Positions 1-60,268 of a stretch of DNA of 60,268 bases are shown piece after piece; position 1 is the first letter of the stretch; the number at the start of each line of letters is the position of its first letter. Source of the DNA: a virus (taxonomy: Duplodnaviria; Caudoviricetes); the IMG/VR virus record IMGVR_UViG_3300044501_000024, positions 1 to 60,268 of that record; one strand, 5' to 3'. Below the pieces are notes generated by a model. That model was not told where the DNA came from and ran no database searches. It saw nothing but the letters and a program-made list of their open reading frames with translations. A program made the position numbers and the translations under genes.

Positions 1-127
1 TACAGGAGGCATCCACCTGTTCGGGGCGAACAGCCAGATATACTTCAACGGTACGGCTACGAGCAAGCTCGCCCCGGCGTTAGCCCCGGACAGCACGCAG
101 TCCCTTGGCTTCTACTACGACCAGAGC
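1..127. repeat. Terminal direct repeat copy 1 (circular assembly overlap)
   Basis: Bases 1-127 are identical to 60142-60268, and an ORF reads through the junction. Unique genome length is 60141 bp. Confidence 0.97.
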
Positions 128-589
128 TTTTCGACATGGGGAATGAGCGGCGGGGCGAGGAATGACCGAGTGGTCGCCGGCATCACGAACCCGACACTGG
201 TCGAGGGAGCCGCGACCGGGATGTTCGACATCCGGGTGGGGGATGCCACCGGCTGCGCGGGAGAGGCCACCTACAGCGTGTGGGCCACGGATGGGACCGA
301 CCACCAGATCCGTGGCGGGTCAGTCAAGTTCGCCGTGGTCAACAAGGCCAACGCAGAGACCTGCACGCTGAGCGCTTCGGACCAGACCAACGACGGCTCG
401 ATTCTGGCAGAGTCGGCCGGCGGCAGCACGCTGACCTACAACCTGACGTGTGTCGCTGGGACCAACCAGGTCACGTTCAAGATCGAGGCGACGTCATCCT
501 TGACGCAGACGCAGCTCAAGGGCTCGTGGGCGGCATTCGCTAACAGCGGGGCAGCGGCTACCGGCTCGTGTGACTTCGTGGGGTACTAG
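1..589 (+). CDS. 3' part of tail-fibre-like protein that starts at 59384 (joined across the circle, 448 aa)
   Basis: Frame of ORF 143..589 is continuous with the open frame from ATG 59384. Beta-rich C-terminus with four Cys. Confidence 0.8.
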   Translation, partial: TGGIHLFGANSQIYFNGTATSKLAPALAPDSTQSLGFYYDQSFSTWGMSGGARNDRVVAGITNPTLVEGAATGMFDIRVGDATGCAGEATYSVWATDGTDHQIRGGSVKFAVVNKANAETCTLSASDQTNDGSILAESAGGSTLTYNLTCVAGTNQVTFKIEATSSLTQTQLKGSWAAFANSGAAATGSCDFVGY

Positions 590-616
590 ACTTGACGATG
601 GGCCAGGGGGTATGAT
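587..616 (+). promoter_or_regulatory. Candidate sigma70-like promoter TAGACT-N18-TATGAT
   Basis: Intergenic, upstream of 657, with the same 18-bp spacing as other promoters here. Confidence 0.5.
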
Positions 617-656
617 TGGCCCGTAACGCATTGATGGCTCCACACAGGAGGAGACA

Positions 657-1598
657 ATGAGCGGTGATGTGAGTCGGATGTGGGAGCGCGGTACCGACGA
701 CCTGGCCCAGGCCGAGGAGTTCTATCTCGGGATCAGGGCCGAGCGCGGCGGCATCCGGTACTTCGTCGACGCGAACACCGGGCTCGACTCGAACGACGGC
801 CTGAGCTGGGAGAGCGCGCTGCTCACGATGAGCGCGGCCTTCGGCAAGATCAACAGCGGCGACACCATCCGGTTCCGGGGCAAGATCAAGGAGCAGTTGA
901 CCACCCCGGTCCAGAAGTTCGACGTGACGATCATCGGAGAGGGCAACCGGCCGCGTCACGCCGACGCCGAGCCGGTGGGTGGCCCGCTCGCCGCCAACAC
1001 CTGGACGACCCCGGCCGCGCCGGCCGCGACCACCGCGCTGGTCAAGGTGATGCAACAGGGCTGGCGGTTCGTGAACGTGCTGTTCGCCGGGCCCACGGAC
1101 GCCGCGTGCGCCCTGCTGTTCCGCGATGGCGGTGTCGGCAACGCGGAGCGCGACGCGTCGCACGCCGAGTTCATCAACTGTCGGTTCGCGAGCGGCCAGG
1201 ACGGGATCGAGGACTCGGGTGGCTGCGGCCACGTCGGGATCTACGACTCGTACTTCACCGACCTGACGGGCGTCGCGATCAAGCAGACGGTGGGCGCGGG
1301 CATCGGCCAGCCGTACTTCCGGTGGGATGTGCGGGGCAACCGGTTCCAGGACTGTCCGTCGCTGACGACGGCGAAGGCGGCGCAGTTCTTCCGGTTCCTG
1401 GACAACACCGTGTCGTTCGCCGGGGCCCCCACGATCGGCTTCGACTTCACGGGCGGCAAGCAGAACATCATCGTCGGGAACGTGTTCAACGTGCTGGCCG
1501 CGGACTTCGATCCGGCGGGCGGGTTCACGGGGACCGCGACCGACAACTGGAGCAACACGCTGGAGGACGCGATCGAGACGGGGCTGCCCGCCAACTAA
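657..1598 (+). CDS. Right-handed beta-helix (pectin-lyase-like) virion/tailspike protein
   Basis: N-terminal YFVDANTGLDSNDGLSWESALLTM...SGDTI motif followed by Asn/Phe beta-helix-like repeats. Strong GGAGG RBS. Confidence 0.7.
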   Translation: MSGDVSRMWERGTDDLAQAEEFYLGIRAERGGIRYFVDANTGLDSNDGLSWESALLTMSAAFGKINSGDTIRFRGKIKEQLTTPVQKFDVTIIGEGNRPRHADAEPVGGPLAANTWTTPAAPAATTALVKVMQQGWRFVNVLFAGPTDAACALLFRDGGVGNAERDASHAEFINCRFASGQDGIEDSGGCGHVGIYDSYFTDLTGVAIKQTVGAGIGQPYFRWDVRGNRFQDCPSLTTAKAAQFFRFLDNTVSFAGAPTIGFDFTGGKQNIIVGNVFNVLAADFDPAGGFTGTATDNWSNTLEDAIETGLPAN

Positions 1599-1637
1599 GG
1601 CTGAACTCTTGATGGCTCCCTGAGAGGAGGAGACAAG

Positions 1638-2141
1638 ATGGCTCAGTACACGTTCGACTTCATGCGTGGGCTGCTCACGCGGAAGAACGAGAAGGCGCTG
1701 TTCCCGAGGTCGAAGGAGCGGACGCTGACGTCCGCCCAGATCCTGACGCTGTTCACGACGCCGGTCACCGTGATCCCCGGGGTCGCCTTCCACGTGGTCG
1801 TGATCGACAAGATCTGGCTGCGGAAGCCGGCGGGCGTCGCGTACGCCGGGGCCAACGCCTTCCAGCTCCGGTACAAGGACGGAGCGGGCCAGGTGATCGA
1901 GCAGATCGCCAGCGCCTCGTTGCTGAACAGCGTCAGCGAGACGTCGTTCGCGCTCATCGGGATGTTCGACGGGGCGAACGTCTACCGCGAGGTCGACATG
2001 GGGAGCGCCGACATCATCGGGCAGCCGGTGGTCGCCAACATCCCGACGGCCAACCCGACGCTCGGTGATCAGCCGGTCCACATGGTGATCGAGTACAAGC
2101 TGTTCCCGGCGCGCTTCCAGGTGTACCCGCCGGATCGGTAG
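1638..2141 (+). CDS. Putative virion structural protein
   Basis: Strong RBS, beta-rich 167 aa, LTSAQILTLFTTPVTVIP motif, late-region context. Confidence 0.55.
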   Translation: MAQYTFDFMRGLLTRKNEKALFPRSKERTLTSAQILTLFTTPVTVIPGVAFHVVVIDKIWLRKPAGVAYAGANAFQLRYKDGAGQVIEQIASASLLNSVSETSFALIGMFDGANVYREVDMGSADIIGQPVVANIPTANPTLGDQPVHMVIEYKLFPARFQVYPPDR

Positions 2142-2170
2142 ACCGCGGCCGGGCCCGCGAGGAGGATTGA

Positions 2171-3151
2171 ATGAGAAGCGGGGAGTCCGTTACCATGATG
2201 GCGCTGTCCATGGCGCTGGTGCTTCCGGCGGTCCGCTGTGATCAGCCGGGCCCAGCGCCGTCGCCGCCGCCCACGGCCAGCCCCACGGCAGAGCCCACGC
2301 CCAGCCCGAAGCCGACGCCCTGCGTCCCACCGGTCACCGACGATTGGGAGATCCAGCCGGGAACCGGGACGCTGCGGCCGAACGTGAACGTGGCCATAGC
2401 CTCGGTCACCGGCTGCGAGATCAACTCCAACTGCCCGCTACCCGTGTCCATGGGCGTGTTCTTCGACAGCGTGATCGCGAAGCTGCTGGAGGACGGGATG
2501 TGCGCGGGTCTCGCCAAGCCTGGAGAGGACCAGATCATCGTGGGCCGCACGCGCTGCGGCTGGTACGAGGCGTACCACGTGTTCAACACCGGGGGCAACA
2601 AGGTGTCGTGGGCCGGTGGCGGCTACCGCGACGACTGGCGACCGCAGATCTGCGACGAGCCGAGCGCGCCGCCTTCCTCCATCCCCACTCCCATTCCCGC
2701 TCCAACTCCGACGCCGGAGAATCCTCCGGCCAGCCCGGGGGCACCGCTGCCCCCGGGCACCTGCCCTCTGGGTCTGGGATTCGGGAAGGTCGAGCTGCAC
2801 AAGAACAACTCGTTCGCCAACCCCGACGGCAGCCGCGTGTTTGTCGTCGACGTCACGTCGAAGGTCTGCGACCGAGCGTATTGCGACTCAGTGGGCAACC
2901 CCAACCAGTGCTGCTCGCCGGGCGGCGGGGACGGCGGTGACGCGGTGTGCGAGGCCCAGCTGTACGGCGTGGCGGGCGACGGCGTGGCGGGTCCCGAGTT
3001 CCTGGTGACGGGCACTCCGCGGGCCACCGAGCGCCGCGACCTGACGAAGTTCAAGATCACGACCGACCCCGGGTCGGGGCCGGTCACGGTGGTCGCCTGC
3101 GTCCCAAGCCATCCGGCCCTCTGCTCTCCAGCCATCTCGATCCCCTGGTGA
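2171..3151 (+). CDS. Exported Cys-rich protein/lipoprotein with Pro-rich linkers
   Basis: Hydrophobic N-terminus ending AVRC. Two Cys-rich domains separated by PTP-rich linkers. Confidence 0.7.
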   Translation: MRSGESVTMMALSMALVLPAVRCDQPGPAPSPPPTASPTAEPTPSPKPTPCVPPVTDDWEIQPGTGTLRPNVNVAIASVTGCEINSNCPLPVSMGVFFDSVIAKLLEDGMCAGLAKPGEDQIIVGRTRCGWYEAYHVFNTGGNKVSWAGGGYRDDWRPQICDEPSAPPSSIPTPIPAPTPTPENPPASPGAPLPPGTCPLGLGFGKVELHKNNSFANPDGSRVFVVDVTSKVCDRAYCDSVGNPNQCCSPGGGDGGDAVCEAQLYGVAGDGVAGPEFLVTGTPRATERRDLTKFKITTDPGSGPVTVVACVPSHPALCSPAISIPW

Positions 3152-3155
3152 GGGA

Positions 3156-3455
3156 ATGACCAAGATCCTGGTCGTCGCGCCGTCCGTGCTGCTCGGTGCC
3201 GGCCTGAGCCTCGCATACTTCACGGAGTGGGCGACGGCCGCCGCCCTCGGGCTGGTGTCTCTCGGCCTTGGCTTCTGGTTCCGCGAGGTCCACATCAGAA
3301 CCCAGAAGATCCCGGGGCTGCTAGAGGACGTGAAGCAATTCAGGACTCAGATCGTGGCGCTACGCGATGCGTACGTCGAGCACCTCAGGAAGGACGAAGA
3401 GAGTTTCGGAACAATCCTGCGGAAGCTCGACAGCATCGACCAGAAGCTGCGCTGA
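3156..3455 (+). CDS. Holin-like membrane protein
   Basis: Two N-terminal hydrophobic segments plus a charged coiled-coil C-terminus. Confidence 0.5.
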   Translation: MTKILVVAPSVLLGAGLSLAYFTEWATAAALGLVSLGLGFWFREVHIRTQKIPGLLEDVKQFRTQIVALRDAYVEHLRKDEESFGTILRKLDSIDQKLR

Positions 3456-3799
3456 TGCCAGAGGATCGCCAGCGGCGCAGATCCGGAGACCCGAGCCCAG
3501 GGGACTCCCTGTTCAGGAAGCTCAACAAGAACCCGCTGATCGACAAGGCGATCTACGCGCTGGCCACCGTGCTCATCGGGGGTTCAGCCAGCATCGCGAC
3601 GCACGAGGTGGCGGACGCCAACTCGATCGCCAGGCAGGAGCAGAACCGGGCAGAGGTGCTGAAGCTGCAAGCCGAGCTGGGTGATCTTCGAGCCAAGATG
3701 TACGAGCGGGTGCGCAAGGAAGAGGAGGCTCGGGAGGCCATCGAGCGCCATCTGCACGACCGGCTGATCGTGGTCGAGACCAAGATCGGGATGCACTGA
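3455..3799 (+). CDS. Membrane/coiled-coil protein (lysis accessory?)
   Basis: TGATG overlap with the upstream gene. One TM segment followed by a coiled coil. Confidence 0.5.
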   Translation: MPEDRQRRRSGDPSPGDSLFRKLNKNPLIDKAIYALATVLIGGSASIATHEVADANSIARQEQNRAEVLKLQAELGDLRAKMYERVRKEEEAREAIERHLHDRLIVVETKIGMH

Positions 3800-3810
3800 G
3801 GGAGGCGAGA

Positions 3811-4828
3811 ATGAGTGGACCGATGCCACCGATGCCGACAGTGGGGCCGACCGCCGACAACCGGTTGCCGGCGAACGCCAGTCTCCGCGACGCGATCGAC
3901 GCGGTGAAGGAGGACCCCGAGGGCGCCTCGGCGCTGATCGCGGTGTCAAGGAACCCGAAGGGCGCCGGGCTCTTCCAACTGGTGCGGGCCGCGAAGTTCG
4001 CGTGGGCCGTGCTCAAGGCGCTGATCCGCTGATGGCCCGGTACGTGACGCTCTGGGCGTGCGGCAGACAGGGGCCGTTCGTCGAGGCCCCAGACGCCGAG
4101 TCAGCCCAGAGGATCGCGGGGGCCCTGACCAAGGAGCCCAACGGCCGGTGCCGGCTTTCGGTCATCGGGCCGCTGCTGGCCACCGTCGGGTCGCTTGAAG
4201 AGGCGAGCCGGCTGATCGAGCTGCTCAACGCAGAGCCGCACGGGGCGAAGGCGCACTGAGCCATGGCCAGGAAGAAGCGCTACACCAGGTACCAGCTATG
4301 GGCCCAGCGCCACGTGGGCTCGGCGAAGGTCCCGGTGAGGGTCACGTATGGCGGCTGCTTCAGGCTCCGGTACGTGCCGGACTTCAGAGCCCTCTACTGG
4401 ACCCGGGGCCTCGCCGAGTACGACCTGATGAGGGTGCTGAGGACTGGTCTAAAGGCAGAGGTCAGGGTGGTGAGGAGGGCAGCGTGAAGCTCAAGGGCCG
4501 GAGGTGCTCGACGGGCCATGGGACCGGGCTGATCCAGGAGCAGACGCTCTGGAGGCGCCTGTGGCGGCGCGCCGTGGGCGTCGATGGTCGCATGGGCCAG
4601 AGGCCGGTGCGCGTTCGTCTGCGGCTCGGCCTGGAGCGCCAGCCAGCCATGCGAGACCACCGCGGACGCTGCATCCCCCGGAAGACCCAGGCCTACTACC
4701 GGGGCAGTCAGGGGCAGGCCCACCGGTTCCACACGGATCTCAAGGGGTTCTGGGAGCGCGTGATGCTGGCGATGGCCAAGCGGCCACTCGGCCAGCTCTT
4801 CGCGCCGCCGGGCGAGCGAAAGGACTGA
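3811..4828 (+). other. Cluster of small hypothetical genes (3811-4032, 4032-4259, 4263-4487, 4484-4828)
   Basis: Overlapping stop/start junctions and GC3-rich codons. Confidence 0.6.
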
Positions 4829-4839
4829 ACGCTTAGTCC

Positions 4840-5154
4840 ATGGGCCTAAAATCTTGGGTGAGGGGGAAGGTGATGAGCCAGGTACTGGCGTACGTCGTCA
4901 AGCAGATCGCGGAAGGCGCCTACGGCGGGCGGCTGAAGGCAGCCTACTGGTGGCTGGCCGGGAAGAAGACCAAGCTGTCGATCGGCTGCTACGGGGTCTG
5001 GCTGGTGCTGTGGAGCGCCTGCCGCTCGCAACTGCCCCCGGAGCTGGTTCACGTGGCCTGTCAGTGGGAGGTCTACGTGTTCGGCGCGGCCAACACGATG
5101 CTGGCCATCGGGCTGTTCGACGCCGCCGTGCGCCTGGAGCCGCCCAAGAAGTAG
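4840..5154 (+). CDS. Holin-like membrane protein
   Basis: WWLAGKKTKL motif followed by two hydrophobic segments. Confidence 0.5.
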   Translation: MGLKSWVRGKVMSQVLAYVVKQIAEGAYGGRLKAAYWWLAGKKTKLSIGCYGVWLVLWSACRSQLPPELVHVACQWEVYVFGAANTMLAIGLFDAAVRLEPPKK

Positions 5155-5753
5155 GGGAGACGGGGGGTGCATGAAGGCTCGCTACATCCGAACCGGACGT
5201 CCGCGATGTCTACGTCTCCCGTGGCGGTCCCCCCGCCCCATGAACGTACGACACGGCCCGACCAGGCTGGTGTGGAAATGATCTCTCCAGACGTCGGACA
5301 CCGGACCGTGCTTTGCGAGACAGCCCGCGGGTAGCCGGATGTACATCTGGCTCCGAGATCGCGATCTTGAAGACGTGCCACGGGGCGAGGTCCGCCTCGT
5401 GGGCCAGAACGGGCCCGTGGACAGGATCGTGAATCTCCAGGACCCTACGCTGCGCGCAGACCAGTGCGTGGAATGTGGAAAGGCGATGCGACCCGGCGAC
5501 TGGCCCTGGTGCCCTCATGGGCGCGAGGTCGGCTACGGGTTCCGAGGGGACTTCCGGTGACGGCCGCCTACGTCTTCGGGTGGCGAGAGGCGGTAGGGGA
5601 CCTGAGACGGATCCACTTCAACAGACGGTCGAGAGGCTCTCGGCGGTACGCGTACATGTGCGGCACGGCCTGGCTTGCCGAGAACCGTAGGCCTCCTTTC
5701 GACTCAACGGAAGCGGGGTACATCGACGCCTGGCTCTCGGCGATGGGCACGTG

Positions 5754-6530
5754 ATGGCCAAGCGACACAGCAGCCCGCCGCCGCCCATCGAGCTGACGAC
5801 AGAGGAGGCGGGATTCGTCCGGGCGATCGTCGCGGACCCCGAGCGCGTGGTGAGCAAGGCGGCCAGGGCCGTCGGCAAACATCCGAGCTGGGGGTACGCC
5901 GCGATCAAGCGCCGCTGGATCCGTCAGGAGATCGAGAACATCGTGGGCATCGCGTTCAGCAAGGCGATGAAGCGTGACTCGGGGCGTAGGCGGGACTCGG
6001 CCATGGACTACGTGCGGGCGGCGGCGGCCGGCGACCAGACGTTGACCAGGCAGCGGGCCGAGGTGCTCGACATGAGAGGCGAGGCGATCGCCGACGCCTC
6101 CGAGGTCATGCGCACGGTGACCAGCCACCTCCGGGCGTCCATGGGCCCGTTCCTCAAGCGCGGGGTGGATCGCGAGATCCAGTTGGACGTGATGGGCGCC
6201 GTGGAGGGGGACCCGTCGGTGGCCACCTGGATCAAGAGCATCCAGACCGAGACCACTTACGAGGAGCTGGCGGACGAGAACGACGAGGACGACAAGACCA
6301 GACGTCTGCTGCGGCAGAAGGTGAGGCTGGAGATCGTGGACCGGCAGCGGGCGGCGGCCGACATGGCGAGGATCCTCGGGCTGCTCGATGAGCAGAAGCC
6401 GCAAGGCAGCCAGTCTCACCTCTGGCAGCGGGTGCTTGAGCAACTGCCGCCGGACACCGTGAAGCAGATTCACTTGGCGCTGCTCAGGGCGAGCGCACCG
6501 GCCATCGACGTGAAGGCGCAGACGGCATGA
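5754..6530 (+). CDS. Probable terminase small subunit
   Basis: Lies upstream of TerL. Helical N-terminus and C-terminal LEIVDRQRAAADMARILGLL resembling TerS. Confidence 0.6.
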   Translation: MAKRHSSPPPPIELTTEEAGFVRAIVADPERVVSKAARAVGKHPSWGYAAIKRRWIRQEIENIVGIAFSKAMKRDSGRRRDSAMDYVRAAAAGDQTLTRQRAEVLDMRGEAIADASEVMRTVTSHLRASMGPFLKRGVDREIQLDVMGAVEGDPSVATWIKSIQTETTYEELADENDEDDKTRRLLRQKVRLEIVDRQRAAADMARILGLLDEQKPQGSQSHLWQRVLEQLPPDTVKQIHLALLRASAPAIDVKAQTA

Positions 6531-6745
6531 GCGTCGTCTGTACAAAACTGCGAGAAGACGGCTGGCCACTGTGCCCTGGGTGTGGCTCTGACGGGCTGTG
6601 GAGCGCGAAGATCCCGGCCCATCCCGGACATATCGACACCTGCCTTAATTGCGGTTGGAAGCCTCCAGACGCAAGCGCGACCCTATGGGTTGAGATTGAC
6701 GTCAGCGACGTTGACCTTGCAGACGATTCTGGAGAGAAGGAATAG
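6527..6745 (+). CDS. Small zinc-ribbon protein
   Basis: CPGC...CLNC motifs. ATGA overlap with the upstream gene. Confidence 0.55.
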   Translation: MSVVCTKLREDGWPLCPGCGSDGLWSAKIPAHPGHIDTCLNCGWKPPDASATLWVEIDVSDVDLADDSGEKE

Positions 6746-8346
6746 TGAGCACGCCGCTCCCCTCGATCGACCTGCAATCGACCCACGCCCAGGCTGTGCG
6801 CTCCGGGGTCACGATCCTGGAGTTCTTCGACTCCCTGCCCTGGCTGATGGGGGCCGCTGACTGGACGGCGTGGCGTGCGTTCCTCGCGGCGGCCTTCGGC
6901 CTTCAGATGACGCCCAGGGAACTGGGGCTGTTCCAGAAGTACACCGGGCGCCAGAGGCCGCCGAAGAAGCAGGTCAACGAGCTGTGGTCGATCTGCGGTC
7001 GACGCAGCCGAAAGAGCGCGATCGCCGCGGTGATCGGCGTCTACCTCTCCTCGTATCGCGATTACCGGAAGCATCTGGCGCCAGGCGAACGAGCCAGAGC
7101 GCTGATCTTGTCGAAGGACAAGGACGATGCCGGGCAGATCCACAACTTCGCGTCGGCCATCCTCCACCAGAACCTACCTCACCTGCTGGAGGACGAGCCG
7201 ACGCAGGAAGACATCCTGCTCAAGAACCAAACCGAGATGAAGATCCGGGCGTTCTCGCTGACCGCGGGGCGCACCAGGGCGATCATCGTTGGGCTGCTCG
7301 ACGAGGTTGCGTTCTTCCCGACCGAGGACTCGGCGACCCCGGACATCGACGTGATCCGCGGCATCCGGCCGGCGCTCGCCAACATCCCCGGGTCCATGCT
7401 CTGCGGGTTCAGCAGCCCGTTCGGCAAGCAGGGGATCCTCTTCGACCGCTACGAGCAGTACTACGGAGTGGACTCGGACGACGTCCTGGTGTGGAAGGCC
7501 CCGACCTTGGCGATGCACGACACGCCGGCCATCCGTCTGTTCGTGGCCAAGGAGTACGAGACGGACGCGACGTCGGCCGAGGCCGAGGTGGGAGCCGAGT
7601 TCCGTGCCGTGTCCAAGGACTTCGTGAGCCTAGAGGTGATCCGCGAGTGCACCGACAAAGGTGTGCTGGAGCGGAAGCCGGACGTCGTTCTCGCCAACCG
7701 TGCCTGCCACACATATCACGGGTTCGTCGACGTCAGCGGCGGCAGCTCGGACTCGTTCGCCGTGGCCGTCGCCCACTGGGACTTTGAGAGCGACGCTGCG
7801 GTGCTCGATGCTCTCCGGGAGTGGAAGCCGGATGCGAAGGTCGGAAGGTTCAGCCCGAAGGCCGCGGTCAAGGACGTTTGCGATCAGCTCAAGAGGTACC
7901 GAATCGGGTTCGTGGTCGGCGATCACTACGCTGGCGAATGGCCGAGGGAACGGTTCCGTGAGAATGACATCGGGTACCACGTGTCGGAGCGCGACAAGAG
8001 CCAGATCTACCGGGACAGCCTGCCGCTGCTGAACACGCCCCAGTGCCGGCTGCTGGACAACGCGGAACTCGCAGCGCAGCTCAAGTCGCTGGTCCGCAAG
8101 ATCACGCCACGGGGTCAGGAGGTGATCACCCACCGGAAGGGCGCGCACGACGACGTGGCGAACGCCGCGTGCGGTGCCCTCGTCCTGGCCTACGACTGGG
8201 GGAAGAACGCCCCGCGTCGGTCGGGCCCCGAGCGGTACAAGGACACCAACGAGTACTTCGAGCGTGAGATAATCGGGCCCGCGGAGCGCGAGCTGGAAGA
8301 GGAGCAGGACTCGTTGCGCGACGGTGGATCGGGGTGGCGCGAATGA
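6745..8346 (+). CDS. terL: Terminase large subunit
   Basis: Walker A-like GRRSRKS, Walker B LLDEVAF, coupling motif FSSP, and RNase H-like nuclease motifs FVDVSGG and HDDVANA. Confidence 0.93.
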   Translation: MSTPLPSIDLQSTHAQAVRSGVTILEFFDSLPWLMGAADWTAWRAFLAAAFGLQMTPRELGLFQKYTGRQRPPKKQVNELWSICGRRSRKSAIAAVIGVYLSSYRDYRKHLAPGERARALILSKDKDDAGQIHNFASAILHQNLPHLLEDEPTQEDILLKNQTEMKIRAFSLTAGRTRAIIVGLLDEVAFFPTEDSATPDIDVIRGIRPALANIPGSMLCGFSSPFGKQGILFDRYEQYYGVDSDDVLVWKAPTLAMHDTPAIRLFVAKEYETDATSAEAEVGAEFRAVSKDFVSLEVIRECTDKGVLERKPDVVLANRACHTYHGFVDVSGGSSDSFAVAVAHWDFESDAAVLDALREWKPDAKVGRFSPKAAVKDVCDQLKRYRIGFVVGDHYAGEWPRERFRENDIGYHVSERDKSQIYRDSLPLLNTPQCRLLDNAELAAQLKSLVRKITPRGQEVITHRKGAHDDVANAACGALVLAYDWGKNAPRRSGPERYKDTNEYFEREIIGPAERELEEEQDSLRDGGSGWRE

Positions 8347-8597
8347 GGCGAGAGTCGATCACACTCTTGATCAGGGAGGAGCGGCAGATCGGTGAGGCGC
8401 TCTGCGGCGGCGACTCGGCCATCAAGGTGAGTTTGGTGCGTGGGGATCGCGCGTATTACCGGTGGGGGGTGAAATCCGCAGCCGAGATCGAGTGGGGCTG
8501 CGAAGCGAAGAACGTTAGGCTGTCCTCGGGCCAGTGTCGAGATCTCGCAGAGACGCTCAACGAGTTGGCCGACGTCTTGGATAGGAGCGAGCAGTGA
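8343..8597 (+). CDS. Hypothetical protein
   Basis: ATGA overlap with the terL stop. Confidence 0.5.
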   Translation: MRRESITLLIREERQIGEALCGGDSAIKVSLVRGDRAYYRWGVKSAAEIEWGCEAKNVRLSSGQCRDLAETLNELADVLDRSEQ

Positions 8598-9178
8598 AGC
8601 GAAAGCCGAAGGCCCAAGATTCTCCACCGAGGGGCCCCTATTCCCCGCCGGAGGGATCCTATCCGGGTGAGTTCAGGGGCGTGCCTCCCAAGAAGGCTGA
8701 GGAACTTGGGACGTGCGTTCGTTCAGGGAAGACCCTGAATCTACCGGAGGATTTCGGAGGGAGGCCAGATCCAGATCTTGTTCGGCTACTCCGTGAACAG
8801 GTCGAGTTCCTGAAGCAGGAGCTGAAGGCGTCTCGCGAATCGGAGCGCGAGATGCGCCGGGAGCTGCTGGCCGCGCTCAGGCCATGGATGCCGCCGCGCG
8901 TCGAGGGCCATTCGGTGAATGGCCGGGGCCGGATCGAAGACGAGACCATCGACGGCCCCGTCGGCCACCAGCCGCCGTGGATGCAGGAGTTGTACGCGAG
9001 CGGCGCCATGATCCCGCCCGAGGAGACGCTGAACGAAGAGGAGCTGGCGATTCTACGGGGTGCCGAGGAGCGCGATGCGGCGCTGACCATCGAGGACAAC
9101 GCCAGGTCCGAGGGCTACACCGGAATCCCGTTGACAGAGCATCCGGAACCTGAGAAGGTTCCACCCGAGCGGGAGTGA
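8594..9178 (+). CDS. Hypothetical coiled-coil protein
   Basis: Between terL and portal. LVRLLREQVEFLKQEL coiled coil. Confidence 0.6.
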   Translation: MKRKPKAQDSPPRGPYSPPEGSYPGEFRGVPPKKAEELGTCVRSGKTLNLPEDFGGRPDPDLVRLLREQVEFLKQELKASRESEREMRRELLAALRPWMPPRVEGHSVNGRGRIEDETIDGPVGHQPPWMQELYASGAMIPPEETLNEEELAILRGAEERDAALTIEDNARSEGYTGIPLTEHPEPEKVPPERE

Positions 9179-9182
9179 ACGA

Positions 9183-11924
9183 GTGGCCTACGGCGGGCTG
9201 ACGTCGGCGTACTCGGTCCACGGGCGACGGCCACAGCTCCCTCCGATCTGCGACCCGGAAGAGATCAAAGACCAGCGGCACGCCTCCCAGATCCGGCAGT
9301 ACCTGAACTGGTGGTTCCGCTATCGGACGACGAAACGCGCGGAGCTGGAACGCGCCTGGAACCGCGCCCGGCTTTACGACGCGAGCCGCCAATGGAACCA
9401 GCCGTACCGCAGGGCGGGCACCGGAGACCGGTACTGGACTGATTGGCAGCCGATGCGCGCGGTGAGCAAGGCCGACCTGTTCCCGCGGCCGGTGCGCAAC
9501 CACTTCTCGGCCCACGTCCAAGACGAGGTATCGCGGCTCGTCGGCGTCGGACGCAAGCCGTACGTCCGCGTCGATGACCCGGAGAAGGAAGACGGGGCGA
9601 TCACCGCGAAGCAGGTGCTGCTCGATCGCAACGAGAAGACGGACTGGGATCGGCAGCAGCGGATCGGCTGCTACCACGCCGTGATGTTCGGCCAGTGGAT
9701 CCACGAATCGTTCCTGGAGTTCAACCGCACCAAGCGAGTCGACGCGCCGCCGACGATGGCCGTGCGCTGTGCGGACTGCGGGTTCATGCTGTCGAGCCCG
9801 TTGATCGCGCGTCAGGACGTGGGGCAGTTCCCGGAGGGCGCGGTGCGCACCACGATGCGCCCGGAGTCCGAGGTCTCTGGGACCCCGGAGTACGACCACA
9901 TGGTCGAGAACTGCCCCAACTGTCGGCAGCCGCTCCGGCCGTGGGGCGACATCCCGCGCGACGTCTGGATGTTCGAAGAGGACTCTCTGGGCCGATCGCT
10001 CAAGCAGCGGCAGCCGTACGCCGACGACATGACGGCCAACGTCGCGGCCTACGACTTCTTCCCCGACAACCAGGGAGTCGGCTACACGTCGGCCGCCGAG
10101 ATGGAGGCCTGGGGCATCCGCCAGCCGCGGGCCGTCAACTGGGTAAAGACCAGGTACCAGAACGCGCAGGACATCAAGACGCTACCCGACGTCGAGGCGT
10201 TCGCCCACCACCCGATCCTCGTGTCGTACGGTATGGGCCACTTCACGGCGTCGACCGATGGAATCTGGGACGGATGGGGGATGCTCGATCGCCTGTGCAT
10301 CAGGCCGTGCGACGAGTACGAGGACGGCCGGATCATCGTGATGTGGGGAGACCGACTGCTCCAGGACGACCGTCTGATGTTCGAGGGCACCGACATCCCA
10401 CGGCACGAGATCGAGATCGCGCAGTGGGAGTTGCGGGAGAACGAGGTCTGGGGGAAGAGCCTGACCGAGGACATGTTCTCGGCGCAGGACAATATCAATG
10501 GGTCGCTCAGCCAGGAGATGAACATCACCCAGAAGTACACCGACCCCAAGATCCTGCTGCACAGCGGCCAAGACCTGAAGTTCCGGGGCGGCGCTGACAG
10601 CCAGTACGCCAGCGACATCTGGACGATCAACAACGTGGGGGTGCCCCCGGATATCGCGGCCCAGTACCCCAAGTTCATCGGCGAGAAGAGCCCCAGCAGC
10701 GCTCTGGCCAATCGCCAGCAGATGGACATCCAGTACCTGGAGACGGCGAGCGGCGCCCGGGCTCCCGAGGTCGGGAACGTCACCGGGGTCGAGCTGAACT
10801 ACAGCGCCCTGCTGTTCGCCGCCCAGCGCTCGGCCCAGCGGCGGGAGCCCAGGGTGCGCGGCATCCGCAACCTGAACCGGACCATGTGGCGACATCGGCT
10901 GCGGCTGGTCGCCGCCTTCTGGCGCGAGGACCGGCTGATCCACTACCGGAACGACAGCGACAAGTGGGCGGTCAAGCAGGTCCGCGGGTTCATGCTCCGG
11001 GATCAGACGGACGTCGCGCTGGAAGACGATCCGGTTGTCGACTCGGCGATCGCGCTCCGCGCGTCGATCGAGCAGGGCATGAACTACGGGACGATCAGGA
11101 CCATGGCCAACGGCGGGTCGTACGGAGCCGACCAACGGATCAACCGGGCGATCGGGGTGCCCGACGAGCTGAACTCGGAACGCGACCAGCAGGAGGAGCA
11201 CGCGGTACGCGAGTGGCGCGCGTGGCTCGACGACGAACTGGAGCCGGTGATCGACCAGCAGCATGACGACCAGAAGATTCACTCGGCGCGCCACTCGGCG
11301 GACTTCGAGGGCCGCCTGGGGCACGAACTGCGGAGCCATCTATACGAGGAGTACGGCTTGCAGTGGGGCCGCGACGTGTTGCTCGCGACCTGGGAGTGGC
11401 AGCGGCTGCTCGGAGATCTCCAGAACATGCGGGCGGCCGTCAACCAGGCGCGCAGTTTCGATCCGCAGAAAGCGATGGCCAGCGGCATGGCCCCGCAACT
11501 GATCAGCCAGATGATGGACAAGATCGAGAAGCTGCGGTTGAACCTCATTGGGTTCCCCGCCAGCCTGGAACTCCAGATCTACAACGTGTGGAAGCGGCTG
11601 CTCATGGCGACAGGCGACAGCCGGCTGCTCATCCCGCGGACCAGCAGCTTGATCTGGCCGCTTCACGTGCTGATCAGGTTCAAGGTTCACATCCTTGGCC
11701 ACGTGTTGCTGGCCGCTGGACTCCAGCAGCCGGGGACCATTCCGCAACCGCCGATCGCCGCGCTGCCCGGTGCGCTGCCCGGCCCGCCGCCGGGCGGCCC
11801 GGTTGCCGCGGGCATGGTGTCTCCGGTGCCCGCCGCCCAGGAGAGCGCGCTGGAGCAGGGGGCATACGGGGCCCAGGCGGCGGCGGCCGGTGCCCGCCCG
11901 TCGCCCACCGGGGCCGGCGCATGA
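9183..11924 (+). CDS. Portal protein (podovirus/P22-like) with zinc-ribbon insertion
   Basis: 913 aa after terL. WGKSLTEDMFSAQDNIN segment typical of portals, CADC...CPNC insert, Pro/Gln-rich tail. Confidence 0.8.
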   Translation: MAYGGLTSAYSVHGRRPQLPPICDPEEIKDQRHASQIRQYLNWWFRYRTTKRAELERAWNRARLYDASRQWNQPYRRAGTGDRYWTDWQPMRAVSKADLFPRPVRNHFSAHVQDEVSRLVGVGRKPYVRVDDPEKEDGAITAKQVLLDRNEKTDWDRQQRIGCYHAVMFGQWIHESFLEFNRTKRVDAPPTMAVRCADCGFMLSSPLIARQDVGQFPEGAVRTTMRPESEVSGTPEYDHMVENCPNCRQPLRPWGDIPRDVWMFEEDSLGRSLKQRQPYADDMTANVAAYDFFPDNQGVGYTSAAEMEAWGIRQPRAVNWVKTRYQNAQDIKTLPDVEAFAHHPILVSYGMGHFTASTDGIWDGWGMLDRLCIRPCDEYEDGRIIVMWGDRLLQDDRLMFEGTDIPRHEIEIAQWELRENEVWGKSLTEDMFSAQDNINGSLSQEMNITQKYTDPKILLHSGQDLKFRGGADSQYASDIWTINNVGVPPDIAAQYPKFIGEKSPSSALANRQQMDIQYLETASGARAPEVGNVTGVELNYSALLFAAQRSAQRREPRVRGIRNLNRTMWRHRLRLVAAFWREDRLIHYRNDSDKWAVKQVRGFMLRDQTDVALEDDPVVDSAIALRASIEQGMNYGTIRTMANGGSYGADQRINRAIGVPDELNSERDQQEEHAVREWRAWLDDELEPVIDQQHDDQKIHSARHSADFEGRLGHELRSHLYEEYGLQWGRDVLLATWEWQRLLGDLQNMRAAVNQARSFDPQKAMASGMAPQLISQMMDKIEKLRLNLIGFPASLELQIYNVWKRLLMATGDSRLLIPRTSSLIWPLHVLIRFKVHILGHVLLAAGLQQPGTIPQPPIAALPGALPGPPPGGPVAAGMVSPVPAAQESALEQGAYGAQAAAAGARPSPTGAGA

Positions 11925-11935
11925 TTGGAGTGGCC

Positions 11936-12151
11936 ATGCCAGGGGTAGGCCCGACGATGCACGAGTTCGAGGCCGGGAAGTTGCGCAGCGGCAAGCGGGG
12001 TCCGGGGAAGGGGCCAGTCGTCAAGAGCCGGGCTCAGGCGATCGCCATCGGGCTCAGCGAGGATCGGGCAGCGGGCAAGGACGTGCCGCCGCCGCCCAGC
12101 GCCATGGGCCAGGCCGTGCGCCGCCGGCTGAAGGCGAAGGGCGCCGAGTGA
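11936..12151 (+). CDS. DUF6496-like small basic protein
   Basis: MHEFEAGKLRSG...VKSRAQAIAIGLSE recognised from memory. Alternative start at 11921. Confidence 0.7.
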   Translation: MPGVGPTMHEFEAGKLRSGKRGPGKGPVVKSRAQAIAIGLSEDRAAGKDVPPPPSAMGQAVRRRLKAKGAE

Positions 12152-12378
12152 AGCACTACTGCCATGCGGTCAACTGCCGGCGTAGGGTGCCTGCCAGGTA
12201 CCTGATGTGCGTCCCGCACTGGCGTCTCGTGCCTCCTGAAGTCAAGACCGTGTGGAGATTGACGGCTGCGGATCTCGATCACGCGACCACCAGAGAGGCC
12301 AGGACGTCGGCAATCTCAGCGGCCCGAAGCAATCTGTCGGAGCTACTGCGCATCGTCCAGGAGTTGGAGGCGGCTTGA
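12148..12378 (+). CDS. Small zinc-binding protein
   Basis: CHAVNC...MCVPHW motif. GTGA overlap. Confidence 0.6.
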   Translation: MKHYCHAVNCRRRVPARYLMCVPHWRLVPPEVKTVWRLTAADLDHATTREARTSAISAARSNLSELLRIVQELEAA

Positions 12379-12442
12379 CCGATCGACGGATCGAGTTCAT
12401 GCTTCGGCTGGACGCGGCGATAGGGAAAGGGGAGTTAGGGCG

Positions 12443-12847
12443 ATGGCCGAGACCGAGACCGAACGCAAGAAGCGCGAGAAGGAGGAGCTGCTCGCGAGCC
12501 TGAAGAAGGGGCAGACCGAGGTCTCCGGCGCCACTCGCTCGACCGAGACCTACGCGACCGGCGGCACCCAGGGCGAAAAGCCGTACGCGCAGCGCGAGAC
12601 GATGACCCGCGTCGAGAAGGCCGAGGAGTCGAAGCCTGGGTTCACGGCCAGTGAAGTGAAGACCGCGCCGCCGCCCAAGGCCAAGAAGAAGTTCTCGGAG
12701 ATGACCGAGGACGAGCTGTCGAAGTACAAGCCGCAGGGCGCCATCGACAAGGCGCAGTTCGATACGTTCATGCGCCGCAGGAAGGGCGTCGAGAACTCCA
12801 GTCCCATGGGCCGCGTCGTCAGCAAGCGGCTGGCCGAGCGCGCCTGA
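12443..12847 (+). CDS. Small basic protein with SPMGRVVSKR motif
   Basis: RBS present, GC3-rich codons. Confidence 0.7.
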   Translation: MAETETERKKREKEELLASLKKGQTEVSGATRSTETYATGGTQGEKPYAQRETMTRVEKAEESKPGFTASEVKTAPPPKAKKKFSEMTEDELSKYKPQGAIDKAQFDTFMRRRKGVENSSPMGRVVSKRLAERA

Positions 12848-12987
12848 TGGCCGACCAGGCGATGAGCACGGAGACCGCCGGGCCCCTGATGAAGGAGTCG
12901 TACGCGGGCCGCGCCATGGGGCGCGTCGTCAAGAGGCGCAAGAAGAAGCTGGCCAAGAAAGCGGAGGCAGCCGATGGCGGAAGGTAA
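12847..12987 (+). CDS. 46-aa basic protein (not in ORF track) MADQAMSTETAGPLMKESYAGRAMGRVVKRRKKKLAKKAEAADGGR
   Basis: TGATG overlap. Shares MKES and AMG-x-V-[VI]-basic motifs with its neighbour. Confidence 0.7.
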   Translation: MADQAMSTETAGPLMKESYAGRAMGRVVKRRKKKLAKKAEAADGGR

Positions 12988-13174
12988 GCTCTCGAAGCCG
13001 GTGACCAACACCTCGGGCTACGCGGTGTCGAAGCCGGAGAGCGCGATGGGCAAGGTCATCCGCCGCAAGAAGCTGGCGAAGGCCGGGAAGATGCGGCCGG
13101 GCACGATCAAGGAGCCGGACATGATGGGCAGCCCCCCGATGAAGGAGTCGCACAAGATGGAGGGAGGCTACTGA
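12974..13174 (+). CDS. Small basic protein with SAMGKVIRRK motif
   Basis: GGAGG RBS and shared motif. Confidence 0.7.
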   Translation: MAEGKLSKPVTNTSGYAVSKPESAMGKVIRRKKLAKAGKMRPGTIKEPDMMGSPPMKESHKMEGGY

Positions 13175-13629
13175 TGGCCGACGGGTGGCCGACCGTCGTC
13201 AGCGGCCAGCCGTACAAGCGGCAGACCGCAGCCCAGTTCTTCGGGGCCCAGCCGAGTCAGCCGGCAGCCGGCGGCGCGGCGCGCCGCCTGCCCCCGGGCC
13301 GCAGGCGCACCACGGACCCGGACGAGCAGGGAGCGCCCCCCCCGCAGAGTTCAACGTTTCGCCCGCCGGCCCCCGGGCTCAAGCCGGCTCCCGGCACGCA
13401 GTTCCCGTCACCCCTCGACATCGAGGGGCCCAGCGGTCAGCCGACCAGCCCCATGGGAGACGCGGTCCGCAAGCGGCGACGTGGGCTCAGGCCGCCGGAG
13501 GGCCCGCCGACCCCGGGGCAGACGGTGCCGACCGCGATTCGCACCACGGTCGGGGCGGCTCGTCAGCCTGCGCCAGCCGGCTGGGAGAACATGAGGCAGC
13601 CGGCTGCCGGCTGGGGGAGAACGTACTGA
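13174..13629 (+). CDS. Pro-rich disordered protein with SPMGDAVRKR motif
   Basis: TGATG overlap and GGAGG RBS. Confidence 0.65.
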   Translation: MADGWPTVVSGQPYKRQTAAQFFGAQPSQPAAGGAARRLPPGRRRTTDPDEQGAPPPQSSTFRPPAPGLKPAPGTQFPSPLDIEGPSGQPTSPMGDAVRKRRRGLRPPEGPPTPGQTVPTAIRTTVGAARQPAPAGWENMRQPAAGWGRTY

Positions 13630-13674
13630 GCGGACGCCGAGTTCCGAACGACTGAAAGCTGAAAGGAACGCCAG

Positions 13675-14118
13675 ATGATCAAGGTCGAGCCGATCGGCGA
13701 TCGGGTGGTCGCCGAGCGCATAGAGGCGAAGCCGGGCGAAGAGCGTCACGGATCCCTGTACATCCCGGACACCGCGAAGGACGCGCCGCTGCTGGCCAGG
13801 GTGGTCGCCGTGGGCCCTGGGCGCACCTCGCAGTGGCCGGGGCAGGCGGCGGTCAACGGCCTGGTGTTCGGCCAGACGCTGATGGGCACGGTCAGCGGTC
13901 TGCCGCTGACCATCGAGTTCCAGGGCCAGCCGATGCAGGTGGCGGTCGGCGACCTGGTGATCTACGGCCGGTACAGCGGCGCCGAGATCCCCCTGAACAT
14001 CAACGGCAAGCTGGAGACCGTGTTCATGCTGCGGCAGGACGAGATCATGGGGATCGTCCGCGGGGTGACCGAGGACCAAGAGCCGAAGCCGGCCACCGAG
14101 CAACTGGTCGAGAGTTGA
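13675..14118 (+). CDS. groES: Co-chaperonin GroES
   Basis: PIGDRVV, LYIPDTAK, VVAVGPG, VGDLVIYGRYSGAEI and DEIMGIV motifs. Contains an ~30-aa insertion. Confidence 0.92.
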   Translation: MIKVEPIGDRVVAERIEAKPGEERHGSLYIPDTAKDAPLLARVVAVGPGRTSQWPGQAAVNGLVFGQTLMGTVSGLPLTIEFQGQPMQVAVGDLVIYGRYSGAEIPLNINGKLETVFMLRQDEIMGIVRGVTEDQEPKPATEQLVES

Positions 14119-14120
14119 GC

Positions 14121-14844
14121 ATGGCCGTTACTGGGCCGCTGTCGCCCGGCTTCCATCCTGTTCCCGGCGCCTTGGGGCTGGAGTGCGACGAGTGCCAATC
14201 CTTCTTCCCGGTTTGGGACACATCGAGGCTGCCGAAGGACCATCCGTATCAACATCGAGCGGGCTGCTCAATCGGAGATCGGGGGCAGCGGAAGAAGGTG
14301 CTTCCGGTGGAGCTGCTGTGATCCTCTACTGCCGCCGCCACAACATCCTGCTCTGCGAGAGGCACTCCGATCAATGTTTCGGGGGAGAGCGCTGCGATCC
14401 GCAACCATGGGCAGCCCGGTTCGGCTGGGCCTGCTCGGTCTGCGAAGGAGTCATCTCGCCGCGGACCGACCAGAGGACGAAAGAGGAAGCGAGGCTGATC
14501 AAGTCGCCATGATCAGAATCCTTCCCTGCCAGAACTGCGGCCACGCCCGGCTCCAGAACGGAGACCCCTACTGGCTGACCAGGTTCCCGGAGATCGGCGC
14601 GCAGCGGTACTTCGTGTACGAGTGCCACGGGTGCCGAGGCCAACGCGGTCAGTGGAAACCGCAGTCGGTCACGCTCCACGAGTTCAATGCTCTGCCCGTG
14701 GCCAGCGGCGTGCAGCTCGTGGCGCTCGGCATCTCGGGCCAGGTGCTGCGTGACCTGATGGCCGGCGGCAAGATGACGGCCGACGGAGCGATCAAAGAGT
14801 ACGACAGGCGAGCAGGTATCGGCGTCCAAGGAGGCGAGAGATGA
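14121..14844 (+). other. Three small Cys/His zinc-binding ORFs (14121-14321, 14318-14512, 14509-14844)
   Basis: CxxC pairs and GTGA/ATGA overlaps. Confidence 0.6.
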
Positions 14845-15800
14845 GGAAGATGCTGGCGGTGGCCGCAAGCGTGGCCGCTGCGCTCTGGGCGTGTAGCGAG
14901 GCAACGGTCTCGCGACCGACCGTGTCGAACGACGAGCCGAAGCAGGTGCCGACGATCGCCCAGCAGCAGGCGGCCCCACCGCCGCTCGCCGAGGGCGACA
15001 GCGGACCCAGGACGTGCAAGGACCGGTTCGCGACCACCGACATCCACGAGGTGCCGGGGGGCGTGGCCGCGTCGTTCACGCTCAGCGGGTGGGATGACGG
15101 GAAGCTCCCCGGCTATCACCTCGCGGCGTTCGCGCCGCCAGGCAACGGCCAGGGCGTGCTGAAGGGGGTCGACCGCGGGGACAGCGGACCGTTCCTCATC
15201 GGGCTGCCCAAGGCCTGCGGCCCGGTGGTCTACCAGGTAGATCTCGGGTGCGGCTACCAGCCGCCGGCTGACGCCGGGTACAACGGCGGGAGCTGGGCGG
15301 CCAGCAAGAACGTGACGGTGGCCGGGGACCCAGAGCGGTGCATCGAGCCCACGCCCACGCCGAGCCCCAGCCCCACGCCGAGCCCGTCGCCCACGCCCAC
15401 GCCCACGCCTACCCCGACCCCGACCCCGACCCCGAGTCCGTCGCCGACTCCCACTCCGAGCCCGACGCCAACCCCGAGCCCGTCACCGACGCCACCGCCG
15501 TGCGAGGTCGACGGGGAGCCGGACGACTGCGCGTGCCTGGACGTGCTGCCCGGGGAGCAGGAGTGCGAGAAGCTCGGGCTCAAGCTGAGGCAGAAGATCG
15601 ACACGGAGGGGGATCCCGTCCAGGTGACAGCGGCCATGGACGCCGCCGCGGCCCTCGTGAAGGACGGCCGAGGCCAGTGCGCGTCGGGCTACAAGGCGTA
15701 CCGCATCTACATCGGGGTCGAGCAGGGGGACGTGCTGCTCAAGCCGTCGTGTGGCGGTGCGGTATCTCACGTCACCTACTGCGAGTGCGGCGATCACTGA
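14841..15800 (+). CDS. Lipoprotein with PT-rich linker and Cys-rich domains
   Basis: MRKMLAVAASVAAALWAC lipobox-like signal and a (PT/PS)n linker. Confidence 0.8.
   Translation: MRKMLAVAASVAAALWACSEATVSRPTVSNDEPKQVPTIAQQQAAPPPLAEGDSGPRTCKDRFATTDIHEVPGGVAASFTLSGWDDGKLPGYHLAAFAPPGNGQGVLKGVDRGDSGPFLIGLPKACGPVVYQVDLGCGYQPPADAGYNGGSWAASKNVTVAGDPERCIEPTPTPSPSPTPSPSPTPTPTPTPTPTPTPSPSPTPTPSPTPTPSPSPTPPPCEVDGEPDDCACLDVLPGEQECEKLGLKLRQKIDTEGDPVQVTAAMDAAAALVKDGRGQCASGYKAYRIYIGVEQGDVLLKPSCGGAVSHVTYCECGDH
15348..15500 (+). repeat. Low-complexity (CCSACS/CCSAGC)n repeat encoding a PT/PS linker
   Basis: PTPTPSPSPTPSPSPTPTPT... seen directly. Confidence 0.85.
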
Positions 15801-15807
15801 GAACACG

Positions 15808-16026
15808 ATGCGAGCACTACAACACCCGGAGATCATTCGTCGTCTGACCGAGATGGAGACGGCCGTCCTGCGGGATGGGCACGCCGCGCAGATCGCGGTG
15901 ACCTTTCACTACCCGTCGGGGCAGGGGATCTCGGAGGGGCGACGTCCGATCGTGAGGATCGTTGGGCCCTCGGTTGACGTGGAGTTCGATGCGGGGGGCT
16001 TGACATCCGCCGCGAAGCGGACCTAA
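15808..16026 (+). CDS. Small hypothetical protein preceding the head operon
   Basis: 72-aa ORF whose 3' end contains a promoter. Confidence 0.55.
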   Translation: MRALQHPEIIRRLTEMETAVLRDGHAAQIAVTFHYPSGQGISEGRRPIVRIVGPSVDVEFDAGGLTSAAKRT

Positions 16027-16029
16027 ACT
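16000..16029 (+). promoter_or_regulatory. Promoter TTGACA-N18-TAAACT for scaffold/capsid genes, with a dyad in the spacer
   Basis: Perfect -35. TCCGC-N6-GCGGA inverted repeat in the spacer. Confidence 0.7.
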
Positions 16030-16079
16030 CAAGACCGGTATGACCGTCCAGAGCCGGAAACGCTGACAGGAACGAACGA

Positions 16080-17267
16080 ATGGCCGACCTGGAAGACGAC
16101 GCGATCGACAACGACGACCTGACGTCGGGCCCCGGGGAAGACGCACCACAGCCCCCGCAGGCGACCGACGCTGGCCCCAGGGTCGAGCGGCTGCCCAAGC
16201 CGCTGGCCAAGGAGCCTCCGACCGGGGAAGTGTCAAAGCCGACCCGGCTGGTGAGCGATCTTCGAACCGAACCCGAAGCGCCACCGACCACGACATCCAA
16301 GACGACACCCGAGCCCGCGAAGGCCAGCGAGCCGGACGAGCTGACCAAGCTCCGAGAGCAGCATGTCGCGCTTCAAGAGCGACTGGAGCGCATGGAGCAG
16401 GCAGCCAAGCATCCGCGTGAACCCGGGGAGCTTCCGCCTCCCGAAGAGGTGGACCCGGACGACGCCGAGACCGTGCGCGGGATTGCCCGGTCCCTGATGG
16501 AGTCGAGAGACGTGGAAGCCGCGCAGTGGAGAGCCGACTATAAGAGGTTCGGAACCGAGCTGACGCCGGTGACGACGGAGTTGGATGAGGTGTCAGGCGA
16601 CGTGCTGGCCATCGAGCACTCGCTGGACGACAAGAAGCGAGAGTCGCTCGGGCTTCCCGAGCTGGACGAGTTGGCGCGCGACGGGCTGCGCGCCAGGCTG
16701 GAAACGCTCAGGTCGCGGCAGGAACGGCTGGGGAATCGCCGGGACCAACTGAAGTCGAAGCGAGAGGCACTCGAAGACCGATACGAGCAGCGGATGCGCG
16801 GATGGGTCAACGATGTGCGGCAGACGGCTGCCAACAAGAGGCTCGAAAAGAAGGAATCCGAGTCGCGGGACGCGGAAGAGGTGGCGGCTGACGGCCAGTG
16901 GACGGAGTCGTGGGTGGCCGCCAGCAAGAGCCTACCGGAAGACGTCAAGGACGAAGTCGAGACCTATCTGCTCGCGAGGGCAGACGTCGTGTACAACGAC
17001 CTGGGCCGGACGATTCCGGATCTCAGGGCCTGGATGAGCGAGAAGATCAACAAGCTTCTCGGGGCCAGGAACGTCACGGCGGGCATGAGCGACGTGGAAG
17101 TCGCACGGCTTCGTGAGCGAGACGCACGGCAAAACGCGCCCAGGGGCAGAGCGGCGATCGCCGAGCCCGCGCCGACTCGTACGAACGTGACCCCGGAGGA
17201 GCGACGGCGAGATGCCGATCGCAGAACCGCTTTGGCCGCGAGGTCGATCAGAGCGGTACCCAGGTAG
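16080..17267 (+). CDS. Probable capsid scaffolding protein
   Basis: Acidic disordered N-terminus and long coiled coil, immediately upstream of the capsid gene. Confidence 0.7.
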   Translation: MADLEDDAIDNDDLTSGPGEDAPQPPQATDAGPRVERLPKPLAKEPPTGEVSKPTRLVSDLRTEPEAPPTTTSKTTPEPAKASEPDELTKLREQHVALQERLERMEQAAKHPREPGELPPPEEVDPDDAETVRGIARSLMESRDVEAAQWRADYKRFGTELTPVTTELDEVSGDVLAIEHSLDDKKRESLGLPELDELARDGLRARLETLRSRQERLGNRRDQLKSKREALEDRYEQRMRGWVNDVRQTAANKRLEKKESESRDAEEVAADGQWTESWVAASKSLPEDVKDEVETYLLARADVVYNDLGRTIPDLRAWMSEKINKLLGARNVTAGMSDVEVARLRERDARQNAPRGRAAIAEPAPTRTNVTPEERRRDADRRTALAARSIRAVPR

Positions 17268-17343
17268 TTCGTTCCCCGCCCGCCCCGACTGAAAACCAGG
17301 GCCCGAAGCTACCGATCCAGTTTCTCTTGATCGGAGGCTTTCA

Positions 17344-18651
17344 ATGGCTGACGCTGCGCAGGACACGACAGCGGTCACCGAGTGGATGCAGGAGACGTAC
17401 ACGAAGAAGGACTTCTTCGATCCGTACCAGGAGTCCTTTACCCCGCTGCTCTCGGACCTGGAGGAGTGCCCGGACGAGCCGGTGAAGGGCAAGCAGTGGA
17501 ACGTCCCCCTGTACATGGCGACCGGCTGGAACGTGCGGACGGGGGCCGAGGGCGGCCCGCAGGCCGAGGTCGAGTCGGATTCCGTGGTCCAGGGTAAGGT
17601 CCGTGCCCACGAGTTCAAGGGCACGGTCAAGCTCACGGAGCTGCTGGAGCGGGTGGGGACGAGCGACGCGCACTTCAACGGCGGCGCGCTCGACCACCAG
17701 ATGAAGCAGCGGACCATGGAGATGTCGAAGCTGATGCAGATCCACTTCTGGGGGTTCGGCGACGGTCGCCTCGGGGTGGTGGACGAAGCGGTGGTCGCCG
17801 GCACCGTGATCAAGCTGCGCCTGCCGAAGGCGTGGACCGCGACGCGCCGGAACATGCGGATCGAGGTCCGGACGACGGCCGGCGTGCTGGAGGGTACCAA
17901 CCCGCTCAAGATCCTGAAGGTCGATCGGAAGCCCGTGGGCATCAGCGGGGCCGGGGCGTTCAACACGTTCGCCGGTCAGATCACGGTGGACCTGGCGACC
18001 ACGGTCAGCGCCGGCAGCGTGATCTACTCCAAGGGCGACTACACGTACGCGCCCAACGGCATCGAGGGGCTGGTCACCGACAACACGGTTCAGAACACGT
18101 TTCTCACGCTGAACCGCACCACGCACGCCCCCGACCTGAACGCGCAGCGCGACCACGCGAACGGCGTGCCGCGCCCGGTCAGCCAGGAGATCTTGCGGTC
18201 GATGTCCGACTCGATCTACTTCGTGGGCCGCGAGATCGACAGCATCCGGTGCAACGCGGGGCAGATCAACAAGGTCGCCAGCCTGTCGGTCAACAACCTC
18301 CGGTACAACGTGGTGTCCGGGGGTTACCCCAAGTACATCCAGGGGCACCGCGAGGGCGATCTGCTGTTCGCCTACGACCGGGTGACCGCGACGTTCAAGA
18401 AGGACCCGCAGTGCCCGCTGCGCCGGATCTATTTCCTGTCGTTCCGCGACTCGTTCAACAAGCACACGAGCGCGGAGTTGGGGTTCCTGCGTCGGGGTGG
18501 CGACATCCTGATGCCGGTCGTCTCCTCGGGCGGCGGCGGGTATGACTACTCGCTCCAGGCCCGGCTGTACGCCGCGAAGAACATCTCGAACTACTTCCCG
18601 GGCGGCAACGGCGTGATCGAGGATCTCGAAGACACGTTGGCCGGGGAGTAG
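17344..18651 (+). CDS. Major capsid protein
   Basis: 435 aa, strongly biased codons, follows the scaffold, PNGIEGLV motif, GC hairpin downstream. Confidence 0.8.
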   Translation: MADAAQDTTAVTEWMQETYTKKDFFDPYQESFTPLLSDLEECPDEPVKGKQWNVPLYMATGWNVRTGAEGGPQAEVESDSVVQGKVRAHEFKGTVKLTELLERVGTSDAHFNGGALDHQMKQRTMEMSKLMQIHFWGFGDGRLGVVDEAVVAGTVIKLRLPKAWTATRRNMRIEVRTTAGVLEGTNPLKILKVDRKPVGISGAGAFNTFAGQITVDLATTVSAGSVIYSKGDYTYAPNGIEGLVTDNTVQNTFLTLNRTTHAPDLNAQRDHANGVPRPVSQEILRSMSDSIYFVGREIDSIRCNAGQINKVASLSVNNLRYNVVSGGYPKYIQGHREGDLLFAYDRVTATFKKDPQCPLRRIYFLSFRDSFNKHTSAELGFLRRGGDILMPVVSSGGGGYDYSLQARLYAAKNISNYFPGGNGVIEDLEDTLAGE

Positions 18652-18670
18652 CTGCTCTCCGCCCAGCAGC

Positions 18671-18696
18671 CCGGGGGCCTCACTGGGGCCCCCGGG
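18671..18696 (+). terminator. GC hairpin after the capsid gene
   Basis: CCGGGGGCC/GGCCCCCGG stem, but no U-tract. Confidence 0.5.
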
Positions 18697-18711
18697 CCTA
18701 ACGCTCTCATC

Positions 18712-19395
18712 ATGAAACTCGCGCCCATCTCGCAAGACCTGGTGATCCCGATCACCGGCCGCTGCAACTGGCGGCCGGTTGGCGCCGTGGTCTCGGCGAT
18801 CCCCGACGTCATGTACCCGAGCGACCCGGCGGTCGTCGACGCGATCCACGAGTTCGACCCACGGGTGGTCCCGCTGACCGTCATCCGGGTGTACCGGACG
18901 CCCAGCGGCGGACGCCGGGCGTTCCGGTTCCACGCGATCGGCAGCCACGTGTGGAACCGCACCGAGATGGCTGCGCCGTGGACCAGATCAGTTCTGACCC
19001 CCACGTGGCTGGACGACCCGATGCTGAGGCCCACGCAGATGGACCTGCACCTGGAAGATCGGACCACGCGCAGGGGTGATGGGCTGCCCGGGACGTTCCT
19101 GCCGTTTGACTGGCGCGTTTACTACGGGCTGCGCTCGATGTACCAGCTGATGACGGTCAGCGAGCTACTGGCGTATCTGGACAAGCACGGGACCCCGGCG
19201 CGCGCCGAGGCCAAGATGTTGCAGGCGTCGGAACGGACAGCGGCCATCGCGAAAGCGGCGACGCCGTGGCTCAAAGCGAAACTGGAGTCGATCGCTCAGG
19301 CCGACCCAGTGAAGCTCGTGGCCCACCTGAAGGAGAGGGCGGCCGAGCGGGCGACCATGATCTTCCTGAGCAAGCAAAGGGGAATGAACGAATGA
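18712..19395 (+). CDS. Hypothetical protein
   Basis: GC3-rich ORF in the head-tail region. Confidence 0.65.
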   Translation: MKLAPISQDLVIPITGRCNWRPVGAVVSAIPDVMYPSDPAVVDAIHEFDPRVVPLTVIRVYRTPSGGRRAFRFHAIGSHVWNRTEMAAPWTRSVLTPTWLDDPMLRPTQMDLHLEDRTTRRGDGLPGTFLPFDWRVYYGLRSMYQLMTVSELLAYLDKHGTPARAEAKMLQASERTAAIAKAATPWLKAKLESIAQADPVKLVAHLKERAAERATMIFLSKQRGMNE

Positions 19396-20396
19396 GCACC
19401 ACCCTTCACCAGATGCCGCCGCCGCTACCCAGGGGAGCGGAGGCCGAGCGCCACAACCGCGGCCACCGGATCCCGGTGCGCGGCCGGTACCAGACAGAGC
19501 TGGTTTACAACGGGGCGCACATGCAGCGGTCCGTCCAGTTCAGCGGCGACATCTACGATATCCCGCCGTTCGGCACCGCCGAGATCCACCCGCATGGCAG
19601 CCCGCAGAAGGACGAAGAGAGCGGGAAGATCATCAGCGGTCCGTGGGTGATCCAGATGTCGAGCCACGAGATCGTGGACGAGCTGTGCAAGGACGAGTGC
19701 GAGGGCCGCGCGGGGCTCGTCCACATCCCGCGCGACGCGACCGACGACGAGATCGCGCGGCTCAAGGACCAGGCGAAGAACACGTGGTTCGAGTACTTCG
19801 CCACGATGAGCGAGGACGGAATCTCGGATTGGGAGGGGTTCGTCACCAGGTTCCGCGAGGCGCGGCCCGGTGACCTGCCGCCCAGGCGCCCCATGCGCAT
19901 CAACGCGTTCTACAACTTCCGACGCCTCCGGCGTTCCTCGGCCCTCGGGCGTAAGCAGTTCGTCTGCATGTACTGCGGCGGCGAGTTCGACAAGGAAGCC
20001 GAACGCCTGGAGCACATCGAGTTCGACCACCCGAACGCCCCGGAGATCCGCGAGGCCCTGGCGCCCGGCGGGCCGCCGGCCGAGAGCCCGAGAGCCGAGA
20101 GCCTCGATCAGTTCCTGGCCGGCCAGGACAAGGACGAGGCACCCGGCCCCAAGGCGCGAAGCTCGCCGCCACCGGCCACGAAGAACGAGCCGCTGACCGA
20201 CGCCGAGAAGCAGAACCGAGAGCGAGGACGCCAGTTGTTCCAGGAGGCGACCAGGCGGGTCGTCAGCCTGTCGGTGGCCGACGCCAAGGGGCTGCGGTTT
20301 GGGGACCCCGAAGTGCTACAGGACGTCGAGAGCCGTGTGGCCGCAGCCGGCCGTCTGGTGAAGCCGAGTCCGGAGAAGAAGGTCAAGGTCAAGTAG
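19392..20396 (+). CDS. Hypothetical protein with C2H2-type zinc finger
   Basis: FVCMYCGGEF...LEHIEFDH. ATGA overlap. Confidence 0.65.
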   Translation: MSTTLHQMPPPLPRGAEAERHNRGHRIPVRGRYQTELVYNGAHMQRSVQFSGDIYDIPPFGTAEIHPHGSPQKDEESGKIISGPWVIQMSSHEIVDELCKDECEGRAGLVHIPRDATDDEIARLKDQAKNTWFEYFATMSEDGISDWEGFVTRFREARPGDLPPRRPMRINAFYNFRRLRRSSALGRKQFVCMYCGGEFDKEAERLEHIEFDHPNAPEIREALAPGGPPAESPRAESLDQFLAGQDKDEAPGPKARSSPPPATKNEPLTDAEKQNRERGRQLFQEATRRVVSLSVADAKGLRFGDPEVLQDVESRVAAAGRLVKPSPEKKVKVK

Positions 20397-20412
20397 CCCG
20401 GGAGGTGCTCCG

Positions 20413-21126
20413 ATGCCGGCGTTGGCCAGCACAGCGGCCATGATCGACGCGATCATCTCGGAGCACCACCAGGTGCCTATCGAGAAGATCGGGCCGACGT
20501 ACGCTCGTCACCGCGCCAGGATCCTGCGCAACATCCAGACGGCGTCCGACGAGTGCTGGGCGATGCGTGACCTGCCGATGCGCTACTTCCGGGAGCTTGG
20601 GCTGGCGATCACCGCAGGCGACAAGGACACGGAGATCGACGCCGCCCTGAACTTCGCCAATGAGGGGCGCAACGGCTCGGTGTACATCCCGTCTCTCGAC
20701 AGGCGTCTGGCGTGGCGCCCGCTGTGGGACATCAACATCCAGCACCAGGCGCAGCCCACGGAGAGCGCGGCGCCCGTCTACTTCTCGACGTGGGCCGAGC
20801 TGGGCCAGCGGTTTCTGCGGTTCTTCCCGACCCCGGACCAGGCGTACTTGGTCGACCTGTTCTTCGAGCTGGGGCCACCGGAGCTGACGGACGACGATCC
20901 GGGGGGCATCGACGCGTGGCCCGGCCGGTGGTCAGAGCGCCTGGTGATGGTCGGGGCCATCTACTACGAGATGCAGGCGAAGGGCGACATCTCGGCCATG
21001 GTCCCACAGCGAGCGAAGTACGACGCCGCGCGCTTCGAGTTCGTGCGCGAGGAGATGCCGGGGGCGAGCGAGCAAGAGACGATGCCCAGGTACCCGGGTA
21101 GCGCCAACGTCTGGGAGATCTACTAA
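20413..21126 (+). CDS. Probable head-tail adaptor / tail tubular protein A
   Basis: Size and position. LRFFPTPDQAY motif typical of podoviral adaptors. Confidence 0.65.
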   Translation: MPALASTAAMIDAIISEHHQVPIEKIGPTYARHRARILRNIQTASDECWAMRDLPMRYFRELGLAITAGDKDTEIDAALNFANEGRNGSVYIPSLDRRLAWRPLWDINIQHQAQPTESAAPVYFSTWAELGQRFLRFFPTPDQAYLVDLFFELGPPELTDDDPGGIDAWPGRWSERLVMVGAIYYEMQAKGDISAMVPQRAKYDAARFEFVREEMPGASEQETMPRYPGSANVWEIY

Positions 21127-21127
21127 G

Positions 21128-22462
21128 GTGGCTGGCGCCCGGTGGCCGCACCAGCGCGGGCCGCAGACCGAGCCGTTTGAGCGTCGCTATGGGTACCAGG
21201 AGGTCCCCGGGCCCGGCGGCGTCAACAGCCTGAAGATCCCGACGGCGCTGGCGCCCCACGAATTCAGGGTGCTGCTGAACGCCAGGTGGGAGGGCGACTC
21301 GATCAAGCCGCGGGGCGGGATGCTGTCGATCATCCCGCAGCGCGAGGGCGAGGCGATCCATCCGTGGCAGACGTACGAGGGGAGCCCAACCAGGCTGTAC
21401 ATGCTGGGCCAGGGCTGCCCCGACGCGGACGCCGCGCTTGGGTTCTGCGTGGCGTACTACGACGAGAACCGGGTGCCGGTCGCCGGGCGTGCGACCTGGT
21501 ACAAGGACGCGGCCAACATCGGGTCGATCGGCGTGTTCGGTGGCCTCCCGCACCTTTCGGTGCAGAACGAGCTGCGGCGGTTCTACGTGACCAACCCCAA
21601 CTTCGGGGACGAGGTGCTGGGGGACGCAGGGCAGAACCTGGACGTGACGCTGGCCAAGACGACGGCCGGAGACATCATCAGGGCCCTCGTGAGTTTCACT
21701 GGGCTGTTCTTCTTGCTCACGGACAACGGGAAGATCTACGCGTGGGACGGCGTGTCGCTGCAACTCGACAAGAGCGGGGTCTCGGACCCGAAGGCCGGGA
21801 TCGTGCTGAACGGCGAGCTGATGTTCATCATCCACGACGACGGATCAGTCAGCTACCGTGTCCGTGGATCGGTGCCCGGCACGTACACGGTGGCCGCCGC
21901 CGCCGGCACCCTGCTCAAGGGGGAGCCGGCTGGCCTCGGGCCGGCAGACATCATCTCGTGGGGACCGAACGGCGGGGCGTCGTTCCGCGACGCCGTGTAC
22001 CACGCCGAGCCCAGCAACGCGGCCAACCCATTGGCCAGGATCTTCAAGATCGACACGACGGGGGCCACGGTGGCCCACACGATCAACGGCGTGGGAGCCG
22101 GCACCCGGTGCAAGACGCTCGTCAACTACCCGGGCCAAGGCCTGTTCTACGCGTGGGGCGAGGTCGACTGGTTGGATCCGGACGCCACGAGCGACCCGAA
22201 GATCGGGTTCTACGACGGGACGATGTGGACCGACAATTTCAACGACTTCGACGACAACGCGCCCCCACCGCCGCTCTTGCCAGAGGTCAGCCAGGCGATC
22301 GACGCCCTGCTGTTCTACCGCAACCGGATGGCTGTGCTCCCCGGGATGTTCCCGTACGTGAGCAACGACCTGCTGATCGCGAACCCCAACACCTGGCGGA
22401 TGCTCGCGGACAGCGACGACGGCTGGCGATTTACGTTCGTGAGGCACGCTCTGGTCTTCTGA
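21128..22462 (+). CDS. Putative tail (nozzle-like, beta-rich) protein
   Basis: GVNS...NARWEGDSIKPRGG N-terminus resembling P22 gp10-like proteins. Confidence 0.55.
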   Translation: MAGARWPHQRGPQTEPFERRYGYQEVPGPGGVNSLKIPTALAPHEFRVLLNARWEGDSIKPRGGMLSIIPQREGEAIHPWQTYEGSPTRLYMLGQGCPDADAALGFCVAYYDENRVPVAGRATWYKDAANIGSIGVFGGLPHLSVQNELRRFYVTNPNFGDEVLGDAGQNLDVTLAKTTAGDIIRALVSFTGLFFLLTDNGKIYAWDGVSLQLDKSGVSDPKAGIVLNGELMFIIHDDGSVSYRVRGSVPGTYTVAAAAGTLLKGEPAGLGPADIISWGPNGGASFRDAVYHAEPSNAANPLARIFKIDTTGATVAHTINGVGAGTRCKTLVNYPGQGLFYAWGEVDWLDPDATSDPKIGFYDGTMWTDNFNDFDDNAPPPPLLPEVSQAIDALLFYRNRMAVLPGMFPYVSNDLLIANPNTWRMLADSDDGWRFTFVRHALVF

Positions 22463-24234
22463 TGCGGATTCTGCTGACGCACACGCCGCAGACGTTTATC
22501 TCCACCCTCGGGCCGTCCGCCGGAAGCCCAGTGACCATCGGCCAGGGGGTAAGCCTGCTGTGGCTGGGCTCGAAGTCCAGGGGTCACGTGTACGACGCCG
22601 AAGAGATCTTCACGATCAAGATCCCTACCGGGGTGAGCGGAGTGCGCTTCCGCCCTGGGTGGTCCAACGACAACCGGTTCGGAAAGAGCCGGGCGTACGG
22701 CGTCGGGGCCACCAGCTCGAACGTCGTGGTCGACGAGCATCTTAGGTGCAACAAGCAGGGAATCCAGCCGCCATACGTCTTGCCCTCGGTCTCGGCCACC
22801 GGCAGCGGCCTGATCAACGGGCCGTTCACCACCTACCTACGGTGGTTCGACGCATTCGGCAACCGCTTCTCTTCGTTGAGCGCCCCGGGCCCGCTGGTGA
22901 CCGCCGTCGACCAGAACTTTCAGTGGTCCAACCTGCCGACCGATCCGCTGGACGACAGCGTGACGCACATCCAGGGGCTGCGCGATGACGGAAGCGGCGT
23001 CGCCAGAGTCGCGTGGACCAGGGAACTCGGGGTGACCAGCGTGCTCGACACGGTGGAGACCCTGGCGCTTGGCGAGGCCGCGCCACCGCTGTTCGTGCCG
23101 ATGCCGCGCGGCAAGCGCAACATGATCTACCACGATCAGCAGTACGTGCTGGGCAGCGACCAGTTTCCGGAGCGCGTGTTCGTCTCGCCGCCGGGCCGCC
23201 TTGAGGACTTCGAGGGCACGTTCGTGGCGACCGACGGCGAGCCGGCGGTCGGCTTGTTCCAGGCGAACGACGTGGCGATCTTCGGGTCGTTCGAGAAACT
23301 GTATCGGGTGCAGGCGTTCAGCGCCCTTGACTTCAGCCGGGTGATCGAACGACCGGACGCCGGGCTGACGGGGCCCGACGGCGTGGCGAATGCCCATGGC
23401 CGGGCGATCGTCCCGCTGAGCACCGGGATCTACCTGTTTGACGGCACGTGGCACCCGATCCTTCACGAGCGCGAAGAGGAGTGGCGCGAAGAGCTGAAGA
23501 AGTACCAGAGCGAATACTTCCAGGCCCAGGGGTTCTTCGACCAGGTGGAGAACGTCTACACGTTTGGCCCCGTGCCACACTCGAAGCTCGGAGACCGTGT
23601 GTGGTGGGTGCTCCACTGCATGGACCTGTTCCCGGAGGTCGGTGGCGGTGCGTACAACGCGCCGTGGGCCAACGATCAGCGCGGTCGCCCGATGACGACG
23701 AAGGGCGAGTGGCAGGTCCCGCAGTCTCCGGAGACCATCGTGGTCCATGGGGACACGGACGGCGGGCTGTTCGAGGAGAACGTCGAGGACAACTTGGACG
23801 ACCTTGAGGAGTTCAAGCGGCTGATCATTGAGCCGGGGTCGGTGATGCCGGCGCCCGGCGGCACGCCGACCGACGGCAACACGTTCCAGAAGCTTTGGGT
23901 GTACTGCTACTTCGATGACGAGCAGCCTGAGGCCAGCGACGTCAATCTGGAGATGTACTCGGGGGGCGAGTTGCAGCACGAGCACCTGGATTCGGAGCCC
24001 GAGCCGGATCCGACGATGACCGACACGCTGCTCCCCAGGCAGTTCAATGCGCTTGCCGGGACCAGCGAAGAACCCTTGACAAGACAACACGTTGTGTTGG
24101 AAGGTATGGCGGGGGACGCGTTGAGAATCAGGCTGATCGCCGATAGGCCCCCGGCCACCCTGCGGTGGCGCGGGTTCGGCGGCACGTACAGCCCAGGGAC
24201 CCAGGTCTTCACGTCGCCGCCGCCCCCGGTGTGA
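22462..24234 (+). CDS. Putative tail nozzle / tubular protein B
   Basis: True start is the ATG at 22462 (TGATG overlap). Beta-propeller-like PERVFVS and GIYLFDG segments. Confidence 0.6.
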   Translation: MRILLTHTPQTFISTLGPSAGSPVTIGQGVSLLWLGSKSRGHVYDAEEIFTIKIPTGVSGVRFRPGWSNDNRFGKSRAYGVGATSSNVVVDEHLRCNKQGIQPPYVLPSVSATGSGLINGPFTTYLRWFDAFGNRFSSLSAPGPLVTAVDQNFQWSNLPTDPLDDSVTHIQGLRDDGSGVARVAWTRELGVTSVLDTVETLALGEAAPPLFVPMPRGKRNMIYHDQQYVLGSDQFPERVFVSPPGRLEDFEGTFVATDGEPAVGLFQANDVAIFGSFEKLYRVQAFSALDFSRVIERPDAGLTGPDGVANAHGRAIVPLSTGIYLFDGTWHPILHEREEEWREELKKYQSEYFQAQGFFDQVENVYTFGPVPHSKLGDRVWWVLHCMDLFPEVGGGAYNAPWANDQRGRPMTTKGEWQVPQSPETIVVHGDTDGGLFEENVEDNLDDLEEFKRLIIEPGSVMPAPGGTPTDGNTFQKLWVYCYFDDEQPEASDVNLEMYSGGELQHEHLDSEPEPDPTMTDTLLPRQFNALAGTSEEPLTRQHVVLEGMAGDALRIRLIADRPPATLRWRGFGGTYSPGTQVFTSPPPPV

Positions 24235-24243
24235 GGTGATCTG

Positions 24244-24990
24244 ATGCCCCCGATGAAGCCTCCGACCCCCAGGGAGCGGGCAGCCGCCGGCCGCGCCCAG
24301 CGGATGACCAACACGCTGACGCCGATCGACCCGCGGCGGTCGACGGAGCCGGCCGGTGGCTGGGCGCGCACCCCGGTCCGGCGCCCGGGCCAGGGCATGG
24401 GCCCGACCCCGGAGATCGCTGGCCAGGGAGGCGGCGCGGGGATCGGCGAGGGCGGGAGCGCGGGGAGCGCGGCGGTCGGCGGCCTGATCCCGGGGTTCGC
24501 GCCACCGCAGTTCACGGAGATCGCGACGCAGAGCGATCCGCGCTTGGAGAGGCAGGCGGCGAGAATCGAGGGCCGCCAGGATCAGTGGGCTGACCTGACC
24601 GGTAGGCAGACCGAGGCGGCGGCCAGCAAGCGTCGGGCGCTGACCGAGGGCCAGGTAGCGGCGCTCGGCGCTTCTGGCGTCTCCAGCATCCCGGGGATGG
24701 GGCGCGCGGCGCTGGAGCGCCAAGAGGCCTCGGACATCACGGGGCTCACCCGCGACATCTCGCTGGGCCGCGAGGAGGATCTGGACAAGTACACGCTGGA
24801 GGCGATGGGCGCGCTGGGGGCCCCGGGAGAAGCGAGACGCGCGGAGCGCGGGCAGGCGATGAGCGCGTACGACCGACAGCTCGCTGCGTGGGACGCCGCG
24901 GTCAAGGCGCAGTTGGAACGTGAGCGCATGAGCTACGAGCAGTTGAACGCGCAACTCATGGCGCTGAACCAGGCGCTGAGCCTCGCTTGA
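24244..24990 (+). CDS. Putative internal virion/ejection protein
   Basis: Ala/Gly/Gln-rich helical protein after the tail genes. Confidence 0.55.
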   Translation: MPPMKPPTPRERAAAGRAQRMTNTLTPIDPRRSTEPAGGWARTPVRRPGQGMGPTPEIAGQGGGAGIGEGGSAGSAAVGGLIPGFAPPQFTEIATQSDPRLERQAARIEGRQDQWADLTGRQTEAAASKRRALTEGQVAALGASGVSSIPGMGRAALERQEASDITGLTRDISLGREEDLDKYTLEAMGALGAPGEARRAERGQAMSAYDRQLAAWDAAVKAQLERERMSYEQLNAQLMALNQALSLA

Positions 24991-25003
24991 GGGGGAGGGC
25001 ACG

Positions 25004-25627
25004 ATGCCGGTAGGCAGGCTGGAAACCGGGTATACGGACGGCGGCTCGTTCTACCGCGGCCCGGAGTCCGGCGGCGCGCCGGCCGCGGTCGGCGGCGATG
25101 GGCTGTTCGGGTCCGGGGCCTTCGGCCGGCTTCTCAGGAAGCGGCTGGCCGACCGCGAGAAGCTGGAGGCCGAGAGGCTGGCGCAGGAGCGGATGCGAAC
25201 CAAGGCCATGAGCCGAGAGTCGCGCGCCGGTGAGCTGGGGTCGACAGACCGGCTCTCCGATCAGGTGCGAATGGCAGAGGGCCGCGCGGCGATCGCCAAG
25301 GCGAACGTCGTGGGTGGACGTTCGCCGAAGACCCTGAAGACGATCGGCGGGGCCACCGGCTACTTCGAGGACCCGATGACGATGAGCGGCGCGGAGCGCG
25401 AGCAGTTCGCTCCGAAGAACGTGCAAATGGCGTTCGGCCCCGAGCAGGTGGCGGGCGCCGAGACGAAGGCGAAGGGCGAAGAGGCGTGGATGCAGGGCAT
25501 GGGCCGGCAACGGCGACGGGCGCTCGCCGGGGGCACCGGGCGCTTCGACGAGCCCGAGCAGATGGTGACCGGCGAGGAGTTCGGGCCGGAGGGCCAGGTC
25601 AGGCGTCGGTCCTACGGCTACGCGTAG
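25004..25627 (+). CDS. Putative internal virion/ejection protein
   Basis: Position, RBS and composition. Confidence 0.55.
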   Translation: MPVGRLETGYTDGGSFYRGPESGGAPAAVGGDGLFGSGAFGRLLRKRLADREKLEAERLAQERMRTKAMSRESRAGELGSTDRLSDQVRMAEGRAAIAKANVVGGRSPKTLKTIGGATGYFEDPMTMSGAEREQFAPKNVQMAFGPEQVAGAETKAKGEEAWMQGMGRQRRRALAGGTGRFDEPEQMVTGEEFGPEGQVRRRSYGYA

Positions 25628-25640
25628 GAAGGAGGCTGCG

Positions 25641-26801
25641 GTGGGCACCCAGCTATATCGCAACCTGATCGAAGCCCAGCATCGGCGTCGGGCGATCGAA
25701 GAGGAAGAGGGTCCGGCGATCGGCGAGTACGGAGAGTTCACGCCGAGCGAGGGGCCTATCGCGACTCGCGCGCGGGCCGAAGAGCGGGGCGCGGGGGAAG
25801 CGCTGCGCTCCAGGTCGCGGTACGTGGAGTCCGAGATCGCGCGTCGCGGGGCTGGGAAGAAGACCAGCGAGCAGATGTCTCGGTACTGGCCGGCCGGCGA
25901 GGCCACCGGCGGTTCGCAGCCGGGCGAGGTGCAGGCGAAGGCCGCGGGGATCGTCGGCGGCCAACAGGCGCGCCAGGCGGACGAGGCGGCCACCGGCAAG
26001 GCCTCTGAGGCGCCGAAGGGAGACGAGCGGATCGTGCTTGGCCGCTGGGGGAAGATCGCGCCAGGCGACTACAACCGCCTGGTGTCCGGCGAAGCCCAGA
26101 GGCTCATGGGGGCCCCCGGTTACGAGTCGGCGGTCGCCGGCGTCCGTGGCCGCGCGTTCGCCCCGGAGATCGAGGGCGAAGGCTGGTCGCCGGAGAACGA
26201 GGCGGCCAGCGAGCGGCTCAACGCGTCGATGAGCGCGGCCGAAGGGCCGTGGGGCGGGGCCGGAGAGCGGATGATGGGCCGGGTGCCACGCGGGTCGCAG
26301 GCCGACATCGGGAGTCGGTTGCAGTTGGAGGACGTGCATCGTCAGCAGCGGGCCTCGGAGCTGGAGTCCGGCGCCCAGGACGTCGAGGCGCTGAAGCAGG
26401 CGGCGACCACGAAGCAGCTCGAAGAGCTGATGAAGATGCCGACCGACCAGGCGCGCGAGTTGCAAAGGTCGGAGCGCGTGTCTCAGGCCCAACAGCGGTA
26501 CCAGTCGCGGCTCGACGAGTTGTCCAAGAAGTACTCCAACTACCAGCGGTTCGCCGGCCAGACTCCGGGGAAGCGCGGTCAGCCTGTGGGCGAGAGCGAA
26601 GACTCGATCGACCAGGTCACGCTCAAGGAAGAGCAGACGAGGGCGCTACAAGACCTGATGCTCGCCATGTACGCGATCGACCGGCAGCCGCAGATCCTCC
26701 AGGCGCTGGCCGGGCTCAAGGTCGACCCTCGGCTGATCGAGCAGGCGGCCATGGCCCAGGCGATGCAGCCCCAGGCGACGAGGACGGCCGAAGGCGAGTA
26801 G
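25641..26801 (+). CDS. Putative internal virion/ejection protein
   Basis: Position, GGAGG RBS, helical Ala/Glu/Gln-rich. Confidence 0.55.
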   Translation: MGTQLYRNLIEAQHRRRAIEEEEGPAIGEYGEFTPSEGPIATRARAEERGAGEALRSRSRYVESEIARRGAGKKTSEQMSRYWPAGEATGGSQPGEVQAKAAGIVGGQQARQADEAATGKASEAPKGDERIVLGRWGKIAPGDYNRLVSGEAQRLMGAPGYESAVAGVRGRAFAPEIEGEGWSPENEAASERLNASMSAAEGPWGGAGERMMGRVPRGSQADIGSRLQLEDVHRQQRASELESGAQDVEALKQAATTKQLEELMKMPTDQARELQRSERVSQAQQRYQSRLDELSKKYSNYQRFAGQTPGKRGQPVGESEDSIDQVTLKEEQTRALQDLMLAMYAIDRQPQILQALAGLKVDPRLIEQAAMAQAMQPQATRTAEGE

Positions 26802-26810
26802 GGGAGGCTG

Positions 26811-29800
26811 ATGGGTCTCCTCGACTGGTTCCAGAGCCCGCCAAGGGACACCACCGACAGCTACGGACGGGCGATCGAGGGAGAAGGCTCTCAGCTCCAG
26901 GACGACGTCTGGGGCAGCGTGAAGTCCGCGTGGGACCGGATCAGGCCGGTGCGCGACGTGGCGTTCGCGCCGTTCGCCATCGGCGACATGCTGATGGGCC
27001 AGTACACGGCCTGGGCCGGGGGCGATGCTGGGCGCCAAGCCTACCGGACGGCGTGGGACCGCAAGCGCTCGGAGATCGAGCAGGCCGAGGGCGCCGAGCA
27101 CTTCGCCGGGCCGCTGGGCGCGCTGCGCGAGATCGAGGCGGCCCCGGGGCTCGGCGACGTGCTGGCCGAAGTCGCGGTGCCCGGAGACGATCCGAGCTAC
27201 ACCGAAGTCCAGCGGTTCGTGAAGCGGTCGACCGCGATGGTCGGCAACATGTTCACGAACCCGGTGAACCTTGTGGGAGGCGGCGTCGCCAAAGGCGCCC
27301 AGGCCTGGGACCGCGCGATGCGCGCGCCGTCCATCGGCTCGCGGGCCGCGGCCATGGCCGAGAGCGTAGCCAACATGTACGGGTCGGCGATTCCGGTAGC
27401 CGCCTACGCCCCGGAGATCGCGGGGCAGGTGGTGGGCGGCGCCCAGACCGGGTACCAGGGGCTGCAAGAGGGGGACACCGACAAGGCGGTAGCCGGGTTC
27501 GGCGAGGCGGTGCTCGGCGCGACGCTCGCCGGCCTCGGGGTGAAGGGCGCGCTCCACGAGGCGAAGGCCGTCCGCGAGTACCGCGGCCTCCGGCGGATGT
27601 CGGACATCGAGGTGGCGATCCGCCAGGAGGCGCTGGCCGAACGGTTCATGGATGGCGACCACACGGTGGCCCCGGAACTGGACATCGCGAACAGCGAGCT
27701 GAAGTCTCGGGCCGGCGATCGACAGATGGACGAGGACCTGGGGCTGGCCATCGCGGCGCGCGACGAGCAGCTGGCGGCCGGCGAGCAGGCCTCGGCCGAG
27801 ACCCTGGCACTGGCCAGGCAGGTGACGCGCGAGACGCGGCCAGAGCCGACGACCGGGGATCTGGTGGACCGGCGGCTGGCAGCCCTTCGTCGGCGGGCGA
27901 CGGAGGCGCCGCGCGTCGAAGAGCCGCGAGCCGCGTACGAGACGGTGGTCGATCGTGAGGCAGGGGAGGCGGCGACGGCCCCGGGCAAGCCCCAGCCGAC
28001 GGCGGCGGCGCTCGAAGCCGGTCGCTACGAAAAGGGGAAGACCGAGGTCAGCGGTCTGCCGATCGCCATCGAGAATCCCGTGGGCAGTGTACGGCGCGGT
28101 CGGGACGAGACGGGACGCGAGTGGGCGACGAGGCTGAAGGCGCACTACGGATACATCGAGGGGGTCAAGGGCAAGGACAAAGATCAGCTCGACGTGTTCG
28201 TGCGCCCCGGGCTGGAGCCGGAGCACGAGGGCCCGGTGTACGTCGTGAACCAGCGGAAGGCCGATGGGTCGTTCGACGAGCACAAGGTGATGTTGGGCTG
28301 GGGGTCCAAGGACGAGGTGCGCGACGCGTACCTCGCGAACTACGACGAGCGTGGGCCGCAGCTCATCCAGTCGATCGCCGAGTTCGGGAGCCCCGAGGCG
28401 TTCAAGGCCTGGATGAAGACGGAGGGCGCGCTCAAGAAGCCGGCGCCCACCGCGGCCCGCGCCAGCGTCGAGGAGCCGATCGTGCTGCCAGAGGGCTTCA
28501 AGCCGACGGAGCACCCGGCTCCGGAGATGGGGCGGCTGCCGTTGGACACGGTGCCCGAACGCCAGAGGACGGCCGCCAGGAAGGCGGCGCAAGCCGTGTC
28601 CAGGGAGATCCAGAAGGGGCGCGGCGGCCCCGAGGAGACGGCCCGGGCCATGGCCAAGCTGCCGGAGGGCCTGCGGCCGTACGCGGACCAGATCCGGAGC
28701 CACGCGGTGCAGGACGCATCCGGGCGGATCCAGGGAGCGGAGTTGCTGGAGACGTTGCGCAGCAACTACGGGGACAGGGGTGCGGACGGAGTGGCGGTCG
28801 CCAGGTCGCCGAGCCATCCGGAGTCGTACGACGTGATCAACAGGCAAGACGGGAAGATCGTGGCTGGGGCGCAGGTTACCGGTGGCCGTGTGACCATGCT
28901 CTCCGGCTCTCGCGAGACGATCGACGCGGTGGACAACGCGCTTGACTCCTTGGGCGCGAAGAGGGACACTAACCTGACAGTCCTCGGTGCCGAACGGCGA
29001 CGCCAGAGGCTGGCGAAGATCAGGGAGGCTGAGAGTGCCAAGGAATTGGGACGACCCGGTGAAAGACTTGGTGGACCCGCTGTTGGAGCGGCTGCGGAAC
29101 CCGAACCTGGACCCGGAGTTCCGCGCGGCGCTCCAGGCCGGGGTCGACCGGCTGAACTCGTTCCGGAACCTGCCGAAGCCGCTGGGGCCCCAGCAGAACC
29201 AGCGGTCGCCGCAGAACCGGCCGCCGCCGAGCCATCGGCCGAGCGGCCAGTAGCACCCATCCGGGCCGCACAGCGCGTCGCCGAGCCGACGACCGAGTAC
29301 GGCGCAGGGAGGCCTGAGCCGCCGCCGGCCGACCCCTTCTACTCCCAACTGAAGCGGACGGCCGAGAAGATCCCGCAGGCGATGAGCGGCAACGACATGC
29401 TGCGCTACCTGAGCGACCCCAAACGCGGGATCAAGGTTGACGAGCTGAAGTGGACGGGTCTCGACGACTTCCTCCGGGGCCGGCCGCGGGCGACCAGGGA
29501 AGAGGTGCAGCAGTTCCTCGCCGAGAACGAGGTGCGGATCGGGGAAAAGGTATTGGGTGGGCAGGGCCTGGAGCCGGGGTGGGAGATCGTCGAGAACGAA
29601 GTAGGCAAATTCAACCTCCGGCGCCCTGACGGCGGGCTGGAGCTGGACAATCAAGGGCAGCCAGCGGTCTGGTCACAGTACCCGGGAGCGCAGAACGCTC
29701 TGGAGTCAAGGGCCCGCAAAGCAGACCCAAAGTTCTCGGCGTACAGGGCGCTCCCCGGGGGCGAGAACTACCGGGAGGTCGTGGTGTCCCTGCCCGGGGT

Positions 29801-32800
29801 GGCGAGGAAGCCGGCGCCTCGCGACGTGACGCCGGACGCCCAGGCGCAGCGTGAGTATCGCGATCGACTCGATCGTCTGATCGCCGAGCGTGAGAAAGCT
29901 GACCGTGACATCGCGGAAGCCCGGGCGATGCCGAAGCAGAAGCCGGAGGGCTGGACGATCACCCAGGGCGACTTCGGGTTCTGGGTGCTTAAAGACGAGC
30001 GAGGCGAGACCGTGGCCACCTCGCCTCACGAAGCGAACCTGCTGGACATGGCCGCGCAACGGGTCCCTGGCGGACCAGCTCGCGTGAGGGCCCTGCACGA
30101 GGCGATCACCATGCGAGCCAACGCCGTTAGCCGGATCGACGGCGTCCACCAGCAGATGGTTCAGGACACGATCTCGCGGATGCCCGAGCCGAAGCGCGCC
30201 AAGTGGCAGGTCGAGACGCCGCCCAAAGGCCACTACCTGGAGCCCGGCGTCGTGTTCCACACGCGGCTCGACGATCGCTGGGTTCCGGACGCGAATGGGC
30301 TCACGGTGAAGAAGGCCGACGGCACATTCACCCGGGACCTGTCGCAGCCCGGTGAACGCGGGCATCGCGCGCTGCTCGTCCAGGAGCTGCAAAGTGATTG
30401 GGCGCAGAAAGGCAGAGATGAGGAGTTCGCCAAAGAACCTACCGAAGCGGAGCGTCTCCTTGCGGATCGTGGCCGGGATATCCGCCGACAGCTTGATGCG
30501 GCGCGCGACAAGTGGCGTCGTGCCGCAGACGCGGTACCGACTCGCCCTGTCAGGGATTCGATTCTGGACTGGTGGTGGGACTTATACGGGACGTTGCGCC
30601 AGAAGCGTGGAGGAGGGACCCGTGAAAATATAATGAAGGATGTGGAGATCGGCTTGGATCTGGAGTCCATCACCCGCCTAGGTGCCGTGTGGAAGATCCC
30701 GGAAGGCTTGAAGAAGGGCCTGTACGACGAACGGTCTCCGGAGTACACCGCGATGTTGCGGGCCGAAGAGCAGGTCAGAAGACTGTCGAGGGAACAGACC
30801 GATAACGATCGGCAACTCAACGTCCACAAAGCGGGCCGCGTTGCTCCGGGCCCCTTCGTCACGGAGACCGGGGAGTGGACGGAACTCGCGTTGAAGCGCG
30901 TGATCAAGATGGCGGCGGACGAGGGCTACGATCGAGTCGCGTGGACGACCGGCGAGCAACAGGTGGAGTTGTACTCGGAAGCGCTCCGGTCTCAGGTGGA
31001 CGAGATCCGCTGGCAGAAGACGAAGGGCGGCGTCCACCTTCTGGGATCAAAGGCCAGGAGCACGGTCGTGGACACGACAGAGAGGGAGACCGCGCTGAGC
31101 GCGGCCATCGGCAAGACGATGGCCGACCAGATCCTCGGGTCGCCCGAGCAGAGCGGGGTTATCTCGGGGCGAGACATCAAGATCAGCGACACGGGGATGG
31201 CCGGGTTCTACGATCAGATCGTGCCCCAGGTGGCCGCGAAGATCGGGAAGAAGTGGGGGGCGAAGGTCGGGGAGACGAAACTGCCGCGCGACATAGAATC
31301 GTTGCCCGGGATGGATATGGAAGAAGGTCTCTCCCTTCTCACCCCAGACGACCTACGGAGAGTAGCGGCAAGCGTTGGCCCCGACGAGTTGCGCGCAAGA
31401 GTGCTTATGACTGCGGACGTTCTGGGCTCCGATGGACCAAAGGCAGCGGCCCGCACTGTCACCTCTGGCACGCAAAAGGATGCTGTATGGTCGGCGGTGC
31501 TGGAAAAGCGGAAGGGAGAGCTTTCGGTGGGGGTCCACTCCATCGACATCAGCCCCGAGATGCGGCGGTCGGTGAGGGCCGAGGGCTTCTCGCTGTTCGA
31601 GACGCGGACCGAATACGAGACCGCGGTGAACGCGGTCCCGGAGGATGCCGCGAAGAGAAACCTGGCGTACGAGACGGCCTCGATGTCCGGGGTCAGCAAG
31701 CGGCACGCGGGGCCCGCTGCGCCCAGGAACCGGCCCGTGGCCTCGGCCGACGGCCGCCAGAGGGCCGGGCCGATCACCTTCGACCAGTGGCTGGGGCGCG
31801 CGACCAGGGAGCTGGGAGGCGTCGGGTCCGACGACTGGCGCACCGCGCGCCGCTGGTACGGTGATCTGCGAGGAAAGTTCGTCGAGGTGTACGGCGAGCG
31901 CGATGCCGACCGGATGCTCACGCTCTGGGCTCTCAGCCAACAGCAGACGTCGCCGAGCGGCGGGCTGGGCTTCGTTTATCGGGCCATCGAGAAGGCGGCC
32001 GGAGTCGAAGGCCTGCCCAAAGCCGGGCTCTCAGAGCCCCGGCTGCTCGGTTACCTCAAGGGCCAGTTCAAGAAGCTTGGCCAGAAGCTGACCGACTTCC
32101 TGGACGCGACTCACGGCCGCCAACGTCGCTCGTGGACCGGTGGCGAGGGACAGTTCCAGCCCGCGCCATTCGACATCTGGGCGATGCGTGATCTGGGGTA
32201 CGTGGATCCGGCGTTCCGCGACATGTTGCCTCCGGAGATGGCGCGGGGCGTTACCCTCGACAATCCGAAGGGGGTTCCTGGGAGCAGGCAGTACCTTCAT
32301 GGATTGCAGCAGTACAACGAGTTCGCCAGGCTGCTGAACGAGCGCAACGTGGACGGCGGCGGGTGGCTGGCGGCCGAGGCCCAGGCCCTTGGGTGGAGCG
32401 CGACCCAGAGGGCGATGGGCCGGCGCCCCGAGGACATTCGCGACATCTTCTCCAGAAACACCAGAGGCGTGTTCTTCGAGGTCACCGGGTTCCCGGAGGG
32501 ATCGGAGCTGGGCTCCCGGTATGGGCCGCTCACCATCGACCAACAGCGGTCCGTGTCGAAGGCGGTTGGCCCCAAGCTGTTCCAGCGGGCGGCCGATGCC
32601 GTGGGCGCCACCGTCGTCGGCGTAGAGTCGAGTTACGGCGGCTGGCAGGGCGGCGTGAACTCGAACGTCGTGGGCCGCCTTGTGGGCACCAGGGAACAGG
32701 TGGAGGACGCGGCCCGGATCATCGGGTTGTCCGCGCAGCAGGGGGAGGTGCTGTTCAACCGCCCGATGGTCAAAGGGCGGCCCGGAGCCGAGATCAGGAT

Positions 32801-35800
32801 CGACTCTGAGTTGGCGTCGAGCCCGGAGTTCGCGCTTGCCGTCTGGCAGCGGGCGGTGGACTTGGAGCCGCAGATGGCGGGCGCCGGGTTCACGCTGAGC
32901 ACCGACAGCCAGGGTCGACCCGCGATGCTGGTGCTCGACCCACGTCCGAAGCGGATAGCTCAGGCCATCGCCAAAGCGGTGGACGCCCTTGACACGAATG
33001 CGACAGTTGATGTAACGTATGGGAAGTACGACACGGGTAGCGTGTCGAACGACTGGAGGGCGCAGCCTAATGGTGAAGCTTATCGAGCGGACGTTGAGCG
33101 ACGAAGAGCTACGCTCGTCGGACGCCCCCTGGACGATCTCGTTTCGGCCTTCCGGACAGATCTCGACGCCGCCGTCCGTGACGCCGGGGGAGTCGTCCGG
33201 GAGCCAGAGCGAGCCCCTGCCGCCCCCTCAGCCGAGCCCGCGGTAGAGGCTCCAGGCGCGACTCGGGTGCCGCCGGAGGCCCCTCGGGCGGTGCCCGAGG
33301 AGGGGGCACCCGAGCCGCGCCCCTTGCCGGCGGCCCAGGAGGCCGCTGGGGCGCCCCCGGAGGCCGTTCCCACCCCAGAGGTCAAAGCGGGTCCGGAGCC
33401 CGCGCTGAGGGCAGGGGAGCGCACCAGGCCGGAAACCAGGCAACAGGCGCAGCAGCAGGCCCTAGAGTCCCTCGACCGCGCGGCCCAGCCGATGCCCGAG
33501 GTCCAGACGGTGAGCGGGCGCCTGGGCCCGGAGGAGCGTGGCGGGGTCAGCACGCTGGGCGTCGCGATCAGCACCGAAGGCCGGCGCACCGGGTGGATCG
33601 ACCTGCGTGGCAAGCGGGTGCGTGGGCCGCGTGATGTCGCGGTGGCCGCCCAGGTGTTCCGCAACCCGTCGTACGAGAGCTTCTATGTCATCGGCACGAA
33701 GGGCAACCGGATCGTGGCGCATCGAGCATGGACCAGCCGGGTACCCAATCAGGCTTTGGTGGTCAAGCAACCCGGCAGGGACTTCTCGGCGATCGCCCGG
33801 TGGCTGGAGCGCTCCGGAGCCGATTCGTACTACTTGGTCCACAACCACCCCGGAGGCTTCCCCGAACCGAGCGTGAACGACGCTCGGTTGACCGATTCGT
33901 TCGCCAGTAAAGTAAGCGAACTCTCCGGTGGCCGCATCAGGCTCAAGTCGCACGTGGTGATTGACAGCGGCAAGTACGGGGTGATCAAGGAAGGCGCTTG
34001 GGGTCGGCGAAAGGGGCGAAAGGAGCGATGGGGCTCGACGGAACTCGGCAGGGGCAAGATCCAACTCTTCGATCTCCCCGGGTGGAATCCGGAGAACGAG
34101 AAGTTCCTGGTCGCGCGGCTGCCGCATCCGGAACTGGGGCGGCATGCGGCGTCCGAGAAGCTCATCGCGTCTCTTGGCCAGAGGCTGCAAACCGATCCGA
34201 GCAAGGTGACTCTCGTCTACCTGACGAGCCGCGGGAACGTCCAGGCGATCCAAGAGGTGCCGCTTGGCCTGTTTCTGAAGCCGAGCCGACTCGCTGAGTG
34301 GGTCCGCGGTCGGTCCCGAGAGTTCGGGGCGTCGATGGTGGCCGCCTATCACGAGCCGTCGGCAGAGATGCCGGCGAAGGCGTTCTACGATGCTGCTACC
34401 AGGCTGGTGCAGGGAAACATCTTGGCCGATGTGGTGTCCGTCGCCTTCGGCAAGCCGTCCGGCGTCCGGGGCGCCGGAGTCGAGCCGCTGCCGATCACAC
34501 GTGAACAGTTCATGGGCCGTGACGTCGGACGTCACGCGGTCGCCGAAACCGGCGCGGGGTACAAGCCAGAGGTCAAAGAGTATGAGCCGTCTGGTGTCCC
34601 CAAGGCGCCCGGCGAAGAGCCGCGGGTCGAGCAGCGCGTCTCGCACATCGAGGCCATGGCCAGGTCGTTGGGCGTCGAGGCCCCGACGCTGAAGAGGGAG
34701 ACGGTCGAGCACTGGTCGGCGCTCGACGAGCCGATCAGGGAGATCGTGCGGACGCGAACCGTCGAGCAGCTCGCGGCCACCGCCGAGAAACGCATCCTGA
34801 CGAACGTCGAGGTTCAGGCGCTCGACGCGATGAACCGGGGAGTTCAGGACCAGACGTACGAATACCTCTCGGAAATCGCCAGGGCCGAGCGGCGGGGGGA
34901 CAAGGCGGGGATGGCCGCCGCCGAACAGCGGTACATGGGCGAGACGATGCGAGCCATTGCCATCGAGCGCGCCCTCGTCAACGACGGGTCGAACGCGGCC
35001 CGCGCCCTCCAGGCTCGGGCCCGGATCATGGCGGCGGCCCCCGAGGGCCCCGGAAAGATGATGCAGAAGATCATCAGGGAGCTGCCCGGGCTATCGGTGA
35101 AGCAGCAGGCTGAGCTGCTGGCCGCTGCGCAACGGGACCCGCTGCGCGCCAAGGACATGCTGCGAGCCGCGTTCAGCCCAGGGTGGAAGAACAAGATCCT
35201 GGAGTGGTGGAAGGCCGGGTTGCTGAGCGCGCCGAAGACCGATATGGCGATGCTCATGGGGAACTCCGCTGAGTTCTTCAGCCGCCTCGGGGAGACGGCG
35301 ATGGGTGGGCTCACCGAGCGGGCGCTGGCCGCGGTCGGCGCCATCCCCAAGGGCAAGACCAGATACGCGCGGGAAGAAGTGGGGCAGGAGATCAGCGGGG
35401 CGATGGATGCGTTTTTCCCGGCGCTCAAGGAGTGGTGGGAGAACGTCCGGAACTTCACGGGCCCCGAGAAACCGCTGACCACTGCGGCCAAGCTGGAGCA
35501 CCAAGTCGGGGCGATCGGCGGGACCCTGGGGAAGATCGTCCGTTGGCCGTTCCGCCGGGCCGAGGCCCACGACGTGCTGTTCAGGCGGATCGGTGGTAGG
35601 GGTGACCTGAAGAAGTTCTCGTGGCGCAAGGCGCGCGAGGAACTGGGGGCGGGGGCCCCGGTGTCGCAGGTCGAGCGGCGCGCCACCGAGATCATGGAGC
35701 AGGCCGAGGCCGGCACGGCGCACGGCGAGCTGATCGAGGAGGTGGCCCAGATCAACGAGCAGCGGACGTTCCAGCAGTCGAACCCGTTCGCCGTTCCAAT

Positions 35801-36998
35801 CTTGAAGTTCAAGCAGCAGTTCCCGCTGGCCGGCAACCTGCTCGCGCCCTTCGTGCTGACGCCGACCAACATCGCGGCGTCCGTCGTCAAGCGCAGCCCC
35901 CTCGGGTTCCTGACCCACGGAGTCTCCACGCTCCGGAGGTTCCGCAGTGGGCTGGCGACGCGCGCCGAGGTGATCGACGCGTTTGCCGCGCCGCTGTTCG
36001 GGAGCACGCTGCTCGGGGCGATGGTGGTGTTGGCGAAGAGCGGGATGTTGACCGGCGGCGGGCCGCCGGATCAGCGCGAGAAGGGCCTGCTGAAGGAAAC
36101 CGGGTGGCAGCCGTACAGCTTCGTGCTCATCGACCCGAAGAACGGACGCCGGGTGTACGTGCCGTTCAACCGGTTCGAACCCATCAGCTCGACGTTGGGG
36201 ATCGCTGCGGATCTCGCGGAGATGGAAGATCCGAAGAGGCGCGGCGACCTGATGAAGAAGGGCGTCGAGTCGATCGCCCAGAACTTCACCAACAAGTCGT
36301 ACATGCAGTCGGTGGTCGACGGACTGAACTTCGTGACCGACCCCAGCAAGTTCGGTCGCCAGTGGATCTCCAGCACCGTGACCAGCCTGATCCCGAACGT
36401 GTTCGCGGCCACCGCCCAGGCGATTGACCCGGTGGTCAGGGATCTGACGCCGAGCGAAGCCGGGATATTCGGGACGCCCGAGAAGATCATGAGGCAGGGA
36501 GCCAGTCGCCTGCCGTTCGTCAGCCGGCTGCTGGCGCCGAAGCCGAGCCCCAGTGGCGAGATCATCGAGCGCCCCGGGTGGGGCCCGACAAGGATCCTGT
36601 TCCCGGTGCAGATCACCGAGGAGCGCGAGGGCCGGCAGTTGGAGAAGATGCTGGTGCGCATCGGGTACGTGCCCGGCACCCCGCGACGCACGCTCACGCA
36701 CCGCGGCCAAGAGATCCCGCTGGGCGACGCCGACTACCGGCTGCTGCTGGAGGCGGACCGCGCGGCGGCCACCCGCGTCCGCGCCCTGATGTCGACCGCC
36801 GGGTTCGGCGCGCTGCCGGACACCGAGGAGGAGGCGGCGGAACCCGGTGAGAGCAAGGAGGGCAAGGTCCGCTCGATCTACACGAAGGCCCGCCAGGAGG
36901 CGAGGAAGCTGGTGTTCGCGCGACCCGAGATCAGGAGTAAGATGTTCGACATCCGGCGCGGCCGGCGGCTGGCGTCGATCCAGGCGAGAGCGGAATGA
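26811..36998 (+). CDS. Giant polyvalent (ejection-type) protein, 3395 aa
   Basis: Inorganic-pyrophosphatase-like domain (HYGYIEG..GKDKDQLDVFV..FDEHKVMLG), QELQSDW-containing domain, glycosylase-like domain, RadC/JAB domain (HNHPGG.PEPS..D) and LPD38-like C-terminus (GWQPYS, RFEPIS). Confidence 0.85.
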   Translation: MGLLDWFQSPPRDTTDSYGRAIEGEGSQLQDDVWGSVKSAWDRIRPVRDVAFAPFAIGDMLMGQYTAWAGGDAGRQAYRTAWDRKRSEIEQAEGAEHFAGPLGALREIEAAPGLGDVLAEVAVPGDDPSYTEVQRFVKRSTAMVGNMFTNPVNLVGGGVAKGAQAWDRAMRAPSIGSRAAAMAESVANMYGSAIPVAAYAPEIAGQVVGGAQTGYQGLQEGDTDKAVAGFGEAVLGATLAGLGVKGALHEAKAVREYRGLRRMSDIEVAIRQEALAERFMDGDHTVAPELDIANSELKSRAGDRQMDEDLGLAIAARDEQLAAGEQASAETLALARQVTRETRPEPTTGDLVDRRLAALRRRATEAPRVEEPRAAYETVVDREAGEAATAPGKPQPTAAALEAGRYEKGKTEVSGLPIAIENPVGSVRRGRDETGREWATRLKAHYGYIEGVKGKDKDQLDVFVRPGLEPEHEGPVYVVNQRKADGSFDEHKVMLGWGSKDEVRDAYLANYDERGPQLIQSIAEFGSPEAFKAWMKTEGALKKPAPTAARASVEEPIVLPEGFKPTEHPAPEMGRLPLDTVPERQRTAARKAAQAVSREIQKGRGGPEETARAMAKLPEGLRPYADQIRSHAVQDASGRIQGAELLETLRSNYGDRGADGVAVARSPSHPESYDVINRQDGKIVAGAQVTGGRVTMLSGSRETIDAVDNALDSLGAKRDTNLTVLGAERRRQRLAKIREAESAKELGRPGERLGGPAVGAAAEPEPGPGVPRGAPGRGRPAELVPEPAEAAGAPAEPAVAAEPAAAEPSAERPVAPIRAAQRVAEPTTEYGAGRPEPPPADPFYSQLKRTAEKIPQAMSGNDMLRYLSDPKRGIKVDELKWTGLDDFLRGRPRATREEVQQFLAENEVRIGEKVLGGQGLEPGWEIVENEVGKFNLRRPDGGLELDNQGQPAVWSQYPGAQNALESRARKADPKFSAYRALPGGENYREVVVSLPGVARKPAPRDVTPDAQAQREYRDRLDRLIAEREKADRDIAEARAMPKQKPEGWTITQGDFGFWVLKDERGETVATSPHEANLLDMAAQRVPGGPARVRALHEAITMRANAVSRIDGVHQQMVQDTISRMPEPKRAKWQVETPPKGHYLEPGVVFHTRLDDRWVPDANGLTVKKADGTFTRDLSQPGERGHRALLVQELQSDWAQKGRDEEFAKEPTEAERLLADRGRDIRRQLDAARDKWRRAADAVPTRPVRDSILDWWWDLYGTLRQKRGGGTRENIMKDVEIGLDLESITRLGAVWKIPEGLKKGLYDERSPEYTAMLRAEEQVRRLSREQTDNDRQLNVHKAGRVAPGPFVTETGEWTELALKRVIKMAADEGYDRVAWTTGEQQVELYSEALRSQVDEIRWQKTKGGVHLLGSKARSTVVDTTERETALSAAIGKTMADQILGSPEQSGVISGRDIKISDTGMAGFYDQIVPQVAAKIGKKWGAKVGETKLPRDIESLPGMDMEEGLSLLTPDDLRRVAASVGPDELRARVLMTADVLGSDGPKAAARTVTSGTQKDAVWSAVLEKRKGELSVGVHSIDISPEMRRSVRAEGFSLFETRTEYETAVNAVPEDAAKRNLAYETASMSGVSKRHAGPAAPRNRPVASADGRQRAGPITFDQWLGRATRELGGVGSDDWRTARRWYGDLRGKFVEVYGERDADRMLTLWALSQQQTSPSGGLGFVYRAIEKAAGVEGLPKAGLSEPRLLGYLKGQFKKLGQKLTDFLDATHGRQRRSWTGGEGQFQPAPFDIWAMRDLGYVDPAFRDMLPPEMARGVTLDNPKGVPGSRQYLHGLQQYNEFARLLNERNVDGGGWLAAEAQALGWSATQRAMGRRPEDIRDIFSRNTRGVFFEVTGFPEGSELGSRYGPLTIDQQRSVSKAVGPKLFQRAADAVGATVVGVESSYGGWQGGVNSNVVGRLVGTREQVEDAARIIGLSAQQGEVLFNRPMVKGRPGAEIRIDSELASSPEFALAVWQRAVDLEPQMAGAGFTLSTDSQGRPAMLVLDPRPKRIAQAIAKAVDALDTNATVDVTYGKYDTGSVSNDWRAQPNGEAYRADVERRRATLVGRPLDDLVSAFRTDLDAAVRDAGGVVREPERAPAAPSAEPAVEAPGATRVPPEAPRAVPEEGAPEPRPLPAAQEAAGAPPEAVPTPEVKAGPEPALRAGERTRPETRQQAQQQALESLDRAAQPMPEVQTVSGRLGPEERGGVSTLGVAISTEGRRTGWIDLRGKRVRGPRDVAVAAQVFRNPSYESFYVIGTKGNRIVAHRAWTSRVPNQALVVKQPGRDFSAIARWLERSGADSYYLVHNHPGGFPEPSVNDARLTDSFASKVSELSGGRIRLKSHVVIDSGKYGVIKEGAWGRRKGRKERWGSTELGRGKIQLFDLPGWNPENEKFLVARLPHPELGRHAASEKLIASLGQRLQTDPSKVTLVYLTSRGNVQAIQEVPLGLFLKPSRLAEWVRGRSREFGASMVAAYHEPSAEMPAKAFYDAATRLVQGNILADVVSVAFGKPSGVRGAGVEPLPITREQFMGRDVGRHAVAETGAGYKPEVKEYEPSGVPKAPGEEPRVEQRVSHIEAMARSLGVEAPTLKRETVEHWSALDEPIREIVRTRTVEQLAATAEKRILTNVEVQALDAMNRGVQDQTYEYLSEIARAERRGDKAGMAAAEQRYMGETMRAIAIERALVNDGSNAARALQARARIMAAAPEGPGKMMQKIIRELPGLSVKQQAELLAAAQRDPLRAKDMLRAAFSPGWKNKILEWWKAGLLSAPKTDMAMLMGNSAEFFSRLGETAMGGLTERALAAVGAIPKGKTRYAREEVGQEISGAMDAFFPALKEWWENVRNFTGPEKPLTTAAKLEHQVGAIGGTLGKIVRWPFRRAEAHDVLFRRIGGRGDLKKFSWRKAREELGAGAPVSQVERRATEIMEQAEAGTAHGELIEEVAQINEQRTFQQSNPFAVPILKFKQQFPLAGNLLAPFVLTPTNIAASVVKRSPLGFLTHGVSTLRRFRSGLATRAEVIDAFAAPLFGSTLLGAMVVLAKSGMLTGGGPPDQREKGLLKETGWQPYSFVLIDPKNGRRVYVPFNRFEPISSTLGIAADLAEMEDPKRRGDLMKKGVESIAQNFTNKSYMQSVVDGLNFVTDPSKFGRQWISSTVTSLIPNVFAATAQAIDPVVRDLTPSEAGIFGTPEKIMRQGASRLPFVSRLLAPKPSPSGEIIERPGWGPTRILFPVQITEEREGRQLEKMLVRIGYVPGTPRRTLTHRGQEIPLGDADYRLLLEADRAAATRVRALMSTAGFGALPDTEEEAAEPGESKEGKVRSIYTKARQEARKLVFARPEIRSKMFDIRRGRRLASIQARAE
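28942..28970 (+). promoter_or_regulatory. Candidate internal promoter TTGACT-N17-GACACT
   Basis: Built from rare host-frame codons (CTT, ACT). Lies 64 bp upstream of nested ORF 29035. Confidence 0.45.
29035..29253 (+). CDS. Nested (+1 frame) 72-aa gene inside the giant protein gene
   Basis: AGGGAGG RBS 6 nt before GTG. Amphipathic helical product. Host-frame codons become A/T-ending over this span. Confidence 0.7.
   Translation: MPRNWDDPVKDLVDPLLERLRNPNLDPEFRAALQAGVDRLNSFRNLPKPLGPQQNQRSPQNRPPPSHRPSGQ
32989..33018 (+). promoter_or_regulatory. Internal promoter TTGACA-N5-GCGACA-N7-TAACGT
   Basis: Same architecture as the intergenic promoters at 43594, 46710, 40958 and 55930. Lies upstream of nested ORF 33070. 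Confidence 0.7.
33070..33246 (+). CDS. Nested (+1 frame) 58-aa gene inside the giant protein gene
   Basis: GGAGG RBS 10 nt before ATG and its own promoter. Host-frame codons become A/T-ending. Confidence 0.65.
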   Translation: MVKLIERTLSDEELRSSDAPWTISFRPSGQISTPPSVTPGESSGSQSEPLPPPQPSPR

Positions 36999-37513
36999 GC
37001 ACGATCACGGTCCTGCCGAAGCGCCTACTCCATCGGTTCGTGCGGTTCGCCCAGTTGCTGGACAAGAAGTTTCTCCAGGGCTCGGAGATCGGTCGTATGC
37101 TGGACACAGAACTGGACCGCATGGGCAGCAGCATCGAGCAGTCGCAGAGCATCCTGTTCCAGTTGTTCGACGCCGACCTGGGGCCCCCGGGGCCACCGCT
37201 GAAAGACGTGATCGGTGAGTTCGGCCTGGTGGGTAGCCCGGCGACCAGGGCGTACGACGACCATCGCCATCCGGCGATCATCGAGTTCAAGGGCGACGTG
37301 CTGACCACCGACGGCATCGAGGTGCGGCGGCTACCGGTGGGCGGCGCGGGGCGCGTGCTGACCGCGGACCCCGCGGAGACCACTGGCCTTCGGTGGACGC
37401 CGAAGGGCGGGTCGGTATCGGGTTCCGGAGGCGACAGCCTCACCGAGCATCTGATCGCGGTTCAGGCCCGCCAGTTGTGGCTGACCGAGATCCAGGCGAC
37501 GAGCTTCAGGTAG
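36995..37513 (+). CDS. Putative tail-fibre-associated protein
   Basis: KGDVLTTDG..RRLPVG..GRVLTADP..TTGLRW motif seen in phage fibres. Confidence 0.6.
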   Translation: MSTITVLPKRLLHRFVRFAQLLDKKFLQGSEIGRMLDTELDRMGSSIEQSQSILFQLFDADLGPPGPPLKDVIGEFGLVGSPATRAYDDHRHPAIIEFKGDVLTTDGIEVRRLPVGGAGRVLTADPAETTGLRWTPKGGSVSGSGGDSLTEHLIAVQARQLWLTEIQATSFR

Positions 37514-37523
37514 CGGAGGGCGG

Positions 37524-37916
37524 ATGGCGGCACCGAACGCAGTCCCCAGACACGTGCTTGAGGGCGTCATCGGAATCGCCCAGATCTCCACGGCGAACAC
37601 AAACCGCGATGGCACCGGGACGATCGGCACCGTGGCGACGGCCGGGGCCCAGGGCACTCTGATCGAGCTGATCAGGGTGAAGGCCACTGGCACGACGACT
37701 GCCGGCATGGTTCGGCTGTACATCCACGACGGGGCGAACGCCCGGCTGCTCGCCGAGATCTCGGTGAGCGCCGCCACGCCGTCGGCCACCGTCCAGACGT
37801 TCGAGGACGAGCTGACGCCGACCACGCCGCTGGTGCTGCCCAGCGGCTACTCGCTGCGCGCCTCGACGCACAACGCCGAGACGTTCAACGTGTTCGCCGT
37901 CGGGGGCCACTACTGA
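37524..37916 (+). CDS. Putative virion structural protein
   Basis: ANTNRDGTGTI...LVLPSGYSL beta-sandwich-type small virion protein. Confidence 0.6.
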   Translation: MAAPNAVPRHVLEGVIGIAQISTANTNRDGTGTIGTVATAGAQGTLIELIRVKATGTTTAGMVRLYIHDGANARLLAEISVSAATPSATVQTFEDELTPTTPLVLPSGYSLRASTHNAETFNVFAVGGHY

Positions 37917-37917
37917 G

Positions 37918-39240
37918 GTGAGAGGCATCAGCCGCGTAGTCGACCTGGTCAAGGCCCGTGCGTTCTTCGACACGCTGCGCGGGCCGCGCGCGGTCTCCCG
38001 GGACCTTGGGCTCCCGGTGGAGCTGGCTGACAGTCACGACCGCGACGCGTTCGGCCGCCTCCGCACGTCGCAACCCTACGTGCTGTTCGATGCGCAGAAC
38101 GAGTACAACGCCAGCAATCTGTTCTGGGAAGACAAGCTGACCGGCACGGCGACCGCCGGGTTCCTGCCCAACGAGTCGGCGATCGACTTGACGGTGTCGG
38201 CGAACGGCGACAAGGCCATCAGGCAATCGCGGCAGTACCTCCGGTACCAGCCGTTACGGTCGCACCTCGTGGTGCTGACCACGGTCCCCGGGGAGCCGGA
38301 GATCGACCTGCGGCGGCGGTGGGGGCTGTTCGACGACCAGAATGGGATCTTCTTCGAATCCCTGGGGAGCACGGTGTCCATCGTGCGACGCAGCTTCACA
38401 TCGGGTGGCGTCGTGGACGACGCCGTCCCACAATCGCAGTGGGGCGTCGCCAGAGGGACTGATCGCCTCGACGGGAGCGGGCTATCTCGGTTCTCGCTGA
38501 GCCAGTTGTTCAACAACATCTACGCGATGGACCTTCAGTGGTTGAGCGCTGGAGCCGTACGCGTAGGGGTCATGGTGGGCCGCGAGCTGCTGTATGCGCA
38601 CGAGTTCGCGAACGAAAACACGCTGACCACTCCCTACATGACGACGGCCAACCTCCCGGTCAGGTACGAGATCGAGGCTCTAGCGGCGCCTGGCGCCACC
38701 AAGCACCTGAAGTCGATCTGCGCCGCAGTGGTCTCGGAAGGCGGGTTCGAGATCGAACGCGGGATCCCGAATAGCGTGGCGATGACCGCGGTCAAGAGCG
38801 TGCCCATCGCCTCGGGGCGAGTCCCGCTCATCTCCATCCGCCCCAAGTCGACGTTCGGCCCCTCGGCGAAGGTGGTGCGCGGCCAGATCATTCCGGAGAG
38901 CATCGCGCCCATCGCGGGTAGCGGGAGCGCGTTGATCACAGCGGTCTACAACCCGACGACGCTGACCGCAGCGGCCTTCGCGTCGGCGGGGACCGACTCG
39001 ATCGTCGACTTCGACACGGCGGCCACCGCGATCACCGGGGGCACCGTGTTGCCCTTCCAGTTCTACGCGAGCGGCGCGGCGGCCGGGGCCCGCGGCGTGG
39101 CGCTGCCCGATCTGCTCAGCCGACTGCCGTTGACCCTGGACATAGCCGGGGCCAACCCGATTGCCCTCACCATCTGCGCACAGAGTCTCGGCGGGACGAT
39201 CGACGCGGCAGCGGCCATCAACTTCAGGGAGCTGTACTGA
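37918..39240 (+). CDS. Putative virion structural protein
   Basis: DAFGRLRTSQPYVLFD, RYQP, WGLFDDQNGIFF, DLQWLSAG and TANLPVRYEI motifs of a widespread phage structural family. Confidence 0.7.
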   Translation: MRGISRVVDLVKARAFFDTLRGPRAVSRDLGLPVELADSHDRDAFGRLRTSQPYVLFDAQNEYNASNLFWEDKLTGTATAGFLPNESAIDLTVSANGDKAIRQSRQYLRYQPLRSHLVVLTTVPGEPEIDLRRRWGLFDDQNGIFFESLGSTVSIVRRSFTSGGVVDDAVPQSQWGVARGTDRLDGSGLSRFSLSQLFNNIYAMDLQWLSAGAVRVGVMVGRELLYAHEFANENTLTTPYMTTANLPVRYEIEALAAPGATKHLKSICAAVVSEGGFEIERGIPNSVAMTAVKSVPIASGRVPLISIRPKSTFGPSAKVVRGQIIPESIAPIAGSGSALITAVYNPTTLTAAAFASAGTDSIVDFDTAATAITGGTVLPFQFYASGAAAGARGVALPDLLSRLPLTLDIAGANPIALTICAQSLGGTIDAAAAINFRELY

Positions 39241-40187
39241 TGTCGCTCTCCGAGATCTCGGGAAGCAACCGCGCGGTTCAGGACACGATCAACGCCGTAG
39301 GGCCTGTGGCGACGCTCATGCTACCGGTCAGCGGGTTCGGGGCTGCCGGATTCTCGCTTGCGCCCGGCACGCTGTCGGCCGCGATGCGCCCGGAGGTCAG
39401 CTTCGACGGCAAGGACACGTGGTGGCCATGGGCGTTCGAAGATCCGCTGACCGGCAGCGTGCTTTCGTCGCTCGTCGTGACCAGCCCAAATGCCGCGCGG
39501 TCGTTGTCGATCCGGCCGCCTGGCGGCACGACACACGTCAGGATCAACGTCACGGCCTACACATCTGGTTCGGCCACCGCGATCCTCGTGCTGACGGAGG
39601 TCGCCGCTCTCTCGCTGCGCCCCACGACTCTTCCGTCATTCGTCTCGGTCTACAGGAGTGCGGCGCGCCCCTACGCGTTGTCGTCCGCCATGGGCGCGAA
39701 CAGCCGGAAGCAGTACGCGACGATCCACCATGCGGCGAGCGCCGCGAAGAACGTGAGGCTCCGTCACGTGTGGATGGCCATCGAGAGCAGCTCGGCGAAC
39801 AACATCGTGGTCGCCGAGCTGCGAAGGATCACTGCGGCCCCGGCCACCGGGAACCCGACGATCACCCCCGGACCCGACTCGGCGGCGGACGCGGTGGAGG
39901 CCACGTGCCTCGCGCTCCCGACGACGCCCGGCACCGAGGCCGGCCTCCTGTCGATGCTCGAATGGGACTTCACGAGGGGCCCGGCCGCGAGCTACCCGAT
40001 GCCGCCTCCCGCCTTGCAGTGGACTGACCTGCTGAGTCCGTCGCTCGGCGGCTACTCGCCGGACGTCGAACGGCGGCTGCCGACGATCAGAGCGGGGGTG
40101 CTGGAGGGGTACGCGGTGACTCTCGACGTAGCGGTGGCCGCCACGATCAAGGGGTACATCGAGATCGAGTTCACGGAATGGCCGTAG
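39240..40187 (+). CDS. Putative virion structural protein
   Basis: TGATG overlap. Beta-rich, VRINVTAYTSGSAT motif. Confidence 0.6.
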   Translation: MSLSEISGSNRAVQDTINAVGPVATLMLPVSGFGAAGFSLAPGTLSAAMRPEVSFDGKDTWWPWAFEDPLTGSVLSSLVVTSPNAARSLSIRPPGGTTHVRINVTAYTSGSATAILVLTEVAALSLRPTTLPSFVSVYRSAARPYALSSAMGANSRKQYATIHHAASAAKNVRLRHVWMAIESSSANNIVVAELRRITAAPATGNPTITPGPDSAADAVEATCLALPTTPGTEAGLLSMLEWDFTRGPAASYPMPPPALQWTDLLSPSLGGYSPDVERRLPTIRAGVLEGYAVTLDVAVAATIKGYIEIEFTEWP

Positions 40188-40188
40188 G

Positions 40189-40437
40189 TCATGGCCCAGG
40201 GGACATGCAGGCGTCGTTCTTCCTGTAGTTCACCGGCCGTGTCCACACGCCGATGGTCGCTGCAAGGTCCCCGACGCATTCTGCGGCCACCTCAGACATG
40301 TGAGAGGCCACCAGATAGAGCTGTTGTCGATCGCGCTCGATCGTCGCGCACCGCGCCCGCTCCCTTACCGTGGCGATCGAGAACCCGAGAGCGAAGACCG
40401 ATGACAACAGCAGCAGTTTGGCGAGCGGTATCCTCAT
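40189..40437 (-). CDS. Small membrane-anchored protein
   Basis: Hydrophobic N-terminus. ATGA overlap with the upstream peptidase. Confidence 0.5.
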   Translation of the reverse strand: MRIPLAKLLLLSSVFALGFSIATVRERARCATIERDRQQLYLVASHMSEVAAECVGDLAATIGVWTRPVNYRKNDACMSPGP

Positions 40438-40937
40438 GGCGCGAACAGCAAGGCTCCGGCCCAGGTGTTCGCGCAGCCGATTGCCTTGCGCTCCATGTCG
40501 TACCACTCGTCTTCGTTCAGGGCGCCACGCGACACGCGCTCCGCGTCGAGCGCCGCATGGCAGGTCTCGTGGTAGGCGGTCCACAGCACGACGCCGTTCT
40601 TGGCTTTCTTCAGCCAGGCCGGGTCGTAGTAGACGGTCCACCCGGCGCGTACCGAGCCGTTGATGTAGGCCACGGGGCTCCACTTCTTCAGCGCCTTCTT
40701 CCCCAGTAGCTGCCCCAACCGGGCGAGGTACTCGTCCGGGATCCCGCTCGTCAGCGGCTCGGCCACGATCGACTCCCTGACCCCCAGGTTGCAGCGAGCC
40801 TGTTGCAGTAGCACGTTGAACCGCGCGTGACGACGACCGGCCTGCACCTCTTCTTTCGACGGCCGGAACTCGATCGGCCCTGACTCGACGTGAGCCTGGC
40901 CCAGGGACAGCAACAAGACGGCGAGCGCTGCGTTCAT
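40434..40937 (-). CDS. Exported zincin-like metallopeptidase
   Basis: Signal-like MNAALAVLLLSLGQA, HETCH motif plus downstream E (ERKA). GGAGG RBS. Confidence 0.6.
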   Translation of the reverse strand: MNAALAVLLLSLGQAHVESGPIEFRPSKEEVQAGRRHARFNVLLQQARCNLGVRESIVAEPLTSGIPDEYLARLGQLLGKKALKKWSPVAYINGSVRAGWTVYYDPAWLKKAKNGVVLWTAYHETCHAALDAERVSRGALNEDEWYDMERKAIGCANTWAGALLFAP

Positions 40938-40957
40938 CGTTCCTCCCACTCGATCTC

Positions 40958-40987
40958 AGGCTACCGTAGGTGTCAGTCTGGTGTCAA
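40958..40987 (-). promoter_or_regulatory. Promoter TTGACA-N5-CTGACA-N7-TAGCCT
   Basis: Read directly on the minus strand upstream of 40937. Confidence 0.75.
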
Positions 40988-40994
40988 GTCATTC

Positions 40995-41016
40995 AGCGAT
41001 GCTATACAGCATCGCT
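40995..41016 (-). terminator. 9-bp hairpin AGCGATGCT/AGCATCGCT
   Basis: At the end of the upstream minus-strand operon. Confidence 0.45.
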
Positions 41017-41350
41017 ATGGCATCAAGTCGAGGATCCCCGGCAAGTCCGCGCTCTGCGCCCACTCCAGCACGTCGCACTCGACTCCGAATCCGTCGCGCG
41101 CCGCGGTCTCCAGGAACCGCTGCTTGAAGGTCTGGTGTACGCGCAGCGCTCGTGACATCTCGACGCCGGCCTCCAGCAGCACGCCGAGCGCGAGCTGCGA
41201 TGGGCCGCTACCGCCATATCCCCATTCGAACCCGTTGGGCGAATGGTTCCAAACCTGCTGCGAGCGATGCGGGATCAGCGGGCGACCGTCGAACAGCACG
41301 CTCACCGTCCCGTCGTCGTTGCGGATCCCGTGGATCGTGTTCACCGGCAT
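41015..41350 (-). CDS. DUF6166-like protein
   Basis: NHSPNGFEWGYGGSGPSQLAL signature recognised from memory. Confidence 0.75.
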   Translation of the reverse strand: MPVNTIHGIRNDDGTVSVLFDGRPLIPHRSQQVWNHSPNGFEWGYGGSGPSQLALGVLLEAGVEMSRALRVHQTFKQRFLETAARDGFGVECDVLEWAQSADLPGILDLMP

Positions 41351-43175
41351 TGCGCTCTCCGCTGCTGGAAGGTGCGCCAAGCGCCTCGGCCAGCTTCCAA
41401 GACGTGGGCGGTCCACACGTCCCTGCTCTCCGGAGCCAATTCTCTGGCCAGGGTGACGAGCGCCGCGTGGGCCCTGGAGCAGGCTGCGCAGCAGGCCTCT
41501 GCGAGGGCGTAGCGGGGGACCCATGATCTCCCACACGTCCGGCAGCGCCTTGTGGCCTTGGGGGCGTTCCTAGTGTTTTTCTTCCGAGGCATTATGCGCT
41601 CCAGCTTGAAGGCCACGAACCAAGCCCTCCAAGACTTCGATCTTCTTGCGGAGGATCCCTGTGGCGTTCAGCAGCACCTGGTAGATCTCCTCTTCGAGCA
41701 TCGCCTGGAACGTGGCGCGGTCCGTGGCCACCCGCGGCGACGGCTCGTCGAGCACCGGCTCCTGGAGCCAGCAGTCCACGAACCTGGCCGCTGCATGTCG
41801 TGCGAGACGCTCTTCCAGTGCCATCAGCTCTTCTCGCAGAGCGGCTTGCCGTCGACCAGCGGATGGCCGCAGGTGGCCCAGTCCTTGGGCTGCGTCGCGT
41901 GCCCCGTGCCGTGGCCTGAGTGCCGTAGGCAGTAGCGGCCGTTGCACGTAGGGCAGACGCCACCGGAGGCGAGGCGCTCGCACGACGGGCCGAACGAGCA
42001 GAGGATCTTCACTGGGCTGCCCGCCTGAGCCATCGGCCTCGGGCGTCGCGCTGGAGCTGCTTCTTGGTCACGGCCTCTTTGAAGTACAGCAGGCCGGGGC
42101 GCGAGCGTATCAACGGGCGCTCGGGGCTCTTGCCGTCGACGATCCGCCGCTGCACCTGGGCGACGTACTCCGCGCTGTAGTCGTCGTCGGCCTCGCGCGG
42201 CTTCCGCCGCAGCTCTTGCTCCACGCGATGCGCGTTGACGTAGAGCGGCGGCGTGTCGAAGAACAGGGAGACCAGCCAGTCCTTGAGGCCGTCGACCACC
42301 GCCCACAGCCTGGTGAGCTTCACAACTGAGTCGCCAACGCCAGGAAGGCGACGATGATCACCAGCTTCACGACGAACAGCAGGAGGATCCACTTCAGCAA
42401 CTGTCCGATTACCTGTCCCATCACGCACCCCTTTCGATCTTCCCGATCGCCGAGTTCCACAGCCGAATGAGCCGCTCTACGTCTCGCGTCGGGAGGATGT
42501 CGAGCGCCTTCCCGAAGACCGGGGCCACGGCCACGATCGCCACACGGCGTTCCTTCAGTCGTTCGCTTTTCTTCAAGGTTCCTCCCAGTCGGCGCCGCAC
42601 GCCGTGCAACGCCAGAGTAGTCCGTCGTCCGAGAACGCGATGGCCAAGCAACCCGAGGGGCAGCCTCCGCGACGGTAACGCAGCGGCCTAGTGATCTCGC
42701 GGTGACCTGCGCACTCGCAGGTGGCCGGATGATCGTCGAGAATGCTCTGGTCCAGCACGTCGCCCATGCTACGCCTCTACCATCGACAGCAGTTCCGGAT
42801 CCACGGTCAGCGGCAGTTTCGAGACCGGATGAGCGGCGTCCGCCCACTCGAAGATCATCTCTCGTACCTCCGGCGGCTGGCCAGAGAGCAGCCGTTCGGC
42901 GCTCAGCCAGGCTCGCCCGAGGTAGATCCCGGTGAACACCCATCCGGTGAACGTCGGGACGGCTACTGGGCGTCGCATGCGCCGAGTCCCTCTGGCCGTT
43001 CGGCGCCGCACACCGGGCACGCCTTGCAAGAGCCAGCCCGGATCCGTCCGCAGCAGCGCCACTCTCCCGACCGCAGGACGCCCGGGCCGACGAAGGAACT
43101 CGACGTGGTGACCCGTGTGGCCTTCGTCGTCGGCCTGGCGATCGGCCTGGTCTCGTCGACGTCGCGGTTCTTCAC
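41341..43175 (-). other. Cluster of small early hypothetical genes, several with CxxC/zinc motifs and one TM peptide (42320-42421)
   Basis: Overlapping minus-strand ORFs. Individual starts are uncertain. Confidence 0.55.
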
Positions 43176-43573
43176 GCGGCGCCCCCCTTCAGCTTGTCCA
43201 GCCACTCGCGTTTCAGGCCGCGCACCGCGTGGAACAGCCGGGCCATGGCATCGGTCTCCGGATCGCCCAGGCCAGAGGCCCGAAGGTACGCGCCCCAGGA
43301 TTCCTCCCAACTCTCCAGGTGGTCTACGTCGTGGAGCTTTCCGTTCAGCATGACCACGACGTACCCGCCATCCGCGCGATCGACGCCGTGGACCGTGGCG
43401 TAGAACGCGCCCTTGGTCTTCGCGCTGTCGTTGGCGACGTACCGGAAGGTCGAGGTCGTCTCGTACTTCTTTCCCTCCAGGAAGTCGATGAGCACGATCC
43501 GATGCAGCCAGTGCAGCCGGTGCTCTTTCTCGTACTCTTCGACCGCCGCCGCCTTCGTCTTGAACTTGGTCAT
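43172..43573 (-). CDS. Hypothetical early protein
   Basis: First gene after promoter 43594-43623. Biased codons. Confidence 0.7.
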   Translation of the reverse strand: MTKFKTKAAAVEEYEKEHRLHWLHRIVLIDFLEGKKYETTSTFRYVANDSAKTKGAFYATVHGVDRADGGYVVVMLNGKLHDVDHLESWEESWGAYLRASGLGDPETDAMARLFHAVRGLKREWLDKLKGGAA

Positions 43574-43593
43574 TTCCTACTCTCCCAAAAGTG

Positions 43594-43623
43594 AGGGTAC
43601 CACAACTGTCAGCGGCGTGTCAA
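43594..43623 (-). promoter_or_regulatory. Promoter TTGACA-N5-CTGACA-N7-TACCCT
   Basis: Preceded by ATAAGGC as in the 46710 copy. Confidence 0.8.
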
Positions 43624-43634
43624 GCCTTATCTGG

Positions 43635-43889
43635 CTAGGGGGTATCGTCGTCGTGGGCGCTGCTGGACTTGTCGTCCCGAATCCGCTCCAGCAGCTTCGC
43701 GCCCTGCTCGTCGAACCCGAGCTTCCCCGCGCTCTCCTCCAGTTCGATGAACTCACGGCCCACCTCGAACCCGGTCAGGACATAGCCCTCCCCGAGCCCC
43801 ACGCTGGAGTCCCCCTCCACCCACGTCAAAACCAGCGAGGCGTCCACCCGCAACTCCTGCCCATCTTTCGGCATCGCGTTACTCCCCAT
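43635..43889 (-). CDS. Small acidic hypothetical protein
   Basis: ORF between the TOPRIM gene and the promoter. Confidence 0.5.
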   Translation of the reverse strand: MGSNAMPKDGQELRVDASLVLTWVEGDSSVGLGEGYVLTGFEVGREFIELEESAGKLGFDEQGAKLLERIRDDKSSSAHDDDTP

Positions 43890-44787
43890 CCTTCAAGAAC
43901 TCCACCACGTCGCCCCAACGCCCGGCTGCGTCGGCGAGAGCGGCGCGTTGCCCAAGCTCGACGGTCAGGGATTCTTCCCACGGACCCGAGTCGAGGTTGA
44001 CCCGAATAGCATTGCGGATTAGGTCTGTGATCACGCTCGGCTCCAGGGCATCCAGTTCCCAGCTCTCGTCGCCGTGCTCCCTGGTGTACGCACCATAGCG
44101 CGAGTCTGTGGTCTTCGCCGGATTCGGTGGCGGGCTGTATCTCGCTACCTGGTCCTCGTTGAGGGCCAGACGCTCGAAGTGAACCTCGCCGTCCGTGAAC
44201 AACGCGAGGCGGTCTTGGATGTCTCGGCTCATGTCGATTCCGCTGGGGTCGTGATCCCCAAGGTGAAGTACGAGTGCTTCCTGCCCGTTCTTCTCGTACT
44301 CGATCAACCGCTGTGCGGCAACCCACATCTCCGATTGGCTCGTGTAGCCCCGGCAGGAGAAGTACGGGACGCGCAGCTCGTTGCACACGCCTTCGACCAC
44401 ACCGGCCAACGCGTCCTTTTCGATCCATACCTCTGGGCGGTACGGTTGGGCCCCCCACAGATCGTTGCGGAACTGCTTGGCAGCGTCCGACACGATCTCG
44501 GACGGATCGTCCCACGTGGCCAAGCTGCGCAGACCGCGAGTTCTGTCGATGATGCTGAGCCAGTCGATCAGGCCCGCGAGACGCGCGTCGTTCACGACGC
44601 CACCCAACTGCTTGTACGCGCGTTGGGAGTTAGGGATCAGGTCGCGCGAAACAAACTGGTAGTACAACTGGCGCAGCGTCAGGTTGAATCCCTGGGCCTC
44701 GTATTCGCTGATGATCGCGTTCGCCTGTAGCACCGTGGCGAGCCGGGAGGAGCCGAGGTTGATGTCGCGGTACTTGATCTTAGGCAT
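43879..44787 (-). CDS. Topoisomerase VI subunit A/JetD-like TOPRIM-domain protein
   Basis: LTLRQLYYQ winged helix, EVWIEKDAL, LGDHDPSG (DxD) and WELDAL motifs. Confidence 0.8.
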   Translation of the reverse strand: MPKIKYRDINLGSSRLATVLQANAIISEYEAQGFNLTLRQLYYQFVSRDLIPNSQRAYKQLGGVVNDARLAGLIDWLSIIDRTRGLRSLATWDDPSEIVSDAAKQFRNDLWGAQPYRPEVWIEKDALAGVVEGVCNELRVPYFSCRGYTSQSEMWVAAQRLIEYEKNGQEALVLHLGDHDPSGIDMSRDIQDRLALFTDGEVHFERLALNEDQVARYSPPPNPAKTTDSRYGAYTREHGDESWELDALEPSVITDLIRNAIRVNLDSGPWEESLTVELGQRAALADAAGRWGDVVEFLKDGE

Positions 44788-45001
44788 TGAGCGTGGCCTC
44801 GCGTTCTAGCGTCGCGTCCAGATGCGCCTTGAACCCAAGGTCGTACTCGCCACCGTTGACCAGCAGGAATGGGGCAAGGCTGGAGACGGTCGCGTAGCGG
44901 CCGTACGCGGCGTCCCAGCCGAACTCGGCCACGAACTCACGGGCGTGCTCGGCTCCCAACCAAAACAGCTCGACCCTCGCGTCGGCCAGGCTCTTGGTCA
45001 T
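44780..45001 (-). CDS. Hypothetical protein
   Basis: ATGA overlap and GGAG RBS. Confidence 0.55.
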   Translation of the reverse strand: MTKSLADARVELFWLGAEHAREFVAEFGWDAAYGRYATVSSLAPFLLVNGGEYDLGFKAHLDATLEREATLNA

Positions 45002-45498
45002 TCGGTCTCCTCTCGGCCCTCGGCCTTAGTGATGGCGGCCTCGGCCAGCGCCTTCATGTCCTCGATGGTGTTCGCCGCGTGTTCCAGGGGGTCGCGACTG
45101 AAGCGCCCCTCGCCCTTGGCGATCTCGCGCAGCGCCTCTAGCATCTCGGGGGCTGCCGCGACGAGGCGGGCATTGGCGTAGGACACGGCCAACGCCTTCG
45201 AGTCTTCAGCGATCCACTGCTGAACCGTAGGAAGATGTGTCGTGCCTCGGGCGCGTGCCAGCAGCCGCACAGCCTCGGGCCAACGGCGGGCATCGGCCAA
45301 ACAAGAGGCAGCGCTGATGAGACTGACGACGGAATCCTCCACGCGACCCTCGGACAGGAGCCGTTCGGCAAGACGGGTTTCGAGGACGGCGACCTGAGTG
45401 GCAAGCGTCTCAACCTCCCGCCGGCCGCTGCCGCTGGCCCCCTGCTTCGACAGCAGTTCGATGAGCAGCCGGTTCTTCTCGCGGATCAGATCGTCCAT
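44998..45498 (-). CDS. Two-module protein: N-domain paralogous to 52032-52538, C-terminal ANARLVAAAPEMLEAL module
   Basis: Direct alignment with the 52032 ORF. Confidence 0.7.
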   Translation of the reverse strand: MDDLIREKNRLLIELLSKQGASGSGRREVETLATQVAVLETRLAERLLSEGRVEDSVVSLISAASCLADARRWPEAVRLLARARGTTHLPTVQQWIAEDSKALAVSYANARLVAAAPEMLEALREIAKGEGRFSRDPLEHAANTIEDMKALAEAAITKAEGREETE

Positions 45499-45683
45499 TT
45501 CTTGGCTCTCACGACTTGCTTGAACGTCTCGATCGCATCGAAGGCGCGGGTGGGCCAGTCCTGGGAGATGTGGTAGTTGCCTCCCCACATCCAGAGAATC
45601 CACGCCTTCCCGCTGCGGTCGGCGTTCGCTTGGGCCTGTCGCCTTGCGTCTTCGTAGTTCTTCACGTACATCGCACCCTCCAT

Positions 45684-45710
45684 GGGGCCCCCGGGTCTCC
45701 CCGGGGGCCC
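45684..45710 (-). terminator. GC hairpin after the DUF932 gene
   Basis: GGGCCCCCGGG/CCCGGGGGCCC stem. Confidence 0.5.
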
Positions 45711-45724
45711 GAGCAGGGTACGAG

Positions 45725-46687
45725 TCAGGCGGCCACCAGCTCCAGCGCCGTGTCCAGCGCCCGCTGGTTGAGCTTCGCGCTCTCCCCGTACCACAGGGAG
45801 TTGAGCCGGGTCTCCGGCGTCCGGCCGCGGTCGTAGCTGAGGTACTCGGTGATCCCGTTGTACGCGGCCCACAGCGTGCCCTCGACCCCGGGGATGTCCT
45901 GGCCGCGACCGCTGAAGATCTTGGCCAGCGCCTCGTCGATCAGCTTCTCGGACTGCTTCGTGTAGCCGTCGGCCGGCGGCTGCTCGGGGATCCCGAAGAC
46001 GACCTTGACGTACCGCAGGACGTCTTGCTGGTTGATGTGCCGGTGCGCGAGCAGCCGGTACTGCTCGGCCGTCGCCTCGAACGCCGCATTGATCGTGTCC
46101 ACGGTCTCGCGGATCGCCTCCAGGTTGACCTGGGCGGCCTTCGTGTGGCGGATGCGGATGAGCTGCGACCCGGCGTCGGCGTGGCTGGCGGCCAGGGTGT
46201 TGGCGCATACCACGCGGATCGGGGTGAACCCGACGCGGATCGCGAGCGTGCCGTCGTGCGAGTGCGAGAGCAGCAGGTACTTCTCGACGACGTCGTTCGG
46301 CAGGATGACCAGCGGATCGCGGTTGAGCTTCGCGAGGATCCAGACCCGGGAGCCGCCGCGCAGCGAGCCCGCCGTGTGCAACTGGGCCTCTCCCGCCTCC
46401 AGGAACGGCGCGAACCACTCGAAGGCCTTCTCGTTTTGCAGCACTTCGTAGCGGTCGCCGACCACCCCGAGGATCTTCTGGTCGGTGACCCGGCGCGTCG
46501 CGAACCCCTGGGGCACCGGCTGCCCGTTGTCGGCGGTCAGCAGCGGAACGCGCTCGACCTGCCAGTCGAGGCCGGCGGCCGTCAGGAACCGGCGGTAGTC
46601 ACGGCCCACCGCGTCGTCCACCTGGAGCCCAAGGCCGTGCCACGGGGTCGCTCCCTGATACGCGATCGACTCGATTTCGTGTGCCAT
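45725..46687 (-). CDS. DUF932 / TIGR03299-family phage-plasmid protein
   Basis: PWHGLG, AGLDWQV, TAGSLRGG, SHDG, TPIRVVCANTL and GTLWAAYNGITEY motifs. Confidence 0.9.
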   Translation of the reverse strand: MAHEIESIAYQGATPWHGLGLQVDDAVGRDYRRFLTAAGLDWQVERVPLLTADNGQPVPQGFATRRVTDQKILGVVGDRYEVLQNEKAFEWFAPFLEAGEAQLHTAGSLRGGSRVWILAKLNRDPLVILPNDVVEKYLLLSHSHDGTLAIRVGFTPIRVVCANTLAASHADAGSQLIRIRHTKAAQVNLEAIRETVDTINAAFEATAEQYRLLAHRHINQQDVLRYVKVVFGIPEQPPADGYTKQSEKLIDEALAKIFSGRGQDIPGVEGTLWAAYNGITEYLSYDRGRTPETRLNSLWYGESAKLNQRALDTALELVAA

Positions 46688-46709
46688 ATGTCCAGTCCTC
46701 CTAGGACAG

Positions 46710-46739
46710 AGTGTGGCACAAGTGTCAGGGACGTGTCAA
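46710..46739 (-). promoter_or_regulatory. Promoter TTGACA-N5-CTGACA-N7-CACACT
   Basis: Near-duplicate of the 43594 promoter. Followed by an AGGAGG RBS. Confidence 0.8.
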
Positions 46740-46758
46740 GCCTTATTTTAGCCTTACT

Positions 46759-47394
46759 TCAGCTCGTCCGTACCAGCATCTGCGACGTGGCCCAGGCCTG
46801 GGCGCGACGAGCGATGACCCCGGACGCGTCGCTGAGGCTCAGGGCCCATCGGTGCCGGGATCCTTTCTTATGCACAGTCACCTGCTCCCGGTTCACTTCC
46901 ACGATGCACAGCACGGGCTCGCCGTCCCCCAGGTTGACGCCCTCGACGAGGAACCGGTAGGTGTTGAACTTCTTCTTGCGCTTCTTGCCCTGGAGCTGGG
47001 GCGGCCTAGGCATCGTGGGACCTGGCCTTCCGGTCCTCGGCATCAAGTTCTGCGTCGTGCCTCAGCACAACCTCGCGAGCGTGCTGGTGCCAGCGCAACA
47101 CCGTGTCCCGCCCGTAGCGCTCGCCGCACGAGCAGCCATCGTACGTGATCCTATGGCCGAGGGCCAGGGCCTGCCGCCGGAACTTGTCCTCGTCCAGCGT
47201 CGTCCGACTCATGGGTCGCACTTTCTTCTGCTGTGAGCCTGGCACACGTGACGCCCGCACCGTCGGCAGATGGCGTACGTGAGGATCGGGCAGCGGAGCC
47301 CGACCACGCTCTGGTGGTAGCAGCGCATCGAGGCAGTAGTATGCCGCCGGGCAAAGGTGATGTCGTGACGACGGTAACGGCCTCTGCCTTTCAT
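46759..47394 (-). other. Small hypothetical genes (about 46759-47013, 47006-47212, 47209-47394)
   Basis: Overlapping ORFs, two with Cys/His zinc motifs. Confidence 0.5.
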
Positions 47395-48521
47395 GGGTTC
47401 AGCTTCCCCATCTTTTCGTACGCGTCGCGCAGCTCACGGCCCTTGAGCGCGTTGATCACGACGGTGCCCGCCGCCTTCTTCAGCAACTGCATCGCCTGGT
47501 CGTAGTCACCACCCACCTTCGTGAGCGCCAGAGAGAACAGCTTCCCACGCAGCTCTCCGTCGTCTGTCGGCAGTGCCTCTGCCGGGGCCTCTACGTTCTC
47601 CGCGCTCTCCCTCTTGGTGCGGGTCTTCTTGGCCTTCGCGCCTTTCTCGGCTGTCGGCAGCGCCTCGTCCACGCCCTTCGAGATCTGAGCCTCGACGATC
47701 GGCTTCAGATCGGCGGGGGAGTCTGGACTCGAACCAGAGACGGCCGCCTTTGCATCCCCCGAGCCCGGGACTCCGGGCTCCACCACGTTGCCGGCGACGG
47801 CCGTGGTGGCCGAATTCATCAGGCCGTCGAGCAGCGGGTCGGCGCCCGACGGCCTGGGCGCTCTGGCGAGTGCCAAGACCGTGGCCTTCGTGGGGTCCCC
47901 GTCTCCCGGGTCGTCCGGAGCCACCTCCGGCTCGCCGGGCAGCCCGTGATCGAACCCGAGCACGACGTCGGAGAACAGGTCGTCGAGCACGAAGCCGGCG
48001 GCGCGGTTGTAGAGCATCCGCTTCTCGCCGTATCCGCGCCAGACATCCTTGTTCCAGAGGCCGGCCTTCTGGGCGTCGGCAACCGAGAAGTCGCGCTCGC
48101 ATGGCTCTCCGGTGTCGGCGCGCCGCGCGAAGACCAGGCACTTGTAGTCCTTCGTGTCCTTCTCACCTTCGTACTTGACGACCCACTCTGCGAGCAGCCC
48201 GCTCTTCCGCACCAGGCCGAGGCGCAGATTGACGTCCGACTTCGCTCGGCCGTTGACCACGGTGATCGTCGACATGCTGGTCACCGGATCCAGCCCGATG
48301 GCCAGTCCCTTGATCATGGCAGCGGCCACCTTGGCGACCTGAGAATCCTTCGAATCTCCGTCGCGCGCCTTGGGCGACAGGCCGTTGTCGACGAACGCCC
48401 GGGCCGTGGCCCATACCTCGGCCATCGACCGGAAGAGTACGCCGCGTCCCAACTGGACGGGCGCGATGTGCTTCTGCACCTTCTGCGGCTGCGGCTGCGT
48501 CGCCTTCTGCTCTTCGCTCAC
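47391..48521 (-). CDS. RecT-like single-strand annealing protein
   Basis: GLAIGLDP..ITVVNGR, FSVADAQKAGLWNKDVW..Y..RML..RA..DLFSDV motifs. Downstream of the exonuclease. Confidence 0.8.
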   Translation of the reverse strand: MSEEQKATQPQPQKVQKHIAPVQLGRGVLFRSMAEVWATARAFVDNGLSPKARDGDSKDSQVAKVAAAMIKGLAIGLDPVTSMSTITVVNGRAKSDVNLRLGLVRKSGLLAEWVVKYEGEKDTKDYKCLVFARRADTGEPCERDFSVADAQKAGLWNKDVWRGYGEKRMLYNRAAGFVLDDLFSDVVLGFDHGLPGEPEVAPDDPGDGDPTKATVLALARAPRPSGADPLLDGLMNSATTAVAGNVVEPGVPGSGDAKAAVSGSSPDSPADLKPIVEAQISKGVDEALPTAEKGAKAKKTRTKRESAENVEAPAEALPTDDGELRGKLFSLALTKVGGDYDQAMQLLKKAAGTVVINALKGRELRDAYEKMGKLNP

Positions 48522-49372
48522 TCGTCACCATCCTTGTAAGCCCAGCTTGGTAGGGAGGCGATCTCGATCGTCGTCGGGTAGCCCGGCCATTCGCCGGACT
48601 CGGTGCTCTGCTTGTACTGGCGTAGGTGGGTCTTGAACTCGCGGTATCCGCGCTCGCGGGCCAGCGGTTCCAGTTCGTAGACGGCGGTCGCGAACGGCGG
48701 TTCCTTCTCGACTACGACGAACACCCAGCGGCGCTCCTTTGGGGCTAGGACGTTTGCGCCGTCCATGTACATGCCGGCCTGCACATGGTACCGGTACTTG
48801 TGGATGTCCTTCTCCCACTCGCGGAGCGACGCGTCCTTGGACGTCTTGAGGTCGATGATCGTCGGGACGCCTCCGGCATCCGTCAGCCGGTCGATCCGGC
48901 ACTTGCACGACATCTTGGTTTCCGGGTCGACCCACATCAGGCTCGCCTCGTTGACCCCGCGCTCTCCGAGCAGCATGGCCGCCGATGGGTTCCGCAGGAT
49001 CGCGTCGCGCATCTGGTGGAGCGACTGCCAGTCCCAATCGTCGAGCGCCTGGACCCCGGGGTGCGCAGCCTCCCAGGACGCCCACTGGGCCTTGGCCTCA
49101 TTCGAACGCCTGGCGATGCCCAGGCCCTTGGCGTACTCCTGCCGGAAAAGATCCGGCTGTAGCACGAGCCGGTGAAGCGCGTTCCCGAAGTCCATGGCCG
49201 CGGTGGGCGACGGAGGATGCAGGATATGTTGTCGCGCGTGCGCCGCGGTCTGCGAAAACAGCTTCAGGGTCGAGTAGTTGGCTGCGGGCCACGAATGATA
49301 TTCGGCGGCCGACGTCCCAAGGTAGATCCCAGGCTTGACTGAGGTGGGTGCGGTGCTATGCTCTTGGCTCAA
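48518..49372 (-). CDS. RecE-like PD-(D/E)XK exonuclease (DUF3799/ExoVIII-like)
   Basis: YH...STLK, FGNALH, KCRIDRL, IIDLKT, YHVQAGMY and VEKEPPF motifs. Confidence 0.88.
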   Translation of the reverse strand: MSQEHSTAPTSVKPGIYLGTSAAEYHSWPAANYSTLKLFSQTAAHARQHILHPPSPTAAMDFGNALHRLVLQPDLFRQEYAKGLGIARRSNEAKAQWASWEAAHPGVQALDDWDWQSLHQMRDAILRNPSAAMLLGERGVNEASLMWVDPETKMSCKCRIDRLTDAGGVPTIIDLKTSKDASLREWEKDIHKYRYHVQAGMYMDGANVLAPKERRWVFVVVEKEPPFATAVYELEPLARERGYREFKTHLRQYKQSTESGEWPGYPTTIEIASLPSWAYKDGDE

Positions 49373-49455
49373 GGGACTTGCCTCCCTGCCTCACCCGGCC
49401 GATGGTCAGTTGGTCGTCCCATCGGTCGGGTGGTGGCGTCTGTGGGCAGCCTATA

Positions 49456-49683
49456 TCAGGCTCCGGTCACCGCGGGTCCGAAGACCTTCGCGCGGATCGC
49501 CTCCAACCGCCGCAGGATCTTCAGCGGCTGAGCCGAATACTCCAGCTCGTAGCGGTTGATCGTCCTGGGGTTGACGCCGAGCTTCCTGGCGAACTCGACC
49601 TGAGTCAGTCGCATCGCCAGCCGAAGCCGCTTCACGTCGCTTCCGGACATCACCGGCCGGCCCCTCGCTTTTCTCTTCTTCAA
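49456..49683 (-). CDS. XRE-family HTH regulator
   Basis: VKRLRLAMRLTQVEFARKLGVNPRTINRYE. Confidence 0.85.
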   Translation of the reverse strand: MKKRKARGRPVMSGSDVKRLRLAMRLTQVEFARKLGVNPRTINRYELEYSAQPLKILRRLEAIRAKVFGPAVTGA

Positions 49684-49702
49684 TCTCCCCCCTCTCGGTG
49701 CA

Positions 49703-49773
49703 TGTGTACCACGACCATCAATGTGCTGTCAAGCGGCTTTCTGTTGACAGGCTCAGGCCGACGGGTGTACTCT
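49703..49773. promoter_or_regulatory. Divergent promoter pair (minus TTGACA-N18-TACACA; plus TTGACA-N18-TACTCT)
   Basis: -35 boxes at 49727-49732 (minus) and 49744-49749 (plus), at the strand switch. Confidence 0.75.
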
Positions 49774-49791
49774 CCGCTTCGGGAGGCAAGG

Positions 49792-49992
49792 ATGATGAAC
49801 GCGAAGATCACGGATCTGAACCCTGGGCAGAAGTTTAGGACGTTGCTCACCGAGCGGTACGGAGAGGTGATCTACGTTCATCGGGTGGCCGGGGTGTCAA
49901 CGGCGCTCGTCGATCTGGAGCAACTGGGCAAGCGCTACGTGACCGAGCGGAAGAACGTCCACCCGAACCTCCGGGTCGTGGTGGTGGTCTAG
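49792..49992 (+). CDS. Small beta-rich hypothetical protein
   Basis: GGAGG RBS. First gene after the rightward promoter. Confidence 0.6.
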   Translation: MMNAKITDLNPGQKFRTLLTERYGEVIYVHRVAGVSTALVDLEQLGKRYVTERKNVHPNLRVVVVV

Positions 49993-50819
49993 TGCCGTTC
50001 ATCAAGCTCGATCAGGGGGTGCTCAGCTCCACGCTGTGGGACGACTCGGCCGAGCTGGCGAAAGTCTTCCTGACGGCCTGCCTGATGGCTGAGCCATTCA
50101 AGCTGGAACGCGAGCAGCAGCAACTCGACGTGCGCACCATGAGCCCATTGCGCTGGAGCGTTCCACCGGGGCTCTATGGGTTCGTGAGGGCCGCAGGGGT
50201 CGGAATCGTGAATGCCGCCCACGTCAGTCGCCCGGTGGGTCTTCGTTGTCTGATCAAGCTGGGGACGCCCGATTCGGGCAGCAAGTCTTCCGAGTTCGGA
50301 GGCCGCCGTCTCGTCAGGATCAACGGAGGATTCCTGGTCCTGAATTACTTCCGGTACCGCCAGTACGACTTCGGTGCGGCCGACCGGATGAAGGCGCTAA
50401 GGGCATCGCGTTCGGCGAACGTCACGGATGTTCGGCGAACTGTTACGGAAGCAGAAGCAGAAGCAGAAGCAGAAGCAGAAACGTCAACGGACTACCCCCC
50501 TACCCCCCAAGGGGGGGTGGTCTCTGAGAAGCACGCGGCTGCGGCGCTAGCGCTCTTCGAATACTGGACGGCGAAGACCGGCCATCAGAAAGCCAAGTTC
50601 ACTCCGGAGCGCCGCCGAAAGATCCTGGCGCGGCTCAGAGAGGGGATGACCGAAGAGGAGGGGAGGCAGGCGATCGACGGCTGCTGGTCTTCGGAGTTCC
50701 ACCGCGGTGCGAACGAGACGGGCACCGTCTACGATTCGATCAACCTGATTTTCCGGAGTCGGGAGAAGGTCGACGAGTTCATAGCGCGGAGCCGCAACGT
50801 GCGTCCGGTGCCGTTGTGA
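49992..50819 (+). CDS. Putative replication initiator protein
   Basis: FIKLDQGVLSSTLW N-terminus, internal repeats and PPTPQGG, C-terminal FEYW..TPERRRKILARL domain. Confidence 0.7.
   Translation: MPFIKLDQGVLSSTLWDDSAELAKVFLTACLMAEPFKLEREQQQLDVRTMSPLRWSVPPGLYGFVRAAGVGIVNAAHVSRPVGLRCLIKLGTPDSGSKSSEFGGRRLVRINGGFLVLNYFRYRQYDFGAADRMKALRASRSANVTDVRRTVTEAEAEAEAEAETSTDYPPTPQGGVVSEKHAAAALALFEYWTAKTGHQKAKFTPERRRKILARLREGMTEEEGRQAIDGCWSSEFHRGANETGTVYDSINLIFRSREKVDEFIARSRNVRPVPL
50410..50517. repeat. Candidate replication origin: 2x GTTCGGCGAAC (20-bp period), 5x GAAGCA, C/G-tract dyad
   Basis: Seen directly within the initiator gene. Confidence 0.6.
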
Positions 50820-51562
50820 CCAACCACGACCCGATCCCGACCCTGGAGCAGTTGCTGGAGGCACGGCACCGGAAGGACGTGTTCGTGGCCGAGTGTAACA
50901 CCGGGAGCAGTTGGGGCGGCTGCCAGCGGCTCGACGCCTGGGTCCTGGTCAAGACGTGGAGCCCGTGGACGACCATCGGCTATGAGATCAAGCGGACGCG
51001 CGGTGACTTCGTTCGGGACCAGAAGTGGCAGGGGTATCTGCCGATGTGCCACCTGTTCTACTTCCTGGTGCCTAAGGGTCTCGTGCAGCCCGAGGAGTTG
51101 CCGGCGGACTGCGGCCTACTGTGGGCGCACGGCCGCCGGCTCCTGGTCAAGCGCGCTGCGGTGCGCCGAGCCCCGACCCCCGAGGCGCTCAGCATGCTCA
51201 TGAGCTACGTGCTGATGAGCCGGACGCGGATCGTCGGCGACATGTGGCAGGCCAACGGCATTCAGAGCACGGCCGACTTCTGGCGGAAGTGGGTTGCCGA
51301 CCGCAAGCAACAGCAGCGTATAGGGCACATTGCCAGCGGTCGTATCCGGGGGCTGCTGGAGGATGCGCAACGGGAGGCGCGTCGGGCGAAGGACGAGGCT
51401 GGGCGGTACGAGGGCGTGAAGCGAGCGCTGCTCGAACTCGGATTCCCAGAGGGTGCCGGGAGCTGGGAGATCCGCAGGCGGCTAGATGGAAAAGGCCAGT
51501 TGAAGGAGATCGAGCAACTGGCGCAGAGCATCCTGCGCGTCGCGACCGCAGGGGAGGGATAA
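50816..51562 (+). CDS. MmcB-like PD-(D/E)XK nuclease
   Basis: RLDAW...GYEIKRTRGDFVRDQKWQGY..C..FYFLVP...GLL. Confidence 0.75.
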   Translation: MTNHDPIPTLEQLLEARHRKDVFVAECNTGSSWGGCQRLDAWVLVKTWSPWTTIGYEIKRTRGDFVRDQKWQGYLPMCHLFYFLVPKGLVQPEELPADCGLLWAHGRRLLVKRAAVRRAPTPEALSMLMSYVLMSRTRIVGDMWQANGIQSTADFWRKWVADRKQQQRIGHIASGRIRGLLEDAQREARRAKDEAGRYEGVKRALLELGFPEGAGSWEIRRRLDGKGQLKEIEQLAQSILRVATAGEG

Positions 51563-51565
51563 CGC

Positions 51566-51961
51566 GTGGCCAAGTGCAAGGCGTGCAAGGCCGACATCTG
51601 GTTCGTGAAGACCGAGGCCCTGAAGATCATGCCGTTCGACACGGAGCCCTCGGAGACCGGAAGCTACAAGATCATCGAGGGGAACCCACGTGTCGCCAGC
51701 TACGTTCACGAGAAGAACCGCCACCTGGAGCCGATACTGTACTCGCCTCACTGGAGCAGTTGCCCGCACGCCGATCGCTTTCGGCAGCAGCCAGTCGAAC
51801 GCCCCAGGTACCTGGCCTTCGCCCTGTGCCCGCAGTGCGGCAGGCGGTACACCGAGGTGCTCAGCGACAGTCGGTGCGGCGACTGTCTGAACGACGGGGA
51901 CCGAGTAGTGCAGCTCGTCGAGGCAAAGTTGGAGGCCCGGGAGAAGGAGGGGGAGCGATGA
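51566..51961 (+). CDS. Zinc-binding hypothetical protein
   Basis: CKAC..IWF, HWSSCP and CPQC..CGDC motifs. Confidence 0.65.
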   Translation: MAKCKACKADIWFVKTEALKIMPFDTEPSETGSYKIIEGNPRVASYVHEKNRHLEPILYSPHWSSCPHADRFRQQPVERPRYLAFALCPQCGRRYTEVLSDSRCGDCLNDGDRVVQLVEAKLEAREKEGER

Positions 51962-52031
51962 CCTGGCCTGAAGTGGTGGTGCTCGTCGCCGTGCTCCTGT
52001 TCGCGTGGGCGTTTATGAGGGATCTGAACCG

Positions 52032-52538
52032 GTGACGGATCTCTCCGACGCGATCCAGGAAAAGAATAGACTTCTTCTCGAGCTTGAGGGAGCAAAGCGC
52101 GAGCAAGGCAATCGCCGGCTCGTCGAGTCGTTGGCAACCAATGCCGCCGTTCTCGAGACCAGGATCGCAGAGTGGTTCCGCTCGCATGGTCGCACTGAGG
52201 AGGCGGTCGTGAGCCTTGTCAGCGCGGCTTCGTGCCTCGCTGACGCCCATCGTCCGTCCGAGGTCGCGAGGCTCCTTGGCCGAGCCCGCGCCCTGACCAG
52301 CTTGAAGAAGGTCCAGGCGTGGATCGAACAGGAGTACGCAGCCACCTTCCAACGCTTCATGGAGGACTACCGCAGGGAGGAGGAGGCCCTCGCCCGTGCC
52401 CAGCGCCTCGCCGGGGCGCGTGAGATGCGGGAGCGCGCAGCTAGGCTCGCCGACGAGTACGGCTGGACCGAACTGGCCAAGGCGATCCGCGCCTTTCCCG
52501 ACGAGGATGAGTCGGAGGAGGAAGTGAAGCGTGGCTGA
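52032..52538 (+). CDS. Modular hypothetical protein (paralogous N-domain plus AGAREMRERAA module)
   Basis: Aligns with 44998-45498 and 52531-52977. Confidence 0.7.
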   Translation: MTDLSDAIQEKNRLLLELEGAKREQGNRRLVESLATNAAVLETRIAEWFRSHGRTEEAVVSLVSAASCLADAHRPSEVARLLGRARALTSLKKVQAWIEQEYAATFQRFMEDYRREEEALARAQRLAGAREMRERAARLADEYGWTELAKAIRAFPDEDESEEEVKRG

Positions 52539-52977
52539 TCCAATCGAGGCGGCGGGGGAGTGGTTGGAGCGGAACGCCGCCACCTTACGTCTCCTGGCCC
52601 TTCTCCCTAAGGCCGCAAAGCAACAGGTGCTTGTCGATCTGGATGCCTTCGCCCGTGCCCATCGCCGCGAGGGGACGGAGGCGAGAGACCGGGAGTATGC
52701 TGACGCCCTTGGGATTCCCGCCGCCCGTGACACCATGTCCCCATCTTTGTGCGCGAGCTACGTCAAAGAGGCTACCGCGCTTGCTGAACACGAAGGACGT
52801 ATCGCCGGGGCGCGTGAGATGCGGGAGAGAGCGGCGTATTTGGTGGCAACGCACGATGTCGTATGGAGCTACGGGCAGAGCAGGTTCTCACGGATTGAGC
52901 CTCAAAATCGTAGCATCCTCCAGCGATTACGAGCCAAGGCGATTCTCGCGCTGCCTGACGAGCCGGAGCGGATCTAG
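52531..52977 (+). CDS. Hypothetical protein with AGAREMRERAA module
   Basis: 26-bp identity with the upstream gene. GGAGG RBS. Confidence 0.65.
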   Translation: MADPIEAAGEWLERNAATLRLLALLPKAAKQQVLVDLDAFARAHRREGTEARDREYADALGIPAARDTMSPSLCASYVKEATALAEHEGRIAGAREMRERAAYLVATHDVVWSYGQSRFSRIEPQNRSILQRLRAKAILALPDEPERI

Positions 52978-53045
52978 TCTGTGGATGCCCGCGTTTCGCT
53001 GGAGCGGCTGGAAGCTGACGAGCCGGAGCCGAGGACGGAGAAGCG

Positions 53046-54322
53046 ATGAAGCTGAGTGAGGTCAAGGCCGAGGCGGAACGCGCTCTGAAGTACAAGCGCC
53101 AGTGTGATTGTGGACGAGACGATCAACGGAAGATCCTCGCCCTCGTCGCGGTTGCGGAGCAGGCGCAGGTACTCACCTCCGGAATCCGGAGGTGGAACGA
53201 GGAGGTCCAGGGAGTGATCGGACGACAGCCGGACTATCGCTGGCCGGCGTTGGATGAGGCAGAGTCTGCTCTCGCCGAGCTGGAGGCCCTGTGAGCGACC
53301 CACGAGAGAGAAGACGGTATGAGCTGACCGAGGCCGAGCTGAAGGAATTGCGGAAGGCGATTACTCCAGATCCCCTCATCTATGGCAGTGGGGGCGTACC
53401 GCTCTTCCGCTCGCAGCAGCAAAAGGCGAACGATGCTTGGGCCGAACTCGGCAAGCGCATGGGATTCAGGTGGGAGACTGTGCTTCCTGCCTCTGGAGGA
53501 GACCGCTTTTTCTCTGCCGAGCCTCTGGAGGATGACCTGTGAGCGACCCACGCGACGTGGAGCGGGCGCGGAAGGCGGCAGAGCGAATCCGCAAACTGCT
53601 TGATATTTCTGACGATGAGCAGGGCTGTGAACATCTCCCGAACGAAGACTTCCTCTGCTGGCATTGCCAAGTGGAGATATTCGAGCGCGAAGTTCTCCGC
53701 GCCCTAGAGGACGTCCGGCGCGAGGACCGGGAGGAGATCGAGCGCCTCAGGCGCCAAGTCTACAGAGAACGAGACGAGGCCCTGGAAGCCGCCGAGCGCG
53801 AGGTCGACCGTCTATGGACTGGGCTGAGAGCCGACATGGTGCAGCTCGCTGGCAACTTGCACGCGCGGGAGCTGGCGGGCTACCGGGACCGTGAGGCGAC
53901 GATCGAGACGCTGACCCGGGATCGAGATATAGCGCGAAAGTGGTCCGCGCGCTGGAAGAAGTTAGCCGATTGGAGAGGGTGGTGGCCGGCGTCGAGGCAC
54001 GAACAAAATCGCCGGAGCGTCGCGAGAGCTATGGACGCGGCTGCGGCCCAGGTGAAGAGACTGAGGTGAAGAGCGAATGAGCGACCGGACCGTGATTCAC
54101 CGGATTGAAGTACAACTCCCGGCCGACGCCACGCCCAGGGGCCTGGTGATCGTCTACACCCAGCCGCCGGAGGAGGGCCAGCAGGACCCCGGCCTGAACG
54201 CATCGCTCAGGGTCTGGACGTCGGTCGACGACGACAGCGTCACGGTGAAGGCGAAAAGGGCGGTGGTCGCCCAGGCGGCCAAGGCCTGCGCCGAGCAGGT
54301 GATTGAAAGGCTGGGGCATTGA
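53046..54322 (+). other. Small nin-region-like genes (53046-53294, 53291-53542, 53539-54069, 54077-54322)
   Basis: GTGA overlaps and RBSs. Confidence 0.6.
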
Positions 54323-54927
54323 TGGAGCTTCTCAAGCCGACCACCCGGACACGGTGCGGCCAGTGCGGACGAAAGGTCGACGTCACCATAGAGCGCAAGC
54401 TCTCCGATCACTGGACACACGGCGGTGAGCGGTGCCCCGGGTCGGGCGATGGCATCGGCGCGAGGCCAAGGCCGAAACTCAGGCCTCGGATCCAGAGGAA
54501 ACGCCGCCCCCGACGGCTGCGGAAGACGCCGATCGCCACGCTCAAGAGGAAGCTCGACCGTCTCTGGAGCCAGATCGTACGGGCGCGCGATGGCCGGTGC
54601 ATGGTCCAGCACCTCAAGGTACTGCCGACCCCGTGTCGTGGTGGGCTGGACGGCGACCACATCTTCGGGCAGAAGAAATTGAGGTGGGTGGTGGAATCCG
54701 GAGCCGCTGTCTGCCGGGCGCACCACCGAGCGATAACGTTCAACCAGGCGTCGCACGCTGTTCTCGGCGTGCGGATGCTGAGCAGCCACTACGAGAGGAT
54801 GCTGGTGCTGGCCAACGACGACCGCGGTCGACACACGTACGGCAGGCAGGAGTTGGAAGAGATCATGGCTAAGCTGACGCAGCGGGCCAACCGGCCATGG
54901 GCCAACCAGCCAACGACACGGACTTGA
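54319..54927 (+). CDS. NinG/Rap-like HNH-type nuclease
   Basis: LKRKLDRLWSQIVRARD..C...C...DHIF..LRW...CRAHH. Confidence 0.7.
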   Translation: MMELLKPTTRTRCGQCGRKVDVTIERKLSDHWTHGGERCPGSGDGIGARPRPKLRPRIQRKRRPRRLRKTPIATLKRKLDRLWSQIVRARDGRCMVQHLKVLPTPCRGGLDGDHIFGQKKLRWVVESGAAVCRAHHRAITFNQASHAVLGVRMLSSHYERMLVLANDDRGRHTYGRQELEEIMAKLTQRANRPWANQPTTRT

Positions 54928-54942
54928 CATCCGTGGTATAGT
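54913..54942 (+). promoter_or_regulatory. Promoter variant ACGACA-N5-TTGACA-N7-TATAGT
   Basis: Same register as the promoter family. Extended -10 TG present. Confidence 0.55.
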
Positions 54943-54962
54943 CTGCCTGGGAGGTTGGGCTA

Positions 54963-55417
54963 ATGAGAATAGTGGGAGACGTGGCGGGGGACGCGAGGTT
55001 TCCGGAGCCGATCGACGTCTACCGGGCCCATCATCGGCTCGGGAAGTTCGTAATCCGCGGCCGTCGCCAAGGCCGGCTCGTGTGTTCTGCCCCTGGGCTG
55101 CCGCTGGAGTTCAGCCGACTAGAGCTGGCGCAGGCCGTGGTCAACCAGCTTGAGCAGGAGTCCGTGGTCTACTACGACATCGAAGCCCTCTGATGCAGAG
55201 CACGTACGCCAGGCAACGAGAGAAGCACGAGAAGCCGATCGCTCTGATCGAGCAGGCGTCCGCCGAGCTGGAGGATGCGACACGCCAGGCGCGGCAGGCG
55301 CTGTGGGCCGCAGCCGTCACCTTGGCCCCGGACCACGCGTACTGGGACGTGCGCGACGCGCTGCTGGCGCGGGCGCGCGAGGCGCTGGCCAAACTGGAAG
55401 CGGGGGTAAGGGTATGA
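54963..55417 (+). other. Two small hypothetical genes (54963-55193, 55193-55417)
   Basis: GGAGG RBS and TGATG overlap. Confidence 0.55.
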
Positions 55418-55926
55418 AGTCAGAGCGCGAACTGGCGATGCTCGCCGCGGGCCACGGGGACTTCCGTCTCTGGCTGTCGCGGCTGGTGGTCGTGGCCCTC
55501 GTGGCGGTCCAAGCGCTGTTCTTCGTGGGCATCGTCACGGCCCAGCAGAGCACGCTGTACTACCAGCCGTACGCCGACGTCGACCGGGGACTGCTCGTCG
55601 AACGGATGCGCTCGGTGGGCTGCGAGCTGAGCTACCAGTACGGGTCAAGCGACAGCGACGCGGTGTGGGATTGCCGTGGGCTGGCCGCGCAAGGATCACC
55701 GTTGCTCGATGCCGTGGTGGCGCTCCAGCAGCAGCAGAATGCGCTGGCCCTTCAGAGGATGCTGATCCAATCCGTCCGCGAACAGCAGCAGAGAGAGGCC
55801 GAGCACCGAGCGGTAACAGAGAAGGCCCACAGACTGATCATGAAGGTCGCGTGGCTGTCACTCGCTGTGGGCATTGCGATAGGGGTCATCGCGGTCTTCA
55901 TGCTTCGGTCGCGCAAGATCTCGTAA
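55414..55926 (+). CDS. Membrane protein with two TM helices
   Basis: Hydrophobic segments at both ends flanking a Cys-pair/coiled-coil region. Confidence 0.65.
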   Translation: MKSERELAMLAAGHGDFRLWLSRLVVVALVAVQALFFVGIVTAQQSTLYYQPYADVDRGLLVERMRSVGCELSYQYGSSDSDAVWDCRGLAAQGSPLLDAVVALQQQQNALALQRMLIQSVREQQQREAEHRAVTEKAHRLIMKVAWLSLAVGIAIGVIAVFMLRSRKIS

Positions 55927-55929
55927 GGC

Positions 55930-55959
55930 TTGACAGCGGACAGACAGTTGCTGTAGGCT
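55930..55959 (+). promoter_or_regulatory. Promoter TTGACA-N5-CAGACA-N7-TAGGCT
   Basis: Preceded by TAAGGC. Contains GACAGTTG as in the 43594 and 32989 copies. Confidence 0.75.
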
Positions 55960-55979
55960 GTAGGTGGGAGGCAAGGCCG

Positions 55980-57094
55980 ATGAAAGTCCTGGAAGAGCTG
56001 ACCGACACCCAGATCGCGAGCCGTTCTCTTCAGATCGCAGAGGGCATCATCCTCATGGAACACGGGTGCGTCAGCGTCAGGCAACCCCGCGCCAGGCACC
56101 TGATCAAGAACGACCCTGGGATTCAGAAACTGCGACGGACCCGCGATCGGCTTGACCTTAAGGCCATTGCCCTCTCCGGATTCGCGGAATGGGAGGACGC
56201 TGGGCTCGTGAGACATCCCGTAGATCTGCCGCCGCTGCAAAGCGGCTGCGGCCGATGGGGGCTGTCGTACGATCGGTGCGTGCTGACCTGCGGTCATCTG
56301 GGGCCCTGCCGCGACTCGGCGGGGAACACGACGCTCACGCTGACGAGGGCGATCCTTGCCGCTGTTTGACGTCAGGGTCATGCGCGTGACTCAGCAGCGC
56401 GCTTGGATCCGCGACATCCCGGCTGCCGACGCGGACGAGGCCCGCGAAAGGGCCATGGAGGCCGCTGGCGACGACAAGTACATTCAATGGGAGGACGGGG
56501 AATGCAACGAACCGGAAGTCGAAAGGATAGTTCCTATACGTCGCAGTCGCTGAGCTACGAACAGCAGCAGCGCGAGGCGTGGGACAAGCAACTCGGACGG
56601 TGGCGGGGTCACGCGTACGTCGCGTATCGGCTCGCGGACATCGCTCGGCAGGGGGGATGCCCGATCCTCGCCGCGGCCCACGAAAGGGCGGGTGCCCGCT
56701 GGCAGCAGATCGAAGCCGAGCACGGGCGCTACGACATCGAGTTCGAGTTGAACGCGAACGACACCGCGAACCTCCGGGCGATCGCCGAGATGATCCACTC
56801 GGCGCAGACCAAGGCCGAGACCGTCAGCTTCGAGCTGGTCTCATGACCGAGACGATCACGCCGTACGAGCACGAGCGCTCGGTGTTCATCATCGAGGAGC
56901 GCAACGTCCACGTCCGCGGATCTCAGCCGCCGGTCGGCGGCTGGCTACCCTATCAGATGTGCCTCGGCCGGGCATCCGCCGAGAAGGCGCTGGAGAATCT
57001 CCAGGCCCAGAGGCTGGCTAACTGGGAGTACCGTCTCAGGCTCTACGTTCCTGTCGACCCGCCCGCGGGTAACGCGGGGCCGCAAAGCCAATGA
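55980..57094 (+). other. Small hypothetical genes (55980-56369, 56356-56553, about 56550-56846, 56843-57094)
   Basis: Overlapping ORFs downstream of the promoter. Confidence 0.55.
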
Positions 57095-57098
57095 GGTG

Positions 57099-57347
57099 CC
57101 TTAGCGAGTCACGAGAACCCACAGCAGGGAAATCGACGAAAGGTCCGGCCGCCGGGTCCGGTGACCTACCCGGCAAAAAGCTTTGCGGCGCCAACATGTT
57201 CCACGCTACCGGCTGGCGTGCTCGCGAGCGGGGCGCCGGCTTCTCGGGGAGCCGCAGGCAGGCTTCGATCCGGGAAGAGTTTCTGACCGCCGCGAGAAAT
57301 CTCCCACCACGCGCCCGGCGTGGTACCGGAAGCCTGGGCCGCTAAGG
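57099..57347 (+). ncRNA. Candidate structured RNA (~250 nt, multi-branch)
   Basis: Closing helix CCTTAGCG/CGCTAAGG plus at least six internal helices found by eye. Confidence 0.55.
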
Positions 57348-57359
57348 AGGGCTAGCGTC

Positions 57360-57566
57360 ATGGTCGCTGCCAGTAAATTGGTGAATGAAGCTTCCGAGCC
57401 CTCCGAGATCCCTCGCGAGGCCGGCTGTCTCTGCGGTCACCGCGAGTCGTCGCACGTTCTGTGGAAACCCCAGCCCTGCATAAACTGTGCGTGCAGCTGC
57501 TTCCGACTGGTGAAGCCAGGAGACAAGCGGCTGCGCACCAGCTCCGACGCCAGGAGGGTGACTTGA
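57360..57566 (+). CDS. Small Cys/His zinc-binding protein
   Basis: AAGGAGG RBS and CLCGH..SH..CINCACSCF. Confidence 0.6.
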   Translation: MVAASKLVNEASEPSEIPREAGCLCGHRESSHVLWKPQPCINCACSCFRLVKPGDKRLRTSSDARRVT

Positions 57567-58152
57567 AGCTCCGCGAGATAGCAGAGCGAATTCGAAGGCA
57601 CTTGCAGCGTTTCGAGTCGGACAAGCGTGGAGTCAACAGGCCGCTGAAGACAGGGCTGAGGCCGTTCTTCCTGGCGAACGCCTTCGTCTCCGGCCGCTAT
57701 GTTGGAGTCACCTACGTGTCGTACCAGGGCGCAAGCTACTTGGAGAAGTCCAAGGCCCTGGCGTACCTCGAAGCGCTGGACGCTGGGAGAGCGACCAAGC
57801 ACTACGCTCTGGAGAAATGAACCCGGTCACCAGGATCTCGTCGGAGAGCGCCGGCCGCGTGATCGAGTTGCTGCGGCGGTGGGTGCTCTTGCGGCAGGAC
57901 GACGAGAAGCAGGCCCAAGAGCAGATCAGGGCCGAGATCCGAAACGCGCTCACCAAGCTGACCGAGAGCCCTGGGTTCGCTGGTCGGGCGATGGCCGCGC
58001 GGCGCAAGCGCCCCTATAGGCTGAGCCCGGAAGAAGTCCGGGCCGGCGGACTGGGGTTCGCGCGTGCGCTCTCCGCGATGAGCCCGGAGCAGCGGGCGCA
58101 GGCCACCAGCTTCTGGAAACGCAGGAAGAACCTGAAAGGAAAGTACCGATGA
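57563..58152 (+). other. Two hypothetical genes (57563-57820, 57817-58152)
   Basis: AGGAGG RBS and ATGA overlaps. Confidence 0.55.
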
Positions 58153-58514
58153 GCCTACGCGACGAACGGGCAGAGTTCAGCAAGCACATCTCCGAACTGG
58201 TCCTGTGGTTCGTGGAGAAGTTCGTGGATTGCCAGATCGCCTACGACGAGGTGTCGGTTCACTCACCGCGCGCCGCGCGCCGCGGGGTCGAGCGGCTCAT
58301 GGTGGACGACGCGGTACACATCCCAGCCAGTTTCCACCACTCGGGGCGCGCCGCCGATCTGCTCGTCTGGCGAGACGGCCAGTATGTGGCGGACGGAGAT
58401 GATCCCACCTACTTGGCGCTCGGCGGGAAGTGGAAGAGCCTCGACCCGCGCTGCACATGGGGCGGCGACTTCCCCAGGAAGGACTCGAACCACTTCTCTT
58501 TCGGCGAACGGTAG
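58149..58514 (+). CDS. Endolysin, peptidase M15 family
   Basis: SFH..GRAADL, WGGDF..DSNHFS motifs. Confidence 0.8.
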   Translation: MSLRDERAEFSKHISELVLWFVEKFVDCQIAYDEVSVHSPRAARRGVERLMVDDAVHIPASFHHSGRAADLLVWRDGQYVADGDDPTYLALGGKWKSLDPRCTWGGDFPRKDSNHFSFGER

Positions 58515-58518
58515 CGGC

Positions 58519-58548
58519 TTGACAGCGGTCGCGTAGGGGGCGTAACCT
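58519..58548 (+). promoter_or_regulatory. Promoter TTGACA-N18-TAACCT
   Basis: Intergenic, upstream of the exported-protein genes. Confidence 0.7.
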
Positions 58549-58589
58549 CCAGGCGTTCGGGACGGCCCGTAATGGGAGGGACCCCAACC

Positions 58590-59387
58590 ATGCGCCTTCG
58601 ATCGGCAGCCTGCCTTCTGGCCCTGCTCTCCGCGTTCCTCGCGCTACCAGCGGCCACCCAAGCGCAATCAGGGCAGCTCGTCAGCGGCCTCATGGTGGGG
58701 CGCTACGACCTGGACTCGACTTCCTACCAGTTCTGCCGGCTCCAGGGGCACGCGGGGGGCACCTCGCCCCTCGCCCAGCCTTTCTCGCTGCCGGCCGTGG
58801 TCGAGACCGTGGGGTCGAGCGCCACGTTCACGGCGAGCACGGCGGCCAGCGCGCCGTTCCGCGAGCTGGTGGCCGGAGACGTCCTGGTCATTCCGGTGGC
58901 CGCCGGGGTCACGGCCAGCCCCGTCGCCGTTCTCCGTTCGATCGTCTCGAAGACGAGCAACGACGAGGTGGTGGTCGACGAGGCGTACGACCTGGGGACG
59001 ACCGGCGTACAACTCACGGCCTACGGCCAGGTGTGCGGCACGGGCGACGAAGCCGGGTGGCAGAACATCTCGGCGCTACGCAACGTCCAGGCGACGTTGC
59101 AGATCGACCAGATGAACGGCACCGACGGCATAGACGTCCAGTGGTGGTGCCGTGACGCGCAACCCGATGCGAAGGCCGCCCAGTACTACCCCGACAACTC
59201 GGCGGGCGCCGCCAAGCGCAACTACTCGGCGGCCGGCACCGAGGCCAGGACGCGCGTGGCGTTCGTCGAAGAGGCGAGCTGCGCCCAGATCCGGGTGGGC
59301 ATGAAGTGGGCGACAGGCGACGACGGGGTGGACACGGGGGCGCTCCGAGAACGGATCACGGTGCTCGTGTCGGGAGAACGCAGATGA
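58590..59387 (+). CDS. Exported beta-rich protein (putative virion component)
   Basis: Sec-type signal MRLRSAACLLALLSAFLALPAATQA. Four Cys in the mature region. GGGAGG RBS. Confidence 0.7.
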   Translation: MRLRSAACLLALLSAFLALPAATQAQSGQLVSGLMVGRYDLDSTSYQFCRLQGHAGGTSPLAQPFSLPAVVETVGSSATFTASTAASAPFRELVAGDVLVIPVAAGVTASPVAVLRSIVSKTSNDEVVVDEAYDLGTTGVQLTAYGQVCGTGDEAGWQNISALRNVQATLQIDQMNGTDGIDVQWWCRDAQPDAKAAQYYPDNSAGAAKRNYSAAGTEARTRVAFVEEASCAQIRVGMKWATGDDGVDTGALRERITVLVSGERR

Positions 59388-60268
59388 GGGGCTGGCGCTT
59401 CCTGCTGATGACGGCGACGCTCTTGCTGCTGTCGGCGTTCGCCCAGGCGACGGAGTTGGACGTCGCGCATGGCCGACGTCTACGACTGCGACGAGAGCAG
59501 GCCTGGCTGAGGGGCCCGCGCGTCGCGTCTCTCGCGATGCTCGACGTGCAGGTGCCGCTGCCCGGCCGCGCGACGGCCAGCGGCGGCGGGGGCACCTGGG
59601 GCTCGATCACCGGCACGCTCTCGAACCAGACAGACCTGCAAGCCGAATTGGATGCGAAGGCCGAGACCGACGGGACAAACGTTTGGACGTCCGGCAACGA
59701 GTTCTCGGCCAGCGTCACGTTCAACGTCTCCAGCTCGGTCGGGTTCGAAGGAACGAGCGTGGCAAGCGGACTGTTCACGTTCGGCGGTGCCGCGGGGGCC
59801 GCCAACAGCATCGCGCTCAACGAGACGTCGGGCTGCATCACCTGGGAGGGCTCGACGGCGGACACCATCGAGGGGCGGCTGTGTGTCACCGACCCGACGA
59901 CTTCGGACAAGACGTGGACGCTCCCCAACCTCACGGGGACCGTGCCACTTCTCGAAGTGGCGCAGACGTTCAGCGGCATCCAAACGTTCTCGGACGACAC
60001 CATCTTCGAGAGCCGCGTAGGGGGCAGCCCAGTCGTAGCCGGGGATCCTGTCATCACGATCAACAACACAGCGGGCACGACCAGAACCCTGACGTTTGGG
60101 ATGCACACGGACGTCAATGTCGGTGCCTATTTCTTCACCAATACAGGAGGCATCCACCTGTTCGGGGCGAACAGCCAGATATACTTCAACGGTACGGCTA
60201 CGAGCAAGCTCGCCCCGGCGTTAGCCCCGGACAGCACGCAGTCCCTTGGCTTCTACTACGACCAGAGC
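59384..60268 (+). CDS. Tail-fibre-like protein with N-terminal signal peptide (continues to 589)
   Basis: Translated by hand: MRGWRFLLMTATLLLLSAFAQA...WGSITGTLSNQTDLQAELDAK...TSDKTWTLPNLTGTV. No stop before the end of the window. Confidence 0.8.
   Translation, partial: MRGWRFLLMTATLLLLSAFAQATELDVAHGRRLRLRREQAWLRGPRVASLAMLDVQVPLPGRATASGGGGTWGSITGTLSNQTDLQAELDAKAETDGTNVWTSGNEFSASVTFNVSSSVGFEGTSVASGLFTFGGAAGAANSIALNETSGCITWEGSTADTIEGRLCVTDPTTSDKTWTLPNLTGTVPLLEVAQTFSGIQTFSDDTIFESRVGGSPVVAGDPVITINNTAGTTRTLTFGMHTDVNVGAYFFTNTGGIHLFGANSQIYFNGTATSKLAPALAPDSTQSLGFYYDQS
60142..60268. repeat. Terminal direct repeat copy 2
   Basis: Identical to 1-127. 127 is a common assembler k-mer size. Confidence 0.97.

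What the first reader, a model, noticed from the sequence alone, without database searches (positions are those of the whole stretch)
26811..36998. Candidate new system: virion-delivered multi-effector protein carrying separately expressed nested genes (putative domain-specific inhibitors)
Seen: the 3395-aa gene contains two +1-frame ORFs (29035-29253, 33070-33246). Each lies at the C-terminal end of a globular module and has an RBS and an upstream sigma70-like promoter written into the host-frame codons. Known: phage polyvalent proteins are thought to be injected with the DNA, and MuF polymorphic toxins keep an immunity gene directly after a C-terminal toxin domain. Inference: because the effector domains here are internal, their cognate inhibitors may be overprinted in the linkers. 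Early expression would protect the producing cell or phage DNA, and effector plus inhibitor would be shuffled as one cassette.
Basis: partly seen in the sequence, partly recalled or inferred. Interest (0 to 1): 0.92.

Follow-up and report, generated by a model that had tools for sequence, protein, structure and literature searches.

The report
Hidden small gene inside giant phage gene
One of the two short reading frames hidden inside this phage's 3395-codon virion gene is a real, conserved small gene whose product is predicted to clamp onto the protein module encoded just before it, while the second frame remains unproven.

Summary
The window is a complete 60-kb, 67% GC phage genome. ORF 26811-36998 is a polyvalent virion protein (InPase, RadC-like JAB, internal-virion-like C-terminus). 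Both +1 ORFs and their Shine-Dalgarno sites exist. The proposed sigma70 promoters do not pass the scan. By length or openness neither ORF is unusual.

ORF1 (29035-29253) nevertheless looks like a real gene.
- The +1 frame has gene-like codon usage (74 bits over the host frame). Host GC3 falls to 0.46 against 0.88 elsewhere.
- One distant relative (L095) keeps the same +1 ORF, with the same GGAGG-GTG start and TAG stop, directly after the same upstream module.
- There the nested frame is conserved (28/45 residues, P about 0.0002), while the host 'linker' drifts neutrally.
- Module and nested ORF stay adjacent although the InPase domain sits on the other side.
- A co-fold model supports binding of the peptide to that module (0.87; best control 0.00).

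ORF2 (33070-33246) shows only a weak signal (22 bits) and no relative's DNA was found, so it is unproven. Inhibitor function, toxicity and early expression are untested.

Similar conserved +1 genes recur in other polyvalent genes. Earlier notes of this scan report the same kind on other DNA.

The parts
26811..36998 (+). Giant polyvalent-protein gene (3395 aa), in the structural module
   Evidence: Pfam finds InPase and RadC-like JAB. Relatives are 2000-5900-aa multi-domain proteins, some named 'PLxRFG domain-containing'. The neighbours are a major head protein at 17344-18651 and a virion structural protein at 37918-39240.
28008..28418 (+). InPase domain (aa 400-536)
   Evidence: PF18823, E 3e-42.
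28470..29033 (+). Module X (aa 554-741), an unnamed folded module directly upstream of ORF1
   Evidence: It is 56% identical to L095 aa 524-711. The AF2 model has pLDDT 74, with helices 24-100, a four-strand sheet 107-146 and helices 148-187. Host-frame omega is 0.54 and host GC3 is 0.8-1.0. No fold match is significant; only weak GNAT/MYST-like rows appear, Z 4.5-5.2.
29023..29028 (+). Shine-Dalgarno-like GGGAGG, 6 nt before GTG 29035
   Evidence: Sequence. GGAGGCTGA is conserved at the same place in L095.
29035..29253 (+). Nested gene ORF1 (+1 frame, 72 codons + TAG). It encodes a helical hairpin (residues 8-44) followed by a Pro-rich tail.
   Evidence: The codon signature is 74 bits over 29047-29217, with z=5.5 and host GC3 0.46. 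The homologue is L095 5600-5800, with the same start and stop. The nested frame has 28/45 identical residues and omega 0.46, against 20-21/45 and omega 1.16 for the host frame; simulation gives P about 0.0002. P0128 is a 64-aa homologue, E 1e-6. The AF2 hairpin has pLDDT 86-89. The co-fold with module X scores 0.87 against controls of 0.00.
31647..33206 (+). Domain aa 1613-2132, upstream of and partly under ORF2
   Evidence: It is homologous to P0005, P0006 and P0022 in the host frame.
33055..33059 (+). SD-like GGAGG, 10 nt before ATG 33070
33070..33246 (+). Nested ORF2 (+1 frame, 58 codons + TAG): a candidate only
   Evidence: It is the second-best +1 codon segment, 33058-33231 at 22 bits, with z=2.8 and host GC3 0.62 at the 1st percentile. 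No homologue was found. The host frame is conserved here.
33792..33980 (+). RadC-like JAB domain (aa 2328-2390)
   Evidence: PF04002, E 5e-6.
35532..36395 (+). C-terminal region resembling internal virion proteins (aa 2908-3195)
   Evidence: phrog_6651, E 2.5e-18. This region is shared with P0005, P0006 and the 'PLxRFG' proteins.

Best explanation
The 3395-aa ORF is a phage polyvalent protein. ORF1 (29035-29253) is a genuine embedded gene, written in the +1 frame of the stretch that the giant protein reads as a Gly/Pro/Ala/Glu-rich 'linker'.

Shown: the DNA there carries the codon signature and the amino-acid conservation of the +1 frame. The host frame merely stays open and drifts.

Inferred:
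- Ribosomes start at the conserved GGAGG-N6-GTG on the giant gene's own late mRNA and make a 72-aa protein, consisting of a 44-residue helical hairpin and a Pro-rich tail.
- The hairpin docks on module X (aa 554-741), encoded immediately upstream, so the partner is made next to its target. Module and partner gene are inherited and shuffled as one block.
- What the docking does is not known. It could mask or inhibit the module until packaging, act as a chaperone, or supply a missing structural piece.

My odds:
- ORF1 is a real selected gene: 0.85.
- It binds module X: 0.6.
- It is specifically an inhibitor or immunity protein: 0.25.
- ORF2 is a real gene: 0.35.
For: Codon signature:
- The +1 frame over 28978-29250 scores +0.30 bits per codon, like real genes (0.37). 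All other off-frame stretches score -0.07 to -0.77. The host frame there scores -0.37.
- Against synonymous resampling z=5.5.
- The best +1 segment is 29047-29217 at 74 bits. The next, apart from ORF2, is 13 bits.

Relative L095:
- Its 3783-aa giant ORF contains the +1 ORF 5600-5800, with the aligned GTG start, GGAGGCTGA upstream and a CAG-TAG end. It shows the same signature, 45 bits with host GC3 0.49.
- Nested frame: 28/45 residues identical, omega 0.46. Host frame: 20-21/45, omega 1.16.
- With 43 random substitutions the nested identity is 19.4+-2.2 and P(>=28) is 0.0002. The host frame is no different from this null.
- Frame dominance switches at about 29010 in both phages.
- Only two blocks are shared between the two giant proteins, module X plus ORF1 and InPase, and they lie in opposite order.

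Other evidence:
- P0128 (64 aa) is 47% identical with the same start column.
- AF2 gives a helix-loop-helix.
- Co-fold: ipSAE 0.87, best of 3 controls 0.00, contact agreement >=84%, partner pLDDT >=71. That mark was reached by 58 of 80 solved complexes and 2 of 110 mismatched pairs; these counts hold only roughly because my own thin alignments were used.
- The same kind of +1 gene recurs in other polyvalent genes. In 15 of 15 divergent pairs the nested-frame score exceeds the host-frame score.
Against: - Only one relative with DNA, plus one protein-only homologue, was found. The selection test therefore rests on a single pair.
- Per-position differences are roughly even, 16/12/15.
- There are no expression data. 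The one RNA run has no cover of ORF1.
- No promoter passes the scan.
- The co-fold used alignments of 2 and 3 rows and is a model, not a measurement.
- Invariant residues of the peptide are not enriched at the modelled interface: 12 of 24 invariant residues lie among 26 interface residues of 44, against about 14 expected.
- Module X has no known toxic or enzymatic fold.
- ORF2's signal lies within the range seen in control genes.
Confidence: 0.6

Rival explanations
1. Both +1 ORFs are chance open frames of a GC-rich gene and nothing is encoded.
For: - 13 +1 ORFs of >=58 aa lie in the gene.
- Synonymous shuffles keep the two frames open in 82% and 46% of trials.
- Eight off-frame SD+start ORFs of >=50 codons exist.
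- ORF2's 22 bits is matched by control genes at 23-25 bits.
Against: For ORF1:
- 74-bit codon signature, z=5.5, and host GC3 below all 801 control windows.
- Start, stop and peptide are conserved in L095.

The control segments of 23-25 bits are EA or TP/SP repeats, or a doubtful gene, and so are unlike ORF2.
Confidence: 0.04
2. ORF1 is a fossil. A piece of coding DNA, or a former small gene or C-terminus, was captured out of frame when two genes fused. It still bears its old codon signature but is no longer expressed.
For: - The host 'linker' has exactly the composition expected from reading a high-GC gene one base out of frame.
- Domain shuffling is rampant in this family.
Against: - The arrangement predates the split of two phages whose module X is only 56% identical.
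- Since that split the +1 frame kept 62% identity, against a neutral expectation of 43%. It also kept its start, SD and stop, and host GC3 stayed at 0.4-0.5 in both phages despite a genome-wide GC3 of 0.86-0.88.
Confidence: 0.07
3. The +1 stretch is read in cis. A +1 ribosomal frameshift near 29030 gives a truncated isoform, aa 1-741 plus the hairpin, that ends at TAG 29251. The SD-like site would act as a frameshift stimulator.
For: - The hairpin is modelled packed on module X, whose C-terminal helix ends at the ORF1 start.
- The +1 frame is open for 19 codons upstream of the GTG in both phages.
- SD-stimulated frameshifting is known in prfB and dnaX (recalled, not checked here).
Against: - No slippery or stop-adjacent shift site is visible in ...GAG GCU GAG AGU GCC....
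- +1-frame conservation begins only at about the GTG.
- GGAGG-N6-GTG is a canonical initiation context, conserved in L095, where this GTG is the first start codon of the open stretch.
Confidence: 0.06
4. ORF1's product is an obligate structural piece or folding chaperone of module X, a split domain supplied in trans, and not an inhibitor or immunity protein.
For: - The modelled interface is large: 85-90 confident contacts over residues 1-43, packing on the long helix 66-100 and on the sheet of module X.
- Module X shows no toxin family.
- Nested omega 0.46 is similar to module X omega 0.54.
Against: Nothing speaks directly against it. It shares all the evidence of the best explanation and differs only in the role of the binding.
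Confidence: 0.3

Closest known systems
Lambda Rz1 inside Rz, and phiX174 E inside D and B inside A: embedded same-strand out-of-frame phage genes (recalled, not checked here)
   Same: A small gene lies wholly inside a larger one in another frame, with its own start signals. Rz1 is also in the +1 frame and is Pro-rich.
   Different: ORF1 has no signal peptide or lipobox Cys, so it is not a spanin. Its host stretch is a neutral linker of a giant virion protein rather than a constrained domain. Its product is predicted to bind the module encoded just upstream.
ShiLan insertion in actinophage DNA methylase genes with a hidden out-of-frame HNH endonuclease (PMC11855218; abstract and outline read)
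   Same: A stretch is read through without stops in the host frame while the real gene is in another frame. It has a GTG start near the stretch's 5' end and a stop at its 3' end.
   Different: The hidden gene there is a homing endonuclease that makes the insertion mobile. ORF1 is a 72-aa helical hairpin with no nuclease family. Presence/absence polymorphism was not examined.
Polymorphic toxin-immunity cassettes, e.g. MuF toxins of temperate phages (PMC5576092; search listing only)
   Same: A small partner gene starts where the variable module ends. Module and partner stay together when the architecture changes. Binding is predicted.
   Different: The module here is internal, not C-terminal. 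The partner is overprinted rather than a downstream gene. No toxic activity, toxin family or neutralisation has been shown.
Polyvalent proteins of phages and conjugative elements (Iyer et al. 2017, PMC5512222; listing abstract and passages read)
   Same: A giant multi-domain protein with InPase and RadC-like domains, encoded among virion genes. Relatives carry ART-PolyVal, LPD and helicase domains.
   Different: That paper's main text has 0 occurrences of 'overlapping' or 'frameshift'. Embedded genes in the linkers are not described there. Its supplements could not be seen.

Membership tests
Polyvalent protein (Iyer et al. 2017) | One polypeptide with several unrelated effector-type domains | tested here: met
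   InPase (E 3e-42) and RadC-like JAB (E 5e-6) lie in one 3395-aa ORF. At least four further homology blocks are shared with other giant proteins.
Polyvalent protein (Iyer et al. 2017) | Encoded by a phage or conjugative element, among virion genes for the phage type | tested here: met
   The window is a complete virus record with terminal repeats. A head protein lies upstream and a virion structural protein downstream.
Polyvalent protein (Iyer et al. 2017) | Packaged in the virion and injected with the DNA | not testable with these tools
   There are only family hints: phrog 'internal virion protein', 'minor head protein' and 'DarB-like'.
Embedded out-of-frame overlapping gene | ORF wholly inside another gene, same strand, other frame | tested here: met
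   29035-29253 and 33070-33246 are in frame +1 of 26811-36998.
Embedded out-of-frame overlapping gene | Purifying selection on the embedded frame itself | tested here: met
   ORF1 only: 28/45 identical against a null of 19.4+-2.2 (P 0.0002), omega 0.46 against host 1.16. ORF2 could not be tested because no relative's DNA was found.
Embedded out-of-frame overlapping gene | Own translation start signals | tested here: met
   GGGAGG-N6-GTG, conserved in L095. GGAGG-N10-ATG for ORF2. This is sequence evidence only.
Embedded out-of-frame overlapping gene | Product shown to be made | not testable with these tools
   The single RNA run gave two short contigs, none over ORF1. Contigs cannot show starts.
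Two-component spanin (Rz/Rz1) | The embedded product is a lipoprotein with signal peptide and lipobox Cys | tested here: not met
   There is no Cys in the 72-aa ORF1 product. The host gene is not a lysis gene.
Toxin-immunity cassette (polymorphic-toxin type) | The upstream module belongs to a toxin or effector family | tested here: inconclusive
   No Pfam, PHROG or NCBIfam hit covers aa 554-741. Foldseek gives no match with E<=0.001. VIA gives only Z 4.5-6.3 rows, among them weak GNAT/MYST-like ones.
Toxin-immunity cassette (polymorphic-toxin type) | The partner binds the module | tested here: inconclusive
   The model supports binding, 0.87 against a best control of 0.00. It does not show binding.
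Toxin-immunity cassette (polymorphic-toxin type) | Module and partner are inherited together across different architectures | tested here: met
   In the window the order is InPase, X, ORF1. In L095 it is X, ORF1, InPase. Homology ends at the ORF1 stop. This is one comparison only.
ShiLan-type read-through insertion | The hidden frame encodes a homing (HNH) endonuclease | tested here: not met
   No family hit was found for the ORF1 or ORF2 peptides. ORF1 folds as a helical hairpin.
HEAT-like repeat proteins | Helix-turn-helix unit of about 40 residues in tandem arrays | tested here: not met
   ORF1 matches the repeat unit of the 1579-aa protein P0127 in 9 stretches, E 2.5e-16. It folds as one hairpin, and there is a single unit, not an array.

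The most novel reading that the evidence does not exclude
Polyvalent-protein genes may be assembled from two-gene cassettes. Each cassette would hold an effector module plus, overprinted in the +1 frame of the 'linker' that follows it, a small cognate partner gene. The partner would be translated from the same mRNA, would dock on that module (masking or maturing it in the producing cell), and would be shuffled with it. The linkers of these giant genes would then hide a whole class of unannotated proteins. ORF1 here, a second such ORF in L095, and +1 peptide families A, B, C and E in 27 other loci (several loci hold members of two families) and in cultured Bacteroides phages would be instances.
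Probability: 0.3. Interest if true: 0.9.

Novelty: new variant of a known kind. Interest (0 to 1): 0.72.

Why it matters
Giant phage 'polyvalent' genes are annotated as single ORFs, and their low-complexity stretches are dismissed as linkers. Here one such stretch is shown, by codon signature and by selection, to encode a second protein that probably binds the neighbouring module. The same pattern recurs in many other giant genes, including those of cultured Bacteroides phages. If this is general, it has three consequences:
- It adds a hidden layer of small proteins to phage genomes.
- It explains why some 'linkers' look like off-frame translations.
- It gives a concrete, testable handle, module plus partner, on the unknown domains of injected phage proteins.

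I found no published description for polyvalent proteins:
- 'polyvalent protein' + 'overlapping gene' gave one unrelated paper.
- 'embedded gene' / 'alternative reading frame' / 'virion protein' gave nothing relevant.
- 'overprinting' / 'phage' / 'linker' / 'giant gene' gave nothing relevant.
- Iyer 2017 has 0 occurrences of 'overlapping' or 'frameshift'.

Tried and rejected
Length and openness statistics show nothing unusual.

Promoters: the scan finds 0 sites.

Searches for relatives:
- megablast of the gene against phages gave no match.
- tblastn against phages hit only the InPase domain.
- Viral contigs with three parts of the protein gave only InPase or distant C-terminal relatives.
- The domain alignment A2 found nothing in metagenome contigs or viral contigs, so no DNA was obtained for P0005 or P0006 and ORF2 could not be tested.
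- The ORF1 peptide and the ORF2 peptide found nothing in viral contigs.
- Module X found nothing in genome contigs, and the ORF1 family found nothing there either.
- The second L095 nested ORF found only its own contig.
- The search for homologous proteins on aa 554-815 found nothing. It did not even find L095's protein, probably because low-complexity words filled the candidate list.
- The cluster members P0004, P0124 and P0125 are identical fragments and give no variation.

Reads, from four runs laid as contigs:
- 13 single-letter differences were seen, all in run X10 and none inside either nested ORF, so there is no population test.
- The RNA run X20 gave two exact pieces, 31533-31720 and 32991-33221.
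- The second piece covers ORF2 but also the proposed -35 and -10 boxes, so if it is RNA it does not start at that promoter.
- Contigs cannot show starts, and DNA may be present in the RNA library.

Family, fold and feature searches:
- Pfam, PHROG and NCBIfam gave nothing significant on the nested peptides.
- blastp and tblastn of both peptides against the fetched proteins, the loci and the window found nothing beyond themselves.
- Fold search of module X found nothing significant.
- The ESM Atlas gave no usable hit.

Interface against conserved residues: no enrichment.

Artefacts of the wider scan: family D (L022 3444-3623 and its matches) is simply the upstream gene overlapping an extended open frame. 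L051 6340-6570 lies at the start of its giant frame and is probably the same kind of artefact.

The resampling script stopped with an error at the last +1 stretch, the one that reaches the gene's stop codon. Its printed rows, 27 +1 stretches, were used. The +2 frame was not resampled.
Full report
WHAT THE WINDOW IS. The window is a whole virus record of 60,268 bp with direct terminal repeats. It is 64-72% GC and is held by sediment metagenomes. The ORF 26811-36998 encodes 3395 aa. It lies between a major-head-protein gene (17344-18651) and a virion-structural-protein gene (37918-39240).

Pfam finds an InPase domain (aa 400-536, E 3e-42) and a RadC-like JAB domain (aa 2328-2390, E 5e-6). PHROGs match the InPase part to 'DarB-like antirestriction', 'minor head' and 'virion structural' proteins, and match aa 2908-3195 to an 'internal virion protein'.

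A search of 5.8 billion proteins gave 143 proteins at E<=0.001 among 2535 scored candidates. They are 1900-5900 aa long and carry InPase, ART-PolyVal, LPD, helicase and other domains. Some are named 'PLxRFG domain-containing protein' by their source. Their matches fall into discrete blocks of the query, separated by uncovered stretches at aa 700-800 and 2120-2200. This is the polyvalent-protein class of Iyer et al. 2017 (PMC5512222; listing abstract and passages read). Packaging and injection are inferred from that literature and from gene position. They are not shown here.

CHECK OF THE OBSERVATION. Both ORFs exist and are in frame +1. Both have SD-like sites: GGGAGG 6 nt before GTG 29035, and GGAGG 10 nt before ATG 33070.

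The promoters are not confirmed. The scan finds none in 26000-38000, where shuffles give a mean of 0.6.

Neither ORF is remarkable by length. The gene holds 13 +1 ORFs of >=58 aa and much longer +2 and antisense frames. With the protein and codon usage fixed, 1000 synonymous shuffles keep the two +1 frames open in 82% and 46% of trials. Eight off-frame ORFs of >=50 codons have SD plus a start.

THE TURN: CODON SIGNATURE. I trained a codon table on 31 other genes of the window. With it, every off-frame open stretch of >=50 codons in the giant gene scores between -0.07 and -0.77 bits per codon, with one exception. The +1 stretch 28978-29250 scores +0.30, while real genes score 0.37. Over the same stretch the host frame scores -0.37 and the host GC3 is 0.52.

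A 40-codon frame plot shows host GC3 of 0.38-0.55 and host first-position GC of 0.9-1.0 exactly over ORF1. Given the host protein, synonymous resampling puts the observed +1 score at z=5.5. The other 26 +1 stretches lie between -0.9 and 3.3, and ORF2 is at 2.8.

A maximal-segment scan (+1 minus host log-likelihood) gives these results:
- 29047-29217, 74 bits.
- 33058-33231, 22 bits.
- Nothing else above 13 bits.

The same scan of 31 control genes (9692 codons) gives 43 and 35 bits at two gene starts and 23-25 bits at three internal places. I read the two at gene starts as mis-set starts. The three internal places are an (EA)n repeat, a (T/S)P repeat and a doubtful gene.

Host GC3 of ORF1 (0.46) is lower than in all 801 control windows of 58 codons. 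That of ORF2 (0.62) lies at the 1st percentile.

The Gly/Arg/Ala/Pro/Glu/Val/Leu-only 'linker' that the host frame reads over ORF1 is what one expects from reading a high-GC coding sequence one base out of frame. That last point is inference from the codon-position composition.

COMPARATIVE TEST OF ORF1. HMMER against 1.84 billion representatives found 5 proteins at E<=0.001:
- An identical 56-aa call (P0126).
- A 64-aa protein, P0128 (47% identity, E 1e-6), whose first residue aligns with GTG 29035.
- A HEAT-repeat protein, P0127, matched in 9 stretches.
- Two repetitive proteins that I take to be spurious.

A scan of metagenome contigs with the two-sequence alignment returned one locus, L095. 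The same contig is also in IMG/VR as L096 and L098. L095 holds a 3783-aa giant ORF (3466-14817) with Sno-type helicase, InPase and LPD38 domains. Inside it, in frame +1, is a 66-codon ORF at 5600-5800. That ORF begins with the aligned GTG, which is the first start codon of its open stretch. It is preceded by the same GGAGGCTGA and ends in CAG TAG like ORF1.

L095 shows the same codon signature there (45 bits, host GC3 0.49).

Over the ungapped first 45 codons, 43 of 135 nucleotides differ:
- Nested frame: 28/45 residues kept, NG86 omega 0.46.
- Host frame: 20-21/45 residues kept, omega 1.16.

In 5000 simulations that place 43 substitutions at random, nested identity is 19.4+-2.2 and P(>=28) is 0.0002. 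When the per-position counts are kept, 0 of 5000 simulations reach 28. The host frame is indistinguishable from this null.

A sliding comparison shows a switch at about 29010. Across module X (28470-29000) the host frame is the conserved one and has GC3 of 0.8-1.0. After the switch the +1 frame is the conserved one (0.62-0.66 against 0.47-0.50), and host GC3 drops to 0.37-0.47 in both phages.

ORF1 is therefore under protein-level selection. The host frame over it is only kept open.

CASSETTE BEHAVIOUR. The two giant proteins share only two blocks:
- aa 554-809 with 524-781 (52% identity): module X plus the ORF1 stretch.
- InPase, aa 377-561 with 869-1051 (46% identity).

The blocks lie in opposite order. 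Homology ends at about the ORF1 stop. Module X and ORF1 thus stayed together while their neighbours changed. This is a single comparison.

WHAT ORF1 ENCODES AND DOES. AF2 on three sequences gives helix 8-20, a loop, helix 27-44 (pLDDT 86-89), and then a disordered Pro-rich tail. This fits the HEAT-unit resemblance to P0127.

Module X (two sequences) folds with pLDDT 74 into a helical part, a four-stranded sheet and two helices. No fold match is significant. The C-terminal half gives only weak GNAT/MYST acetyltransferase rows, Z 4.5-5.2, below the tool's noise guide.

The co-fold test of module X with the ORF1 product gave ipSAE 0.87-0.88 in three runs, against 0.00 in all three controls. Contact agreement was >=84% and partner pLDDT >=71. 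That mark was reached by 58 of 80 solved complexes and 2 of 110 mismatched pairs. The counts hold only roughly, since my own thin alignments were used. The model supports binding but does not show it. Invariant peptide residues are not enriched at the interface: 12 of 24, with about 14 expected.

The most likely mechanism is therefore as follows. Ribosomes initiate internally at GGAGG-N6-GTG on the giant gene's mRNA. The hairpin docks on the module made just before it.

A +1 frameshift isoform is a minor rival. No shift site is visible, and conservation begins at the GTG.

ORF2. Points in its favour:
- It is the second-best +1 segment of the gene, and the segment's ends lie within about 5 codons of the ORF's ends.
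- It has an SD plus ATG.
- Its host GC3 is at the 1st percentile.

Points against, or neutral:
- The score is within the range of control genes.
- The GC3 dip starts about 100-170 nt upstream of the ATG.
- The host frame here is itself conserved with P0005 and P0006 (...GRPLDDL...).
- No homologue of the peptide was found, and no DNA of the three domain relatives.

I put ORF2 at about 0.35.

IS IT GENERAL? The same scan was run over 86 giant open frames (369,240 codons) fetched as InPase relatives. It gave 21 segments of >=35 bits, 20 of them in frame +1. Two are start-region artefacts.

The +1 peptides fall into families that are conserved deep inside the giant frames:
- Family A: 8 loci.
- Family B: 16 loci.
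- Family C: 5 loci.
- Family E: 3 loci.

The four lists name 27 different loci, because L018, L021, L034, L038 and L059 each carry members of two families.

All are in frame +1 and inside the giant frame, in genomes of 41-56% GC, where off-frame ORFs of 57-145 codons are not expected by chance.

In 15 of 15 pairs with less than 70% nested identity, the nested-frame BLOSUM score (87-206) exceeds the host-frame score (6-114). The host frame behaves like the third frame except that it has no stops.

Family B also occurs, unannotated, inside the single giant CDS of the cultured Bacteroides phages BS-TP4 and BKO1-TP3.

L095 has a second such ORF at 8273-8581, with GGAGGAGG-ATG, 102 aa and 78 bits, in the linker before its helicase module.

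Earlier notes of this scan describe the same kind of nested +1 gene in linkers of giant phage genes on other genomes. They are unchecked AI notes and I did not test them.

COMPARISON WITH WHAT IS KNOWN. Embedded same-strand genes are classic in phages: lambda Rz1 in Rz, and phiX174 E in D (recalled). A read-through insertion hiding an out-of-frame HNH gene has been published (PMC11855218; abstract read).

ORF1 differs from both. It is not a spanin, because it has no Cys. It is not a nuclease, because it has no family hit.

For polyvalent proteins I found no description. The supplements of Iyer 2017 could not be seen and might name module X as one of its LPD families.

I class the finding as a new variant of a known kind. 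The possible 'module plus overprinted partner' cassette rule is the novel reading still open.

Noticed in passing
L095 8273-8581: A second +1 nested ORF (ATG after GGAGGAGG, 102 aa, 78 bits, host GC3 0.43) lies in the Gly/Pro/Ala-rich stretch before the AAA_34/Sno helicase module of the relative's 3783-aa gene. It has no family hit and no relatives beyond its own contig.
   Followed up: partly
L074 12636-12869; L058 9129-9374; L004 12372-12740; L034 4292-4726 and their matches: Four families of +1 peptides (A, B, C, E), with 8, 16, 5 and 3 member loci (27 different loci), are conserved deep inside other giant polyvalent genes. In divergent pairs the nested frame scores far above the host frame.
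   Followed up: partly
L097 3001-3183 (PQ571277.1 6501-6683): Bacteroides phage BS-TP4 carries a family-B +1 ORF inside its single annotated 5391-aa CDS, with no nested CDS annotated. BKO1-TP3 has it too.
   Followed up: partly
window 30352-30633: A third +1 ORF (SD+GTG at 30394, 79 codons) has depressed host GC3 (0.55-0.65) and z=3.3, but only a 13-bit segment. It lies inside a conserved domain.
   Followed up: no
window 33792-33980: A RadC-like JAB domain sits in a phage-type polyvalent protein together with InPase. [quoted passage not shown]
   Followed up: no
window 50425-50475 (in gene 49992-50819) and 15351-15497 (in gene 14841-15800): There is an (EA)n repeat with GC3 of only 0.12, and a (T/S)P repeat linker. 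Both give spurious off-frame codon signals of 24-25 bits.
   Followed up: partly
window 28770-29033 (module X residues 101-188): The C-terminal half of module X gives repeated but weak matches to GNAT/MYST acetyltransferases (Z 4.5-5.2). Iyer 2017 mentions InPase domains next to GNAT domains. This is a lead only.
   Followed up: partly
window 47391-48521 (- strand): A RecT-like ssDNA-annealing protein gene lies in the leftward-transcribed block.
   Followed up: no

Follow-up and report, generated by a model that had tools for sequence, protein, structure and literature searches.

A likely small gene, read in the +1 frame, within a giant polyvalent-protein gene of a high-GC phage

Can a low-complexity spacer of a giant phage protein conceal a second gene? 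The question is raised by the window analysed here, a whole phage record of 60 kb (60,268 nucleotides; 67% GC) from a phage present in sediment samples, in which a giant protein carries a spacer that is also open in the +1 frame. The original prediction held that the +1 frame of this spacer is a real coding frame. Codon usage, a related viral contig (L002), control linkers and selection all support that core claim. On sequence grounds, we consider it likely that the nested open reading frame (ORF) is a live small gene, independently initiated and embedded in the giant polyvalent-protein gene.

The host protein has the features by which polyvalent proteins are recognized: it is giant and multidomain, carries a conflict-type domain (InPase), and is encoded in the virion region, near a major head protein and a virion structural protein. 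Relatives carry LPD, ART-PolyVal and GGDEF domains, and the order of modules is shuffled from one to another. The GC content of the host gene at codon positions 1, 2 and 3 is 0.69, 0.50 and 0.85 overall. The features of the locus are collected in Table 1. An assembly indel as the origin of the frame arrangement was rejected, since contigs of other runs over 28427-29106 and 29091-29342 showed zero differences and zero gaps and the same frame layout recurs in L002. The contigs of four runs were identical, at low depth, with no variant within the nested ORF. A blastn search of 28400-29900 against phages gave no match.

Table 1. Features of the giant gene and of the nested ORF (window coordinates unless residues are given)
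Feature	Position	Strand	Description
Host gene	26811..36998	+	3395-aa polyvalent-type protein among virion genes
InPase domain	giant protein aa 400-536		E=3e-42
RadC-like JAB domain	giant protein aa 2328-2390		E=5e-6
Upstream module	28518..29033	+	~170-aa module of the giant protein, directly upstream of the nested ORF and inherited together with it
Candidate promoter	28942..28970	+	TTGACT-N17-GACACT; weak, 8/12 consensus positions
TGA in +1 frame	28975..28977	+	20 codons upstream of the GTG; L002 has a TGA at the homologous place
Shine-Dalgarno-like AGGGAGG	29022..29028	+	6 nt upstream of GTG 29035; GGAGG-6 nt-GTG also in L002
Nested ORF	29035..29253	+	within the giant gene, +1 frame; 72 codons from GTG to the TAG at 29251-29253
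Conserved core of nested product	residues 1-45		
Tail of nested product	residues 46-72		Pro/Gln-rich
Host-frame spacer	29037..29249	+	giant protein ~aa 743-813; rich in Gly, Ala, Pro, Glu and Arg, with the same extent as the nested ORF

The nested ORF lies wholly inside the host gene, on the same strand and in a different frame, and is thus an embedded same-strand overlap. Its longest form in the +1 frame spans 28987-29253 (88 aa), and the GTG proposed as its start is the second in-frame GTG. This GTG, the ribosome-binding motif and the 6-nt spacing between them were all found where the original prediction had placed them, and many genes of the phage have a GGAGG-type motif 5-12 nt ahead of the start. 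The start signals are also conserved: motif, spacing and start codon are the same in the window and L002, and a homologous protein from a third metagenomic source (P0013) begins at the same residue. Conservation of the +1 frame between the window and L002 starts at the GTG, and the preceding 19 codons are unrelated between the two genomes.

The openness of a frame carries little weight as evidence in a genome of 67% GC. Long out-of-frame ORFs are common throughout the window, including a 1002-aa antisense ORF across the nested-ORF region, and host sequence rich in Gly, Ala, Pro and Glu seldom makes stops in the +1 frame. The nested ORF might thus be a chance shadow of a high-GC genome, with its codon signature an artefact of linker composition. 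Codon usage argues against this explanation. Only 4 of the 72 codons of the nested ORF end in A or T, a hand count that was reproduced, and the host-frame series quoted with it (GGT GAA AGA CTT GGT GGA CCC GCT GTT GGA) is present in the sequence. The predicted drop in host-frame GC3 is real. In 20-codon windows between about 29035 and 29230, host GC3 is 0.25-0.45, against 0.85 overall. Host GC1, measured at the bases that fall third in the +1-frame codons, reaches 0.95-1.00 there. The drop is also the deepest in the gene, since 50-codon windows gave a minimum of 0.38 at the nested ORF and 0.58 for the next-lowest dips among the 3395 codons.

A codon-usage log-odds score, trained on 26 putative genes of the window with the nested-ORF region left out, assigned +72.7 bits to the nested ORF. 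This value ranks first among 3248 +1-frame windows (mean -78.3, sd 26.4), lies 5.7 sd above their mean, and is close to the mean of true in-frame windows (70.6). Similar GC3 dips in linkers lacking such ORFs would have weakened the original prediction. None was found in two other Gly/Ala/Pro/Glu-rich spacers of the giant protein, aa 365-404 and 2118-2213, which keep GC3 values of 0.82 and 0.79, have negative +1-frame coding scores and contain stops in the +1 frame. Since these spacers show neither the GC3 switch nor a positive score, and since a homologous ORF with conserved residues and start signals exists, we regard a chance origin as very improbable.

The nested ORF is carried by two DNA sequences, the window and L002, and is represented by one further protein, P0013. 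A homologue that keeps both the +1 frame and the ribosome-binding site had been proposed as a check, and L002 is such a homologue. It has the same upstream module, followed at the same place by a homologous 66-aa ORF in the +1 frame with the same GC3 switch, whereas the modules downstream differ from those of the window. P0013 is a 64-aa protein that was called as a gene on a 1.3-kb contig; it is 47-50% identical and full-length.

The group is small. Peptide-alignment searches of viral contigs yielded L002 alone, as did a degenerate DNA pattern of the conserved core, and metagenome contigs yielded the contig of L002 again under another name. Searches of genome contigs gave none. A word-indexed protein search returned P0013 and the window's own 56-aa call (P0010) and nothing else, and among 1.84 billion protein representatives there was no stand-alone or in-frame homologue. 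A tblastn search with the peptide and the upstream module found no match in 50,697 phage records, and both were absent from all of 80 related giant-gene loci. A protein search with the upstream module, covering proteins of 301-2000 aa and hence a range below the giants, gave none, and neither did P0002 as a query against viral contigs.

Selection was analysed in one pair, the window and L002, over 44 ungapped codons in which 41 of 132 nt differ. The +1-frame peptides are identical at 28 of 44 positions, compared with 19.2±2.2 expected under random placement of the differences (P=0.0001), and their BLOSUM sum of 142 (77±15.5 expected) was reached in none of 20,000 randomisations. In contrast, host-frame identity was 20 of 44, against 20.0 expected (P=0.59). 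When all six frames were compared, the +1 frame alone showed an excess (z=4.1), and the other five gave z values of at most 1.9. An antisense origin of the signal was rejected, since the three minus frames had z values of at most 1.7. The Nei-Gojobori omega (the ratio of nonsynonymous to synonymous substitution rates) was 1.34 for the host frame but 0.41 for the +1 frame, and 0.50 for the upstream module when read in its true frame. At the divergence of this pair (dS of about 0.75 in the +1 frame), the numbers of differences at +1-frame codon positions 1, 2 and 3 (15, 11 and 15) do not discriminate between frames. These results add support for purifying selection whose target is the protein read in the +1 frame; the host-frame spacer is not under such selection and evolves as if free of constraint.

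Selection also bears on the possibility that the nested ORF is a relic, that is, a former gene, or a former frame of the giant protein, that was overrun through stop loss or frameshift and has kept its codon signature but lost its functional product. The small ORF does look older or dominant by codon usage, the spacer is exactly coextensive with it, and no homologue is known outside the small group. However, a relic should show the same drift as the host frame, whereas the observed differences spare the +1-frame protein. Moreover, host third positions have stayed at 25-45% GC in the window and in L002, although the genomic pull toward G and C is strong; this calls for a constraint acting at present. 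Neither DNA sequence has lost the start, the Shine-Dalgarno motif or the stop, and P0013 has not been shortened. We therefore think a relic quite unlikely and favor a gene that is still in use.

Selection on the +1 frame fits equally well with a programmed +1 ribosomal frameshift, by which the first ~741 residues of the giant protein would be fused to a conserved 70-residue tail and no free protein would be made. Such a shift is geometrically possible, since the +1 frame is open for 19 codons ahead of the GTG in both genomes. In prfB, a Shine-Dalgarno-like element upstream of the shift site stimulates +1 shifting, so the motif at the nested ORF may be counted for this alternative as well. However, inspection revealed no common slippery or stalling motif, and the host frame has no stop at which ribosomes would pause. 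The host codons before the GTG also differ, being GCT GAG AGT GCC AAG in the window and GCT GAA CGT GCC GGT in L002. Conservation sets in precisely at the GTG, which in both of the two DNA sequences is preceded by a well-spaced GGAGG, and P0013 starts at the corresponding residue. At two other loci with nested ORFs (L008 and L075), a +1-frame stop lies one codon before the ATG, leaving no room for a shift. For these reasons, a frameshift product seems unlikely to us, and independent initiation is the explanation that we favor.

If the nested ORF is independently initiated, ribosomes would start internally at the GTG, guided by the GGAGG upstream. The message could be the long late mRNA, or a weak internal promoter could supply a shorter one, and initiation is assumed to take place against a stream of host-frame ribosomes. 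The promoter hexamers of the original prediction are present, but they fall below the scan threshold in the window, where a scan of 28000-30000 reported no site. The homologous site of L002 (TTGACG-N17-GATGAT; 9/12 consensus positions) passes the same scan, and is the sole promoter-like site in 2 kb there.

The host frame too appears to be translated over the nested ORF. It is free of stops across the overlap and contains no ATG, GTG or TTG from 29049 to 29337, where the conserved start of the next giant-protein module lies, and it is likewise continuous in L002. Without such translation, the downstream 2,550 residues of the giant protein could not be made. Host-frame reading would yield a Gly/Ala/Pro/Glu/Arg spacer whose sequence is free to drift. 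The host frame is stop-free because the third positions of the small gene, almost all of them G or C, are the host first positions, and all stops begin with T. G or C at host first positions would also exclude all aromatic, Cys, Ile, Met, Thr, Asn and Lys codons. The G/C-ending codons of the small gene thus give a stop-free, disorder-prone host string, so that both readings can coexist cheaply. The dual coding implied by the term "overprinted" in the original prediction is supported by this analysis, but its direction may be wrong: by codon usage the small ORF looks like the dominant frame, and the spacer like its out-of-frame shadow.

The product of the nested ORF has a predicted mass of 8.3 kDa. 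Its 27-residue tail is low-complexity and poorly conserved. The product has no signal sequence, and would be a cytoplasmic protein. Over residues 6-31 it is 54-58% identical to repeat units of the HEAT protein P0011 (LLE.LRNP.LDPE.R), suggesting that the core of about 45 residues is probably a HEAT-type helix-turn-helix hairpin. The window and L002 peptides matched no Pfam family, HEAT models included, at E values up to 10, and searches of Pfam, PHROG and PDB sequences with the product gave no meaningful match. The helical character that had been predicted is thus favored by the local match to HEAT-repeat units, but not by the family models.

The upstream module is 55% identical in amino acids between the window and L002, and its position relative to InPase is permuted between the two. 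It had been likened to a GNAT fold, which our searches did not bear out: no acetyltransferase was matched in Pfam, PHROG or PDB sequences. Neither Pfam (E up to 10) nor PHROG gave any match, and the best PDB sequence was a designed coiled coil (E=0.011). Since the module and the small gene travel as a cassette between differently ordered giant genes, one may guess that the small protein works with the module. It could be a partner, an inhibitor or a chaperone of the module, like an immunity gene after a toxin domain. Co-inheritance in two genomes is what suggests this functional link, and we offer it as a weak guess.

A scan of giant ORFs with GC3 of at least 0.75 revealed 14 frame-switch segments, all in the +1 frame, in 10 of 21 ORFs. 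Most of these segments have a Shine-Dalgarno motif and a start codon directly after a +1-frame stop. As a control, 80 other ORFs (300-1500 aa) had 6 flagged segments in 124 kb, compared with 13 in 199 kb for the giant ORFs, and the two rates are similar. The six control segments come from only four ORFs, in each of which the first segment begins at the 150-nt trim limit of the scan; we suspect an origin in gene boundaries or in overlap with a second coding frame, and the control is not a clean one for this reason. Another nested ORF could be compared in a second pair (L045 and L057), where P was 0.09 with only 13 differences in 396 nt. Family searches with ten nested-ORF products were blank save one weak match (E=0.063). 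We regard the generality of nested +1 ORFs in high-GC giant genes as a lead only.

It is a tentative and rather doubtful extension of our results that "linkers" of giant polyvalent proteins in high-GC phages are often out-of-frame shadows of live small genes. Such an arrangement might arise when an upstream module gene loses its stop, so that ribosomes read on through a small gene that occupies the +1 frame. The G/C-ending codons of the small gene would guarantee a stop-free, disordered host-frame reading, and translation would then enter the next module gene. A giant protein would be assembled in this way, and the small genes would stay functional inside it. Running through small genes is thus a possible route to multidomain delivery proteins.

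These findings bear on how giant phage proteins are annotated. Gene callers and domain surveys treat them as single genes with inert linkers. Since the spacer at this locus appears to hide a conserved small protein, nested genes of this kind may be systematically missed. If the frame of a gene in a high-GC genome is set back by one base (the gene's own -1 frame), the reading would be automatically stop-free and disorder-prone, making dual coding almost free. Where small proteins go with modules of injected anti-defence proteins, it is plausible that they regulate, chaperone or inhibit the modules concerned.

Several known systems resemble the locus in part. The host protein is like the polyvalent proteins of Iyer et al. 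2017 (PMC5512222) in being giant and multidomain, in combining InPase with RadC-JAB, and in adjoining virion genes. The main text of that paper makes no mention of overlapping genes, frameshifts, linkers or low-complexity sequence, and nested genes seem to form no part of its account. In the nested product, residues 6-31 recall HEAT repeats (HEAT_2, HEAT_PBS) through their resemblance to the P0011 units; unlike HEAT proteins, it would comprise a single unit without a Pfam HEAT match, which makes the resemblance a structural lead and not membership. The locus is also reminiscent of toxin-immunity cassettes, with a small gene directly 3' of a module and moving with it between architectures. Unlike in polymorphic toxins, the upstream module matches no family of known activity, and we draw this parallel purely as an analogy.

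The closest parallel in layout is lambda Rz1/Rz, in which a larger phage gene fully encloses a small one that is read in the +1 frame, has its own start and encodes a Pro-rich product. As in Rz1/Rz, the nested ORF overlies a flexible-connector part of the host protein. Rz1 is embedded in the +1 frame of Rz, and in the parts of the spanin survey considered here, 182 of 528 two-component spanin systems were embedded and a stop-loss route to this arrangement was suggested (PMC6139136), the same route that we consider for the nested ORF. Unlike Rz1, the nested product has no Cys, hence no lipobox, and it lacks a signal sequence; unlike Rz, its host is a giant InPase/RadC polyvalent protein among virion genes and not an inner-membrane spanin in a lysis cassette. 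An o-spanin was rejected as the identity of the product, since no Cys occurs in any of the three homologues and the nested ORF does not lie in or beside an i-spanin gene of a lysis cassette.

Overprinted genes are well known in viruses, including B in A and E in D of phiX174. Like these, the locus shows same-strand dual coding with a +1 nested ORF, and one partner would be ordered and the other, the host segment, disordered. According to the portion of the work of Willis and Masel drawn on here, births within an ancestral gene mostly favor high disorder in the ancestral gene (23 events versus 1), and more births occur in the low-disorder +1 frame (bioRxiv 10.1101/229690). The locus differs from a recent de novo birth in its codon usage, which is genome-typical in the nested ORF and atypical in the host segment, the reverse of what such a birth predicts.

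Sequence comparison indicates that 29035-29253 (+), an ORF in the +1 frame of the giant gene (hereafter the host gene), is most likely a genuine embedded gene, conserved, and located within a spacer of that polyvalent-protein gene. The start signals claimed for it were all present, namely AGGGAGG, a 6-nt spacer and GTG at 29035, with TAG at 29251. The count of only 4 A/T-ending codons among its 72 was confirmed, as was the drop in host-frame GC3, which fell to 0.25–0.45 in 20-codon windows across the nested ORF compared with 0.85 gene-wide. GC1/2/3 of the host gene overall was 0.69/0.50/0.85, and in 50-codon windows its GC3 reached a minimum of 0.38 at the nested ORF and stayed at or above 0.58 everywhere else. 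The third position of the +1 frame falls on the host first position, where GC over the same span was 0.95–1.00 in 20-codon windows. GC1/2/3 in the +1 frame was 0.74/0.46/0.94, as is normal for coding sequence in this genome.

With 28900-29350 withheld, codon tables were trained on 26 putative genes of the window, and 72-codon windows were scored as in-frame coding versus a coding frame's +1 shadow. The nested ORF scored +72.7 bits, while true in-frame windows averaged 70.6 and the 3248 +1-frame windows averaged -78.3 (sd 26.4); the top 15 of the latter all lay at 28963-29098. Other Gly/Ala/Pro/Glu-rich stretches of the giant protein, the comparison proposed in the original prediction, lacked the GC3 switch. 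Since the control stretches at aa 365-404 and 2118-2213 kept GC3 of 0.82 and 0.79 and scored negative in the +1 frame, where the longer one also contains stops, linker composition alone does not give the coding signal. Milder GC3 dips (0.58–0.64) occur in the giant gene at 30352-30633 and 32995-33280, where the +1 frame scores weakly positive (17.8 and 19.6 bits over 40 codons). The first of these holds a 93-aa +1 ORF that reads as a shadow-like Arg/Ser-rich string; over this stretch, the host frame shows conservation with database protein P0002. Among the training genes, the ORF at 59356-60117 (-) gave the lowest in-frame scores, at about 59577-59685; the overlapping plus-strand ORF 59306-60268 may be the real gene instead.

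An assembly artefact was considered and rejected, as contigs from runs other than those marked as possible sources span 28427-29106 and 29091-29342 with zero differences or gaps, and the independently assembled viral contig L002 has an identical frame layout. When the 72-aa peptide was searched exhaustively with HMMER against 1.84 billion representatives (E up to 0.001), five matches resulted. One, P0010, is the window's own sequence, annotated in a separate assembly as a 56-aa gene; P0013 (64 aa) is 47% identical over residues 4-62; and P0011, a HEAT-repeat protein, aligned in 9 stretches. Two repetitive proteins among the five were regarded as spurious. In this search, the peptide was not found in frame within any giant protein. 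The viral-contig scan gave a single locus, L002, and the metagenome scan led to the same contig. Its giant ORF (at least 2752 aa) carries the ~170-aa module that precedes the nested ORF in the window, at 55% identity, followed by a 66-aa +1-frame ORF 58% identical to the nested ORF. As the original prediction anticipated of a homologue, the +1 frame and start signals are kept, with GTG at the homologous base and GGAGG 6 nt ahead. The GC3 switch is alike (host GC3 0.35–0.45), and 6 of the 66 nested codons end in A/T.

All selection tests of the nested ORF concern one sequence pair, the window and L002, aligned from the GTG over 44 ungapped codons in which 41 of 132 bases differ. Amino-acid identity was 28/44 in the +1 frame, 20/44 in the host frame and 23/44 in the third frame. 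When the same number of differences was placed at random 20,000 times, the expected +1-frame identity was 19.2±2.2 (P=0.0001), and the observed BLOSUM62 sum of 142 (77±15.5 expected) was reached in none of the randomisations. Host-frame identity was at chance level (20.0 expected, P=0.59). In a six-frame test with 5000 randomisations, only the +1 sense frame stood out, its z being 4.1 (identity) and 4.2 (BLOSUM) against at most 1.9 in the other frames. Over the overlap, the Nei-Gojobori omega (nonsynonymous/synonymous substitution rate ratio) was below 1 for the +1 frame (0.41) and the third frame (0.64) and above 1 for the host frame (1.34). Since the upstream module gave a similar pattern, with omega lowest in its true frame (0.50) and higher in the two shadow frames (0.80 and 2.27), the overlap behaves as if coded in the +1 frame only. 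At this divergence, raw difference counts per codon position do not separate the frames.

A +1-frame TGA lies 20 codons ahead of the GTG in both the window and L002. The 19 codons between them are unrelated in the two sequences; conservation starts at the GTG, and the N-terminus of P0013 falls on the residue at which the nested ORF starts. Furthermore, GGAGG-type motifs precede many gene starts of the phage by 5–12 nt, including that of the giant gene, and no shift-prone motif common to the window and L002 was seen ahead of the GTG. For these reasons, we favor internal initiation at the GTG over a +1 frameshift as the probable route of expression. The proposed promoter, TTGACT-N17-GACACT, was below the scan threshold in the window. 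The homologous L002 site, TTGACG-N17-GATGAT (9/12 match), is the sole promoter-like site in 2 kb there, and is at most suggestive of an internal promoter.

The host frame has no stops across the overlap, and in-frame ATG, GTG and TTG are absent from 29049 up to 29337, where the next module has its conserved beginning; thus, the downstream 2,550 residues are obtainable only by reading through. The third positions of the nested gene, nearly all G/C, form the first positions of the host codons and thereby rule out stops as well as every codon for Phe, Tyr, Trp, Cys, Ile, Met, Thr, Asn and Lys. The residues left, Gly, Ala, Pro, Glu, Arg, Val, Leu, Asp, Gln and His, match the host spacer sequence, and spacer and nested ORF share limits to within ~20 nt. 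Codon usage marks the nested ORF as the genome-typical frame, with the spacer as its shadow. Stop-loss in the gene for the upstream module could have let it run on across a small +1-frame gene into the one that follows, a route proposed for embedded spanins (PMC6139136). Alternatively, the nested ORF may have been born inside a pre-existing disordered spacer, which fits the geometry of Willis and Masel (bioRxiv 10.1101/229690) but not the codon usage.

The product (72 aa, 8.3 kDa) has an acidic core and a basic Pro/Gln-rich tail, and lacks Cys and any hydrophobic segment. The 24 invariant core residues include Leu/Val at i, i+3, i+4 spacing and four X-Pro pairs, and residues 6-31 are 54–58% identical to HEAT-repeat units of P0011; the core would probably form a helix-turn-helix hairpin. 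Neither the product nor the shared upstream module matched a family in Pfam, PHROG or PDB sequences, so the GNAT resemblance suggested for the module found no support. Downstream of the nested ORF, the window has a module beginning FYSQLKRTAEKIPQ, common to P0001 and P0002, while L002 has another segment and then InPase. The shared module lies downstream of InPase in the window and upstream of it in L002 (27939-29063 and L002:5035-6609), which clearly shows that modules are shuffled within polyvalent genes. As the module and nested ORF are kept together while their neighbours differ, the pair appears to move as one cassette, and our best guess from this co-inheritance is that the product acts with the module.

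The window is the entire virus record (60,268 bp, 66.7% GC) with direct terminal repeats. Its giant gene is a phage polyvalent protein as defined by Iyer et al. 2017 (PMC5512222), on the basis of its InPase and RadC-JAB domains, the virion genes nearby, and distant relatives of 2000–4900 aa with polyvalent-type domains such as PF18760, PF18796 and PF18798. A 1002-aa antisense ORF, 26646-29654 (-), overlies it but is no more than the usual high-GC shadow, since its first codon position pairs with the GC-rich third position of the host; in the stretch tested, its conservation was not above expectation. Phage sequence of 27800-30400 is present, whole or in fragments, in 22 sediment or freshwater-sediment metagenome runs from 22 studies, eight of which are marked as possible sources. 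Contigs of four runs, compared with the window, are identical except for five single-contig differences, all outside the nested ORF.

The frame switch was sought in 60 ORFs of 1500 aa or longer from 80 loci with related giant genes. Fourteen segments were flagged in 10 of these ORFs, all in the +1 frame and all within the 21 whose GC3 was 0.75 or higher. In L002, a second segment (8273-8584; 103 aa, ATG start, GGAGGAGG 6 nt ahead) lies in another spacer, with host GC3 of 0.36–0.48, host GC1 of 0.96–1.00 and the highest +1-frame coding score in that giant gene (67 bits over 40 codons); no homologue was found in the window or other viral contigs. Other high-GC giant genes of the family carry +1 ORFs of 68–132 aa with the same switch, including a 132-aa ORF common to L045, L049 and L057 at 95–99% identity. 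In most flagged segments an SD and a start, mostly ATG, come right behind a +1-frame stop; at least one of the segments is junk-like (in L028). Apart from one weak hit (E=0.063), ten products searched matched nothing in Pfam or PHROGs, and no in-frame or stand-alone homologues occurred among the loci. The ORF shared by L045 and L057 differs at 13 of 396 nt between the two, and the selection test on this pair gave P=0.09. That nested +1 ORFs are widespread in high-GC giant genes is a lead, the control on non-giant ORFs being not clean.

Features of the window and +1 ORFs in related giant genes
Feature	Location	Strand	Remarks
Giant host gene	26811-36998	+	3395 aa; contains the nested ORF
InPase domain of giant protein	aa 400-536		Pfam, E=3e-42
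RadC-like JAB domain of giant protein	aa 2328-2390		Pfam
Major head protein gene	17344-18651		near giant gene
Virion structural protein gene	37918-39240		near giant gene
+1 ORF	L045:4176-4574		giant gene, GC3 switch
+1 ORF	L049:4152-4550		giant gene, GC3 switch
+1 ORF	L057:3228-3626		giant gene, GC3 switch
+1 ORF	L026:2817-3164		giant gene, GC3 switch
+1 ORFs	L012:6174-6380 and 7029-7313		giant gene, GC3 switch
+1 ORFs	L075:3000-3209 and 5184-5549		giant gene, GC3 switch
+1 ORF	L008:13086-13298		giant gene, GC3 switch

No description of nested genes within polyvalent proteins was found in the literature searched, and the relevant overlap-type terms are absent from the founding paper (PMC5512222). 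Embedded +1-frame phage genes are a kind already known; what is new is the polyvalent-gene setting, together with the idea that spacers of this sort may be small genes' shadows.
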